In this document: one piece after another, positions 1 through 64,000 of the stretch
Position numbering within the stretch: the first letter of the stretch is position 1
Layout of the letters: the number at the start of each line of letters is the position of its first letter
Assembly (NCBI GenBank): GCA_030390025.1
Contig: CM059431.1
Coordinates: forward strand, 94,428,001-94,492,000
Reading direction: 5' to 3'
Origin: Squalus acanthias
Lineage: Eukaryota
Length of the DNA: 64,000 nucleotides
Made by a program: the position numbers and the translations under genes
The notes under the pieces: generated by a model
Told to the model about the DNA's origin: nothing
The model's input: only the letters and a program-made list of their open reading frames with translations
Database searches by the model: none

Positions 1-1261
1 TCCAGAACTGGATGTCGGACAAGCAGTCTGCCAATTTAGAGACCGTGGAGGGGTCGAGAGAGGTGGTGGTGAGGTAGAGCTGGGTGTCGTCAGCCTACAT
101 GGGGAAACTGACGCTGTGTTTTCGGATGATGTCGCCAAGGGGCAGCATGTAGGTCAGAAATAGGAGGGGGCCAAGGATAGATCCTTGGGGGACACCAGAG
201 GTAACGATGCGGGAGTGGGAAGTTAAGCCGTTGCAGGTGATTCTCTGGCTACGATTAGATCAATAAGAATGGAACCAGGCGTGTGCAGTCCCACCCAGCT
301 GGATGACGGTGGATAGGCGCTGGAGAAGGTTGGAGTGGTCAAATGTGTCAAAGGCTGCTGACAATCAAGAAGGACGAGAAGGGATAGTTTACCTTTGTCA
401 CAGTCACAAAGGATGTCATTTGTGACTTTGATGAGAGCCGTTTCTGTACCATGGCAGGGGCGGAAACCTAATTGGAGGGATTCAAATATGGAGTTTCAGG
501 AAAGATGGGCATGGATTTGGAAGGCGACTACATGTTCAAGGACTTTGGAGAGGAAAGGGAGGTTGGAGATGGGGCAGTAGTTTGTAAGGACGGAGGGCTC
601 AAGGGTTGGTTTTTTGAGAAGAGGGGAGATGACATCAGATTTGAGGGAGAGGGGGACAGTACCTGAGGAGAGAGAACCGTTAACAATGTCAGCTAACATG
701 GGAGCCAGAAAAGGAAGTAGGCTGATCAGTAGTTTGGTGGGAATATTGTCGAGGGAGCAGGAAGTGGATCTCAGGGACAAGATGAGCACGGAGAGGTCAT
801 GAGGGTAGATCGGAGAGTAACTGGAGAAAGATGTGAGTTCAGGGCTAGGGCAGGGGGAACCTTAGAGGAAGTTTGGCCTGGTGGGCTAGGGGAAGGAAGG
901 GCAGTGTCAGAGGCAGCGGAATGGATGGTCTCAATCTTAGAGACAAAGAAGTCCATGAGCTTCTCACACTTGATGTCGGAGGTGAGGGTGGAGGAGACAG
1001 GGGAGAGGGGTTTAAGAAGACAGTTAGCAGTAGAGAATAGAAGCCGGGGTTTATCTTTGTATTCCAGAATGATTCTGGAATAGTGAGCAATTTTTGCAGA
1101 TGAGAGCAAGACCCAATAATGCTTTATGTGGTCCAGCCAGATCTGGCAATGAATAGCTAAACCAGTTGTCTGTCATATCCGTTCAAATCTGCGTCCCTTG
1201 GACTTAAGGGAGTGAAGATGAGGGCCGTACCAGGGGGAACGGCTAGGGTGAGAGAGAGTTA

Positions 1262-2154
1262 GGGGGAGAAATTCAGTATCGCCCCATTTGGGGCGCAATT
1301 ATCGGCCGGGCACAAAGATTAGCGCCTGGTGCTAATTATCGCCACCGACTGCAAACTTGACTTTTATCGACCCTGGAGGTGATTGGAGCGCTAAATCAGG
1401 CGCTTCACACCTGTCTTAAGGCGCAAAGGCTGAGGAGCGAGGCGCTACCTCAGAGCACTGGCGAAGCTCATGTAATGTCAGTCAGCAATGGAACACACAC
1501 ACAATGGCATGGGCCAGTTCTTAAAGGGGATGGTTAATCTTGCTTTCCATCCACATTCTGCTCATTGCAGCCTTGAATCTCAGCCTGGAAAGACCTGCAC
1601 ATCAAATCTGCTGGAAAGAACAATGGAGAGTACGAGGTAAAGAGCTCAGAGTGCAGCCCCGACAGTCTCTGCTAAATCGATACAAGGAATGGCAAATCAA
1701 AATGAACCTGCAAAGTGCTGCTCAGTACCCAAAACTCCTTCACACAACGTTGAATCTCTCCAGAAGTATCTCTCTCTCTCTCTCAGAATGCGTAGTTCAA
1801 AAATGGCACCAACATTAAAAGGCAGGAAGCGGTCACCTTTAAATAGTGCTCCCCCTTTCCCTTCATGACTGCAGAACGCTCCCCTCAACCTGTCGTTGCT
1901 AGCGTCAGGCGGTAAGGCAGGGGGCGCCACTCAATATCCGCTCCGGGGCGATACCGGGGCGTTGCGCACTCGACTGACATCACGATCTGCCGGCGCAGGA
2001 GATCGTGGCGGTAGTGTTTAGCACCGCCGCAAAATGTCTAGTTAATTTCGCGAGCGGCGCAAACTTCACCGTGCCTGGGCGCTAGATGCTTTGCGCCCCA
2101 TTAGCGCCCTCTTAAGGCGCTAACGGGAGGCGCAACCAACTGAATTTTTCCCCC
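1262..2154 (+). mobile_element. 893-bp non-autonomous Harbinger (MITE), copy A1
   Basis: TIR GGGGAGAAATTCAGT/ACTGAATTTTTCCCC; 3-bp TSD tta/taa; empty site at 23460 in copy C; ends homologous to Harbinger 17336-21486. Confidence 0.92.
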
Positions 2155-2672
2155 TAATTGTTTTAATAGGGACTAGGACATCAAAGGTGGTGAGGGTGTG
2201 GTTGAGCAGATCGGTAGCTACAGAAATGTCATGGTGAATGAATGGCCAAAGGCTGGACAGTTGGGATTTCATAACTGCAGTTGTAAAAGAGTTGGGAGAG
2301 AGTTTTTTCCAGGGGCGGACACAGAAGGAAGTAGGGTTGTCGGGGAGCCGGGGTTGGGGGGGGGGGGGCGGCGGTTGGGCGGTGTGTGATAGGGGGATGT
2401 GGGTGGAGAGCGATACGAGGAAGCGGTCAGAATAGCCTTATCGGTGATTGCTACGATGGGAGTAGCAAGGCCCGAGAGATGGCAAGGGGATAGCTGTGGA
2501 TATGGGTTGGGGAGTTTACATGGAGGGAGACATTAAGGGAGGATAGGATGGTAGTGAACTCAGAGGAGAGACAGCATGATGAATTGAGATGGAGGTTGAA
2601 ATCACCGAGAATGAGAAGTCGTTTGGTACAGAGGCTGAGGGAGGAAAGCAGTGAAGATATCTCTGAAATAAC

Positions 2673-3565
2673 GGGGGAGAAATTCAGTATCGCCCCATTT
2701 GGGGCGCAATTATCGGCTGGGCGCAAAAATTAGCGCCTGGCGCTAATTATCGCCACCGACTGCAAACTTGACTTTTATCGCCCCTGGAGGTGATTGGAGC
2801 GCTAAATCAGGCGCCTCACACCTGTCTTAAGGCGCAAAGGCCGAGGAGCAAGGCGCTACCTCAGAGCGCTGGCGAAGCTCATGTGATGTCAGTCAGCAAT
2901 GGAACACACACACAATGGCACGGGCCAGTTCTTAAAGGGGATGGTTAATCTTGCTTTCCATCCGCATCCTGCTCATTGCAGCCTTGAATCTAGGCCTGGA
3001 GAGACCTGCACATCAAATCTGTTGGAAAGAACAATGCAGAGTACCAGGCAAAGAGCTCAGAGTGCAGCCCCCACAGTCTCTGCTAAATCGATACAAGGAA
3101 TGGCAAATCAAAATGAACCAGCAAAGTGCTGCTCAGTACCCAAAACTCCTTCACACAACGTTGAATCTCTCCAGAAGTCTCTCCCTCTCTCTCTCAGAAT
3201 GCATAGTTCAAAAATGGCACCAACAATAAAAGGCAGGAAGCGGTCACCTTTAAATAGCGCTCCCCCTTTCCCTACATGACTGCAGAACGCTCCCCTCAAC
3301 CTGTCGTTGCTAGCATCAGGCGGTAAGGCAGGGGACGCCAATCAATATCCGCTCCGGGGCGATACCGGGGCGTTGCGCACTCGAGTGACGTCACGATCTG
3401 CCAGCGCAGGAGATCGTGGCGGTAGTGTTTAGCGCTGCCGCAAAATGTCTAGTTAATTTCGTGAGTGGCGCAAACTTCGCCGCGCCTGGGCGCCAGATGC
3501 TTTGTGCCCCATTAGCGCCCTCTTAAGGCGCTAACGGGAGGCGCAACCAATTGAATTTTTCCCCC
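2673..3565 (+). mobile_element. 893-bp Harbinger MITE, copy A2
   Basis: Same TIRs; TSD aac/aac; empty site at ~23938. Confidence 0.92.
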
Positions 3566-4962
3566 AACATTTTTATGGTGCTTGGGTGAGCAGTAAAGAA
3601 CGAGAATTTTAAATGAGAGGTGAGAGGGGTGGAATAAGTTGAGATGCTCAAAGGAGGAGAAAGTGCCGGAGGAGTAGGGGAACAGACCAAGGTGTGATTT
3701 GGTGATGTGAGCCACACCGCCACCAGTGCGGTCTGAACGGGGCAAGTGGTGGAAGGTATAGCCAGGTAGGGAGGCTTCATTTAAGGGTAAGGTGTCATCA
3801 CCTCTCAACCAAGTTTCCGTCAGGGCCATGATGTCAATGCAATCAACCACGATAGCTCATGGATGACAAGGGCCTTGTTCGCAAGTGAACGGACAGTCTG
3901 GAGGGAGATACGGAGAGGGTCGGTAATGGCTGACCCACTGCCAGCGTCCACAGGGTCAGCGCTAGGAGGGGGAGTTGGACGGGGAGAAGATTGGCAAGTT
4001 AACCACCAGTGGGCGCGCTGGGCGGGAAGGTCGGCGAAAGTTTAGGATGGGATAGTTGGGGTTGCTGCTCGTAAGGAGGCAGCGACGAGTGCTTCAATGG
4101 ACCCATCGTAGGATGCCAAGACAGGCACAGAGGGATGCTGTAGGTTTATCTAAGCAGGAGTCAAGCCTAGGACGGCGGCAGGAGAGTACGAAGGTCGAAA
4201 AGCAATGAAGGATTGGTGTAGGGATTTGGGAGGGCAGAGTATCTGAGAGAGGAGAGATAAAAGGAGGCATGACGACAGGAGAGAGTGGTCAGGGAGGGAT
4301 AGAGGGAAAAGGAAAAGGGGGAGAAAAAGTGGAAAAGTATTGTACTATTAAGTACTATCAAACTTTTAATAAAAATTAAGATGTATTAAAACAAGCTTAA
4401 GAAAGAAGAAACAGTACGCGAATACCTCAAAGGAACAAGTGCAGTCTTCCTATAAAGTCATGTGGATGTGCTAAAGAGAAGCAGGAATCCAGGGATTGAA
4501 GCCCAGAATCTCTCAGAAATCTTCAAATCACCAAACAGATGGGAGAATTTCCTTCTTCTGTGTTAGAGATTACAACAGTTCAGGCAGTATGAGCAGAATC
4601 TGCTCACAAATCAGATGGGTTACAAGTTGCAGCCTTTGGACTTACACCTCTCATCGTTTTCTAGCATTACCGTTCCATTAGGCCAAGCTCGCGGGGAGAA
4701 GGTGCGACATTTGTCTTCACTTTGGGCTGAATTTCCTGTCACTGTTCACAATTATCTAACTTGCTGTGGTGATAAAATAGGCTCCTCTAATCTGTGTCGC
4801 AAGCCTGTTGAATGTTTGTACAGTTATACCAGTGTTTTCACTACCTTCGAGATCTTTTCTATTGTGTTTGCTATAATGCTCAACTGCCAGGTGGATTTCA
4901 CAGACTAATTGCTATAGAATTACTGTGGGCAGGTTTTTCCTGTAACATTTTCTATTCTTTTA

Positions 4963-5335
4963 GGGTGTTGGTTCAAATCTCACTCCAGAGAATGGAGCAC
5001 ATAATCGAGGCTAGCACATCAGTGCAGTATTGAGGGAGTGCTGCACTGTTGGAGGTGCCGTCTTTCAGATGAGTCGTTAAACTGATCTCCCATCTACCCT
5101 CTCAGGTGGATGTAAATGATTCCATGGCACTATTTTGATGTACTGGACAATATTTATCCCTCAACCAACATTATTAAAACAGATTATCTGGTCATTATCA
5201 CATTGCTGTTTGTGGGACCTTGCTGTGTGCAAGTTGGCTTCTGCATTTTCGACATTACAACAGTAACTACAATTCAAAAGTACTTAATTGGCTGTTGAAA
5301 TGCTTTGGGAAGACTTGCGTTCATGGAAATCATTA
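4963..5335 (+). mobile_element. tRNA-derived Deu-domain SINE (SacSINE1/AmnSINE1-like)
   Basis: B-box ggttcaaatc, then Deu-core CAGTATTGAGGGAGTGCTGCACTGTTGGAGGTGCCGTCTTTCAGATGAG; copies at 13989-14360 and 29418-34420 (split). Confidence 0.8.
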
Positions 5336-5948
5336 TAAGTCACCCATTTCACATCTTTATGGTTTTATTTTCCAAGTGTTAGTCATGTCTACATGCTCTC
5401 TTTCTTCTCTAATTAACTTACTGTCTTCAATGGGCTTAAATTACAAAGGAAATTATATAGACGGAAATAACAACGTGTCACTCTAAAATGCCAAACTTGT
5501 TAATTATACAGCTCTATACGAGGTTGTTGATTGGCGCCAGTGAAAATTCCACTGTCAGACCACCTGTACTGAATGAATCAAACAGGCTCAAGCTGCCTGA
5601 AGTGAGCATCCATAGAGAGATAGGTGGGCTAAGGCTGCAACATTTGCAAACAAGATCCAAGGATTGCAGGGATTGGGCTTTGTAAATATTAAGGGGACTG
5701 AATTTCTTTACCCACTCCCCCTCGCCAGAATGTTAGACAGGAGCACCTGAACTGCACTGCCTGCCCAGGCCAAAGTGCAGCTAATTTTGGTTCACATGGC
5801 TCCGTCACACCTGAAGCATGGACACGTCCCTGCTCCCTCCTCTCTACCCAATCAGGACCTTGTCCAAAACAGGAGGCAGGAATAGCCTGAAGCCCACAGC
5901 TACAGATCTAAATATCGACTTCAAACTAGTCCTGCAATATAATTGCCA

Positions 5949-6247
5949 CATCTCTTCTAGGAATGTCCACCTTGAAGAAGTTCTGCTCTTCTCTCTGACG
6001 GGATTTCCATTTGTCTCTTTTACCTTGATCATCTTCATTGCTTTCTGTTTCCCTTCTCATGTTTGATCAGGTACACTTGCTTAAAAACCTGTTCCATCTC
6101 CAACTTTTTCCAGTTCTGACGAAGGGTCATTGACCTGAATCGTTAACTTTGTTTCTCTCTCTACAGATGCTGCCTGACCTGCTGAGTATTTCCAGCATTT
6201 TCTGTTTTTATTTCAGATTTCCAGCACCCGCAGTATTTTGCTTTTCT
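5949..6247 (+). mobile_element. Penelope-like element 3' end/pLTR with minimal hammerhead motif
   Basis: CTGACGA-AGGGTC/GACCT-GAAT at 6116-6140; flanked by duplication gtcctgcaatataattgYcc; absent in copy C (35010-35035). Confidence 0.75.
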
Positions 6248-6549
6248 GTCCTGCAATATAATTGTCCACTTACCTTTTAGCCTTGTTGCCTGGTCTCATG
6301 ACACTCCCTGATCTGAGGGCTCACTGGCACTTGGTCCCATTAACACTTCTTCAGGTGTCCCTGCATCTGTTGTCCGACTGACCAAAACACAGGGAAATGA
6401 GGCAGGAAGCTCAAGAAGGTCCCTTCCTACCTTAGTTAAATAAGTTAATTGGGCCTGCACCTATTATTAGGCCACATAAGGGGTGGCAGAGACTCGGCAT
6501 AATGGGTCTCTGGCACCGTCTCAACCCACTGAAATTGGCCTTCCTACAA

Positions 6550-7790
6550 TTAAATATTTTTACTCCAGATTACTCACTGTCCTTTTCCATAACTAACCTA
6601 AACCTTATGGTACAATGATCACTGTTCCCTAAATGTTCCCCCACTGACACTTGCTCCACTTGACCCACCTCATTTCCCAGAACCAGATCCAGCAGTGCCT
6701 CCTTCCTGGTTGAGCCAGAAACGTACTGATCATGGGAGTTCTCCTGAACACACTTCAGAAATTCTTCCCCCTCTCTGCCCTTTACACTATTACTATCCCA
6801 GTCTATATTAGGATAATTGAAGTCCCCCATTATCACTTCTCTATAGTTCTTGCACCTCTCTGTAATTTCCCTGCAAATTTGCTCCTCTATATCTTTCCCA
6901 CGAGTAGGTGGCATATAGAATACACCTAGTAGTGTAATAGCACCTCTATTGTTTCTTAATTCTAACCAAATAGATTCTCTCTTTGATCCCTCCAGGACAT
7001 CCTCTCTCTCCAGCATGGTAACATATTCCTTAATCAATACTGCCACCCCACCTACTTTTTTTCCTTCCCTATCATTCCTGAACACCTTATATCCAGGAAT
7101 ATTTAAAACCCAATCCTGCCCTTTTTTGAGCCAGGTCTCTGTTATCACCACGACATCATATTTGCATGTGGCTATTTGCGCCTGCAGCTCACCAACCTTA
7201 TTTACCTCGCTTCGTGCGTTTACATATGTGCTCTGCTAAGCTATCTTAGATCTTCTTTTATTCTCTCTTAGCCTGACCCCACCTAATACTGTACTATTTC
7301 TTACTCTAGTGCTATCTGTCACACCCAAACCTTTGTGCACTTTGTTTCTCCTTTCTAATGCTACATCCTGGTGCCCATCCCCCTGACAAATTAGATTAAA
7401 CCCTCCCCAACAGCACTAGCAAACCCACCCTGCGGGGACATTGGTTCCAGCTCTGTTGAGATGCAACCTGTCCGGCCTGTCCAGGTCCCATCTCCCCCAC
7501 AACTGGTCCCAATGCCCCAGGAATCTGAAGTCCTCCCTTTTGCACCATCTCACCAGCCACGCATTCATCTGCTCCATCCTCTTATCTCTATTCACTCGCT
7601 CGTGGCACCGGGAGTAATCCGGAGATTACTACCTTTGAGGTCCTGCTTTTTAATCTCTTTCCTAGCTCCCTAAAACCTACCTGCAGGACCTCATCCCTCT
7701 TTCTACCCATGCCATTGATACCAATATGGACCACGACCTCTGGCTGTTCACCCTCCCCCCTCAGAACGTTCTGCAGCCGCTCAGTGACAT
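6550..7790 (-). mobile_element. CR1 LINE fragment (ORF1 esterase end plus ORF2 APE endonuclease)
   Basis: VVVHIGIN..KVVISGLLP; ITETWL, MGDFNYPNIDW, LLDLVL, GNSDH. Confidence 0.9.
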
Positions 7791-10285
7791 GCCACTCCTC
7801 ATGCAAAACGAACATCTCAAGAACTCTTAACAAGTTGATGAGTTGGACACCGAGTTAGAGAAGGAAAGATATGTAAGAAAACCTAAAGCCCAGTCAACAA
7901 TAAGGGTTATTTTTAGGAGAGGGAGGTAGCAGGAAGTGAGTTCGACATGGCAGAAGTTTAGCGCCTGAATAATCAGCCTCCAATGTAATTTACAGGTCTG
8001 AGCTGCAATACAAGATTCTGCAGTTAAACTTCAGGTTCACACAAAATGACCAGTGCCTCAATGTGTTTAGTCACCACCCTCATTTTCAGTATGTGCAGCT
8101 GATCCGCTGAGCATGGAGTGGTGTTACCAATGGCTACTGTTCTCTTGTTCCTTCCTGAAAGAAGCTGAGGGGTGTTAGGAAGGCGATTATTTGATCACCA
8201 TTTTAACACTAATCAAGGTTTACTACAACAACAACAACTTGTATTTATATAGCACCTTTAACATAGTAAAACGTCCCAAGGCGCTTCACAGGAGTGTTAT
8301 AAGACAAGAACTTTGACACTGAGCCACATAGGGAGAAATTAGGGCTGGTGACCAAAAGCTTGGTCAAAGACGTAGGTTTTAAGGAGCGTCTTAAAGTAGG
8401 AAAGAGAGGTAGAGATGCGGAGAGGTTTAAGCATGGAATTCCAGAGCTTAGGTCCGAGGCAACAGAAGACATAGTCACCTATTGTTGAGCGATTATAATC
8501 AGGGATGCTCAAGAGGGCAGAAATAGAGGAGCGCAGATATCTCTGGGGGTTATGGGGCTGGAGGAGGTTACAGAGATAGGGAGGGGTGAGGCCATAGAGG
8601 GATTTGAAAACAAGGATGAGAATTTTAAAATCGAGGCATTGCTTAACCGGGAGCAAAAGTAGGTTTAGCGAGCACAGGGGAAATGGGTGAACGGGACTTG
8701 GTGCGACTTAGGACACAGGCAGACGAGTTTTGGATGACCTCAAGCATGGATGAGGGTTTCAGCAGTGTATTAGCTGAGGCAAGGGCGGAAACGTGCGATG
8801 TTACGGAGGTGAAAATAGGCGTTATTAGTTATGCCGCGGATATGTAGTCGGAAGCTCATTTCAGGGTCCAATATGACACCAAGGTTGTGACCAGTGAGGC
8901 TCAGCCTCAGACAGATGTTAGGGAGAGTGATGTAGTCAATGGCTAGTGAACGGAGTTTGTGTCGGGGACCGAAAACAATGGCTTCGGTCCTCCCAATATT
9001 TATTTGGAGAAAATTTCTGCTCTTCCAGAACTGGATGTCGGACAAGCAGTCTGCCAATTTAGAGACGGTGGAGGGGTCGAGAGAGGTGGTGGTGAGGTAG
9101 AGCTGGGTGTCGTCAGCCTACATGGGGAAACTGACGCTGTGTTTTCGGATGATGTCGCCAAGGGGCAGCATGTAGGTCAGAAATAGGAGGGGGCCAAGGA
9201 TAGATCCTTGGGGGACACCAGAGGTAACGATGCGGGAGTGGGAAGTTAAGCTGTTGCAGGTGATTCTCTGGCTACGATTAGATCAATAAGAATGGAACCA
9301 GGCGTGTGCAGTCCCACCCAGCTGGATGACGGTGGATAGGCGCTGGAGAAGGTTGGAGTGGTCAAATGTGTCAAAGGCTGCTGACAATCAAGAAGGACGA
9401 GGAGGGATAGTTTACCTTTGTCACAGTCACAAAGGATGTCATTTGTGACTTTGATGAGAGCCGTTTCTGTACCATGGCAGGGGCGGAAACCTAATTGGAG
9501 GGATTCAAATATGGAGTTGCAGGAAAGATGGGCATGGATTTGGAAGGCGACTACATGTTCAAGGACTTTGGAGAGGAAAAGGAGGTTGGAGATGGGGCAG
9601 TAGTTTGTAAGGACAGAGGGCTCAAGGGTTGGTTTTTTGAGAAGAGGGGAGATGACATCAGATTTGAGGGAGAGGGGGACAGTACCTGAGGAGAGAGAAC
9701 CGTTAACAATGTCAGCTAACATGGGAGCCAGAAAAGGAAGTAGGCTGATCAGTAGTTTGGTGGGAATATTGTCGAGGGAGCAGGAAGTGGATCTCAGGGA
9801 CAAGATGAGCATGGAGAGGTCATGAGGATAGATCGGAGAGTAACTGGAGAAAGATGTGAGTTCAGGGCTAGGGCAGGGGGGAACCTTAGAGGAAGTTTGG
9901 CCTGGTGGGCTAGGGGAAGGAAGGGCAGTGTCAGAGGCAGCGGAATGGATGGTCTCAATCTTAGAGACAAAGAAGTCCATGAGCTTCTCACACTTGATGT
10001 CGGAGTTGAGGGTGGAGGAGACAGGGGAGAGGGGTTTAAGAAGACAGTTAGCAGTAGAGAATAGAAGCCGGGGTTTATCTTTGTATTCCAGAATGATTCT
10101 GGAATAGTGAGCAATTTTTGCAGATGAGAGCAAGACCCAATAATGCTTTATGTGGTCCAGCCAGATCTGGCAATGAATAGCTAAACCAGTTGTCTGCCAT
10201 ATCCGTTCAAATCTGCGTCCCTTGGACTTAAGGGAGTGAAGATGAGGGCCGTACCAGGGGGAACGGCTAGGGTGAGAGAGAGTTA

Positions 10286-11178
10286 GGTGGAGAAATTCAG
10301 TATCGCCCCATTTGGGGCGCAATTATCGGCCGGGCGTAAAGATTAGCGCCTGGTGCTAATTATCGCCACCGACTGCAAACTTGACTTTTATCGACCCTGG
10401 AGGTGATTGGAGCGCTAAATCAGGCGCTTCACACCTGTCTTAAGGCGCAAAGGCTGAGGAGCGAGGCGCTAACTCAGAGCGCTGGCGAAGCTCATGTAAT
10501 GTCAGTCAGCAATGGAACACACACACAATGGCACGGGCCAGTTCTTAAAGGGGATGGTTAATCTTGCTTTCCATCCACATCCTGCTCATTGCAGCCTTGA
10601 ATCTCAGCCTGGAGAGACCTGCACATCAAATCTGCTGGAAAGAACAATGGAGAGTACGAGGCAAAGAGCTCAGAGTGCAGCCCCCACAGTCTCTGCTAAA
10701 TCGATACAAGGAATGGCAAATCAAAATGAACCTGCAAAGTGCTGCTCAGTACCCAAAACTCCTTCACACAACGTTGAATCTCTCCAGAAGTCTCTCTCTC
10801 TCTCTCTCAGAATGCGTAGTTCAAAAATGGCACCAACATTAAAAGGCAGGAAGCGGTCACCTTTAAATAGTGCTCCCCCTTTCCCTTCATGACTGCAGAA
10901 CGCTCCCCTCAACCTGTCGTTGCTAGCGTCAGGCGGTAAGGCAGGGGGCGCCACTCAATATCCGCTCCGGGGCGATACCGGGGCGTTGCGCACTCGACTG
11001 ACATCACGATCTGCCGGCGCAGGAGATCGTGGCGGTAGTGTTTAGCACCGCCGCAAAATGTCTAGTTAATTTCGCGAGCGGCGCAAACTTCACCGTGCCT
11101 GGGCGCTAGATGCTTTGCGCCCCATTAGCGCCCTCTTAAGGCGCTAACGGGAGGCGCAACCAACTGAATTTTTCCCCC
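10286..11178 (+). mobile_element. 893-bp Harbinger MITE, copy B1
   Basis: Duplicate of 1262-2154. Confidence 0.92.
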
Positions 11179-11698
11179 TAATTGTTTTAATAGGGACTAG
11201 AACATCAAAGGTGGTGAGGGTGTGGTTGAGCAGATCGGTAGCTGCAGAAACGTCATGGTGAATGAATGGCCAAAGGCTGGACAGTTGGGATTTCAGAACT
11301 GCAGTTGTAAAAGAGTTGGGAGAGAGTTTTTTCCAGGGGCGGACACAGAAGGAAGTAGGGTTGTCGGGGAGCCGGGGTTGGGGGGGGGTGGCGGTTGGGC
11401 GGTGTGTGATAGGGGGATGTGGGTGGAGAGCGATACGAGGAAGTGGTCAGAATAGCCTTATCGGTGATTGCTACGATGGGAGTAGCGAGGCCCGAGAGAT
11501 GGCAAGGTCAAGGGGGTAGCTGTGGATATGGGTTGGGGAGTTTACATGGAGGGAGACATTAAGGGAGGATAGGATGGTAGTGAACTCAGAGGAGAGACAG
11601 CATGATGAATTGAGATGGAGGTTGAAATCACCGAGAATGAGAAGTCGTTTGGTACAGAGGCTGAGGGAGGAAAGCAATGAAGATATCTCTGAAATAAC

Positions 11699-12591
11699 GG
11701 GGGAGAAATTCAGTATCGCCCCATTTGGGGCGCAATTATCGGCCGGGCGCAAAAATTAGCGCCTGGCGCTAATTATCGCCACCGACTGCAAACTTGACTT
11801 TTATCGCCCCTGGAGGTGATTGGAGCGCTAAATCAGGCGCCTCACACCTGTCTTAAGGCGCAAAGGCCGAGGAGCGAGGCGCTACCTCAGAGCGCTGGCG
11901 AAGCTCATGTGATGTCAGTCAGCAATGGAACACACACACAATGGCACGGGCCAGTTCTTAAAGGGGATGGTTAATCTTGCTTTCCATCTGCATCCTGCTC
12001 ATTGCAGCCTTGAATCTAGGCCTGGAGAGACCTGCACATCAAATCTGCTGGAAAGAACAATGGAGAGTACCAGGCAAAGAGCTCAGAGTGCAGCCCCCAC
12101 AGTCTCTGCTAAATCGATACAAGGAATGGCAAATCAAAATGAACCTGCAAAGTGCTGCTCAGTACCCAAAACGCCTTCACACAACGTTGAATCTCTCCAG
12201 AAGTCTCTCCCTCTCTCTCTCAGAATGCGTAGTTCAAAAATGGCACCAACAATAAAAGGCAGGAAGCGGTCACCGTTAAATAGCGCTCCCCCTTTCCCTA
12301 CATGACTGCAGAACGCTCCCCTCAACCTGTCGTTGCTAGCGTCAGGCAGTAAGGCAGGGGGCGCCACTCAATATCCGCTCCGGGGCGATACCGGGGCGTT
12401 GCGCACTCGAGTGACGTCACGATCTGCCGGCGCAGGAGATCGTGGCGGTAGTGTTTAGCGCCGCCGCAAAATGTCTAGTTAATTTCGCGAGCGGCGCAAA
12501 CTTCGCCACGCCTGGGCGCCAGATGCTTTGCGCCCCATTAGCGCCCTCTTAAGGCGCTAACGGGAGGCGCAACCAATTGAATTTTTCCCCC
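11699..12591 (+). mobile_element. 893-bp Harbinger MITE, copy B2
   Basis: Duplicate of 2673-3565; TSD aac. Confidence 0.92.
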
Positions 12592-13988
12592 AACATTTTT
12601 ATGGTGCTTGGGTGAGCAGTAAAGAATGAGAATTTTAAATGAGAGGTGAGAGGGGTGGAATAAGTTGAGATGCTCAAAGGAGGAGAAAGTGCCGGAGGAG
12701 TAGGGGAACAGACCAAGGTGTGATTTGGTGATGTGAGCCACACCGCCACCAGTGCGGTCTGAACGGGGCAAGTGGTGGAAGGTATAGCCAGGTAGGGAGG
12801 CTTCATTTAAGGGTAAGGTGTCATCACCTCTCAACCAAGTTTCCGTCAGGGCCATGATGTCAATGCAATCAACCACGATAGCTCATGGATGACAAGGGCC
12901 TTGTTCGCAAGTGAACGGACAGTCTGGAGGGAGATACGGAGAGGGTCGGTAATGGCTGACCCACTGCCAGCGTCCACAGGGTCAGCGCTAGGAGGGGGAG
13001 TTGGACGGGGAGAAGATTGGCAAGTTAACCGCCAGTGGGCGCGCTGGGCGGGAAGGTCGGCGAGAGTTTAGGATGGGATAGTTGGGGTTGCTGCTCGTAA
13101 GGAGGCAGCGACGAGTGCTTCAATGGACCCATCGTAGGATGCCAAGACAGGCACAGAGGGATGCTGTAGGTTTATCTAAGCAGGAGTCAAGCCTAGGACG
13201 GTGGCAGGAGAGTACGAAGGTCGAAAAGCAATGAAGGATTGGTGTAGGGATTTGGGAGGGCAGAGTATCCGAGAGAGGAGAGATAAAAGGAGGCATGACG
13301 ACAGGAGAGAGTGGTCAGGGAGGGATAGAGGGAAAAGGAAAAGGGGGAGAAAAAGTGGAAAAGTATTGTACTATTAAGTACTATCAAACTTTTAATAAAA
13401 ATTAAGATGTATTAAAACAAGCTTAAGAAAGAAGAAACAGTACGCGAATACCTCAAAGGAACAAGTGCAGTCTTCCTATAAAGTCATGTGGATGCGCTAA
13501 AGAGAAGCAGGAATCTAGGGATTGAAGCCCAGAATCTCTCAGAAATCTTCAAATCACCAAACAGATGGGAGAATTTCCTTCTTCTGTGTTAGAGATTACA
13601 ACAGTTCAGGCAGTATGAGCAGAATCTGCTCACAAATCAGATGGGTTACAAGTTGCAGCCTTTGGACTTACACCTCTCATCGTTTTCTAGCATTACCGTT
13701 CCATTAGGCCAAGCTCGCGGGGAGAAGGTGCGACATTTGTCTTCACTTTGGGCTGAATTTCCTGTCACTGTTCGCAATTATCTAACTTGCTGTGGTGATA
13801 AAATAGGCTCCTCTAATCTGTGTCGCAAGCCTGTTGAATGTTTGTACAGTTATACCAGTGTTTTCACTACCTTCGAGATCTTTTCTATTGTGTTTGCTAT
13901 AATGCTCAACTGCCAGGTGGATTTCACAGACTAATTGCTATAGAATTACTGTGGGCAGGTTTTTCCTGTAACATTTTCTATTCTTTTA

Positions 13989-14360
13989 GGGTGTTGGTTC
14001 AAATCTCACTCCAGAGAATGGAGCATATAATCGAGGCTAGCACATCAGTGCAGTATTGAGGGAGTGCTGCACTGTTGGAGGTGCCGTCTTTCAGATGAGA
14101 CGTTAAACTGATCTCCCATCTACCCTCTCAGGTGGATGTAAATGATTCCATGGCACTATTTTGATGTACTGGACAATATTTATCCCTCAACCAACATTAT
14201 TAAAACAGATTATCTGGTCATTATCACATTGCTGTTTGTGGGACCTTGCTGTGTGCAAGTTGGCTTCTGCATTTTCGACATTACAACAGTAACTACAATT
14301 CAAAAGTACTTAATTGGCTGTTGAAATGCTTTGGGAAGACTTGCGTTCATGGAAATCATT
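13989..14360 (+). mobile_element. Deu-domain SINE, copy B
   Basis: Duplicate of 4963-5335. Confidence 0.8.
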
Positions 14361-14980
14361 ATAAGTCACCCATTTCACATCTTTATGGTTTTATTTTCCA
14401 AGTGTTAGTCATGTCTACATGCTCTCTTTCTTCTCTAATTAACTTACTGTCTTCAATGGGCTTAAATTACAAAGGAAATTATATAGACGGAAATAACAAC
14501 GTGTCACTCTAAAATGTCAAACTTGTTAATTATACAGCTCTGTACGAGGTTGTTGTAGCATGATTGGCGCCAGTGAAAATTCCACTGTCAGACCACCTGT
14601 ACTGAATGAATCAAACAGGCTCAAGCTGCCTGAAGTGAGCATCCATAGAGAGATAGGTGGGCTAAGGCTGCAACATTTGCAAACAAGATCCAAGGATTGC
14701 AGGGATTGGGCTTTGTAAATATTAAGGGGACTGAATTTCTTTACCCACTCCCCCTCGCCAGAATGTTAGACAGGAGCACCTGAACTGCACTGCCTGCCCA
14801 GGCCAAAGTGCAGCTAATTTTGGTTCACATGGCTCCGTCACACCTGAAGCATGGACACGTCCCTGCTCCCTCCTCTCTACCCGATCAGGACCTTGTCCAA
14901 AACAGGAGGCAGGAATAGCCTGAAGCCCACAGCTACAGATCTAAATATCGACTTCAAACCAGTCCTGCAATATAATTGCC

Positions 14981-15280
14981 ACATCTCTTCTAGGAATGTC
15001 CACCTTGAAGAAGTTCTGCTCTTCTCTCTGACGGGATTTCCATTTGTCTCTTTTACCTTGATCATCTTCATTGCTTTCTGTTTCCCTTCTCATGTTTGAT
15101 CAGGTACACTTGCTTAAAAACCTGTTCCATCTCCAACTTTTTCCAGTTCTGACGAAGGGTCATTGACCTGAATCGTTAACTTTGTTTCTCTCTCTACAGA
15201 TGCTGCCTGACCTGCTGAGTATTTCCAGCATTTTCTGTTTTTTATTTCAGATTTCCAGCACCCGCAGTATTTTGCTTTTC
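14981..15280 (+). mobile_element. Penelope-like pLTR with hammerhead motif, copy B
   Basis: CTGACGAAGGGTCATTGACCTGAAT at 15149-15173. Confidence 0.75.
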
Positions 15281-15583
15281 TGTCCTGCAATATAATTGTC
15301 CACTTACCTTTTAGCCTTGTTGCCTGGTCTCATGACACTCCCTGATCTGAGGGCTCACTGGCACTAGGACCCATTAACACTTCTTCAGGTGTCCCTGCAT
15401 CTGTTGTCCGACTGACCAAAACACAGGGAAATGAGGCAGGAAGCTCAAGAAGGTCCCTTCCTACCTTAGTTAAATAAGTTAATTGGGCCTGCACCTATTA
15501 TTAGGCCACATAAGGGGTGGCAGAGACTCGGCATAATGGGTCTCTGGCACCGTCTCAACCCACTGAAATTGGCCTTCCTACAA

Positions 15584-16810
15584 TTAAATATTTTTACTCC
15601 AGATTACTCACTGTCCTTTTCCATAACTAACCTAAACCTTATGGTACAATGATCACTGTTCCCTAAATGTTCCCCCACTGACACTTGCTCCACTTGCCCC
15701 ACCTCATTTCCCAGAACCAGATCCAGCAGTGCCTCCTTCCTGGTTGAGCCAGAAACGTACTGATCAAGGGAGTTCTCCTGAACACACTTCAGAAATTCTT
15801 CCCCCTCTCTGCCCTTTACACTATTACTATTGCAGTCTATATTAGGATAATTGAAGTCCCCCATTATCACTTCTCTATAATTCTTGCACCTCACTCTAAT
15901 TTCCCTGCTCCTCTATATCTTTCCCACGAGTAGGTGGCATATAAAATACCCCGAGTAGTGTAATAGCACCTCTATTGTTGCTTAACTCTAACCAAATAGA
16001 TTCTCTCTTTGATCCCTCCAGGACATATTCTCTCTCCAGCACGGTAACATACTCCTTAATCAATACTGCCACCCCACCTACTTTTTTTTCTTCCCTATCA
16101 TTCCTGAACACCTTATATCCAGGAATATTTAAAACCCAATCCTGCCCTTTTTTGAGCCAGGTCTCTGTTATCGCCACAACATCATATTTGCATTTGGCTA
16201 TTTGCGCCTGCAGCTCACCAACCTTATTTACCATGCTTCGTGCGTTTACATACATGCTCTGCCAAGCTATTTTAGAACTTCTTGTATTCTCTCTTAGTCT
16301 GATCCCACCTAATACCTTACTATCTCTTTAGTGCTATCCGTCTCTCCCAATCCTTTGTGCACTTTGTTCCTCCTTTCTAATGCTACATCCTGGTGTCCAT
16401 CCCCCTGACAAATTAAATTAAACCCTCCCCAACAGCACTAGCAAACACCCCGCGAGGACATTGATTCCGGCTCTGTTGAGGTGCAACCCATCCGGCCTGT
16501 CCAGATCCCAGCTCTCCCAGAACCAATCCTAATGCCCCAGAAATCTGAAGCCCTCCCTTTTGCACCATCTCACCAGCCACGCATTCATCTGCTCCATCCT
16601 CTTATCTCTATTCACTCGCTCGTGGCACCGGGAGTAATCCGGAGATTACTACCTTTGAGGTCCTGCTTTTTAATCTCTTTCCTAGCTCCCTAAGATCTGC
16701 CTGCAGGACCTCATCCCTCTTTCTACCCATGTCATTGATACCAATATGGACCACGACCTCTGGCTGTTCACCCTCCCCCCTCAGAACGTTCTGCAGCCGC
16801 TCAGTGACAT
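15584..16810 (-). mobile_element. CR1 LINE fragment, copy B
   Basis: MYVNARSM..ITETWL..GDFNYPNID..GNSDH; ORF1 esterase end. Confidence 0.9.
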
Positions 16811-17693
16811 GCCACTCCTCATGCAAAACGAACATCTCAAGAACTCTTAACAAGTTGATGAGTTGGACACCGAGTTAGAGAAGGAAAGATATGTAAGAAA
16901 ACCTAAAGCCCAGTCAACAATAAGGGTCATTTTTAGGAGAGGGAGGTAGCAGGAAGTGAGTTCGACATGGCAGAAGTTTAGCGCCTGAATAATCAGCCTC
17001 CAATGTAATTTACAGGTCTGAGCTGCAATACAAGATTCTGCAGTTAAACTTCAGGTTCACACAAAATGACCAGTGCCTCAATGTGTTTAGTCACCACCCT
17101 CATTTTCAGTATGTGCAGCTGATCCGCTGAGCATGGAGTGGTGTTACCAATGGCTACTGTTCTCTTGTTCCTTCCTGAAAGAAGCTGTGGGGTGTTCGGA
17201 AGGCGATTATTTGATCACCATTTTTACACTAATCAAGGTTTACTACAACAACAACAACAACAACTTGTATTTATATAGCGCCTTTAACGTAGTAAAACGT
17301 CCCAAGGTGCTTCACAGGAGTGTTATAAAACAAAGGGGGTAAAATTAGGTCGCGCCCCATTTGGGGCGCAAATATCGTCTGGACGCAAATATTAGCGCCT
17401 GGCGCTAATTATCGCCACTGACTGGAAACTTCACTTTTACCACCCCGGGAGGTGAGTGGAGCGCTAAATCAGGCGCTGCACACCTGTCTTAAGGCGCAAA
17501 GGCCGAGCAGTGAGGCGCTAACTCAGCGCGCGAGCGCAGCGCAGCTGCTGCCAGTTAGCGAGGGAACACAGACACACTGGCGCCGGACACTTCTTAAAGC
17601 GGGGGGGGCCAACTTGCTCCCCAGCCACACCCTGCTCATTGCAGCCTTGAATCTCGGCCTGGAGAGACCTGTGAATCCATTTTGCTGCCAAGG

Positions 17694-19513
17694 ATGGAGA
17701 GGGTGAGAGAACGAGCTCATCGCTTCACCGAGCGGGCCTTGGATGCTCTGGTTGGCGCGGTGGAGCGCAGAAGATGTATACTCTTCCCTGTGAGTGGCAG
17801 GAGGCCTTTGCCACGCGAGTTCAGAAGAGTGTGGAGGGAGGTGGCTCAGAGCGTCTCCTCCAGGAGCATGGTGCCCAGGACCCATACTCAATGCCGCAAA
17901 AAGTTCAACGACCTCACTCGGGTCGTCAGGGTGAGTGGCTTTTTCTCAATACCTCTCCATCCCTCCATCTCAACCTCACTCTAAGGCCAGAGGGTCTTAA
18001 AACCACAATGCACAACACTCATCCAACAACTATGGCCCTTTCATGAAACGCACACACACATTCTACACTTTGCATGCAGTAAGGGCTATTCACCTATGGG
18101 AGGCACATCAGCCAAGACCATGGCTGCATACAGTAAGGGCTATTCACCTATGGGAGGCACATCAGGCAAGACCATGGCTGTATATTTACTCAGTTGCTGT
18201 CCTTTTTCTTACAGGCCAAGCTGGCGCATAATCGGAGACAGCAGCAACGGACAGGTAGAGGGCGGCCTCAGCTGCAACCCCTCAGCGATCTTGAGGAGCG
18301 CGTCCACAGGATTGTGGCAAGCCGGGTGATCGGTCCCGTCGCCACTGGAGACGCCGACCCCGTTCTGGACAGCAATGGTAAGGTCATCACCTTTTTGTCC
18401 TCTGTCCTTCCACTTGTCCCTCACAACACCAGCCTTTGACACTTTCAATCCAACTTGCTAACTCACTGCACTTATTCCTCCCTTACTGTCACCCTGTCCT
18501 CACGCTAAAGCCACTCTTGTACCTCCCTGCTTTCAGATGGTGATTCACCAGCTGAGGAGACGGGCCCTGAAGCTGCCACTGGGAGTGAAGCTGCAGCCGA
18601 GGAGGAAGAGGAAGCCGGAGCATCAGTGCCACCCTCTCCCGAGGAAGCCCATGCCCACACTGAGAACACGCCTTCCCTGGAGGGGAGCAGGGGGGAAGGG
18701 TCTGATGAGGGTGAAGCTCCAGGACCCAGCGGGCTGCAGCAACGCCATGGGGGCAGGGAAGAACGGGGGCCTTCTCCCCGGAGGGAGAGTATGCCAGACA
18801 CTCCTACTGCAATGGACGCAGAGGAGGAGCGGCTGATCGCAGAAATGAACACCCAGGCGGTGGGCATGCACACTGAGCTCATGGGTGCAGTGGGAAGGGT
18901 GCCCGAATGCATTGAGTCACTGGCAAGGAGTGTGGAGCACTTCGCTGTAGCACAGGCAGATGCCACACTAAAGCTTAGTGCTGCAATTCAGTCACTGGCT
19001 GCCGTGATCCCATCTCTGACTGCTCTCATGCAGACTCAGATTGAGGCCACGCGAGCACAGACTGCTGCCAACCTCGATGGTTCGTTCACATGTCCCCGGG
19101 GCTGTCACCGCGCCACAGCAGGCCAGCAATCTGTTCTCCAGCAGATTGCTCCGGATGCTGAAGTGCTGCCCCGTGGGAGTGCCAGTGTGTCGGGCGAGCA
19201 GGGAGTTGCTGTCCTCTCTCACGATGACAGCATTCCTGCTGCCAACACTGTCACTTCTCCACTGCACTTGCCACCGCCTGTAGGACAGACTGCTGCCGCC
19301 CATGCAGAGTTGGTGCAGTCTGCAGCCGGGCCCTCCAGGCCCAGAACTGGTCGAGGCCGTCCTTCAGGGGCATCTGCAGTGTCAGGGTCTGACGAGCAGC
19401 AGCCTTCCACCAGCCTTGCTGCAGCCACTGATGTCCCATTACGGAGGAGCAGTAGGGTTAGAAGGGGGGAAGTGCGCAAGGGAAGGAGATCACCCTCGAA
19501 GGGCAAAAAGTAG
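17694..19513 (+). CDS. Harbinger Myb/SANT-like DNA-binding protein; 3 exons (17694-17930, 18215-18377, 18537-19513), ~458 aa, frame intact
   Basis: RFTERALDALV..WREVA..RTHTQCRKKFNDL trihelix motif; GT-AG introns in phases 0 and 1 join in frame with ORF 18626-19513. Confidence 0.85.
18078..18185 (+). repeat. 54-bp tandem repeat x2 in Myb intron 1
   Basis: agtaagggctattcacctatgggaggcacatcaggcaagaccatggctgcatac. Confidence 0.9.
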
Positions 19514-19826
19514 GAGGTGTGACAAAATGCTGGTCATTTTTTTAATTAAAGGTCGAGGTTCATGGTCCAACTTTTGTTTAGTGTTTTGGACATTATCTCC
19601 AGGTTGTGAGAACCAGTTATGTTATTGACTGTTTTTTTGTGTTTATTTCTATGAGTTTGTCATGATGAATTGATACACACAGAGTTTGTAAAATAAATAA
19701 GTTTCTGTATTCAAAATATACATGGTTGGTGTTTGGAATTATTGGTGCCTTGGCCGGCTTAGGGGTTGCGTGCTGGGTTCATTGATGTTGTTAGCAATGG
19801 CAGAAGCCATTTCCACAGCAGGGGCC

Positions 19827-20987
19827 CTAGAAGCGGCTTGCTATTAGCCGTTGACGGACGGCCCTTGCAGTTTCACCATTGTGGGCCGCCCTCCCGCCTT
19901 GGTGCTGCTGATGATCATCCTCCTCGTCCTCTTCCTCCTCTTCCTCCTCCTCCTCTGGTGGTGCTCCAAGGCCTGGTGGCATTGGCTGGGTCCTGAGGAT
20001 TGCCATGTTATGCAACATGCAGCACACAACTACGAAGTTGGATACACGCTCAGGCGAGTACTGCAGGGCTCCTCCAGAATGGTCGAGACAGCGGAACCGT
20101 TGCTTCAGCATGCCGATTGTGCGCTCAATTATGTTCCTGGTAGCTTGATGGCTCTCATTGTACCGCAGCTCAGCAGGGGTGTTGGGCGTACGGAGCGGTG
20201 TCATCAGCCAGGTGCTCAATGCATACCCCTTGTCCCCGAGAAGCCAACCAACTGGCTGATGCGGTGCCTCAAAAAGTTCTGCCACAGTAGTCTGGCGCAG
20301 GATAAAAGCATCGTGGCAGCTGCCAGGATAGTGGGCATTGACAGCGAGTATCAGCTGTCTGTGGTCACAGACCAACTGAACATTCAAGGAATGGAACCCC
20401 TTTCTGTTCCGGAATTCCTCGGCATTCTCATGCGGAGCACGCAAAGCCACATGCGTGCAGTCAATGGCGCCCTGCACCATGGGGAAGCCCGCTACCCTCG
20501 CAAAGCCCAGAGCGCGGTCACGCTGCTTGTCTGGGGTCATGGGGAAAGAGATGAACTCTCGTCTCCTTTTAAAGAGGGCATTTGTGACCTGCCGGATGCA
20601 GCAATGCACCGTGAACTGGGAGATATTGGCGAGGTCCCCAGCAGCAGCTTGAAATGAGCCAGTAGCGTAGAAGTTGAGAGCCACTGTGACCTTCACTGCC
20701 ACCGACAGAGACATCCTGGACCTCAGTTGAGGCTGCAGATCTGGCTGCAGCAGGTGGCAGAGCTCAGTGACCACCTCCTTGCTGAATCGCAGCCTTCGCA
20801 AACACAGCTCCTCAGACATATGAATGTAGGAGAGCTGTTCACGATATACCCTGGGAGGGTAAGCTCTCCTGTACATACGCCTGTTGGCCCTCCTCCGTCT
20901 GGCCATCATTGCCACTCTCTCTCTGCGTCACTGTGTCCTCCGATTCAGCTGGAGCAGGACGACGCCCCCAATCAGTGCAGCCCCCAT
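19827..20987 (-). CDS. Harbinger (HARBI1-like) DDE transposase; one in-frame TGA at 20928-20930, 360 aa open downstream
   Basis: [51 protein letters not shown], acidic tail. Confidence 0.92.
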
Positions 20988-23900
20988 AGTCTCTTTGCAA
21001 GCAATGTAATGAAGGACAGCAACTAAAGTACTAGCGAAGTTAGGATCAGTAGGCAAAACTACCTCACAAAGCGTTGAGTCAATGCAGAAGTCTCTCTTTC
21101 TCTCTCTCCGAATCTCTCTCTCTCTTTCAGAACGAGTGGTGCAAAAATGTCCACCACAGAAAAAGGCCCCCTTTAAATAGCGCCCCCCTGCCCCACAGTG
21201 ATTGATAGCGTTCCAGTCTTCCGGTTGTTGGATGCGCCAGGCGGTAAGGCAGGGGGCGCCACTCAATTTCCGCTCCGGGGCGCCACAAGGGCGTTGCACC
21301 ATGGAATGACGTCACAATCTGCGCGCGCAGGTGGTCGCAGCGGTAAGGTTTAGCGCCGCCGCACAATCTCTAGTTAAGTTCCCGAGCGGTGCAAACATCG
21401 CTGCGCCCGGGCGTTAGCGGCTTTGTGCCCCATTAGCGCCCTCTTAAGGCGCTAACGGGACGCGCAACCAACTGAATTTTTACCCCAAAAACTTTGACAC
21501 TGAGCCACATAGGGAGAAATTAGGGCTGGTGACCAAAAGCTTGGTCAAAGACGTAGGTTTTAAGGAGCGTCTTAAAGTAGGAAAGAGAGGTAGAGATGCG
21601 TAGAGGTTTAGGCATGGAATTCCAGAGCTTAGGTCCGAGGCAACAGAAGACATAGTCACCTATTGTTGAGCGATTATAATCAGGGATGCTCAAGAGGGCA
21701 GAAATAGAGGAGCGCAGATATCTCTGGGGGTTATGGGGCTGGAGGAGGTTACAGAGATAGGGAGGGGTGAGGCCATAGAGGGATTTGAAAACAAGGATGA
21801 GAATTTTGAAATCGAGGCATTGCTTAACCGGGAGCAAAAGTAGGTTTAGCGAGCACAGGGGAAATGGGTGAACGGGACTTGGTGCGACTTAGGACACAGG
21901 CAGACGAGTTTTGGATGACCTCAAGCATGGATGAGGGTTTCAGCAGTGTATTAGCTGAGGCAAGGGCGGAAACGTGCGATGTTACGGAGGTGAAAATAGG
22001 CAGTCTTAGTTATGCCGCGGATATGTAGTCGGAAGCTCATTTCAGGGTCAAATATGACACCAAGGTTGTGACCAGTGAGGCTCAGCCTCAGACAGATAAT
22101 AGGGAGAGGGATGTAGTCACTGGCTAGGGACGGTGTTTGTGGCGTGGACTGAAGACATGGCTTCGGTCCTCCCAATATTTAATTGGAGAAAATTTCTGCT
22201 CTTCCAGAACTGGATGTCCGTCATGCAGTCTGACAATTTAGAGACCGTGGAGGGGTCGAGAGAGGTGGTGGTGAGGTAGAGCTGGGTGTCGTCAGCGTAC
22301 ATGTGGAAACTGATGCTGTGTTTTCGGATGATGTCGCCAAGGGGCAGCATGTAGATCAGAAATAGGAGGGGGCCAAGGATAGATCCTTGGGGGACACCAA
22401 AGGTAACGATGCGGGAGCAGCAAGAGAAGCTGTTGCAGGTAATTCTCTGGCTACGATTAGATTGATAAGAATGGAACCAGGCGAGTGCAGTCCCACCCAG
22501 CTGGACGACGGTGGAGAGGTGTTGGAGAAGGATGGAGTGGTCAAACGTGTCAAAGGCTGCAGAGAAGTCAAGAAGGACGAGGAGGGATAGTTTACCTTTG
22601 TCACAGTCACAAAGGATATCATTTGTGACTTTGATGAGAGCCGTTTCTGTACTGTGGCAGGGACGGAAACCTGATTGGAGGGATTCAAACATGGAGTTGC
22701 AGGAAATATGGGCACGGATTTGGGAGGCAACTACATATTGAAGGACGTTGGAGAGGAAAGGGAAGTTGGAGATGGGGCGGTAGTTTGCAAGACGGAGGGG
22801 TCAATGGTTGGTTTTTTGAGGAGAGGGGTGATGACATCAGATTTGAGGGAGAGGGGGACAGTACCTGAGGAGAGAGAACCGTTAACAATGTCAGCTAACA
22901 TGGGAGCCAGAAAAGGAAGTTGGCTGGTCAGCAGTTTGGTGGGAATAGGTTCGAGGGAGCAGGAAGTGGATCTCATGGACAAGATGAGCGTGGAAAGATG
23001 CTGAGGGGAGATCGGAGAGAAACTGGAGAAAGTTGTGAGTTCAGGGCTAGGGCAGGGGGGAACCTTTGAGGAAGTTTGGCACAGTGGGCATGGGGAAGGA
23101 AGGGAAGTGGCAGAGGCAGCTGAATGGATGGTCTCAATCTTAGAGACAAAGAAGTCCATGAGCTCCTCACACTTGTTGTCGGAGGTGAGGGTGGAGGAGA
23201 CAGGGGAGAGGGGTTTAAGAAGACGATTAGCAGTGGAGAATAGAAGCCGGGGTTTATCTTTGCATTACAGAATGTTCTGGAATAGTGAGCAGTTTTGGCA
23301 GATGAGAGCAGGACTCGATAATGCTTTATGTGGTCCAGCCAGATCTGGCGGTGAACGGCTAAACCAGTTGTCCGCCATATCCGTTCAAGTCTGCGTCCCT
23401 TGGAATTAAGGGAGTGAAGATGATGGCCGTACCAGGGGGAATGGCCAGGGTGAGAGAGAGTAATTGTTTTAATAGGGACTAGGACATCAAAAGGGTGTTG
23501 ATGGTATGGTTGAGCAGATCAGTATCTGCAGAAATGTTGTGGTGAATAGGTGTTCAAAGGCTGGACAGTTGGGATTTCATAAGTGCAATTGTGAGAGAGT
23601 TAGGAGAGAGTGTTTTCCAGGGGTGGACACAGAAGGAAGTAGGGTAGGGGAGCGGTGGAAAGGGGATATGGGCAGTGAGCGATACGAGAAAGTGGTCAGT
23701 ATAGCCTTATCTGCGATTGACACGATGAGGGTAGTGAGAGATGGCAAGGTCGAGGGGGTGACCGTGAATATGGGTTGGGGAGTTCACATGGAGGGCGAGA
23801 TTAAGGGAGGATAGGAGGCTAGCGAACTCAGAGGAGAGAGAGCATGATGAATTGAGATGGAGGTTGAAATCACCGAGGATGAGAAGTCGCTCGGTGCAGA

Positions 23901-24332
23901 GGCTGAGGGAGGAGAGCAGTGAAGATATCTCGGAAATAAATTTTTTATGGTACTTAGGTTGGCGGTAGAGAACGAGGGGTAGAAATTAGGTCGCGCCCCA
24001 TTTGGGGCGCAAATATCGTCCGGACGCAAATATTAGCGCCTGGCGCTAATTATCGGCACTGACAGGAAACTTCACTTTTACCGCCCCGGGAGGTGAGTGG
24101 AGCGCTAAATTAGGCGCTGCACACCTCTCTTAAGGCGCAAAGGCCAAGGAGTGAGGCGCTAACTCAGCGCACGAGCGCAGCGCAGCTGCTGCCAGTTAGC
24201 GAGGGAACACAGACACAATGGCGCCGGACACTTCTTAAAGCGGGGGGGGCCACTTGCTCCCCAGCCACACCCTGCTCATTGCAGCCTTGAATCTCAGCCT
24301 GGAGAGACCTGTAATCCATTTTGCTGCCAAGC

Positions 24333-26210
24333 ATGGAGAGGGTGAGAGAACGCGCTCATCGCTTCACCGAGCGGGCCTTGGATGCTCTGGTTGACGCAGT
24401 GGAGCGCAGACGATGCATGCTGTTCCCGGAGAGTGGCAGGAGGCCTTTGCCACGCGAGTTCAGAAGAGTGTGGAGGGAGGTGGCTCAGAGCGTCTCCTCC
24501 AGGAGCATGGTGCCCAGGACCCATGTTTAATGCCGCAAAAAGTTCAACGACCTCACTCGGGTCGTCAGGGTGAGTAGCTTTTTCTCAATACCTCTCCATC
24601 CCTCCATCTCAACCTCACTCTATGGCCAGAGGGTCTTAAAACCCCAATGCACAACACTCATCCAACACCTATGGCCCTTTCATCAAACACACACACACAT
24701 TCCACACTTTGCATAGAGTAAGGGCTATTCACCTATGGGAGGCACATCAGGCAAGACCATGGCTGCATACAGTAAGGGCTATTCACCTATGGGAGGCACA
24801 TCAGGCAAGACCATGGCTGTATATTGTAAGGGCTATTCACCTATGGGAGGCACATCAGGCAAGACCATGGCTGTATATTTACTCAGATGCTGTCCTTTTT
24901 CTTGAAGGCTAAGCTGGCTCATAATCGGAGACAGCAGCAACGGACGGGTGGAGGGCGGCTTCAGCTGCAACCCCTCAGCGATCTGGAGGAGCGCGTCCAC
25001 AGGATTGTGGCAAGCCGGGTGATCGGTCCCGTCGCCACTGGAGACGCCGACCCTGTTCTGGACAGCAATGGTAAGGTCATCACCTTTTTGTCCTCTGTCC
25101 TTCCACTTGTCCCTCACAATACCAGCCTTTGACACTTTCAATCCAACTTGCTAACTCGCTGCACTTATTCCTCCCTTACTGCCACCCTGTCCTCACGCTA
25201 AAGCCACTCTTGTACCTCCCTGCTTTCAGATGGTGATTCACCAGCTGAGGAGACGGGCCCTGAAGCTGCCACTGGGAGTGATGCTGCAGCTGAGGAGGAA
25301 GAGGAAGCCGGAGCATCAGTGCCACCCTCTCCCGAGGAAGCCTATGCCCACACTGGGAACACGCCTTCCCCGGAGGGGAGCAGGGGGGAAGGGGCTGATG
25401 ATGGTGAAGCTCCAGGACCCAGCGGGCTGCAGCAACGCCATGGGGGGGGGTAGGGAAGAACGGGGGCCTTCTCCCCAGAGGGAGAGTATGCCAGACACTC
25501 CTACTGCAATGGACGCAGAGGAGGAGCGGCTGATTGCAGAAATGAACAGCCAGGCGGTGGGCATGCACACTGAGCTCATGGGTGCAGTGGGAAGGGTGCC
25601 CGAATGCATTGAATCACTGGCAAGGAGTGTGGAGCACTTCGCTGTAGCACAGGCGGATGCCACACTAAAGCTTAGTGCTGCAATTCAGTCACTGGCTGCC
25701 AGGAACCCATCTGAGACTGCTCTCATGCAGACTCAGATTGAGGCCACGCGAGCACTGACTGCTGCCATCCTCGATGGTTCGTGCACATGTCCCCGGGGCT
25801 GTCACCGCGCTGCAGCAGGCCAGCAATCTGTTCTCCGGCAAATTGCTCCGGATGCTGAAGTGCTGCCCCGTGGGAGTGCCAGTGTGTCGGGCGAGCAGGG
25901 AGTTGCTGTCCTCTCTCACGATGACAGCATTCCTGCTGCCAACACTGTCACTTCTCCACTGCACTTGCCACCGCCTGTAGGACAGACTGCTGCCGCCCAT
26001 GCAGAGTTGATGCAGTCTGCAGCCGGGCCCTCCAGGCCCAGAAGTGGTCGAGGCCGTCCTTCAGGGGCATCTGCAGTGTCAGGGTCTGACGAGCAGCAGC
26101 CTTCCACCAGCCTTGCTGCAGCCACTGAGGTCCCATTACGGAGGAGCAGTAGGGTTAGAAGGGGGTAAGTGCGCAAGGGAAGGAGATCACCCTCGAAGGG
26201 CAAAAAGTAG
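24333..26210 (+). pseudogene. Harbinger Myb-like gene, disrupted
   Basis: Paralog of 17694-19513 with CAA>TAA, a G-run frameshift and an early stop at 26166-26168. Confidence 0.85.
24717..24878 (+). repeat. 54-bp tandem repeat x3 in Myb intron 1
   Basis: Same unit as 18078, one extra copy. Confidence 0.9.
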
Positions 26211-26504
26211 GAGGTGTGCCAAAATGCTGGTCATTTTTTTATTAAAGGCCGAGGTTCATGGTCCAACTTTTGTTTAGTGTTTTGGACATTATCTCCAGGT
26301 TGTGAGAACCAGTTATGTTATTGACTGTTTTTTTGTGTTTATTTCTATGAGTTTGTCATGAGGAATTGATACACACAGAGTTTGTAAAATAAATAAGTTT
26401 CTGTATTCAAAATATACATGGCTGGTGGTTGGAATTATTGGTGCCTTGGCCGGCTTAGGGGTTGCGTGCTGGGTTGATTAGTGTTTGTAGCAATGGCAGG
26501 GGCC

Positions 26505-27664
26505 CTAGAAGCGGCTTGCTATTAGTCGTTGACGGACGGCCCTTGCAGTTTGACCATTGTGGGCCGCCCTCCTGCCTTGGTGCTGCTGATGATCATCGTC
26601 CTCGTCCTGTTCCTCCTCTTCCTCCTCCTCCTCTGGTGGTGCTACAAGGCCTGGTGGCATTGGCTGGGTCCTGAGGATTGCCATGTTGTGCAACATGCAG
26701 CACACGACTACGAAGTTCGAAACTTGCTCAGGCGAGTACTGCAGGGCTCCTCCGGAATGGTCCAGACAGCGGAACCGTTGTTTCAGCACACCGATTGTGC
26801 GCTCAATAATGTTCCTGGTTGCTTGATGGCTTTCATTGTATGCAGCTCAGCAGGGGTGTTTGGCGTACGGAGCGGTGTCATCAGCCAGGTGCTCAATGCG
26901 TACCCCTTGTCCCCCAGAAGCCAACCAACTGGCTGATGCGGTGCCTCGAAAACTTCTGCCACAGTAGTCTGGCGCAGGATGAAAGCATCGTGGCAGCTGC
27001 CCGGATAGTGGGCATTGACAGCGAGTATCACCTGTCTGTGGTCACAGACCAACTGCACATTCAAGGAATGGAACCCCTTTCTGTTCCTGAATTCCTCTGC
27101 ATTCTCTCGCAGAGCACGCAAAGCCACATGCGTGCAGTCAATGGCGCCCTGCACCATGGGGAAGCCCGCTACCCTCGCAAAGCCCAGAGCACGGTCACGC
27201 TGCTTGTCTGGGGTCATAGGGAAAGAGATGAAGTCTCGTCTCCTTCTGAAGAGGGCATTGGTGACCTGCCGGATGCAGCGATGCACCGCAAACTGGGAGA
27301 TATTGGCGAGGTCCCCAACAGCAGCTTGGAATGAGCCAGTGGCGTAGAAGTTCAAAGCCACTGTGACCTTCACTGCCACCGACAGAGACGTCCTGGACCT
27401 CAGCTGAGGCTGCAGATCTGGCTGCAGCAGGTGGCAGAGCTCAGTGACCACCTCCTTGCTGAATCGCAGCCTTCGCAAACACAGCTCCTCGGACATATGG
27501 ATGTAGGAGAGCTGTTCACGATATACCCTGGGAGGGTAAGCTCTCCTGTACATGCGCCTGATGGCCCTCCTCCGTCTGGCCATCATTGCCACTCTCTGTC
27601 TGCGTCTCACTATCCTCCGATTCAGCTGGAGCAGGACGACGCCCCCAATCATTGCAGCCCCCAT
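26505..27664 (-). pseudogene. Harbinger transposase, single frameshift
   Basis: ORFs 26783-27664 and 26505-26789 together match 19827-20987. Confidence 0.9.
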
Positions 27665-29475
27665 ATTCTCTTTGCCAGAAAAGTAATGAGGTACAGCAAC
27701 TAAAGTAGCAACAAAGTTAGGATGAACTAGGCAAAACTACCTCACAAAGCGTTGAGTCAATGTAGAAGTCTCTCTCTCTCTCTCTCCGAATCTCTCTCTC
27801 TCTCTCAGAACGAGTGGTGCATAAATGTCGACCACAGAAAAAAACAGGAAGAGGCCCCCTTTAAATAGCGCCCCCCCCAGCCCCACACCGATTGATAACG
27901 TTCCAGTCTTCCGGTCGTTGGAAGCGCCAGGCGGTAAGGCAGGGGGCGCCACTCAATTTCCGCTCCGGGGCGCCCCAAGGGCGTTGCACCATGGAATGAC
28001 GTCACAATCTGCGCGCGCAGGTGGTCGCAGCGGTAAGTTTTAGCGCCGCCGCACAATCTCAAGTTAAGTTCTCGAGCGGCGCAAACAGCACTGCGCCCGG
28101 GCGTTAGCGGCTTAACGCCCCATTAGCGCCCTCTTAAGGCGCTAACGGGAGGCGCAACCAAGTGAATTTTTCCCCCCAAGAATTTTAAATGAGGTGCGAG
28201 GGGTGGAATAAGGTGAGATGCTCAAAGGAGGAGAAAGTGCTGGAGGAGTAGGGGGACAGACCAAGGTGTGATTTGGTGATGAGAGCCACACCACCACCAC
28301 GGCGGTCTGAGTGGGGAAAGAGGTGGAAGGTATAGTCAGGCGGGGAGGCTTCATTTAAGGGTAAGGTGTCATCACCCCTCAACCAAGTTTCCGTCACGGC
28401 CATGATGTCAATGCAATCAACCACGATAAGCTCATGGATGGCAAGGGCCTTGTTCGCAAGTGAACGGACATTCTGGGCGGGAAGATTGGCGAGAGAGTAG
28501 GATGGGACAGTTGGGGTTGCTGCTTGTAAGGAGGCAGCGACGAGTGCCTCGATGGGCCCTTCGTAGGATTCCAAAAGAGGCACAGAGGGATGCCGTAGTC
28601 ATATCTAAGAGGGAGTCAAGCCTGGGACGGTGGCAAGAGACTAGGAAGGTCGAAGAGCAATGAAGGATTGGGGTAGGCATTTGGGAGGGCAGAGTATCTG
28701 AGAGAGGAGAGATGAAAGGTGGCATGGCGACAGGAGAGGGCGGTCAGGGAGGGATAGAGAGAAAAGGAAAGGGGAGAGAGACAAAGTGGAAAAATATTGA
28801 ACTATTAAGAACTATCAAACTTTTAATGAAAATTAAGATGTATTAAAACAAGCTTAAGAAGAAGAAACAGTACGCAAATACCTCAAAGGAACAAGTGCAG
28901 TCTTCCTATAAAGTCATGTGGATGTGCTAAAGAGAAGCAGGAATCCAGGGATAGAAGCCCAGAATCTCTCAGAAATCTTCAAATCACCAAACTGATGGGA
29001 GAATTTCCTTCTTCTGTGTTAGAGATTACAACAGTTCAGGCAGTATGAGCAGAACTCTGCTCACAAATCAGATGGGTTACAAGTTGCAGCCTTTGGACTT
29101 ACACCTCTCATCGTTTTCTAGCATTACCGTTCCATTAGGCCAAGCTCGTGGGGAGAAGGTGCGACATTTGTCTTCACTTTGGGTTGAATTTCCTGTCACT
29201 GTTCGCAATTATCTAACTTGCTGTGGTGATAAAATAGGCTCCTCTAACCTGTGTCGCAAGCCTGTTGAATGTTTGTACAGTTATACCAGTGTTTTCACTA
29301 CCTTCGAGATCTTTTCTATTATGTTTGCTATAATGCTCAACTGCCAGGTGGATTTCACAGACTAATTGCTGTAGAATTACTGTGGGCAGGTTTTTCCTGT
29401 AACATTTTCTATTCTTTTAGGGTGTTGGTTCAAATCTCACTCCAGAGAATGGAGCACATAATCGAGGCTAGCACA

Positions 29476-30827
29476 TGTAGGGGGTGGTGTGGTAGGGTCA
29501 GCTTCACCTCTGACTCAGTGAGCGGTTCGAATCGTTCCCATGGCACTGGTTCTCGACCTTGGACTTATTTGGGGGTTGTGAACAAAGGTGCAGTAGACAA
29601 CAGGTATTAATGAAATAATTTTGACTTTTATTCAAGAAAGTAAAACACAACACAAACACTCTTAATATTCTAAAGGTGGGGAACATTTTGGTACACGCGA
29701 GGGAAATAACATTAGAAGAATACTTCACCCATCCCAATCCCACTTCACTAGCTAGGTTGGACTCTGGAGAACCAGGGATAATGCTCACCAAACGAATCCT
29801 TGACAGTTGAGAGTTAGGGTTTAGAGTCCTTTGAGTAAAAGGTTTTGTCAGGCCCGTGTTGCCGCAAGGTGTCCGATGGTCACTGAGGCAGTCGCTCTGG
29901 TCTCTTCTTGCATGTCGGCCTACTTCTGGAGCTGTTGGCTTTCTTTGTTGAACTGCTTTCTGTTTAAACTGTCTTCTTCCGAGCTGTGGAACTGCCTTCT
30001 TGCAGAACTGTGGAAACTGCCTTCTGCCTGCTTGTTGAACTTGAACTGTTTTATTGGAGAACTGGAGAACTCCCTTCTTACTGAACTGTCTTCTTTAACT
30101 GGCCAACTTGCTTCTCCTGAACTCTGTAATTCCAGCACTGACTTCTGCTGAAAAACAGGCTTTCAAATTGAACTGCAGAACTGCCTTCTGTTGAACTTGA
30201 ACTGTTGTTACTCCTGAACTGCTTGATGGGCCTTCAATTATACTGAATTGAAGTGGCCTTATAAAACCAAATCAAATCCCGGTCATTGTAAGACCTCGTT
30301 AACAGTAACGACTTTACTAGCGTGTTAACTGGTTTTGTAAATGTGTGAAGTGGTTTCAAAATAGCTCCATCCTGTCGATCTGTTGTTTAATCGGAGTTTG
30401 AATTGTCCTCATGTTTTGGGTTTCTTGACTGGGTCTAGGACTTCGATCGAATATTTGCTTTATGCATGTCTTTAATGGGTTCTGTAATCGGTTTGATGGG
30501 ACCTGTTGTTTTGGGTGGGGCTGTCTCCTCCTAGGGTCTATTGTCAAAATGTTAATGCTTGCTGGGGCTTGAGTGAGGTCATCCCGATTCCCCAGACAAT
30601 GCAATTTAACTGCAATACCCAAAACTGCTTTTACAGAGGTCGAACCCAACTTCCTTCACAGCCTTTTCTCCCTTCACAGGCCCAGACATGCTTTTAAAAT
30701 GCCAAAACTTGGTTTTTGGTCTTACAGTCTCTTAGGTTAGGCCCACATGCATTTTTATCATTCTGAGGTAGTTCCAAACTCCTATTTCCTTAGGTTTTGG
30801 GGATCTGCAAATTTTGGAAACCTTACA
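29476..30827 (-). mobile_element. Solo LTR, family 2 (~1.35 kb), inserted in the DeuSINE
   Basis: TG..CA ends; 4-bp TSD caca; homologous to 52130-55325; absent from copies A and B. Confidence 0.92.
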
Positions 30828-31598
30828 CACATCAGTGCAGTATTGAGGGAGTGCTGTACTGTTGGAGGTGCCGTCTTTCAGATGAGACGTTAAACTGATC
30901 ACCCATCTACCCTCTCAGGTGGATGTAAATGATTCCATGGCACTATTTTGATGTCCTGGCCAATATTTATCCCTCAACCAACATTATTAAAACAGATTAT
31001 CTGGTCATTATCACATTGCTGTTTGTGGGACCTTGCTGTGTTCAAGTTGGCTTCTGCATTTTCGACATTACAACAGTGACTACGGGGGCGATTTTCTCAG
31101 CCCCGAGGAGGCGGGTTTGGTGGCGGGAACGGTGGGAAAATCGCAAAAATTGAGTGCGGGTTCGGAACCCGCCTCCGCACAATTTTGCCGGTGCCGGTTT
31201 TGCAGGGTGGGAAACAGTCCCTCCTCCAGTAGCCCAGAGAGGTTGTTAAGAGCCTTAAATGGTCGATAAGGGCCTCTCTAATCCTATTTTGAGAGGCCCT
31301 CGTTATTTTTCAACATGTTCAGCGTGTTCCACGACCCTCCTAAACCTCGCCAGCCAAACCTGGCGGGTTGACAAGTGGGTGGCCTCCTCAAAGCTGCAGC
31401 ACCACCATTAAAACGGAGCTTTCATCAGGAATTAGTTGCAGATGGCAGAACTTTGCTTTAAAAAGTCATTCAGCACTTTTAACAGGCCTTCCGAAGTCGG
31501 AGGTGCTGCAGCTTCTTATATCAACAGTGGGACCTGCTTGGAAGACCCTCTCCCCGCTTGGAATTAGCGCTTCCCCAACGAAGGCATCTGCAAGCAGC

Positions 31599-33620
31599 AT
31601 GGGAACCATTCATTTCCTTTCACCATGGACCTCAGATTCAGATGAGGAGCATCCACGGCAGCAGCAGAACCAGGCAGCTCAGCAGCAACAGCAGCAGGAG
31701 CCCCAACCTCCTGCTCAGCCACCTGATGCTGCACAGGGCAGAAGGCGCCAGCGCATCGAGGCACCTCACCGCAGGAGATACCCCCGACAGAGGGTTTACA
31801 GACAGGGCATGAGCTACCTCAACATGAGTGAGCAGCAGTGCAAAGGAGGCTGAGACTTTCACGAGAGGTTGTCCGAGAGATCTGCAGACTGCTGCAGTAA
31901 GACCTGGTGCTCAGAGGAATAGGTGGACACCCCTTACCAGTGGCTATCAAAGTCACCACCGCACTCAACATTTTTGCCTCAGGCTCCTTCCAGGGATCAT
32001 CAGTAGACATCAGAGGCATCTCCGAGTCGGCCGCCCACAGTTGCATCACGCAGATTACTGATGCCCTTTTCGCAAAAGCGCACAACCACATCCAGTTCTC
32101 AAGGGATCACGCAAGTGTAACCGCGTGTTCGGTTGGCTTTGCAAATATGGCAGGCATGCCAATGCTGCAGGGCGTCATAGACTGCATACATGTGGCCCTT
32201 AGGTCACCCCATCATAACCCAGCTATCTTTGTCGACCGAAAGGGCTTCCACCCACTCAAAGTACAGCTGGTGTGTAACCACAAGAAGGAGTTTTTGCATG
32301 TTTGTGCCAAGTTCTGTTGTAGTTGCCATGACTCTTTCATCCTGCGGCACTCTAGTGTTCCTCCGCTTTTCAATCCACCAAACCAACTTAACGGATGGCT
32401 CCTTGGTGACAAAGACTACCCCCTGAAGAAGTGGCTAATGATGCCGATCAGGAGGCCAGCTAATGAGGCTGAGGAGCGCTACAACGCCAGCCACACTTCG
32501 ACCAGGTCCATCATCGAGCAAACCATTGGGTTGTTGAAGATGCGCTTCCGATGCCCTGCAGTATACACCATACAGGGTCTCCAGAATGGTCGTGGTCTGC
32601 TGTGCACTGCACAACATCGCACAGCGTCGTGGCTTGCAGCTTCCTGATGAGCAAGTGGCTCAGTTCAGGCCTACTCAAATGAGGATGAGGAGGAGGAGAA
32701 TGAGTAGGCTCAGGAGGAGGATGAGGAGGAGGATGAGCTGGAGGAGGAGGAGGAGGAGGAGGAGGAGGAGGAGGAGCAGGAGGAGGAGGAGGAGAAGGAG
32801 GATGAGCTGGAGGAGGCTCAGGAGGAGGAGGAGGAGGAGGAGGAGAAGGAGGAGCAGGAGGAGCAGGAGGAGGAGGAGCAGGAGGATGAGCTGGAGGAGG
32901 CTCAGGAGGAGGATGAGGAGGATGAGCTGGAGGAGGAGGAGGAGGAGGAGCAGGAGGAGGAGGAGGAGGTGGAGGAGCAGGAGGAGGAGGAGGAGCAGGA
33001 GGAGGAGGATGAGGAGGAGGAGGAGCTGGAGGAGGAGGAGGAGCAGGAGGATGAGCTGGAGGAGGCTCAGGAGGAGGATGAGGAGGATGAGCTGGAGGAG
33101 GAGGAGGAGGAGCAGGAGGAGGAGGAGGAGGAGGAGGAGGAGGATGAGGAGGAGGAGGAGCTGGAGGAGGAGGAGGAGGAGGAGCAGGAGGATGAGGAGG
33201 AGGAGGAGCTGGAGGAGGAGGAGGAGCAGGAGGAGGAAGAGCAGGAGGAGGAGGAGGATGGAGGAGGAGAGCAGAGGAGGAGGAGGAGGAGGGAGGAGGA
33301 GGATGAGGAGGAGGAGGAGCTGGAGGGAGGAGGAGGAGATGAGGAGAGCAGGAGGATGAGGAGGAGAGGAGCTGGAGGAGGAGGAGGAGCAGGAGGAGGA
33401 GGAAGAGCAGGAGGAGGAGGAGGATGAGCTGGAGGAGGAGGAGGAGGAGGAGCTGGAGGAGGAGGAGGAGCAGGAGGAGGAGGAAGAGCAGGAGGAGGAG
33501 GAGGATGAGCTGGAGGAGGAGGAGGAGGAGGAGCAGGAGGAGGACCGAGCACCGGTCTATCGACCAGCAGCAGCGGCAGCACACGAGCACATGGCTGCCC
33601 GTGATGCAAGGGATGAACTT
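31599..33620 (+). pseudogene. Harbinger transposase pseudogene with expanded poly-Glu tail
   Basis: ORFs 31368-31853, 31907-32647 and 32586 onward in shifting frames. Confidence 0.85.
32681..33545 (+). repeat. Imperfect (GAG)n expansion with higher-order blocks
   Basis: ~865 bp of GAG interspersed with GAT/CAG/CTG/GCT. Confidence 0.97.
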
Positions 33621-35101
33621 ATCTTGGCCAGATTTGCATAGTTTGCCCATGTTGCCACATGTCCTTGGCTCCATCTTAAGATATCATAGACAATGGACAT
33701 GATTCTCTGGCCTCCTTTCACTCTGGCCACCAACCTGACAACGCAAGTGTCGCGGAGCCCGCAATGTGGAGCTGCCTAAGGCGAAAGAACAGGTGCCATC
33801 ACACCAACATTTTGCCATCAAATCATTTTAATGCTTTCCACCAGGGATGGCATTTCATCAATACACATAAACATTCACCCAATCTGCACACAGATCTGGA
33901 GGTTATATCCCTTGCCAGCTGGACCCACACAGCCTTGGTTTCTTTGGGCGGCCTCTTCCTCCCAGATGAGTGGAAGAGCACCTCCCTGCTAGCTCTCACC
34001 CCCTCAACCAACGTTTGCAGCGCTTCATCCGAGAACCTCGGGGAGGCTCTTGCCTTGGAATTGGACAGAGTGGTTTCTCAGAATATGTTGCAGGTGGCGC
34101 AGCATTGACAGAAATCCTGTGGAATGATCCAAGGCAGCAAGCAGCCCTTAGCTCAGGCTGGAAAAGTGCTGTCAGCAGAGGCGAGTTTCAGTCCCAAAAC
34201 ACTAATTGACCAAGGGCAACCCACACCTCTGAAATCAACTGGCCAATCAGGGGAAAATCGCAATTTTTTCAAACCTATCAGTGGAGGCGGGTTTCAAACC
34301 CGCCCAAACCAAAACCCACCTCCAACCTGTCTCCAGTGGGAAAATCGCCCCCTACACTTCAAAAGTACTTAATTGGCTGTTAAAGCGCTTTGGGAGAACC
34401 TGGGTTCATGGAAATCATTATAATCACCCATTTCACATCTTTATGGTTTTACTTTCCAAGTATTAGTCATGTCTACATGCTCCCTTTCTTCTCTAATTAA
34501 CTTCCTGTCTTCAATGGGCTTGAATTACAAAGGAAATTATATAGACGGAAATAACAACGTGTCACTCTAAAATGCCAAACTTGTTAATTATACATCTCTA
34601 TACGAGGTTGTTGTACAGCATGATTGGCGCCAGTGAAAATTCCACTGTCAGACCACCTGTACTGAATGAATCAAACAGGCTCAAGCTGCCTGAAGTGAGC
34701 ATCCATAGAGAGATAGATTGGCTAAGGCTGCAACATTTGCAAACAAGATCCAAGGATTGCAGGGATTGGGCTTTATAAAGAATTAAGGGGGCTGAATTTC
34801 ATTACCCCCTCCCCTCCACCCCAAAGTTAGACAGGAGCACCTGAACTGCACTGACTGCCCAGGCAAAAGTGCAGCTAATTTTGGTTCACATGGCCCTGTC
34901 ACACCTGAAGCATGGACACGTCCCTACCCCCTCCTCTCTACTATCCCAAACAGGGGTCAGGAATAGCCTGAAGCCCAACAGATACAGATCTAAACACCAA
35001 CCTCAAACTAGTACTGCAATAAAAAATTGTCCATCTACCTTTTAGCATTGTTGCCTGGCCTCATGACACTCTCTGATCTGAGGGCTCACTGGCACTAGGC
35101 T

Positions 35102-36414
35102 CCATCAACCTCATCTTTCAATTAGGTACTTTACAGCCTTCTGGACTCAACATCGAGTTCAACAATTTCAGACCATAACCTCCGCCCCTGTTTTTTTTCA
35201 CATGGCAGCTGCTGATGATTCTGCCATTCCCATTTACACCTCATCTAGACTCATCTTTTGTTTCTTAACTTGTCCCATTACCATCTCCTTTTGTCTTTTC
35301 ACAATCATCCCTTTTGTCTTTTAATCTCTCCTGCCTTCCACCCTATCACAGACCTTCCCTTTTGTTCTTTCTCCCCTCCCCCCCTTTCCCTGCCCCTGCA
35401 CTTGCTTAAAAATTTGTTACATCTCTAACTTTTTCCAGTTCTGATGAAGAGTCATTGAACTGAAACAATGGGCTGGATTTTGAATGACCCATGGAGTCGG
35501 GTTTGGAGGCGTGTGGGGGGTTAAATTTGCGGGGTCGGGGTTTCCGACCCCATCCCGACTCCACGCAATTTTGACAGAATCAGTCGCAGGGTTCCCGAAT
35601 CCGTCCCACCTTCAAGAGGCGGGAGAGGCCATTAAAGCCCTTAACAAGCTCTAAATTGGCTCGGTAATGCCATTTTGAAACGCTGTAGCTAGTTTAACCC
35701 TCTTCTGACGTGAAGCACGCCTGGTGTGAAACACTCCAGTGAAACCTGGCGGGAGCACAAGTGGATAGCTGAGTATCGGCTGCAGGTCCACTATTACAAC
35801 GGAGATGTGATGAAGGTAGTAGTAGTAGTATTACGTCTGAACGTCCCTCTGATGCTGCTGCATTGAATGTATTCAGAGACTGCCTGGGAGGACTTGCTTG
35901 GAAAAAAAATTCTCTCTCTCTCTCTCTCTCTCTCCTCCCCGTCTCTCTCTCTCTATCCTCCCCATCTCTCTCTCTCTCTCCTCCCCGTCTCTCTCTCTCT
36001 CTCTCTCTCTCCTCCCCATCTCTCTCTCTCTCTCTCTCCTCCCCATCTCTCTCTCTCTCTCTCTCTCCTCATCACACCCCCCCCCCATTTTTGCATCCAG
36101 GTCCACTCACATCAAAAGCCAGGCAGGTCCTCTCTCACCAATAGTCTCTGAGACTAGGCAGTCAGCAATGATGACATCATCAGAGGTGACTTTCAGACTG
36201 AAAACACTAATTAGTTCATGGGTTCCCACATGCTCCAACTCAATTGCCCAATTAAGTGAAAATTGCATCAGGCATCCACATTAATCTGGAGTCGGGGGGG
36301 AAACACAAAATGCGGATTACACGACCCCAAGACAAAATCCAGCCCAAACTGTTTCTCTCTCCACAGATGCTGCCTGACCTGCTGAGTATTTCCAGCATTT
36401 TTTGTTTTTATTTT
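35102..36414 (+). mobile_element. Penelope-like element 3' end (endonuclease C-terminus plus pLTR with hammerhead), split by a MITE
   Basis: LIFQLGTLQPSGLNIEFNNFR at 35110-35172; CTGATGA..GAAAC at 35441-35466; pLTR resumes at 36346. Confidence 0.8.
35470..36345. mobile_element. Non-autonomous Harbinger-type element containing a CT microsatellite (35911-36070)
   Basis: TIR GGGCTGGATTTTG/CAAAATCCAGCCC. Confidence 0.85.
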
Positions 36415-37545
36415 GGCCAAGGTTGTCTGGAGGACAAGTTCAAGGAATGCATTTGAGACAGTTTACTAGAATACATCATGGAACTAACCAGGGAACAGGC
36501 TATTTTAGATCTTGTATTGTGTAATGAGACAGGGTTAATTAGTAATCTCATAGTAAAGGATCGTCTGGGGAAGAGTGATCATAAGATAGAATTTCACATT
36601 GGGTTTGAGAGTGAAATACTTAAATACGAAATGAAAGCCTTAAACTTAAATAAAGCCAATTACATAGGTATGAGAGGTGAGTTGGCTAAGGTAGATTGGG
36701 AAATTAGATTAAAAGGTATGATGGTAGATAAGCAGTGGCAAACATTTAAAGAAATAGTCTAAAATTCTTAACGAATATACATTCCATTGAGAAATAAAAA
36801 CTCCACGGGAAAAATGATCTATCTATGGCTAACTAAAGAAGTTAATGATAGTATTAGATTAAAATAAGGGGCTTATATTGTTGTGAAGAATAGTAGTTAG
36901 CCTAAGGCTAGGGAGAGCTTTAGAAACCAGCAAAGGATGACCAAAAAATTGATAAAAAAGGAAAAAATAGAATATGAGAGTAAACTAGCATGAAATATAA
37001 AAACAGATTGTAGTAGCTTCTACAAGTATGTTAAAAGGAAGAGTAGTAAAAGTAAGCATTGGTCCCTTAAAGGCTGAAACAAGTAAAATTATAATGGGGA
37101 ATAAGGAAATGGCAGAGACTTTAAACAAATATTTTGTATCTGTCTTCACAGTAGAAGACACAAAAAGCATACCAAAAATAGTGGTGAATCAAGTTGCTAA
37201 TGAAAGTGAGGAAATTACAGTAATTAATATCAGTAGAGAAAAAGTACTTGAGAAACTGTTGGGATGAAAAGTTGGCAAAATCCCTGGACCTGATGGCCTA
37301 CATCTGAGGGTTCTAAAAGAGGTGGCTGCAGAGATAGTAGATACATTGGTGGTCATCTTCCAAAATTCCCTAGATTTTAGAATGGTCCAAGCAAATTGGA
37401 AGGTAGCAAATGTAACCCCATTATTCAAGAAAGGAGAGAGAGAGAAAAGGGGGAACAACAGGCCAGTTAGCCTGACATCAGTCATCCGAAAAATGCTGGA
37501 AAGCATTATTAAATGAGTGGTAACAGGGCACTGAGAAAATCATCA

Positions 37546-38226
37546 GGGCCTGAATTTGTTAAGAGGCTTCCCGTGGGGAAATGACTCCTATCCGCAAATA
37601 AAATGCCCGTGTACCTAGTGGTCCGGGAGGTATGGTGATTCGTGGTCCTGGGCCTCTCTGGCTACCCGTGAGTAGAGGTCCACATATCCCAGGGGCGCCC
37701 CTGCGATCATGTGGGCTGGCCCCCCCAATGAAAGAAGGGAATCACCATTCATGCTTATGGGGAATACAACTACACATCAAATAAATAAAAAGAACTATTA
37801 CAGATTTAAAATTAATTAAATTGCCATTTAATTAAATATTTAAAACAAAAATTTAATTTTTTGAAAAATAAATGTAAATGTTTTAAAGGGGCTAAAAATA
37901 ACCTCACCTTATTGCACAGGTTTTTTAATTTTTAAATGATTGGGACAAAAATATTTTAATGTTTTTTTAAACTCTTATGCTGGTAAAAGCAGGCCTTACG
38001 CCTGCTTTTACCAGGCGTAAGAATTTCATGGGCATTTGCTGGGCAGAACTCCACCTGTGGATGCCCTTTTCCCACAGATGTGTTGGATCTGTCAAGAATC
38101 TTCTTGACAGGTCGCAAGTTCCGGGTTCTTGCGCATGCGTTTGCACACGAAAACCCAGAACTTGCACGGCCCTTACAGGCGCATACATACCTTGTACACA
38201 ACCGTAGGGGCCGCAAATTACGGGCC
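37546..38226. mobile_element. Short non-autonomous TIR element (Harbinger-like) in CR1
   Basis: Imperfect TIR gggcctgaatttg/caaattacgggcc; CR1 frame ENH|NMIRQSQ resumes. Confidence 0.7.
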
Positions 38227-38665
38227 AATATGATTAGACAGAGTCAACATGGTTTTATGAAAGGGAAACCATGTTTAACAAATTTATTAGAAATTTTTGA
38301 GGATGTAACTAGCAGGGTAGATAAAGGGAAACCAGTGGATGTAGTATATTTGGATTTCCAAAAGGCATTCGATAAGGTCCCACATAACAGGTTGTTACGC
38401 ATGATAAGAGCTCATGGCTTTGGGGGTAATATATTAGCAAGGATAGAGGATTGGTTTTATAGACAGAAAACAGAGAGTAGGGATAAGCGGGTCATTTATC
38501 TGGTTGGCAGGCTTTAACTAATGGGTTGCCACAAGGATCAGTGCTTGGGCCTCAGCTATTTACAATCTATATTAATGACTTTGAGGAAGAGACCTAGCAT
38601 AATGCATCTAACTTTGCTGACAATACGAAGCTAGGTGGGAAAGTAAGCAATGAGGAGGACACCAG

Positions 38666-39509
38666 AGGCTGGATTTTCTCAGCCCCGAGGAGGCGGGCAT
38701 GGAGGCGGGACTACCGGTAAAGTAGCAGAAAGTGGGGGTGGATGGCAAACCCACCCCCATCCCACCTCCATGCCCTTTTGCCAGGAGGCGGGAAGATGTG
38801 CTGCTTCGGGTCCCGTCTCCTGGAGGCAGGAAAGGGATTCAATCCTTTTAACTGCCTGTTAATAGCGAGTTAACAGGCAGAAAAAAGGATTAGTGCCATT
38901 TTCCCTGCTCAGGTGAAGGCTTCTCGACCTAGGAGAACCCTGTCGGGTTGGAGGAGACGTGAAGGAGGTCTGCCGGGGGTCGGAGGCACCTGAAAGTAAG
39001 ATGTAGAAGTGAGTGATGGGTGCAAATGTGGAGTGGTAATTATGGAAGGTGTTAAAAAATGTTTTAAAATGTTCACTTACCTTGTTTTCTGCCTACAGCC
39101 TTCATCCACCCTGGATCGGGAGACCCAACATCTTCCTTGTCAATTTCACAGACTGGCTGTTGGACCCTCCAACCCAACAGCCATCTGAAATCTACAAAGT
39201 TGAAAAGTTTGATGAGTCCTGAACACAAGGACTCATCAAACTACAGAGAATGTCAATGTTTGACAGCTTCACAGAGCTGTCAAATGCTGACATTTCTTCT
39301 TTCAAGAAGTCTTGACAGATAGCACGTCAGACGTTGGCGTGCTCTGTCAGTGACTTCCCCCTAATTGGCCTGCTGAGCCCGCAGGGCGGGCTTACAAGGT
39401 CAATCAGGGGAAAATCCCTCTGGTTGGCCAGAAGATGATGGAGACGGGACATTGACCCGACAAACAGCAGTCCCACCTCCAACTCGTCTCCATTGAGAAA
39501 ATCCAGCCC
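38666..39509. mobile_element. Non-autonomous Harbinger-type element in CR1
   Basis: TIR GGCTGGATTTTCTCA/TGAGAAAATCCAGCC; CR1 EEDT|SLQRDID resumes. Confidence 0.85.
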
Positions 39510-39703
39510 AATGAGTCTGCAAAGGGATATAGACAGGTTAAGTGAGTGGGCAATAATGTGTCAGATTGTGTATAATGTGGGTATATGTGAGGTTATTCAC
39601 TTTGGTAGGAAGAATAGAAAAACAGAATATTTTTTAAATGGTGAGAAACTATTAACTGTTGGTGTTCAGAGACATTTAGGTGTCCTCATACAGGAAACAC
39701 AGA

Positions 39704-42700
39704 GGGCTTGATTTTACTAATGGAGGCGGGTTGAGGGCGGGCTTCCTGCTGGATGGGTTTCGGACCCGCTGCCGGTTTCAGCCGCTCCCGGTGTCCCATT
39801 TTGCCTTAATTGTATCAATTAGTTCCGTCGTGCGCGCTGCCTGCTGAATTGCCTGGGAGCGGGTCTGTTGGTCTGCACTGATGAGGTCTTTGCCGCACTT
39901 GTTTTTAAGGGGTCCATGTAGCCTCAGCCTCTGATTTCTCATTACTGCTGCAGCTTGAATGGGCCAAGGTCACCATGAGTGCTGCCAAAGCCAAGGCTGC
40001 TCCCCGATTCACTGAGGAGTCCCTGCAAGCTCTTGTGGAGGGAGAAAGAGGATGCAAGCAGCTTCTGTTCTCTCCCGATGGCCGGAGGAAGCCTCTCAGC
40101 AAACAAAGGCAGCTGAGGAGGTAAGCGCTAGGTCCTTATGTACACGCACCTGGGTCCAGTGCTGAAAGCGCTTCAATGATCTTGTGCGAACATCAAAAGT
40201 GAGTATCACATCACACTTACCTTCAAACTGCTTCCCTTGACTTCTCATCACCAGCACTCTGCATTGTCAGCCTGTTCCTCCACATCCCACCTTACCTTTA
40301 CTTCCCTTGCACCCTTTGCTCTCTATCTCTCTCTCTGTACTGAATCACTTCACTAAACTACTATGCAACCCTCACACTCGCTCTCACTGTTATGCAATGA
40401 CAACAACTAACAACGCACAGGGCGGCTCCTTCCTCTTGCCACCTCACTCCATCTTGGTCTCTCTCTAAGCTTCTAGGTTTTGGATTCTTCACAGTCACTC
40501 CATCAATCTCATTGAAACTCCTACTGTGTCCCTACTTGCAGGAAAAGCTAGCTCACAATAAGAGGGAGAGAGCAAAGACAGGAGGAGGCCCACCATCCCT
40601 GGCCACATTAACAGATGCTGAGGAGGCTGCTCACGACATCGTGGGAGGTGGCGAGGAGCTGGAAGTGGGGGACGGAGAGACGGGCGCATTAGAGGAAGCT
40701 GGTGACAGAATGCATTTTCATCCCTCGCAGTTATAATTCATGATTGACTGCAATGGCATATGATGCTCATAGAGATTGACTTCTGATCATCTGCATAGAA
40801 ATATAGAAACATAGAAGATAGGAGCAGGAGTAGGTCATTCGGTCCCTCGAGCCTGTTCCACCACTTAATGAGATTATGGCTGATCATCCAAATTCAGTAC
40901 CCTGTCCCTGCTTTCTCCCCATATCCCTTGATCCCTTTAGCCTTAAGAAATATATCCAACTCCTTCTTGAATCTATTTAATGAATTGGCCTCAACTGCAT
41001 TCTGTGGAGAGAATTCCACAGGTTCACCACTCTCTGGGTGAAGAAATTTCTCCTCATTTCAGTCCTAAATGGCTTACTCCTTATCCTTAGACTGTGACCC
41101 CTGGTTCTGGACTCCCCCGCCATCGGGAACATCCTTCCTGCATCTAGTCTGTCTAGTCCTGTTAGAATTTTATAAGTTTCAATGAGATCCCCTCTCATTC
41201 TTCTAAACTCTAGCGAATACAAGCCTAATCAACCCAATCTCTCTTCATACGTCATTCCTGCCATCCCAGGTATCAGTCTAAAAGGATCAGCGCAAAAGAA
41301 TTTGTCTGCTACCTGAAAATCTGATGTCTAATTCATGCCTTTACTCTCTCACAGGTCCATCGAGAGCCACCCTCCTCAGTGTACAGGAGGAAGAGCCGGA
41401 CGAATCCTCAGAGGAACCTGCAGCCTCTGAGGGAGCAATGTCATCAGGACTCAGTGCACCCAGCACCAGTGCAGCAACGCACACCTTGGCGGGGCCTTCG
41501 CGACATAGAGTAGTGTTGTCACCTGGTGTATCACAGCTCACAAGTGAGCATCAGCAGATGCTGGAGACAGCGACAGCAGTGGAGAGTCCTCGTCGGAGGT
41601 CGCAGGACCCTCCTAGCTCTGCTCAGCTGCATGTAGACGCTGTGCCTCTGGGGCCATCCAGAAAGAGAGCGGTGCTGGAACTCCAGGAACAAGTGCAGGA
41701 GTCTGACAGGGTTTGCATCCAGGGTAACTGCGAGTGTGGAGAGAATGGAGGAGTCCAACTCTAACATGAGCACTGCCTTTGTGGACGCAATGGCGCATGA
41801 ACGTGCCGTCATGGAGAGGGTGGCAACCTCCATGGAGGACATAAGTCGCCAGACTAACGAAAACATGGTGACTCTTCAAAATAGATTGTCTGCAATGGAG
41901 GAGAGATGGGCATCTTTTGAGGAGAGACACCAGAGCTTCATGGATGTCCTTGTTATGAGGACTGCCAGTACAGAGACGGGTCCTCATGGCCCCCCTGATG
42001 TGCAGCAAGGTGCTCTCCAGCCACTTGCTAGCACTGAAGTGTGGCTGACCCATGAGAGGGATGTTGGTGGCAGGCAACAAGGAAGTGTGGGCTCCTCTCC
42101 AAGCGCTCACACGACTATGCCACTGCGGAGCCCTCGGTCAGAGCCCCAGATTCCACACTAAACTGAGATGGCCGTCTCAGCCCCTGCACAGCTGCAGGAA
42201 GAGCAGACTGTGGCGGAGCCCTCCCAGGCTCCCAAACCCAGAGGACACCTGCCAAAGGCGTCTAGGAAGGCGCAGCATCAAAGGGAGCAAGGTGCCTCTA
42301 CATCTGCTGAAGCCACAGGGGAAGCACCACGTAGAAGCACGTGTAAGAGGAAGTTAACATACAAATAGTCACAAGGGTAATCACATGGGTGTTTTATTGA
42401 GCTGTAAATTATCAAGTGTCCTCCTTTTATGATGTCATTAAACAAAAGTGATGTCAAGCAGTTGAGGTTCTGGTCTATGTGTTCTGGGAAATGGAAGTTG
42501 CACAGTGAGGGCTCAGGGCTAATTCCATTTATAATGATGGTGGTGACAGTGATCGGAAAGCACCGTTTATTGGATAGATGATGTATGGTGTGTTAAGAAT
42601 CTTGACCTTATCTTCATCTCCATCTGCCAGCCACCTGTGTTTGAAGTGTAAGCTCATGTGAATCTGGCATGGATGAGTGCATCCCTTGCCTGACGGCCAG

Positions 42701-43430
42701 CAATGTGGTCGCCTGCTGCTGGATTGACCACATACAGCCCCACAAGGCGTCACTCCCCGCCCTCCTCCTCGTCCTCTTCCTCATCCTCTTCATCTTCCTC
42801 CAAGGATGCTCTGTGCTGAGCCACTTGTTCATCCGGCAGCACTAAGCCGCGCTGCTCTTCCTCCGAATCTGATGACCAGGATGAGATGATGTAAATGGTT
42901 CCCATCCCATTGTTATAGATTTCAGTTGAGGCAAGAAGCTTGCCAGCGCACACTCATAGTGGCCTGAAATTATTCCCAATCAGTTCAAACAGCAGCTGTG
43001 TGTCAGCTTGACCAGTCACAAGGTCAGTAGATTTGCAAAATCTTATCCCAAACCTCCAACAACAAAGTTGTTGCATTTGAATGCCAGCCATGTTACAGGA
43101 GCGCCTTTAAAGTTCTGCACCAATAATGACTACAGATCATGTCCTCAATCAACTCGTGTCCTTGCAGCAGGACTGTTTCTGACACGACGGGAAACAGGAG
43201 CCAGAGGCACGAAAATGGGAAACCTCTGTCAAAATAGGATTATCAAGGCAGTTAACAGGCTCTTAACTGCCTGTTGGATTCGGGTCAGTTTGGGGGCAGC
43301 TGAACAGACACTCACGAAAATCGCGTGGGGGTGGGATGGAGGCAGGTTGGGTGTCTGAAGCCATTTTTTCCGATTTTAGCAGCTAATACACCTCCAAACC
43401 CACCTCCTCAGGGCTGTTAAAATCAAGCTC
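39704..43430 (+). mobile_element. Harbinger deletion derivative: Myb gene retained (39975-42368, degenerate), transposase core deleted
   Basis: TIR GGGCTTGATTTTA/TAAAATCAAGCTC; TSD aga; RFTEESLQALV..RTWVQC*KRFNDL; EKLAHNKRER; transposase N- and C-termini fused at ~42855. Confidence 0.85.
40795..41280 (-). mobile_element. 5'-truncated CR1 3' end in the Myb intron
   Basis: YSLEFRRMRGDLIETYKI; (TTTCTATG)-like tail. Confidence 0.9.
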
Positions 43431-44110
43431 AGAGAGTTAGCATGCAAGCAATTAGGAAGGCAAATGGCATGTTGGCCTTTATTGCAAGCGGGTTGGAGTA
43501 ATGAGTAAGGAAGTCTTACTACAATTGTACAGGGCTTTGGTGATTTCGCACCTGGAGTACTGTGCACAGTTTTGGTTTTCTTATCTAAGGAAGGATATAT
43601 CTACCTTAGAGGGGGTGCAACAAAGGTTCACTGGATTGATTCCTGGGATGAAAGGGTTGTCCTATGAGGAAAGATTGAGCAGACCGAGCCTATACCCTCT
43701 GGAGTTTAGAAGAATGAGAGATGATCTCATTGAAAGATATAAGATTGTGAGGTGGATTGACAGGGTAGATGCTGAGAGGTTGTTTCCCCTGGCTGGAGAG
43801 TCTAGAACTAGGGGCATGGTCTCAGGATAAGGGGTCGGCCATTTAAGACTGAGATAAGGAGGAATTTCTTCACTCAGAGGGTGGTGAATCTTTGGAATTC
43901 TCTACCCCATAGGACTTTGAATACTGAATCGTTGAGTATATTCAGGCTCGATAGATTTTTGGACTCTAGGAGAATCAAGGGATGTGGAGATCGGGCAGGA
44001 AAGTGGAGTTGAAGTCGAGGATCAGCCATGATCTTATTGAATGACGGAGCAGGCTTGAGGGGCCGTATGGCTACTCCTGCTCCCTATTCTTATGTTCTTA
44101 TGTTCTTATG

Positions 44111-46020
44111 ACAACATTCCTACTCCCACCACTGCAACTCTGTCATTACCCTTGCCGCTGCCTATCAGCCAGCCAGCCCAGACTGCTGCCGCCTATGCCG
44201 AGGTGGTGCAGTCCACAGCCAGGCATTCTAGGTCCAGAGCTGCTCGAGGTTATCGTGCAAGGTCATCTGTAGTCTCCTCCACTGTAAGTCAGCAGCCTTC
44301 CACCAGCCATGCTGCAGCCACTGAGGGAGCACTGCCTATGAGCACTAGAGTAGGTAAAGGCACACGAATGACAGACACCAATGGAATGCACACGGGTGAT
44401 TAGCTGATACTGTCATTTTGATTGCATTTGGATAAATTTATGAATTTTGTTTGGAATGTGTGTTTTGTGATGGCTCTCATTTCAGCATGGTGCCCAGGAG
44501 GACTCTGTGATGTTCTGTGACAGAGGGATGGTATGATGGGGAAGTGTTGAGCAACAGGGATCTGGAGTTTCATTCACTGGAATCGGAGTCTGATGAGGCG
44601 TTTGCAGACAGCCCGTTGGAATGGGGATTTGCTGCCTGCCTCTTTCCTCCCTCCTCCTCTTCCTCTTCCTCCTCCCCATCCTCATCTTCATCCTCTTCCT
44701 CTTCCTCCTCCTCTCCCTCCTCCTCCTCCTGAAGTGGTCCCGCAATCCCTGCTGGCAACGGCTGTGCCTTCATGATGGCCAAGTTATGGAGCATGCAGCA
44801 GACCACCACAAAATGAGACTCCCGCTCTGGCAAGTACTGGAGGGCTCCTCCCGAGTGGTCAAGGCAGCGGAACCGTTGCTTGAGCACCTCAATGGTCTGC
44901 TCAATGACGATGAGCGTTGTGCACGTGTGGTGAGATTGCAGAGGAGAGTCATCAGCTAGGTGCAGAGCAAATAGCCCTTATCGCTGAAAAACCACCCTCG
45001 GGTTTGACATGGTAGCTGGAAGATTGCTGGCACACCGGACTGACACAGGATGAAGGCCTCATGACTGCTGCCAGGATACCGGGCATTTAACATCATGATG
45101 CGCTGGGCGTGGTCGCACAACAACTGCATATTAGTTGAGTGGTAGCTTTTGCGGTTATGGAACATCTCAGGGTTAGTATACGGTGCCCGCAAAGCCACAT
45201 GTGTGCAGTTGATAGCGTCCTGCACCATGGGGAAGCCCGTTATCCTGGCAAAGCCACATGCGTGCTCATCCTGCTTCTCTCTGCTCAGAGAGGTGACAAT
45301 GAAGTCCTTCTCCTGGAGTAGAGAGCCTCAGTGACCTCCCGGATGCAGCGATGGATGGCAAACTGGGAGATGTTAGCTATGTCTCCTGCTGCAGACTGGA
45401 AGGATTCGCTGGCGGAGAAATTGAGGGCCACGGTGACCTTGAGGCCCACTGGGAGGGCTGTGGTCACCCTGCTCTGAGGCTGCAGGTCTGGTTGCAGGAG
45501 GTGGCAGAGTTTTGTGACCACCTCCTTGGTGAAGTGGAGCTTCCTAATACGCTGCTCCTCGCTTAAGTGAAGGTAAGAGAAGGGGTCTTGGAAGACCCTA
45601 AATGGGTAAGGCCTCCTGCTGAGAGCACTCCTACCCCTCCTCCTCCTCCCTCTGTGAGCATATTCTCCTCTTCTTCGCTGACCCACTCCCTCTCCCAAAG
45701 ATACTTGAGTGCGAGGGGGACTGCCAATAGAGCCCCCATGATTGTGAACAAATGGTGTGAACAGAAGCCTTTAAATGAGAAGCAAGCTGTTCTCGACTTG
45801 TAGCAACACTCCCTGTGGACCAGCAACTTTTAACAAGTTTAGAAAGCTGCAAGAGTTGCAGAAGCTTAGACAGAGCCAGTAAAACTAAGAAACCATGGAA
45901 GTTGTTGTTGATGATCCCTTTAAATAGCACTGCTGGGGGCTCCTTCCTGCTGCTCAATGCTTCGTCAGCTGGTCGTGATTAAGAAAGGGCAGTAAGTGGA
46001 CGGCGATGTTGAAAATAGCA
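44111..46020 (-). mobile_element. Degenerate Harbinger fragment (Myb 3' end on +, transposase 44482-45738 on -)
   Basis: MLKQRFRCLDHSGGALQY..CCMLHN; VQDAINCTHV; FTKEVVTKLCHLLQPDL; no TIRs found. Confidence 0.85.
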
Positions 46021-46794
46021 GATCCCTCATTCTAGTTATCATTAAAGTCTATTCTGTATATTACACAATAAAGTGTCTTGTGCTTACTCGAAGCGTGTTG
46101 TTGTGAACCATAGAAAGAAGGAGGTTGATGCTAACATTATCATGTCCTGTCACCTTCAAATATTTGTGTACAAACACCGCCAGGTCTCTCTGTTCTTGCA
46201 CCCATTTTAAAATTGTACCATTTAGCTTGTATTGTCTCCCCTCATTCTTCCTACTAAAATGTATCACCTCACTTTTCTGCATTGAATTTCATCTGCCATG
46301 TGTCTGCCCATTCCACAAGCCTGTTTATGTCCTCTTGAAGTCTACTACGATCTTCCTCACTGTTTATTACACAAGTTTCATGTCATTTGCAAATTTCAAA
46401 ATTGTGCCCTCTACCCCTAAGTCCAAGTCATTAATGTCTATTAAAAGCAGCAGTGGTCCTAGTACTGAACCCTGGGGAACACCACTGTAAACTTCCCTCC
46501 AGTACGAAAAACAGCCATTCACCATAACTCTCTGTTTTCTATCCCTTAACCAATTTTGTATCCATGCTGCTACTGCCCCTTTTGTCCTATGGGCTTCAAT
46601 TTTGCTAACAAGCCTATGACATGGTATTTTATCAAACACCTTTTGAAAGTCCGTATACACAACATCAACCACACTACCCTCATCCACCTCATCGAAAAAC
46701 TCAATCAAGTTATTCAAACACAAAATTAAAACGGAAAATGTTGGAAATACTCAGCAGGTCAGGCAGCATCTGTGGAGAGAGAAACAGAGTTAAC

Positions 46795-49569
46795 GGGCTC
46801 GATTTTAATAGCACTGAGGAGGCGGGTTTGGAGACGGGTTGGCAGCGAAAATCGAAAAAAATGGCTTCAGACTGCCAACTCGCCTCCATCCCGCCCACCC
46901 CCACCCCACCCGATTTTCGTGAGTGTCTGTTCAGCCGCTCCCAAACAGCCTGTTAACTGCCTGTCTAATCCTATTTTTATAGTGGTTTCCCATTTTCGTG
47001 CCTCTGGCTCCTGTTTCCCATCTTGTCAGAAACAGGCCAGGTTCAAGGAGACGAGTCGCTGGAGGACATGATTTGTAGTCATTGGTGCAGCACATCAAAA
47101 GCGCTCCTGTAACATGGCTGACATTCAAATGCAACAATTTTGTCGTTGGAGGTTTGGGATAAGATTTTGCAAATCTACTGACCTTGTGACTGTTCAAGCT
47201 GACAGCCATCTGCAGTGTGACCTGATTGGAATAATTTCAGGCCACTTCTAGTGTGTGCTTGAAAGCTACTTGCCTCAAGTGAAATCTATAGCAACGGGAT
47301 GGGAAACATTTACATCCTCTCATCCTGGTCATCAGATACTGAGGAAGAGCAGCCGCGGCAGCACCACAACCAGCCACAACAGCAGCACCAGCACCAGGAG
47401 CGCCAACCTCCTCCTCACCCACCTGATGATGTACAGGACGGAGGGCCTCAGCGCAGGGCTGCACCTCACTGCTGGAGATACCCCCAACATAGGGTTTACA
47501 GGCAGAGGATCAGCTTCCTCAGCATGACTGAGCAGCAGTGCCAAAGGAGGCTGAGACTTTCGAGAGATGTAGTCGCTGACATCTGCGCAATGCTGCACCA
47601 ACACCTGGAGCCCAGAGGAGCATGTGGACACTCCTTACCAGTTGCTGTCAAAGACACCACCGCACTCAACTTATTTGCTTCGGGCTCCTCCAGGGATCAG
47701 CTGCAGACATCAGCGGCATCTCCCAGTCGGCCGCACACACCTGCATCACGCAGGTCACCGATACCCTCTTTGCAAAGGCGCACAATTGCATCCACTTCTC
47801 CATGGATTGCCCAAGTGTGACGGCACATGTGGTTGGCTTTGCCAATATGGCAGGCTTGCCAATGGTGCAGGGTGTCATCGACCCCTATCACAACCCAACA
47901 GTATTTGTCAACCGCAAGGGCTTCCACTCCCTGAACGTCCAGCTGGTGTGTAACCACAGGAAGATCATCATGCACGTTTGCGCAAAGTACCCTGGCAGTT
48001 GCCATGACTCCTTCATCCTGCGCCAGTCTACTGTGCCTCAGCTCTTCCATCTGCCGGATGGCTTCTTGGCGACAAGGGCTATCCCCTGAAAAAGTGGCTT
48101 ATGACACCGATGAGGAGGCCATCAAACGATGCTGAGGAGCGGTACAATTTGAGCCACATATCCACCAGAAGCATCATCGAACAAACCATCGGCTTGCTCA
48201 AAATGCGCTTCCGATGCCTAGTCAGATCTGGAGGAGCCTTGCAGTATGCACCAGCCAGGGTGTCCAGAATCGTCGTGGTCTGCTGTGCCCTGCACAACAT
48301 TGCACAGCAGCACAGTTTAGTGCTGCCGCATGAACAAGTGGCTCAGCACACAGCCTCCTCGGAGGAAGAGGAAGAGGACGAGGAAGAGGATGAGGAAGAG
48401 GATGAGGAAGAGGATGAGGAGGAGGACGGGAAGTGATGCCTTGCGGGGCTGGATGTGGCCAATCCAGCAGCAGGTGACCACATTGCTGGCCGTCAGGCAA
48501 GGGATGCACTCATCCATGCCAGATTTGTGTAAGCTTACGCTTCAACCACAGGTGGCTGGCACATGGAGATGAATATAAGTCCGACATCCTCAAAACCCCA
48601 GGCATCATCTGTCTACTAAAGCGATCAGTGTCACCACCAACATTCTACATGGCATTTGCCCTGAGGCCTCACTCTTGAAATTCCATTTCCCAGAACACAG
48701 AGGCCACACTTTAGATCATTAAACCTTTTTCGACACTGAACCCATGTACGTCTGCACACAGACCTCGAACTCAACTCCTCAGCAATTTGCAGCCAAGCTG
48801 CCTTGGTTTGCTGAGGAGGCCTCCTCCTTCTGTTTCCACGGAAGAGGACCTCCTGACGTCCTCTAACTCCCTCCACAAGAGCATGGAGGGAGCCCTCATT
48901 GAACCTGGACGAAAATGAGAAGTCGCACAACACCAGGTTATAGTCCAACAGTTTTATTTGAAATCACGAGCTTTCGGAGCGCTGCTCTTTCGTCTTGACC
49001 TGACGAAGGAGCAGCGCTCCGAAAGCTCGTGGTTTCAAATAAAACTGTTGGACTATAACCTGGTGTTGTGCGACTTCTCATTTTTGTCCACCTCAGTCCA
49101 ACACCTGCATCTCCGCATCATTGAACCTGGGTGCAGCCTTAGTTTTTGGTGCTGCCATTCCTGCAGCAGCCAGCACCTTTAAGAGAAAAAAGCATTAATT
49201 TTACTCAGCCAATGATTGAAACACATGTGAAATATTTTTCATTTCTTAGTCACATACTACATTGATAGATTAAAAAATCATAAATGTCTTTCTGGAATAA
49301 TATTTCTAGATAAACAGAACCAAGCCATTCCAGTTACATTTTTTGCAAAGGGGACATGGCCCCTTTAAATTTTTACTCCAAAAACGCATCATCAGAGGCG
49401 AGAAACAGACACGCTCCAAGCAATTGCCTGGAAGGACCCGCACACCGGCTGTAACAAGGCCAATCAGGCAAAAATCGGAACTGCGGGCCGGCGGCATCTG
49501 AGAGCAGGTCTGAAAGCTGCCGAGCAGCGGGCCCGCCCACAACCCGCCTCCTCTATACAAATCCAGCCC
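46795..49569 (+). mobile_element. Harbinger with degenerate transposase (47299-48530) and truncated Myb
   Basis: TIR GGGCTCGATTT/AAATCCAGCCC; TSD aac/aat; [43 protein letters not shown] on -. Confidence 0.9.
48909..49117 (+). mobile_element. Palindromic Penelope-like insertion with hammerhead ribozyme core
   Basis: ~88-bp inverted arms 48907-48994/49002-49089; CTGACGA-A-GGAGC/GCTCC-GAAA at 49000-49024; 13-bp TSD tcattgaacctgg. Confidence 0.85.
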
Positions 49570-49988
49570 AATGTTTCAGTTCGATGCCCTTTCATCAGAA
49601 CACAATTTGCCCTTAACAAACCAGTGCTGGCTCTCCTTTACCTGGTCCATGCTTGCCCAAGTGGCTGTTAACTTTCTCCTGGATTATTGTTTCTAAAAGC
49701 TTCCCCACCAACGATGTTAAACTATAATTGCCAGGTTTATCCTCCGCCCCCTTTTTGAACAAGGGTGCAACATTTGCAATCCTCCTGTCTTCTGGCACCA
49801 GCCCTGTATCTAAGGAGGATTGGAAGATTGTGGCCAGCACCTCCGCAATTTCTACCCTTACTTCCCTCAGCAACCGAGGATGCATCCCAACCAGACTGGG
49901 TGACTTAAAGTACTGCCAGCCTTTCCAGTTCCTCCTCTGTATCTATTTTTATCTCATCCAGTATCCTGGCAACCTCATAGTTTACTGC

Positions 49989-51272
49989 TGCAGGATTCAC
50001 AAAATTCCGGGACCTCCTACTTAATGGACATGTGTCTAGAATTTAAAAGGGGGCTGTGTTGGACCTCTTGGAGGAGAAATGTGGACAGAAATATCTCACT
50101 ATCAGGCGCCTTTGGACTAAACTAGGGCCTATTGGATTGAGTTTGGACATTTTAAATTATATGCCGGGTCTGCACAGGAAAATGGGAATCCTTATAGGGC
50201 TGCTAACCCACCTGGGAGGCAGGCCCCCAGGGAGACATTAGCAGTCTAACAAAAGCCCACTTACCAGGGACCCAGAGACATAAATATTTTAATGGTTCTT
50301 AAAACGGCTATCCAGAAAAACCCTGGCATCAGCAAAACACACAATGGACAGTATCAAGACCTGATTACATTCTAACAGCACCATTCAAAAACCCCATCAA
50401 CACCTTTGGGAATCTTGTATCATGCTAATGCCCAATCAGCCCACCAACATTCTCACAAAGGGATCACATCAGAGTTGATCAGCCTGCCAAAATCGCACAA
50501 AAGGGAGTCATCTAGAATCAATTGTGCACCCGAGTTTTGGCGCAAAAGTTTAAGCAGCCTCTCGGGTATAACTGGGGGCTTGCTAGTAGCCAACGAGTAC
50601 CTGAACAGACGGGCTGAAGGGAGAGAGTGCCGGCAGCAGCAGCAGCAGCAGCAGCACACCGGAGCAGAAGAAACGTACCCGAGAACACGCTGGAAAGGCA
50701 CTTGGACTCTGGGCTTTTTGACTCTGGCTTTGAAACATCTAACTTGCCACACGAGGTTACAGCAACGCAACAAGAAAACCTAACAAGAAGCCTCGGAGTC
50801 ACTGAAAGATCAACCATCATCCAGCGCTGACTCTAGGAAAAACTTGTTTCCCATCAAATCGTCGACCAGTGCTAATACCGAAGACACCGCAAACAGCCAA
50901 GGAGTCCACAAGATTGAGGAGAGGGAAAGCAGTGTGCAACTGGTCTAAACTGTGGAGAAATCCTTTGCTGAGCATAGTCCCTGTAATTTCAGAGCCTAAC
51001 TTAGTTAGTGTAGTGGTGGGAGGTGGTTTTATTTTGTTTTGTTTTTTTTCCTCTCACTGCATAACCTCTGTACCTGTTGCGCAGGAGGTTTTGTTTATAG
51101 TTAATTCATGTGGTGTGCCATTTCTAAATGAAATATTTGTTCTTGCACCAAACAATTGTCTGCCGACATCTATCACATCCCCCAAATAATTCCAAGCTCC
51201 AGAACCAGGGAGTGGGACGATTCGAACCGTCAAGGACATTGTAAAAGGCCGACAAACCCACCACCCCCTACA
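49989..51272 (+). repeat. 5' LTR (family 1, ~1284 bp)
   Basis: TGCAGG...CCTACA followed by PBS; CAG tract at 50633-50655; polyA-like aatgaa at 51127. Confidence 0.88.
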
Positions 51273-51275
51273 TAA

Positions 51276-51293
51276 TGGCGAGCCAGGTAGGAG
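51276..51293 (+). promoter_or_regulatory. Primer-binding site, tRNA-Arg(ACG)-like
   Basis: TGGCGAGCCAGGTAGGAG matches 16/18 to the complement of the vertebrate tRNA-Arg 3' end CTCCTGGCTGGCTCGCCA (from memory), 3 nt after LTR CA. Confidence 0.8.
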
Positions 51294-52736
51294 CTTGGTA
51301 CAAAGGATGTGAGGATGTAGACTCGGTTCTGGTGGAAAGAACAAAAATGGAGGAAAGAATCTCCGAATATGTATTTAAGAAAGTAAATATTACCAAAAAG
51401 TGGGTCATAAGCCTGTTACGGGCTGAGCGTCCGGTGGACGCAGCTGCTAAGTGGACCGAGAGCAAGGACCATAAAAGGCCAATAGAGAAGGCTATTTGGT
51501 TGGTCTGCTACCAAAGACAGATCCAGTTGCTGGATAGGAAGGTCAAGAAATTGGTAGCAGAGCTCCGGGAATCCGAAGAGCGCTCAGCCGTAAGGGCTAT
51601 GGCAGGGGAGAAAATGTTTGAGGAATTAACTAAACAAAAGCATATCAGATTACAGCTAGAAGAGACCCACAGGAATAAGCAGGACTATTTCCAATGCCAA
51701 GTAACAGAGGCAAAGGGGAATGAGCTAGCGCTGCGGGGGGAAAATGCCTGCCTAACAAAAGTAATAAGAGAACAGGAGGAGAGGATACGGGATGCGCAGG
51801 CAGCCTATAAAGTAGCCAGTAGCAAGGGCTTTGGGGTGGAGGATCACGGGCCCTGTGAGGCCAAGATAAAAGGTTTAACCCAGGCCCTATCTAATGCTAA
51901 GGGGATGGTATGCCTGATAAGCCCAAGCGCTCCTAAGGGAGACATGCAGGAGCAAGGGGGAGTAGAGGGGGATAGAGTGGCAGAAAGGGACGTCCAACCA
52001 CCACCTGTAGCCCTACTGAGGTTAGTCCTGGCAGTATAGAGAGAGCACGGCACCGAGGAAATACAAGGGGTGTCAGGACCGGGGCCGATGTGCCCAATCC
52101 GACAACAAAAGTATGGTGCCAGCAACGCTTGTAAGGCTTCCAAAATTTGCAGATCCCCAAAACCTAAGGAAATAGGACTTTGGAACTACCTCAGTGATAA
52201 AAATGCATTTGGGCCTAACCTAAGAGACTGTAAGACCAAAAACCAAGTTTTGGCATTTTAAAAGCATGTCTGGGCCTGTGAAGGGAGAAAAGGCTGTGAA
52301 GGAAGTTGGGCTCGACCTCTGCAAACGCAGTTTTGGGTATTGCAGTTAAATTGCATTTCTTGGGGAATCGGGATGACCTCACTCAAGCCCCAGCAAGCAT
52401 TAACATTTTGACAATAGACCCTAGGAGGAGACAGCCCCACCCAAAACAACAGGTCCCATCAAACCGATTACAGAACCCATTAAAGACATGCATAAAGCAA
52501 ATATTCGATCGCAGTCCTAGACCCAGTCAAGAAACCCAACACATGAGGACAATTCAAACTCCGATTAAACAACAGATCGACAGGATGGAGCTATTTTGAA
52601 ACCACTTCACACATTTACAAAACCAGTTAACACGCTAGTAAAGTCGTTACTGTTAACGAGGTCTTACAATGACCGGGATTTGATTTTGTGTTGATAAGGC
52701 CACTTCAATTCAGTATAATTGAAGGCCCATCAAGCA

Positions 52737-53671
52737 TGCGGATGACACTAAATTGGGAGGCAGTGTGATCAATGAGGAGGATGCTAGGAGGCTACAGAGT
52801 GACTTGGACAGGTTGGGTGAATGGGCAAATGTATGGCAGATGAAGTACAATGTGGATAAATGTGAGGTTATCCACTTTGGTGGTAAAAATAGAGAGGCGG
52901 ACTATTACCTGAATGGTGGCAGATTAGGGAAAGGGGAGGTGCAATGAGACCTGGGCGTCATGGTACATCAGTCACTGAAGGTGGGAATGCAAGTGCAGCA
53001 GGCAGTCAAGAAAGCAAACGGAATGATGGCCTTCATAGTAAGGGGATTTGAGTACAGGAGTAGGGAGGTGATGCTGCAGTTGTACAGGGCCTTGGTGAGG
53101 CCACACCTGGAGAATTGTGCGCAGTTTTGGTCTCCTAACTTAAGGAAGGACATTCTTGCTATTGAGGGAGTGCAGCGAAGGTTCACTAGATTGATTCCTG
53201 GGATGGCCGGACTGACATATCAAGAAAGATTGCGTCAACTGAACTTGTATCCTCTGGAGTTCAGAAGAATGAGGGGGGATCTTATAGAGACATTTAAAAT
53301 CCTGACTGGTTTAGACAAATTAGATGCAGGCAGAATGTTCCCAATGTTAGGGAAAACTAGAACCAGGGGTCACAGTCTAAGGATTAAGGGGAAGCCATTT
53401 AAGACTGAGCTGAGGAGGAACTTCTTCACCCAGAGAGTGGTGAATCTATGGAATTCTCTTCCACAGAAGGTTGTTGAGGCCAGTTCGCTAAATATATTCA
53501 AAAGGGAGTTAGATATAACACTCACAACTAGGGGGATCAAGGGGTATGGCGAGAAAGCAGGAATGGGATACTGAGGTAGCATGTTCAGCCATGAACGCAT
53601 TGAATGGCGGTGCAGGCTCGAAGGACCGAATGGTCTACTCCTGTACCTATTTTCTATGTTTCTATGTTTCT
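52737..53671 (+). mobile_element. 5'-truncated CR1 (RT C-terminus plus tail)
   Basis: ADDTKLGG..LEFRRMRGDLIE; (TTTCTATG)n; TSD aagca. Confidence 0.93.
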
Positions 53672-54251
53672 AAGCAGTTCAGGAGTAACAACAGTTCAAG
53701 TTCAACAGAAGGCAGTTCTGCAGTTTTGGAGTTCAATTTGAAAAGCCTGTTTTTCAGCAGAAGTCAGTGTTGGAATTACAGAGTTCAGGAGAAGCAAGTT
53801 GGCCAGTTAAAGAAGACAGTTCAGTAAGAAGGGAGTTCTCCAGTTCTCCAGTCAAACAGTTCAAGTTCAACAAGCAGGCAGAAGGCAGTTTCCACAGTTC
53901 TGCAAGAAGGCAGTTCCACAACTCGGAAGAAGACAGTTTAAACAGAAAGCAGTTCAACAAAGAAAGCCAACAGCTCCAGAAGTAGGCCGACACGCAAGAA
54001 GAGACCAGAGCGACTGCCTCAGTGACCATCGGACACCTTGCGGCAACAAGGGCCTGACAAAACCTTTTACTCAAAGGACTCTAAACCCTAACTCTCAACT
54101 GTCAAGGATTCATTTGGTGAACATTATCCCTGGTTCTCCAGAGTCCAACCTAGCTAGTGAAGTGGGATTGGGAGGGGTGAAGTATTCTTCTAATGTTATT
54201 TCCCTCGCGTGTACCGAAGTGTTCCCCACCTTTAGAGTGTTAAGAGTGTTT

Positions 54252-55144
54252 GGGGTAAAAATTCACTTGGTTGCGCCACCCGTTAGCGCCTTAAGAGGGC
54301 GCTAATGGGGCGCAAAGCCGCTAACGCCCGGGCGCAGCGATGTTTGCGCCGCTCGAGAACTTAACTTGAGATTGTGCGGCGGCGCTAAAACTTACCGCTG
54401 CGACCACCTGCGCGCGCAGATTGTGACGTCATTCCATGGTGCAACGCCCTTGGGGCGCCCCGTAGCGGAAATTGAGTGGCGCCCCCTGCCTTACCGCCTG
54501 GCGCTTCCAACGACCAGAAGACTGGAACGCTATCAATCGCTGTGGGGCTGGGGGGGGCGCTATTTAAAGGGGGCCTCTTCCTGTCTTTTATTGTTGGTGA
54601 CATTTTTGAACTACGCATTCTGAGAGAGAGAGGGAGAGACTTCTGGAGCGATTCAACGTTATGTGAAGGAGTTTTGGGTACTGAGCAGCACTTTGCAGGT
54701 TCATTTTGATTTGCCATTCCTTGTATCGATTTAGCAGAGACCGTGGGAGCTGCACTCTGAGCTCTTTGCCTGGTGCTCTCCATTGTTCTTTCCAGCACAT
54801 TTGATGTGCAAGTCTCTCCAGGCCGAGATTCAAGGCAGCAATGAACAGGATGTGGATGGAAAGCAAGATTAACCATCCCCTTTAAGAACTGGCCCGTGCC
54901 ATTGTGTGTGTGTTCCATTGCTGACTGACATTACATGAGCTTCGCCAGCGCTCCGAGTTAGCGCCTCACTGCACGGCCTTTGCGCCTTAAGACAGGTGTG
55001 CAGCGCCTGATTTAGCGCTCCACTCACCTCCCGGGGCGGTAAAAGTGAAGTTTCCAGTCAGTGCCGATAATTAGCGCCAGGCGCTAATATTTGCGTCCGG
55101 ACGATATTTGCGCCCCAAATGGGGCGCGACCTAATTTCTACCCC
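54252..55144 (-). mobile_element. 893-bp Harbinger MITE, fifth copy
   Basis: TIRs; TSD ttt; empty site at ~29655 in the other LTR. Confidence 0.93.
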
Positions 55145-56267
55145 TTTGTGTTGTGTTTTACTTTCTTGAATAAAGATCGAAATTCTTTCATCAAAACCTG
55201 TTGTCTACTTCACCTTTGTTCACGACCCCCAAATAAGTTCAAGGTCTAGAACCAGGGACGTGGGAGCGATTCGAACCGCTCACTGAGTCAGAGGTGAAGC
55301 TGACCCTACCACACCACCCCCTACACGCTGGTCAGGGACAAGGGGCCCTGGAGAACCAATTTGTAATTCCCCATGGAACCCAGCAGCTCCGGGAAATGGT
55401 AGCTCATTTAGAAAAGTTAACCCCTCAAGGGGACCCCTCGTCCATTTTATGGACAGAGAGCAGGCAGCCGGTATAAACGGCTGCGATGAGGCCGAACAGG
55501 CTAAAATGCTGCTTTTCTCCTTGGATCGCAAGGTATACCAGGCCCTCTCTGCAGATAGCAAGAGGGAGCAGAGCACATATGCTGCGATCCAAGAAGAGGT
55601 GTTAGAGGTTCTGGGCCTAAATGACGGAAGTCCATTTTCCCGGGTCGAGAAGACCCTTTCAACAGGCAGGTGAAACCCCACAGGCTTTCGCAGACAGGCT
55701 GTGGCCCGTCTACGAGAGAGCATGTGGAGGAGATCTCGACCTGGAACCAACAGCTTGCTGGCTTCGCAGCCTAGTGGCTAACTGCCTGCCATGAGTAAAG
55801 GCTAAAGCCGAGCTGTGGTTCGACCCCAGAGACCCCACCGCTACCGAGGAGTCAGTGGTTAGACAGTTAACCCTGGCTTACCGGAATGGCAGAGGGGCCC
55901 CACAAAAAGGAAAGGTCCACGAGATCCGGCCCAGTAATTCCAGTAGAGAATGGCACCAGGAAGAGGGGAGCCCTTCCGACTCAAAGAGTACGTGCTATGG
56001 GTGCGGAAAAAGTGGGCACTGGCGGAAGAATTGCCGAAATCCTTGGAAAGATAGGGCAGAAAAGGAATCCTCACCCTTAAAGGATTCCCCTGCCACAAAA
56101 TGTTTAACAGCCCCGGCTCAAAGAGCTCAAAGAGCCGGGCCTGGGGCACACAATCCCTCTGGCAATTTCGATGAGATTGTGGCCGCGCTCCGAACTATGA
56201 TAATGGGCTCAGGGAAGGTAGCTGTAGCCACCGGCGCAACCTCACCTGCCCCACCTAATCCTGATCT

Positions 56268-57735
56268 ATGACTAGAGCCAGCGCAGCTGTATACCTGTGC
56301 CCTTTACACTATGATGAGTGGAAATGGCCTTGCGTGAAGATAGAGGTGGAGAGGGTTAAAGGGGCCTATCTGCTAGACACTGGTGCTTCCAGCACCATCG
56401 TCTATGCGGATAACCCAACCACCTCACCTCTGTCGAATGGAGTCCCGTATTCCTTGGTAGGATTCACAGGTAACGAGCAGGCTGGCTCGTTCTCCATCCC
56501 ACTATCAATTGACTTAGGAGCACTGCACACCAAGTGGAAGTGTGTCCTAATGAAGTGGGAGAAAGAGGGAACAGGGATCCTAGGTGCAGATTTCATGATT
56601 GGCCACAAGGTCCTAGTGGACCTCAGAAATCATTGCCTATGGGGAGCGGTATGCATGGGGGAAGAGAAAGAAGTTGTAGTGATCCCGGGGATACAAGGCA
56701 AAGGGACCCTATACACGGTAAAGCCAAAAGAAGGCTATGACCTCAAGTTACTGGTAAGCAGTACCCCCAGAGAGTATCAGGCGTTGGTGCGGGCAAATCT
56801 CGGTGCATTCGCCACCCACAAGCATGATTGTGGGAGGGTAACAGGGGTCGAGGTTAGCGTAGATGGGGATCCCATGGACAGGCCCCAAAAACAGTAGAAG
56901 TTCCCTAGGGAGGCGGAGGCAGACCTGGAGATTGCCCTGGGTTCCCTAGTCACACAGGGAGTGTTGAGGCCGATAGCCACCCACGTGAACTCACCACTTG
57001 GGCCGGTTAGGAAACCGGACAATTCATGGAGAGCCACTGTGGACTACCGGGTCCTCAACCGCAATATCCCAGCCTGTGCGCCCACGGTCGCTACAGTCGC
57101 CGACCTAATTGGAAGCGTACCAGCATCCGCGTGCACCTTGACGGTGCTGGATATCTCAAACGGTTTTTGGTCCATCCCGTTAAAGAGAGGGGACCAGTAC
57201 AAATTTGCTTTTACCTTCAAGGACCAGCAATACACGTGGAACTGCCTTCCCCAGGGGTTTCATAACAGCCGCAGTATATTCCACCAATGCATGGCCAATT
57301 GTCTAAAACACTTCAGCAAGCCCCAGCAGTTGGTACAGTATGTGGATGACCTGCTCCTATTCACCGACAAGGGTGAGGAGCACGGCCCACTGCTAGCTGA
57401 ACTGCTGGAACTGCTAAAGGAAGTGGGTTTTAAAGTCAACCCAAAGAAGGCGCAGATCGGCCAGCCAGAAGTAAAATTCCTGGGGCTGACTGTGTGCGCA
57501 GGCGAGAGGGCAATAGATAAGGCCAGGAGAGAAGCAATGCAGGAATTGCCAGCCCCTCGTTCTGTTACTGGAGTAAGACCTATCCTAGGGCTTACTGGTT
57601 ACTGCAGGGATTTCATTGAGGACTACGCAGCCACAGCAGCCCCCCTACTCCGACTCCTTCACAAAGGAGTGGAGTGGGACTGGGATAAAAGCAGCGGGGA
57701 GGCGTTCACTCAATTAAAAAAAAATCTGCAAACCA
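56268..57735 (+). pseudogene. pol: pol: aspartic protease plus reverse transcriptase (stop at 56895; RNase H and integrase core absent)
   Basis: YLLDTGAS, ILGADF; NSPLGPVRKPD..VDYRVLN, LDISNGFWSIP, LPQGFHNS, QYVDDLL, KFLG. Confidence 0.93.
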
Positions 57736-58673
57736 CGCACAAAGGGCAGCCGGGAGGGGTGAGCTGTCCTCAGGACAAGGGCCCCCAGCCGGCAGCCTCC
57801 GACTGTGGGGGAACCGCAGGGGTAGTGGGGGCAGACTCACAGGCCGTACAAGTAGGGGCCGTGAGCTGCATTGCTGGAGGGGCTGTCCCACCTATAGTTT
57901 GGGACTCGTACGAGCCCCAGGTACTCGGAGGCCTTAGAAGGACCTTCCGCACCCCGCAGCCCAGGTTCCCATGGTCCCCTACGCTATGATACAGACTGCT
58001 CCGTCCTGAGAGGGACTCCAGGAAGCAAAGACTGTGGAAGGCAGGAGACCGCTTACGGGCAAAAGGTCACAGGCCTGCAGTGCCCGACTGTAGGGAACCG
58101 GCAGGGGAGGCAGCAGCCCCACCAGTCGTAGCCTCTGAAGGGAACGAGCCCACAACAGAGGTAACAGCCAGGCACTGAACCCGATTATGGGAAGCCTGTG
58201 GGGGAAGTAGCAGCCCCACCGGACATAGGTTCCGACTATGGGGAACCAACAGGGGAGATAGTAGTCCCACTAGCTTTAGAGTTAGGCACGGTTCACTGCA
58301 CAGAGGGAAGGACCATCCCGCCTATGGTATGGGACTCGGAAAAACCCCCGAGAACCGACCCCGTGAGAAGGAGTAGCCGAGTCTCACGGCCTAGGACACC
58401 ATGGTCCCTGGTACAAATGCTGCCCAGATACCGCAGAAGGCACAGGACATCCAGGATGTAACCTGGCCACCCGGAGACGGTTGGCGCTGTATATAGCTTT
58501 GGTTTAAGTTAGTATCTAAGTTAAAAGGGTTTTGAGTTTTAAGTTGGTAGTTTGGTTTGGATTTTAGAGCTTTCAAGTTTAAATTTGAATAAGATTACCT
58601 TGTAGCCAAGCCAGAGAACATTTTCTCAAAGGCAAGGCTGTCGGTTTGTGACCCCTCCAGGAAAAACCACAAG

Positions 58674-59451
58674 ATGATGGAAGGAATCCTGTTCCTACTT
58701 GCCCTACTGGGGACAAGCACCGGCAAAAGAGGTGACGTCGAGGAGTCCCGGATCTTTGGGTGCTCGGGTGGAAGAGCGCCCATCATTACTACCGGGGATG
58801 GTACTCGAGGCGCGAGTGAGGTCACCATCTATCACCACCAGGGAAGGTGGCCAGGATGGCTGGGGTCCAATTCAACCAAATACCCCAGCCAGGCCGGGTT
58901 TACTTACGGGGAGGTGTCCCTCCCATGCCCAAGGGTACAAATTGTTGCTTCCCGGGTTAGGGTGACGGAAGGAAAGAGGGTGTGTTTGAGTTGTAAAGGA
59001 CGGATTCCCCTGGGTAGGTGGTGGTGGCTCAGAAAGCTGAGCAAGGACGCGGGGGACCAGGAAGTGGCGTGGGTACGACTTAACAATGATACCATTACGA
59101 GTGCCCCAGACAGAGTGGAGAATATAGGGATCATTCAGGGAGGAGCACACATTCGTTTCACAGCGGTCCCACCTTATGTCATAAAGTGGGAGCACGCTAT
59201 GACAGGTACTGACCTCTCCGGGTGCCGGAGCCGGGGTGCACATGTAATACTGTGCCCCCAGCACTTGAATGCCTATGCAAGATCACAATGCAGGTTTAAA
59301 GCTGCTGGCCCACGGCCTATCAACTGCACTACGGAGGTGATGGCCCAAGACCACGTTCCTCCACAAGTGGCATACGTAGAGGGTGCGACATATTGTGTCA
59401 CCAACAGTGCGCCCCAATATCAACACGGATCGTACATCTGGTGCATATGCT
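58674..59451 (+). pseudogene. env: env-like glycoprotein, truncated by the inversion
   Basis: Splice acceptor ccctccag at 58653-58660; signal peptide MMEGILFLLALLG; NxS/T sites; Ig-like and Cys-rich segments. Confidence 0.7.
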
Positions 59452-61848
59452 ACAGCGTATGTGCTCTACCCCCTCTTGCTATCTGCAGAGAGGGCCTGGT
59501 ATACCTTGCGATCCAAGGAGAAAAGCAGCAGTTTAGCCTGTTCGGCCTCATCGCAGCCGTTTAAACCGGCTGCCTGCTCTCTGTCCATAAAATGGACCGA
59601 GGGGTCCCCTTGAGGGGTTAACTTTTCTAAATGAGCTCCCATTTCCCGGAGCTGCTGGGTTCCATGGGGAATTACAAATTGGCTCTCCAGGGCCCCTTAT
59701 CCCTGACCACCGTTGCTGGCACCATACTTTTGTTGTCGGATCGGGTACATCGGCCCCGGTCCTGACACCCCTTGTATTTCCTCGGTGCCGTGCTCTCTCT
59801 ATACTGCCAGGACTATCCTCGGTAGGGCTACAGGTGGTGGTTGGACGTCTCTTTCTGCCACTCTATCCCCCTCTACTCCCCCTTGCTCCTGCATGTCTCC
59901 CTTAGGAGCGCTTGGGCTTATCAGGCATACCATCCCCTTAGCATTAGATAGGGCCTGGGTTAAACCTTTTATCTTGGCCTCACAGGGCCCGTGATCCTCC
60001 ACCCCGAAGCCCTTGCTATTGGCTACTTTATAGGCTGCCTGCGCATCCCGTATCCTCTCCTCCTGTTCTCTTATTACTTTTGTTAGGCAGGCATTTCCCC
60101 CCGCAGCGCTAGCTCATTCCCCTTTGCCTCCGTTACTTGGCATTGGAAATAGTCCTGCTTATTCCTGTGGGTCTCTTCTAGCTGTAATCTGATATGCTTT
60201 TGTTTAGTTAATTCCTCAAACATTTTCTCCCCTGCCATAGCCCTTACGGCTGAGCGCTCTTCGGATTCCCAGAGCTCTGCTACCAATTTCTTGACCTTCC
60301 TATCCAGCAACTGGATCTGTCTTTGGTAGCAGACCAACCAAATAGCCTTCTCTATTGGCCTTTTATGGTCCTTGCTCTCGGTCCACTTAGCAGCTGCGTC
60401 CACCGGACGCTCAGCCCGTAACAGGCTTATGACCCACTTTTTGGTAATATTTACTTTCTTAAATACATATTCGGAGATTCTTTCCTCCATTTTTGTTCTT
60501 TCCACCAGAACCGAGTCTACATCCTCACATCCTTTGTACCAAGCTCCTACCTGGCTCGCCATTATGTAGGGGGTGGTGGGTTTGTCGGCCTTTTACAATG
60601 GCCTTGACGGTTCGAATCGTCCCACTCCCTGGTTCTGGAGCTTGGAATTATTTGGGGGATGTGATAGATGTCGGCAGACAATTGTTTGGTGCAAGAACAA
60701 ATATTTTATTTAGAAATGGCACACCACATGAATTAACTATAAACAAAACCTCCTACGCAACAGGTACAGAGGTTATGCAGTGAGAGGAAAAAAAACAAAA
60801 CAAAATAAAACCACCTCCCACCACTACACTAACTAAGTTAGGCTCTGAAATTACAGGGACTATGCTCACCAAAGGATTTTTCCACAGTTTAGACCAGTTA
60901 CACACTGCTTTCCCTCTCCTCAATCTTGTGGACTCCTTGGCTGTTTGCGGTGTCTTCGGTATTAGCACTGGTCGACGATTTGATGGGAAACAAGTTTTTC
61001 CTAGAGTCAGCGCTGGATGATGGTTGATCTTTCAGTGACTCCGAGGCTTCTTGTTAGGTTTTCTTGTTGCGTTGCTGTAACCTCGTGTGGCAAGTTAGAT
61101 GTTTCAAAGCCAGAGTCAAAAAGCCCAGAGTCCAAGTGCCTTTCCAGCGTGTTCTCGGGTACGTTTCTTCTGCTCCGGTGTGTTGCTGCTGCTGCTGCTG
61201 CTGCCGGCACTCTCTCCCTTCAGCCCGTCTGTTCAGGTACTCTTTAGCTACTAGCAAGCCCCCAGTTATACCCGAGAGGCTGCTTAAACTTTTGCGCCAA
61301 AACTCGGGGGCACAATTGATTTTAGATGACTCCCTTTTGTGCGATTTTGGCAGGCTGATCAACTCTGATGTGATCCCTTTGTGAGAATGTTGGTGGGCTG
61401 ATTGAGCATTAGCATGATACAAGATTCCCAAAGGTGTTGATGGGGTTTTTGAATGGTGCTGTTAGAATGTAATCAGGTCTTGATACTGTCCATTGTGTGT
61501 TTTGCTGATGCCAGGGTTTTTCTGGATAGCCGTTTTAAGAACCATTAAAATATGTATGTCTCTGGGTCCCTGGTAAGTGGGCTTTTGTTAGACTGCTAAT
61601 GTCTCCCTGGGGGCCTGCCTCCCAGGTGGGTTAGCAGCCCTATAAGGATTCCCATTTTCCTGTGCAGACCCGGTATATAATTTAAAATGTCCAAACTCAA
61701 TCCAATAGGCCCTAGTTTAGTCCAAAGGCGCCTGATAGTGAGATATTTCTGTCCACATTTCTCCTCCAAGAGATCCAACACAGCCCCCTTTTAAATTGCA
61801 GACACATGTCCATTAAGTAGGAGGTCCCGGAATTTTGTGAATCCTGCA
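59452..61848 (-). repeat. Inverted copy of LTR (60565-61848), PBS and 5' gag
   Basis: Reverse complement of 49989-52129 plus 55330-55585; same ORFs appear mirrored (e.g. 51275+ vs 60562-). Confidence 0.97.
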
Positions 61849-62265
61849 CTGCAGCTTTGGGAAAGTCCTCTTCCTTGGTAAACACCAAATTACTAATTTA
61901 ATATTTTAATACCTCAGCCATGCCTTCTGCCTCCACATCAATGCATCCTATTCAGCCCCACCGCTCCTCTGACAACCCATTTACTGTTTATTGTACCTAT
62001 AGCAGACTGTTGGATTCCCTTTTATGTTAGCTGCCAATCTATTCTCGTACTGTCTGTTTGCCCCTCTTATTTCCTTTTTCACTTCTCCTCTGTACTTTTT
62101 ATATTCAGCCTGATTCTCCCTTGTGTTATCTTGCTGACATCTGTCATACGTCCCCATTTTCTGCTTCATCCTACTCTTTAACTCCTTCGTCAACCAGGGA
62201 GCTCTGACTTTGGTTGCCCACCCTTTCCCACTTATGGGAATGTATTTAGACTGTACCCGAACCAT

Positions 62266-62402
62266 ACAATAGCAAAATACTGCGGGTGCTGGAAATCTGA
62301 AATAACAAGAGAAAATGCTGGAAACACTCAGCAGGCCAGGCAGCATCGAGGAGAGAGAAACAGAGTTAACGTTTCTGGTCGAGGACCCTTCGTCAGAACT
62401 GG
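62266..62402 (-). mobile_element. Penelope-like pLTR with intact hammerhead core
   Basis: Minus-strand CTGACGAAGGGTCCTCGACCAGAAACGTTAAC (62365-62396). Confidence 0.8.
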
Positions 62403-62427
62403 ACAAGGTTAAAGAGAGATTTTTAAG

Positions 62428-62852
62428 CATAAGAACATAAGGAATAGGAGCAGGAGTAGGCCATTCGGTCCTTCGAGCCTGATCTGCCATTCAATGAGAT
62501 CATGGCTGATCTTCTGCCTTAACTCCATTCACCGGCCCTATCGCCATATCCCTTGATGCCCTTACTAGTCAGAAATCTATCGACTTCTATTTTGAATATA
62601 CGCAATGACTGAGCCTCCACAGCCCTCTGGGGTAGAGAATTCCAAAGATTCATCACCCTCTGTGTGAAGAAATTTCTTCTCATCTCAGTCCTGAATGGCC
62701 TACCCTTGATCTTGAGGCTGTGGCCCCTGGTTCTAGAATCCCCAGCCAAGGGAAACATTCTCCCAGCATCCATCCTATCAAGCCCTGTAATAATTTTGTA
62801 TGCTTCAATGAGATCCCCTCTTATTCTTCTGAATTCAAGAGAATACAGGCAA
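62428..62852 (-). mobile_element. CR1 3' end
   Basis: LYSLEFRRIRGDLIEAYKI; (TTCTTATG) tail. Confidence 0.9.
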
Positions 62853-64000
62853 GTGCAAGGACAGGGATAGGGAGGAGGGGAGGAAAGAAGCCCTGTGGAA
62901 TGCACATCCTGTGCCATGTGAGAAGTCCTGGATGCTTCTCATGGCCTGGACGACCACGCGTACGGGAAGTGTCGCCAACTGCAGCAACTCGAGCTCCGGG
63001 TTTCGAGGCTGAAAGTTACGTAGATAGCACGTTTTTGGAGGTGGTCACCTCGCAGCTTAAGAGTATGCAGACAGAGAGGGAATGGGTGACCGACAGACAG
63101 AAGAGGAGGACCAGGCAGGTAGTGCAGGATTCCCCTGAGTGCATCTCGCTTGCTAACCAGTATTCAGTTCTGGATACTGGTGAGGGCGATGGTTCCTCTG
63201 GGGAGTGCAGCCAGAGCCAAGTCCATGGCACCATGGGTGGCTCAGCTGCACAGATGGGGAGGAAGAAGAGCAATAGTGGTAGGGGATTCAATAGTTAGGA
63301 GAATAGACAGGCGTTTCTGCGGCCGCAGACGTGACTCCAGGATGGTATGTTGCCTTCCTGGTGCCAGGGTCAAGGATGTCACTGAACGGCTGCAGGACAT
63401 TCTGAGGGGGGAGGGTGAACAGCCAGAGGTCGTGATCCACATCGGTACCAACCACATAGGTAGAGAGGGCTGAGATCCTGCAGGCAGATTTTTGGGAGCT
63501 AGGAAACAGATTCAAAAGCAGGACCTCAAAGGTAGTAATCTCCGGATTACTCCCAGTGCCATGTGCTAGTGAGTACAGGAATAGGAGGATAGAACAGATG
63601 AATGCGTGGCTGGAGAGATGGTGCAGGAGGGAGGGTTTTAGATTCCTGAGGCATTGGGACCGTTTCTGGGGGAGGTGGGACCTGTACAAGCCGGACAGGT
63701 TGCACCTCAACAGGAACCAATATCCTCGCGGCAGGGTTTGCTAGTGCTGTTGGGGAGGGTTTAAACTAGCTTGGCAGGGGGATGGGAACCTGAGAGTGGA
63801 TTCAAAAGGGAGAGAAGCAAAGCTGGAAATGGAAGGCAGAAAATTAGTAAGCGAGTTTAGAAGGCAGAGGAAACAAGGGCTAGGAAATAGACAACAAGGG
63901 AGTTTGGCAGTGCTAAATGGTATATACTTCAACGCAAGGAATCTAGGGAATAAAGCAAATGAGCTGAAGGCATGTGGGATTATGATATTATAGCTATTAC
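62853..64000 (+). mobile_element. CR1 5' region: ORF1 (SGNH esterase) and start of ORF2
   Basis: IVVGDSIVR..CCLPGARVKD..VVIHIGTN; PDRLHLN; YFNARNL. Confidence 0.9.

What the first reader, a model, noticed from the sequence alone, without database searches (positions are those of the whole stretch)
49989..61848. Retrovirus-like provirus integrated with INVERTED LTRs (two U3 ends) and a clean 4-bp TSD
Seen: LTR-PBS-gag-PR-RT-env', then, instead of PPT plus 3' LTR, a reverse-complement copy of gag'-PBS-LTR (~2.4-kb arms, very few mismatches). The element starts TG, ends CA and is flanked by ctgc/ctgc, and the host CR1 reads straight through. Known: retroviral LTRs are direct repeats; DIRS have inverted ends but use a tyrosine recombinase and make no TSD; Ginger DNA transposons use Gypsy-type integrase with TG..CA TIRs and 4-bp TSDs. 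Inference: two independent insertions, or recombination between nested copies, would not leave an inverted LTR at the TSD, so a copy-back-like molecule with two U3 att ends was probably integrated in trans. It is either a rare aberrant cDNA or a mobile non-autonomous 'TIR provirus' family.
Basis: partly seen in the sequence, partly recalled or inferred. Interest (0 to 1): 0.9.

Follow-up and report, generated by a model that had tools for sequence, protein, structure and literature searches.

The report
Endogenous retrovirus inserted with inverted LTRs
A defective endogenous retrovirus in what looks like a shark genome carries its two long terminal repeats head-to-head instead of in parallel yet has a normal 4-bp target duplication, so the viral integrase most likely joined two copies of the same (U3) end, a rare accident previously seen in cultured cells.

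Summary
At 49989-61848 a 1285-bp LTR, a PBS-like site, gag, protease, RT and a truncated env are followed at 59452|59453 by a reverse-complement copy of the first ~2.4 kb (LTR, PBS, gag'). The element starts TG, ends CA and is flanked by ctgc/ctgc. The closest homologue of the host CR1 aligns without a gap across the site only if one ctgc copy is kept. Contigs from two samples and two studies of the same organism bridge the inner junction, which argues against an assembly fold-back. The right LTR/host junction was not seen bridged.

New points:
- The left arm is split by a later solo LTR (52130-55325) with its own 4-bp duplication.
- pol has no RNase H or integrase.
- env has an internal gap.
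- Junction depth hints at a single locus, not a family.

Best reading (about 0.8): one integrase-catalysed event, supplied in trans, used two U3 ends of an aberrant cDNA. I cannot tell a reverse-transcriptase template jump from two partial cDNAs ligated together.

There is a laboratory precedent (Colicelli and Goff 1988, title only seen), and a guppy ERV with an inverted 5' LTR has been noted in print. It is a clean natural example of a known rare event; interest is moderate.

The parts
49985..49988 (.). left copy of the 4-bp target-site duplication (ctgc)
   Evidence: one-copy model fits the CR1 homologue P0004 best
49989..51273 (+). left LTR, 1285 bp, starts TGCAGG and ends CCTACA; carries a (CAG)n run near 50636-50658
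   Evidence: The start is defined by the arm boundary. The end is inferred from its likeness to the end of solo LTR X and from the TGG-starting PBS-like site 3 nt further on. Another LTR copy in run X5 stops matching at 61847 of the mirrored LTR (record 32).
51277..51294 (+). PBS-like 18-mer TGGCGAGCCAGGTAGGAG
   Evidence: its position 3 nt after the LTR end is typical. The tRNA match was not tested (no tRNA gene in the window).
51274..52129 (+). leader and first gag-region ORF (264-aa ORF 51245-52039, no Pfam match)
52130..55325 (+). later insertion X: solo LTR of a related family (TGTAAGG...CCCTACA), flanked by CGCT/CGCT. It carries a nested CR1 3' fragment (52737-53671, duplication AAGCA) and a TIR element (54253-55144, duplication TTTG).
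   Evidence: The right arm holds the empty site (CGGT). A second X copy at 29477-30827 has duplication TGTG, with empty paralogous sites near 5015 and 14041.
55330..56271 (+). rest of gag, with a CCHC zinc knuckle
   Evidence: zf-CCHC E 5.3e-4, 20.4 bits against a cut-off of 20.8; same frame as PR and RT
56265..56897 (+). aspartyl protease
   Evidence: gag-asp_proteas E 1.3e-4, below the curated cut-off; LLDTGAS motif in the ORF
56898..57740 (+). reverse transcriptase (fingers, palm, thumb), YVDDLLL motif
   Evidence: RVT_1 E 5.5e-34; PDB matches to foamy-virus PR-RT at 1.7e-44 and MLV-type RT at 1e-43, aligned to about ORF residue 280
57741..58670 (+). unassigned stretch where RNase H and integrase would be expected; none found
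   Evidence: 0 Pfam families in the three + frames of 57600-58700 at E 0.1 or less. Only RVT_1 and protease in the three + frames of 55330-59452 at E 0.01 or less.
58671..59452 (+). env', with a signal-peptide-like start. The N-terminal part matches the start of relatives' glycoprotein and the rest matches a much later part (internal gap near 59112). It is cut at the junction.
59452..59453 (.). inner junction J1 (env' joined to reverse-complement gag), blunt, no shared bases
   Evidence: bridged by contigs in X1 (297 nt), X3 (166 nt, 0 differences) and X5 (252 nt, 2 differences; other sample and study)
59453..60563 (-). inverted copy of leader, PBS-like site and gag up to the position matching 55584, without insertion X
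60564..61848 (-). inverted LTR, 1285 bp, 17 substitutions against the left LTR; its U3 edge faces the host
61849..61852 (.). right copy of the 4-bp target-site duplication (ctgc)
49306..49988 (-). host CR1 (ORF2, start of the RT region), downstream part
61853..62270 (-). host CR1, upstream part, continuous with the left flank

Best explanation
A defective retroviral cDNA was inserted into a host CR1 element in one integrase-catalysed, concerted reaction in which both viral ends were U3 ends. The cDNA lacked RNase H, integrase, the 3' part of env and the 3' LTR, and came from a gamma/epsilon/foamy-like lineage.

The substrate consisted of a normal left part (LTR, PBS, gag, PR, RT, env') joined tail-to-tail to a second, shorter left part (LTR, PBS, first ~1.1 kb after the LTR). 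Each outer end was therefore the blunt U3 terminus that normally forms when DNA synthesis copies a plus strand to its 5' end.

The joint between the two parts arose in one of two ways. Either a reverse-transcriptase end-to-end template jump onto another plus-strand DNA ('copy-back'), or host end-joining of two incomplete cDNAs held in one pre-integration complex. Integrase came from a helper virus. The U3 edge (TGCAGG) and the U5 edge (reverse complement TGTAGG) are alike at 5 of 6 positions, so two U3 ends would make an acceptable pair.

Shown: the structure, the termini, the 4-bp duplication, the continuity of the host CR1, and the reality of the inner junction in two samples.

Inferred: that integrase did it, the way the substrate arose, and the helper.

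Later events were point mutations, insertion of a related provirus in the left gag that collapsed to solo LTR X, and two further insertions inside X.
For: 1. Geometry. The two arms are inverted (2148 nt at 98.6% plus 261 nt at 96.2%) and no direct LTR is present.

2. Ends. The ends are exact TG...CA LTR edges flanked by ctgc/ctgc. The chance of a 4-bp match is 1 in 256.

3. Host continuity. CR1 homologue P0004 (77% identity to the left-flank ORF) aligns as one ungapped block across the site only when one repeat copy is kept. Scores were 108 with one copy, 77 with two and 87 with none. Five host residues lie between the anchors, against five in P0004. In 11 more distant homologues the spacer between the VFT motif and the I.IT.EE motif is 16-24 residues; the host has 20 (counted by eye).

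4. Duplication size. The related LTR X shows 4-bp duplications at two insertion sites. The one at 29477-30827 is checked against paralogous empty sites and the one inside this element against the uninterrupted right arm. This family's integrase therefore makes 4-bp duplications.

5. No own integrase. No Pfam integrase or RNase H match in any + frame of the internal region, so integration was in trans.

6. Junction in reads. J1 is bridged by contigs in 3 of 3 runs of organism A, from 2 samples and 2 studies. The X5 contig differs at 2 letters, as another individual's allele would.

7. Precedent. The title of Colicelli and Goff 1988 describes this outcome for Moloney MLV.
Against: - The outer junctions rest on the assembly plus the duplication and CR1 argument.
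- CR1 continuity is shown at codon level with a 77%-identical homologue, not with an orthologous empty site. No other CR1 copy in the window spans the site at DNA level.
- The junction shows no microhomology and no added bases, so it does not reveal its own mechanism.
- The inner 255 nt of the arms are more diverged (9 of 255) than the rest (28 of 2141; binomial p = 0.007). A single identical template does not predict this unless arm-to-arm gene conversion or error-prone synthesis is added.
- Contigs with left-arm letters but without insertion X exist (X3 record 19 at depth 7.6; X19 record 10). So there is either an X-free allele or a further gag copy, and the 'only two copies' reading is not secure.
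- The 1988 paper itself could not be read.
Confidence: 0.8

Rival explanations
1. Two separate integrations hit the very same 4-bp target, producing a tail-to-tail inverted dimer. The unstable palindrome centre was then lost by a large asymmetric deletion running from env of the left copy to gag of the right copy.
For: It gives the same final structure and the same flanks. Inverted tandems of LTR retrotransposons attributed to double insertion are described in Drosophila (passages of PMC5932611). The blunt junction fits end-joining.
Against: It needs two independent hits on the same phosphodiester bonds by a family whose gag is present at roughly two copies (weak). It also needs a deletion of roughly 2 kb on one side and at least 4 kb on the other. 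No trace remains of either 3' LTR.
Confidence: 0.07
2. Two proviruses inserted close together in opposite orientation, and a deletion removed everything between env of one and gag of the other. On this view the ctgc match is chance. Other post-integration rearrangements fall in the same class, such as replication template switching or a one-ended integration finished by host enzymes.
For: A single deletion between inverted neighbours yields inverted outer 5' LTRs. Host-mediated completion of one-ended integrations can append viral DNA in either orientation (passages of PMC5041404).
Against: - The flanks abut at codon resolution and stay in frame only with one repeat copy.
- The repeat has the length this family makes.
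- The host-completed ends described in PMC5041404 give large duplications or deletions of host DNA, not a short normal repeat.
Confidence: 0.05
3. Assembly artefact: a fold-back chimera or a false join inside the repeated LTR.
For: The right LTR/host junction was not seen bridged. The LTR has many copies (contig depths 170-410 against 10-30 at J1).
Against: - J1 is bridged in two samples of two studies.
- The arms differ at 37 positions and by a 3.2-kb insertion, unlike a fold-back of one read.
- Right-arm-specific letters next to J1 are reproduced by X3 contigs with 0 differences.
- A false join would not recreate a 4-bp duplication and an in-frame CR1.
Confidence: 0.03
4. A propagating non-autonomous 'TIR provirus' family, moved as DNA or RNA by a retroviral-type integrase.
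For: Two identical att ends, TG...CA termini and a 4-bp duplication resemble Ginger-type elements (recalled features; the GingerRoot paper appeared only in the search listing).
Against: J1 contigs have about half the depth of arm contigs in 3 of 3 runs of organism A (18.9 vs 30.3; 10.1 vs 21.4; 29.9 vs 57.1). No cover at 59430 in the related organism H (contigs show presence, not absence). No second copy in the 64-kb window.
Confidence: 0.03

Closest known systems
Moloney MLV provirus with LTRs in inverted orientation, integrated through two U3 sequences (Colicelli and Goff, J Virol 1988; 62:633)
   Same: By its title it has inverted LTRs and both host junctions made by U3 ends. MLV makes 4-bp duplications (recalled), as here. 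The RT here is about as close to MLV-type RT (1e-43) as to foamy RT (1.7e-44).
   Different: That was a cell-culture isolate; that it came from a virus mutated at one att end is my recollection only. This one is a germline copy present in two samples of a wild species. I saw only the title in a reference list; the paper is not held, so details such as its inner structure are unchecked.
Guppy foamy-like ERV PrERV-1 with an inverted 5' LTR (PMC5210030)
   Same: An endogenous fish retrovirus whose LTRs are not parallel (passages read).
   Different: In the passages read, the authors suggest recombination and call it unclear. Those passages mention no flanking duplication or junction analysis. Here both are documented.
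Aberrant one-ended integrations of ASLV and HIV-1 (PMC5041404 and the work it cites)
   Same: The viral DNA is truncated at one end and joined to further viral DNA in either orientation (passages read).
   Different: In those cases the second end is joined by host enzymes and brings large host duplications, deletions or inversions. Here both ends are exact LTR edges with a normal 4-bp duplication.
Ginger-type DNA transposons (integrase-related transposase, TIRs)
   Same: TG...CA inverted termini and a 4-bp duplication (recalled features).
   Different: No integrase-like gene lies inside. The arms are LTR plus gag of a retrovirus. It appears to be a single copy.
DIRS retrotransposons
   Same: Inverted terminal repeats around gag and RT (described in abstracts listed).
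   Different: DIRS use a tyrosine recombinase and make no target duplication. Here no recombinase domain was found, a 4-bp duplication is present, and the RT is retrovirus-like.
Inverted tandems of LTR retrotransposons in Drosophila (two Rover insertions; PMC5932611)
   Same: Two copies of one LTR element in inverted orientation at one place, explained by double insertion (passages read).
   Different: Those are two whole elements with a palindromic target motif between them. Here there is one composite with no inner LTRs and one shared duplication.

Membership tests
Endogenous retrovirus (LTR, gag, pro, pol, env provirus) | LTR bounded by TG...CA | tested here: met
   TGCAGG...CCTACA, 1285 bp
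Endogenous retrovirus (LTR, gag, pro, pol, env provirus) | primer-binding site next to the 5' LTR | tested here: inconclusive
   A TGG-starting 18-mer lies 3 nt after the LTR in both arms. No tRNA was available to test complementarity. Its likeness to a tRNA-Arg end is recalled only.
Endogenous retrovirus (LTR, gag, pro, pol, env provirus) | reverse transcriptase of retroviral type | tested here: met
   RVT_1 5.5e-34; best PDB matches are foamy and MLV-type RT
Endogenous retrovirus (LTR, gag, pro, pol, env provirus) | gag with nucleocapsid knuckle, and protease | tested here: inconclusive
   zf-CCHC 20.4 bits (cut-off 20.8) and protease 22.9 bits (cut-off 28.2). The motifs are visible in the ORFs.
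Endogenous retrovirus (LTR, gag, pro, pol, env provirus) | RNase H and integrase | tested here: not met
   None in the three + frames of 55330-59452. It is a deleted, non-autonomous copy.
Endogenous retrovirus (LTR, gag, pro, pol, env provirus) | two LTRs as direct repeats, with a polypurine tract before the 3' LTR | tested here: not met
   0 direct repeats of 40 nt or more. The second LTR is inverted, and no 3' LTR junction exists.
Provirus integrated through two U3 ends (Colicelli and Goff type) | LTRs in inverted orientation with the U3 edge at both host junctions | tested here: met
Provirus integrated through two U3 ends (Colicelli and Goff type) | target duplication of the size normal for the virus, with host flanks otherwise contiguous | tested here: met
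   ctgc/ctgc. The related LTR X makes 4-bp duplications at two sites. The CR1 homologue aligns ungapped with one copy kept.
Ginger-like integrase DNA transposon | element-encoded integrase-like transposase, or membership of a multi-copy non-autonomous family | tested here: not met
   No rve domain. The junction is at about single-copy depth (weak).
DIRS | tyrosine recombinase and absence of a target duplication | tested here: not met
   No recombinase domain; a 4-bp duplication is present

The most novel reading that the evidence does not exclude
The inverted-LTR provirus is more than a dead accident. With two identical att ends it could be a one-step route from an LTR retroelement to a TIR element that an integrase can move as DNA, which would bear on the proposed origin of Ginger-like transposons. 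Alternatively, transcription from the left LTR through the inverted arm would give a hairpin RNA of about 1 kb that the host keeps as a source of small RNAs against this virus family. Nothing here tests either idea. Junction depth argues against mobility in this genome, and no RNA data were examined.
Probability: 0.04. Interest if true: 0.85.

Novelty: new member of a known kind. Interest (0 to 1): 0.5.

Why it matters
It is a clean natural record that a retroviral integrase can pair two U3 ends in the germline of a vertebrate and still make a normal target duplication. I know this otherwise only from a 1988 cell-culture isolate and from test-tube assays (recalled).

It shows the kind of aberrant cDNA that reverse transcription and host repair can hand to integrase. 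It warns ERV annotators that pipelines looking for direct LTR pairs will miss or mis-split such copies.

It also gives a concrete model for how an LTR element could acquire terminal inverted repeats in one step. In addition, the 2.4-kb arms form a palindrome that can serve as a small natural test of arm-to-arm gene conversion.

Tried and rejected
- Whole-genome search: no genome is held for this window, so I could not count genome-wide copies of J1 or the termini, or look for an empty site.
- DNA-level CR1 comparison within the window: no other CR1 copy spans the insertion site, so I used protein homologues.
- Read laying. No listed contig bridged 61848|61849 (table cut; 86866 pieces not shown), so the right host junction is unverified by reads. 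No cover was seen at 59430 in organism H (X19). Contigs cannot show absence, so I make no claim of absence. Contig depths are a poor copy measure and are used only as a hint.
- Autointegration: the inversion circle it gives has inverted LTRs, but its junctions would place an LTR edge next to internal sequence. J1 has no LTR edge, so I rejected it by reasoning.
- Homologous recombination between inverted proviruses or nested copies: it leaves the outer LTRs direct, so I rejected it by reasoning.
- Microhomology at J1: none. A GCATATG 7-mer occurs on both sides about 12 nt apart; I treat it as chance.
- Tandem repeats in the element: one unrelated 24-bp array inside insertion X.
- tRNA genes in the window, to test the PBS: none.
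- Earlier findings of this scan: nothing relevant in 4 look-ups.
- Literature: 7 searches. Apart from the 1988 title and the guppy remark, I found no description of a natural inverted-LTR provirus with a target duplication. The library lacks most subscription journals, so this does not show that none is in print. PMC250582 is not held.

Full report
**The observation**

The window holds two inverted arms. They are 49989-52136 against 61848-59702 (2148 nt, 98.6% identity) and 55325-55584 against 59713-59453 (261 nt, 96.2%). No direct repeat of 40 nt or more occurs anywhere in 48000-64000, so there is no ordinary 3' LTR.

The element begins TGCAGG at 49989 and ends CCTGCA at 61848. The four host bases on either side are ctgc. 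The next bases outward are not complementary, so the boundary is exact. The window has no N.

**Why the arms look split**

The left arm is interrupted at 52130-55325 by a 3196-bp insertion, here called X. X starts TGTAAGG, ends CCCTACA and is flanked by CGCT on both sides. The right arm carries the uninterrupted site (CGGT, one substitution).

A second copy of X lies at 29477-30827 on the minus strand. It is flanked by TGTG, and two paralogous segments of the window (near 5015 and 14041) show the empty site. X is therefore a solo LTR of a related family that makes 4-bp duplications.

The last 15 bases of X match 51259-51273. This places the end of the element's own LTR at 51273 (1285 bp). Three bases later comes a TGG-starting 18-mer in the position of a primer-binding site.

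X itself carries two nested insertions:
- a CR1 3' fragment at 52737-53671, with duplication AAGCA;
- an 892-bp element with terminal inverted repeats at 54253-55144, with duplication TTTG.

With X removed, the arms are 2141 + 255 nt against 2396 nt. They differ at 28 and 9 positions respectively.

**What the element encodes**

From 55332 to 59450 one frame reads through almost all of the rest of gag, protease, RT and env, with a few stops.

Pfam results:
- RVT_1 at E 5.5e-34;
- an aspartyl protease at E 1.3e-4, below the curated cut-off;
- a CCHC knuckle at E 5.3e-4, below the curated cut-off.

The RT matches solved foamy-virus PR-RT (1.7e-44) and MLV-type RT (1e-43) about equally. The alignments stop near ORF residue 280.

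No RNase H or integrase domain is found in any + frame of the internal region. The copy could not have integrated itself.

The ORF from 58671 has a signal-peptide-like start and is homologous to nine proteins. Three are named, all 'uncharacterized protein' of a sawshark (E 5e-55 to 1e-22). Its first ~147 residues match the start of those glycoproteins. The next ~110 match a much later part, so there is an internal gap near 59112. Likeness to the relatives runs to about 59447, a few bases before the junction.

The host is therefore probably a cartilaginous fish. I did not pursue which one.

**The inner junction**

At 59452|59453 env' meets the reverse complement of gag at the position matching 55584. 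The two partners share no bases at the joint and there are no extra bases.

Logan contigs of four runs were laid on 58900-62400. The junction is bridged with at least 31 letters on both sides in 3 of the 3 runs of organism A:
- X1: 297 nt, 6 differences;
- X3: 166 nt, 0 differences;
- X5: 252 nt, 2 differences.

X1 and X3 are one sample. X5 is another sample and another study. A simple fold-back artefact is thus very unlikely.

Contigs across the junction have depths of 18.9, 10.1 and 29.9. Contigs from the gag part of the arm have 30.3, 21.4 and 57.1, and LTR contigs have about 170-410. This is what one junction, two arms and a dozen or more LTR copies would give. The tool warns that contig depth is a poor copy measure, so I treat it as a hint only.

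Results against a tidy picture:
- No listed contig bridged the right LTR/host junction. The table was cut.
- Contigs with left-arm letters but without X exist in X3 (147 nt, depth 7.6) and in organism H (X19, 359 nt, running on past 59453). So there is an X-free allele or a further gag copy.

Another LTR copy in X5 (record 32) stops matching at 61847 and runs on into different sequence. This independently marks the LTR edge.

**Is the 4-bp repeat a true target duplication?**

The flanks belong to one CR1 on the minus strand. The right flank ends ...VFTKEEDFPKAA. The left flank begins, in the frame that continues it, VNYEVARILDEIKID....

A search of 1.84 billion representative proteins with the left-flank ORF gave 6054 hits at E 0.001 or less, of which the best 150 were listed. 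Of these 150, 12 hit both flanks by tblastn. In 11 of the 12 (P0016 left out) the spacer between the conserved VFT and I.IT.EE motifs is 16-24 residues. The host has 20 with one repeat copy (counted by eye).

The closest homologue, P0004 (77% identity), is decisive at codon level:
- It aligns to the end of the right flank through VFTKEED.
- It aligns to the left flank from its second residue onwards.
- Five host residues lie in between, against five in P0004.

A model of the empty site scores 108 as one ungapped block with one repeat copy. It scores 77 with two copies and 87, with gaps, with none. The flanks were therefore adjacent and ctgc was duplicated. This is not nucleotide-level proof; an orthologous empty site would give that.

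**Mechanism**

Homologous recombination between nested or neighbouring proviruses leaves the outer LTRs direct. Autointegration circles place an LTR edge against internal sequence, which J1 lacks. Host-completed one-ended integrations give large host duplications or deletions rather than a normal short repeat (passages of PMC5041404).

What remains is a concerted integrase reaction on two U3 ends. The U3 edge TGCAGG and the U5 edge (reverse complement TGTAGG) agree at 5 of 6 positions, so a U3/U3 pair should be acceptable to the enzyme.

Each outer end is the kind of blunt end made when synthesis copies a PPT-primed plus strand to its 5' end. The substrate was therefore two 'left halves' joined tail to tail. 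I see two routes and cannot separate them:
- A growing plus strand reached a break in env and jumped end-to-end onto another plus-strand DNA that ended in gag (copy-back).
- Two incomplete cDNAs in one complex each gave a U3 end, and host end-joining closed the distal ends.

The blunt joint fits both. I put about 0.8 on the integrase U3/U3 event as a whole.

Rivals:

| Rival | Odds |
|---|---|
| Two successive hits on the same 4 bp followed by a central deletion | about 0.07 |
| Neighbouring inverted proviruses plus a deletion with a chance repeat, or other rearrangements | about 0.05 |
| Assembly artefact | about 0.03 |
| A mobile family | about 0.03 |

**Age and later history**

The differences between the arms are mostly transitions, and several are at CpG sites. 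This is as expected for decay after insertion.

The outer 2141 nt differ by 1.3% and the inner 255 nt by 3.5% (binomial p = 0.007). The inner piece is cut off from the rest by X. A possible reading (inference only) is that arm-to-arm gene conversion has kept the outer part more alike, and that the element is older than 1.3% suggests. That would also leave time for X and its two nested insertions.

**Comparison with what is known**

- The title of Colicelli and Goff, J Virol 1988; 62:633 describes an integrated Moloney MLV provirus with LTRs in inverted orientation, integrated through two U3 sequences. I saw it only as a reference-list entry in PMC5778647; the paper is not held.
- PMC5210030 notes in passing a guppy foamy-like ERV with an inverted 5' LTR and calls its origin unclear (passages).
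- PMC5932611 describes inverted tandems of whole LTR elements in Drosophila (passages).
- That integrases pair U3/U3 donors in test-tube assays is my recollection and was not checked here.

Against DIRS and Ginger-type elements the membership tests fail. There is no tyrosine recombinase, no integrase gene and no sign of a family.

**Verdict**

This is a real and unusually clean natural example of a known rare accident of retroviral integration.

Noticed in passing
window 29477-30827 (-) and 52130-55325 (+): Two copies of solo LTR X (96-97% alike), each with a 4-bp duplication. Paralogous segments near 5015 and 14041 keep the empty site of the first copy.
   Followed up: yes
window 54253-55144; also 1261-2157, 2670-3567, 10285-11181, 11696-12593, and parts at 17327-17719, 20974-21501, 23975-24340, 27791-28188: An ~890-bp element with ~12-bp terminal inverted repeats (GGGGTA...TACCCC) and a TTTG duplication where it sits in X. 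It has many copies in the window, some spaced about 1.41 kb apart as if in short arrays.
   Followed up: partly
window 52737-53671: A CR1 3' fragment nested in X, with an AAGCA duplication and an (ATGTTTCT)n tail.
   Followed up: partly
window 1-8307 vs 9024-17333; 17336-21495 vs 23976-28185; 8305-10283 vs 21486-23461: Large direct segmental duplications (97.9%, 93.3% and 93.9% identity). The window lies in a repeat-rich, recently duplicated region.
   Followed up: no
window 32681-33544: A block with many offset self-matches at 83-87% identity, indicating a tandem array.
   Followed up: no
window 48906-49090: A near-perfect hairpin with 89-nt arms (97% complementary) and a 7-nt loop, about 0.9 kb upstream of the element.
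   Followed up: no
window 59017-59367: The later part of env' attracts contig depths in the thousands to hundreds of thousands in all four runs. This env segment, or something derived from it, is highly repeated in these genomes.
   Followed up: no
window 51125-51130 vs 60707-60712: The AATAAA signal near the end of the LTR is intact only in the right (inverted) LTR. The left LTR has AATGAA.
   Followed up: partly
window 51275-52039: A 255-codon ORF, charged and apparently coiled-coil-like by eye, begins at an ATG overlapping the PBS-like site. It has no Pfam match. It is kept in both arms except for a 1-nt gap in the right arm.
   Followed up: partly
window 57900-57990 vs 58340-58440: Two similar short peptide stretches (PPIVWDSYEP... 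and PPMVWDSEKP...) suggest an internal duplication in the unassigned stretch between RT and env.
   Followed up: no

What the first reader, a model, noticed from the sequence alone, without database searches (positions are those of the whole stretch)
49989..61848. Retrovirus-like provirus integrated with INVERTED LTRs (two U3 ends) and a clean 4-bp TSD
Seen: LTR-PBS-gag-PR-RT-env', then, instead of PPT plus 3' LTR, a reverse-complement copy of gag'-PBS-LTR (~2.4-kb arms, very few mismatches). The element starts TG, ends CA and is flanked by ctgc/ctgc, and the host CR1 reads straight through. Known: retroviral LTRs are direct repeats; DIRS have inverted ends but use a tyrosine recombinase and make no TSD; Ginger DNA transposons use Gypsy-type integrase with TG..CA TIRs and 4-bp TSDs. 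Inference: two independent insertions, or recombination between nested copies, would not leave an inverted LTR at the TSD, so a copy-back-like molecule with two U3 att ends was probably integrated in trans. It is either a rare aberrant cDNA or a mobile non-autonomous 'TIR provirus' family.
Basis: partly seen in the sequence, partly recalled or inferred. Interest (0 to 1): 0.9.

Follow-up and report, generated by a model that had tools for sequence, protein, structure and literature searches.

The report
Retroelement inserted with inverted front ends
A dead retrovirus-like element in an animal genome was inserted in a single step carrying a mirror-image copy of its own front end where its back end should be; it is a rare fossil of a copying accident, not a new kind of mobile element.

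Summary
49989-61848 is one insertion. A 1284-bp LTR, a tRNA-Arg primer site and gag-PR-RT run rightwards to about 59444. After 8-9 filler bases comes a reverse-complement copy of the first 2396 bp (LTR, PBS, start of gag). Both outer tips are U3 ends, flanked by ctgc/ctgc. Two paralogous copies of the host repeat read through the site with only one copy of that 4-mer, so the duplication is genuine. Six of seven solo LTRs of this family also have perfect 4-bp duplications. Thirty-one of the 35 arm differences are private to one arm, so the arms were near-identical at origin. The inverted junction occurs once in the 3.7-Gb genome. Contigs from two independent read sets bridge it.

- The left arm is split by a later nested solo LTR (52130-55325), which itself carries a very young ~940-bp repeat.
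- 'env' and 'CR1' are unverified.
- No integrase core was found.

Best reading: integrase inserted one aberrant DNA with two U3 ends. Copy-back during plus-strand synthesis is favoured over two broken cDNAs joined tail to tail. It is a one-off, not a 'TIR provirus' family. This scan noted similar inverted-LTR insertions before, in fungal genomes.

The parts
49985..49988 (.). left copy of the 4-bp target-site duplication ctgc
49989..51272 (+). left LTR, 1284 bp, TG...CA, with its U3 end at the host junction
   Evidence: Seven other copies match positions 1-1284 and one matches 1-1280. The ends are shown.
51276..51293 (+). primer-binding site: TGG plus 15 nt exactly complementary to the 3' end of this genome's tRNA-Arg(ACG)
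51294..52129 (+). start of gag (coiled-coil-like N-terminal part; no Pfam family) and end of the first piece of the left arm
   Evidence: In the C2 copy it continues as one 479-aa frame into the 55330 region. Pfam found nothing.
52130..55325 (+). later nested insertion X: a solo LTR of a related family (TGTAAGG...CCCCCTACA) flanked by CGCT at 52126-52129 and 55326-55329. It is absent from the right arm and from the C2 and C4 copies.
52737..53675 (+). very young ~940-bp interspersed repeat nested inside X, 99% identical to the 35 copies listed
   Evidence: 8336 candidates, 40 scored. The X-like copy on C12 lacks it.
55330..55584 (+). last piece of the left arm (gag)
55585..56271 (+). rest of gag, with a CCHC zinc knuckle at about 55990-56037
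   Evidence: zf-CCHC, E 5e-4
56265..56897 (+). aspartic protease frame
   Evidence: gag-asp_proteas, E 1.3e-4. The C2 copy also hits RVP.
56898..57989 (+). reverse transcriptase. About 374 bp present in the C2 copy are missing at 57738; in C2 they hold the RNase H-like match and an integrase C-terminal SH3 match.
   Evidence: RVT_1, E 5.5e-34; nearest solved RTs are foamy and MLV/XMRV..
From about 58.9 kb it is shared with a very abundant related element family and is cut off at 59443/59444.
59445..59452 (.). 8-9 filler bases at the internal junction, matching neither partner
59453..60543 (-). right arm, internal part: reverse complement of gag from the 55584-equivalent back to the PBS, without X
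60544..60561 (-). primer-binding site of the right arm
   Evidence: pattern match at C7:94488544-94488558
60565..61848 (-). right LTR, inverted, with its U3 end at the host junction
61849..61852 (.). right copy of the target-site duplication ctgc

Best explanation
This is one integrase-catalysed insertion of one aberrant linear retroelement DNA whose two tips were both U3 (5'-LTR) ends. It happened once, in the germ line, and the copy has since decayed in place.

Shown:
- Both outer ends are exact LTR U3 termini.
- A genuine 4-bp duplication of a contiguous host site flanks them, as at the family's ordinary insertions.
- The arms were identical or nearly so when made.
- The internal joint is non-homologous, with 8-9 filler bases, and is unique in the genome.

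Inferred (favoured; about 0.45 absolute against 0.3 for the first rival): the DNA arose during reverse transcription. A plus strand that began at the U3 boundary and had reached about 59444 switched onto another plus strand at the 55584-equivalent, either its own 5' part or a second one. It copied that strand back to its 5' end. A plus-strand 5' end is the U3 boundary, so this creates a second precise U3 end.

Also inferred: integrase came from a relative, because no integrase core is found in this family's copies. The nested solo LTR X and the repeat inside it came later.
For: Structure.

TSD and contiguity: paralogs C18 and C7 carry both flanks adjacent, with one 4-mer.

Family habit: of 8 other LTR copies, 7 are solo LTRs. 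Six of those have perfect 4-bp TSDs and one matches 3 of 4. The eighth is a 3' LTR behind a PPT-like tract.

Common origin of the arms: 31 of 35 substitutions are private to one arm (17 left, 14 right) and 4 are mixed. The comparison used 8 other LTRs and, for the internal part, 2 other copies. The arms are each other's nearest relatives: 1.3% apart against 2.2% or more to other LTRs.

One-off: only the window matched all 300 bp across the junction (40 of 1272 candidates scored).

Not an assembly artefact: contigs of X1 (59202-59498) and X5 (59247-59498), from two samples and two studies, bridge 59452/59453. The arms differ at 35 sites, the flanks are not mirror images, and the window has no N.

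Canonical copies (C2, C8) have a PPT-like tract and a direct 3' LTR, which are missing here.

Weak, post hoc hint for a plus-strand origin: both breakpoints lie about 6 nt upstream of a 9/9 purine tract on the plus strand. The base rate is 7.3% per site.
Against: - The sequence cannot show which polymerase or ligase made the internal joint. Filler bases fit host end joining as well as reverse-transcriptase switching.
- A simple snap-back would start copying at the turn, not 3.9 kb upstream.
- A copy-back strand needs further steps to become a full duplex with two free ends.
- Four arm differences are not private and could predate the event.
- The LTR/host junctions themselves were not seen in the listed read contigs, because one search's tables were cut. 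The large-scale linkage therefore rests on the assembly.
- Uniqueness rests on a search that scores only the best 40 candidates.
Confidence: 0.8

Rival explanations
1. Two separate, incomplete or broken cDNAs of the same source element were joined tail to tail by host end joining. This happened either before integration or after each had given its U3 end to one concerted integration.
For: The non-homologous junction with 8-9 filler bases is typical of end joining. Both breakpoints lie just upstream of purine tracts, where plus strands may stop, leaving duplex only on the left. An env-less, integrase-less family probably retrotransposes inside cells, where several cDNAs can coexist. Identical arms fit two cDNAs from one master copy.
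Against: It needs two molecules, two truncations and one intasome built on ends of different molecules. No in vivo precedent turned up in my searches. No sequence feature favours it over copy-back.
Confidence: 0.3
2. There were two ordinary insertions in opposite orientation, the second exactly at the edge of the first, followed by a deletion that removed both 3' parts.
For: Nested insertions are common here. X and the repeat inside it are examples.
Against: The second element would have had to reuse the very same 4 bp, so that both outer ends keep ctgc and the host repeat stays contiguous. The arms would also have to come from the same source at the same time.
Confidence: 0.05
3. A normal provirus was rearranged by the host: a fold-back or template-switch inverted duplication during replication or break repair.
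For: Fold-back inversions with short filler are a known product of host repair (recalled). The target CTGCAG and the LTR start TGCAG share bases.
Against: The inverted arm ends exactly at the LTR's first base and is followed by a full second ctgc. A microhomology-guided return to the flank would give ...CCTGCAGCTTT, without the extra bases. It would need breakpoints exactly at both LTR edges.
Confidence: 0.05
4. It is an assembly fold-back or chimeric-read artefact.
For: Palindromic chimeras are a known long-read artefact (recalled). I could not lay reads over the whole 12 kb.
Against: The junction is bridged by short-read contigs of two samples from two studies. The arms differ at 35 sites and by a 3.2-kb insert. 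The flanks are different and contiguous in paralogs. The window has no N.
Confidence: 0.03
5. It is a mobile non-autonomous 'TIR provirus' family moved repeatedly by integrase.
For: It has TG..CA ends, a 4-bp TSD and no integrase of its own, like a non-autonomous transposon.
Against: The internal junction is unique in the genome. No other inverted LTR pair appears among the 51 LTR matches. Retroviral-type integrases are not known to excise integrated DNA (recalled).
Confidence: 0.03

Closest known systems
Ordinary ERV / LTR-retroelement provirus of the same family (copies at G000 C2:5787xxxx and C4:17894xxxx; solo LTRs)
   Same: Same 1284-bp LTR, tRNA-Arg PBS, gag-PR-RT and 4-bp TSD.
   Different: Those copies have a PPT-like tract and a direct 3' LTR. 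Here the right end is an inverted copy of the 5' LTR, PBS and start of gag.
Template-switching complexes of plant LTR retrotransposons (Sabot and Schulman 2007, PMC1950507; passages read)
   Same: An abnormal product of reverse transcription that was still integrated as one piece, recognised by flanking TSDs and near-identical outer LTRs.
   Different: Those have three LTRs in direct orientation and two internal regions. The word 'invert' does not occur in that paper.
Internal inversions in defective exogenous proviruses (HIV-1: PMC9278108, passages; HTLV-1c: PMC13427564, passages)
   Same: Part of the viral genome is present in reverse complement inside an integrated copy. Frequencies of about 1-2% are reported.
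   Different: The methods passage read for PMC13427564 speaks of proviral amplicons, and its results passage places the amplification primers in the LTRs. The passages I read do not report an inverted LTR at the host junction.
Autointegration products (review PMC3148978, passages; Shoemaker et al. 1980/1981 seen only in its reference list)
   Same: Integrase-made rearranged retroviral DNA that can contain an inverted segment.
   Different: These are circles without free ends. By my reasoning, the inverted LTR would be the 3' LTR joined by its U5 end, not a 5' LTR with PBS and gag ending at host DNA.
Ginger DNA transposons and DIRS elements
   Same: Inverted ends. Ginger also has TG..CA termini, a 4-bp TSD and a gypsy-type integrase (recalled).
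   Different: This copy has no integrase or tyrosine-recombinase gene. It has a TSD, unlike DIRS. It is a single copy derived from an ordinary LTR family.
Mu killer of maize, an inverted duplication of a transposon that silences its family through hairpin RNA (recalled, not checked)
   Same: A natural inverted duplication of the 5' part of a mobile element, able in principle to give a long hairpin transcript.
   Different: No expression or small-RNA data were examined here. The origin is by integration, not by host rearrangement.

Membership tests
LTR retroelement / endogenous retrovirus-like provirus | LTR with TG...CA ends, present as many genomic copies | tested here: met
   The LTR is 1284 bp. 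Eight other copies were examined, and there were 51 matches to its first 712 bp.
LTR retroelement / endogenous retrovirus-like provirus | PBS complementary to a host tRNA 3' end next to the 5' LTR | tested here: met
   TGG plus 15 nt exactly matching tRNA-Arg(ACG) genes of this genome, 3 nt after the LTR, in both arms.
LTR retroelement / endogenous retrovirus-like provirus | gag (zinc knuckle), protease, reverse transcriptase | tested here: met
   Pfam zf-CCHC, gag-asp_proteas and RVT_1. The RT is nearest to foamy and MLV/XMRV RTs.
LTR retroelement / endogenous retrovirus-like provirus | two LTRs in direct orientation, with a PPT before the 3' LTR | tested here: not met
   No direct repeat. 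The LTR start occurs once per strand. Relatives have both features.
LTR retroelement / endogenous retrovirus-like provirus | short TSD of the family's length | tested here: met
   ctgc/ctgc here. Six of 7 solo LTRs have perfect 4-bp TSDs.
LTR retroelement / endogenous retrovirus-like provirus | integrase (rve core) | tested here: not met
   No rve hit in any frame tested, in the window or in the C2 copy. C2 has only an RNase H-like match followed by an integrase-type SH3.
Retrovirus proper (with env) | envelope gene | tested here: inconclusive
   The frame 58593-59444 has no Pfam family, no homologue among longer proteins, and only weak Atlas leads.
Ginger-like DNA transposon / mobile TIR family | several copies with the same inverted-end structure and different TSDs | tested here: not met
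   The junction is unique. No other inverted LTR pair appears.
DIRS-type element | tyrosine recombinase and no TSD | tested here: not met
   No recombinase family among the Pfam hits. A TSD is present.
Assembly fold-back artefact | perfect palindrome, mirrored flanks, no support in independent reads | tested here: not met
   There are 35 differences plus a 3.2-kb insert in one arm. The flanks are contiguous in paralogs. Junction contigs occur in two read sets.

The most novel reading that the evidence does not exclude
Insertions with two U3 ends are a recurrent, so far undescribed class of LTR-retroelement by-product across eukaryotes. This vertebrate ERV-like case joins the fungal gypsy cases noted elsewhere in this scan. 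They would show that intasomes assemble in vivo on two identical ends. With convergent LTR promoters and a 2.4-kb inverted repeat, such a locus could give hairpin or double-stranded RNA and act as a heritable silencer of its own family, as Mu killer does for MuDR.
Probability: 0.12. Interest if true: 0.8.

Novelty: new variant of a known kind. Interest (0 to 1): 0.55.

Why it matters
The locus is a clean natural record that an integrase of the retroviral type can insert a DNA carrying two U3 ends into a germ-line chromosome. It also records that reverse transcription, or repair of its products, can make long inverted molecules that remain fit for integration.

Amplicon-based proviral sequencing with primers in the LTRs, as in the HTLV-1c study, would presumably miss a copy whose 3' LTR is replaced by an inverted 5' LTR (my inference). 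Assembled genomes may therefore be the best place to count such forms. Their frequency would put numbers on a failure mode of reverse transcription.

An inverted 2.4-kb LTR-gag repeat with convergent promoters is also a plausible source of double-stranded RNA against its own family. That is testable with small-RNA data.

For annotation, the practical point is that LTR finders requiring direct LTRs will mis-call such copies.

Tried and rejected
- env: Pfam at E up to 5 on the frame 58593-59564 and on all + frames of 35 aa or more in 57.6-59.2 kb gave nothing relevant. The search for homologous proteins ('longer') gave no hit. The Atlas gave only weak leads below 0.9. The env label is neither shown nor excluded.
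- gag N-terminal part: no Pfam family. Atlas leads to retrotransposon Gag-like clusters score 0.87 or less.
- CR1 label of the flank: no Pfam hit in 16 flank frames except a Harbinger-type transposase and Myb domain further upstream. No homologue for the 169-aa flank frame.
- Other organisms' runs X19 and X22: no listed contig bridges 59452/59453. X19 has a contig that starts at 59453 and goes on as ordinary gag. The tables were cut, so this says nothing about absence.
- Empty allele: the loose ends at 61853 in X5 read like paralogs of the host repeat (GTTTACCAT), not like the left flank. No empty-site read was listed.
- Contigs across the two LTR/host junctions: none listed.
- Autointegration as the origin: rejected by reasoning. 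It gives circles, and the wrong LTR end would face the inverted segment.
- Inversion between two proviruses on one chromosome: rejected because the flanks would not be contiguous or share a TSD.
- Earlier notes of this scan on this genome: none.
- Literature: seven searches turned up no inverted-LTR insertion with a TSD. Two further searches were for the plant template-switching paper and for unintegrated retroviral DNA forms; passages of the papers they led to mention none either. PMC3767498 and PMC1317513, on aberrant integrations, are not held, so the closest experimental work could not be read.
Two 110-bp stretches were fetched instead.


Full report
OBSERVATION

The inverted repeat is real. 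49989-52136 pairs with 61848-59702 at 98.6%, and 55325-55584 pairs with 59713-59453 at 96.2%. There is no direct repeat of 40 bp or more in 48000-63500. The window holds no N. The element starts TGCAGG and ends CCTGCA, with ctgc on both sides.

WHAT THE ELEMENT IS

A search of the 3.7-Gb source genome with the first 712 bp gave 51 matches (40 of 49 candidates scored). Eight other copies aligned to the window: seven over positions 1-1284 and one over 1-1280. The LTR is therefore 49989-51272, TG...CA. Seven of the eight are solo LTRs. Six of those have perfect 4-bp duplications and one matches 3 of 4. The eighth follows a PPT-like tract (aaaggcgggac) and is a 3' LTR.

Three bases after the LTR lies TGG plus 15 nt that match exactly the 3' end of tRNA-Arg(ACG) genes. 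These genes stand in tandem arrays of this genome. Both arms carry this PBS.

Pfam finds a CCHC knuckle, an aspartic protease and RVT_1 (E 5.5e-34). The nearest solved RTs are foamy-virus and MLV/XMRV enzymes.

No integrase core was found. In the best relative (C2), an RNase H-like match is followed directly by an integrase-type SH3, and the window lacks even that 374-bp stretch.

THE ARMS AND THE NESTED INSERT

The right arm joins the 52129 region directly to the 55330 region. So do the copies on C2 and C4, where gag is one 479-aa frame.

The extra 3196 bp in the left arm (52130-55325) begin TGTAAGG and end CCCCCTACA, like the LTR's own ends. They are flanked by CGCT/CGCT. A copy on C12 shows this to be a ~2.26-kb solo LTR of a related family. 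In the window it has been hit by a ~940-bp repeat that is 99% identical to the 35 copies listed.

Both copies of CGCT carry a base that differs from the right arm, C2 and C4. That change therefore predates X, and X came after the main insertion.

With X left out, both arms are 2396 bp, with 35 substitutions in 2395 aligned positions (1.46%) and two 1-bp indels.

ONE INSERTION, NOT TWO

Both flanks belong to one very abundant host repeat (6883 and 4148 candidates, 40 scored each). Two paralogs appear in both lists with the halves adjacent. They read GTTTAC-CAT-AGCTTTGG and align without a gap to the window's flanks joined with a single ctgc. With two copies, four bases are extra. The 4-bp duplication is therefore genuine, and it is the length this family makes.

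I could not confirm that the repeat is a CR1.

COMMON ORIGIN OF THE ARMS

In the LTR there are 17 differences, compared against eight other LTRs. At 10 of them the left arm alone departs. At 4 the right arm alone departs. At 3 both states occur elsewhere. In the internal part there are 18 substitutions, compared against C2 and C4: 7 are private to the left arm, 10 to the right, and 1 is mixed.

So 31 of 35 substitutions arose after the two arms were made from one sequence. At unknown neutral rates of 1-2.5e-9 per site per year, the distance of 0.0148 would mean roughly 3-7 million years. This dating is an inference.

THE INTERNAL JOINT

Relatives of the left copy continue past 59443/59444 with a conserved sequence that the window lacks. 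Homology to gag in reverse complement starts at 59453. The 8-9 bases between match neither.

In the closest relative (C8), the 3' LTR begins about 1 kb beyond the break.

Only the window matched all 300 bp of a query across the joint (40 of 1272 candidates scored). No other inverted LTR pair is among the matches.

Short-read contigs from two samples of two studies bridge the joint:
- X1: 59202-59498, 6 differences.
- X5: 59247-59498, 2 differences.

None is listed for the runs of two other organisms, which says nothing either way because the tables were cut.

MECHANISM

An exact U3 terminus followed by a genuine family-type TSD on both sides is the signature of integrase. I therefore take as well supported (0.8) that one DNA with two U3 ends was inserted in one step. 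How that DNA arose is inference.

I favour a strand switch during plus-strand synthesis. Plus strands begin exactly at the U3 boundary, so a plus strand that turns to copy another plus strand ends by creating a second precise U3 end. One switch then explains the asymmetric truncations.

The main rival is tail-to-tail end joining of two broken cDNAs. Filler bases fit both.

One post hoc observation: both breakpoints lie about 6 nt before a 9/9 purine tract on the plus strand, against a 7.3% base rate per site. This hints at plus-strand stops but is weak.

I rejected four other routes:
- Autointegration gives circles with the wrong LTR end facing the inverted segment.
- Inversion between two proviruses breaks flank contiguity.
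- Host fold-back repair would need breakpoints exactly at both LTR edges.
- Two insertions plus a deletion would need reuse of the same 4 bp.

COMPARISON WITH WHAT IS KNOWN

Aberrant cDNAs that still integrate with TSDs are in print for plant elements, but with direct LTRs (PMC1950507, passages). Internal inversions are a 1-2% class of defective HIV-1 and HTLV-1c proviruses (PMC9278108 and PMC13427564, passages). Autointegration gives rearranged circles (PMC3148978, passages).

Seven searches turned up no inverted-LTR insertion bounded by a TSD. Nor did the passages I read of the papers that two further searches led to. The Hughes-laboratory papers on aberrant integration are not held.

This scan's own earlier notes describe similar inverted-LTR insertions in other genomes, in fungi. 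A further note describes a related case with two outward-facing U5 ends in a diatom-like genome. These are unchecked leads, but they suggest a recurrent class.

VERDICT

The structure is genuine and well preserved. It is a one-off aberrant insertion of a non-autonomous ERV-like element: a new variant of a known kind, of moderate interest.

Noticed in passing
window 52130-55325: A solo LTR of a related family (about 2.26 kb without its own insert) sits in gag of the left arm with a 4-bp TSD, CGCT. Its ends resemble those of the host element's LTR.
   Followed up: partly
window 52737-53675: A ~940-bp interspersed repeat with defined ends, 99% identical to the 35 copies listed (8336 first-look candidates). 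It is evidently a very recently active non-autonomous element. Its last ~85 bp resemble, in inverted orientation, 62425-62509 in the host flank.
   Followed up: no
window 47263-49090: Remains of a PIF/Harbinger-type DNA transposon: DDE_Tnp_4 frames at 47580-48436 (+) and a Myb/SANT frame at 48631-48963 (-). An 89-bp inverted repeat lies at 48906-48994 / 49002-49090.
   Followed up: no
G000 C50:29700-63052, C462:36354-71788, C8:36015447-37481962: tRNA-Arg(ACG) genes stand in long tandem arrays with a period of about 1235 bp. The 15-nt 3' end recurs at that spacing, and two units were confirmed by ARAGORN.
   Followed up: partly
L035 (G000 C2:57870001-57880000) 5895-6518: In the best-preserved relative, one frame holds an RNase H-like match followed directly by an integrase-type SH3 match with no integrase core between. 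The whole subfamily looks like an internal-deletion derivative of a much more abundant related family (1272 candidates for 59303-59444).
   Followed up: partly
window 50281-50970 (LTR U3): This stretch of the LTR varies in length among copies. The C2 5' LTR lacks 50283-50969. The C2 3' LTR has about 500 extra bp at 50281. The C8 LTR is broken near 50327. Several other copies carry about 170 extra bp near position 385.
   Followed up: no
window 58893-58926: Contigs of X1 and X5 skip these 34 bp, and the C2 copy aligns with an overlap here. The window seems to carry a short duplication that other copies or alleles lack.
   Followed up: no
window 55591-55599 and the C8 relative just after the 59444-equivalent: Both breakpoints of the inverted joint lie about 6 nt upstream of a run of nine purines on the plus strand. 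The base rate is 7.3% per site. This was noticed post hoc.
   Followed up: partly
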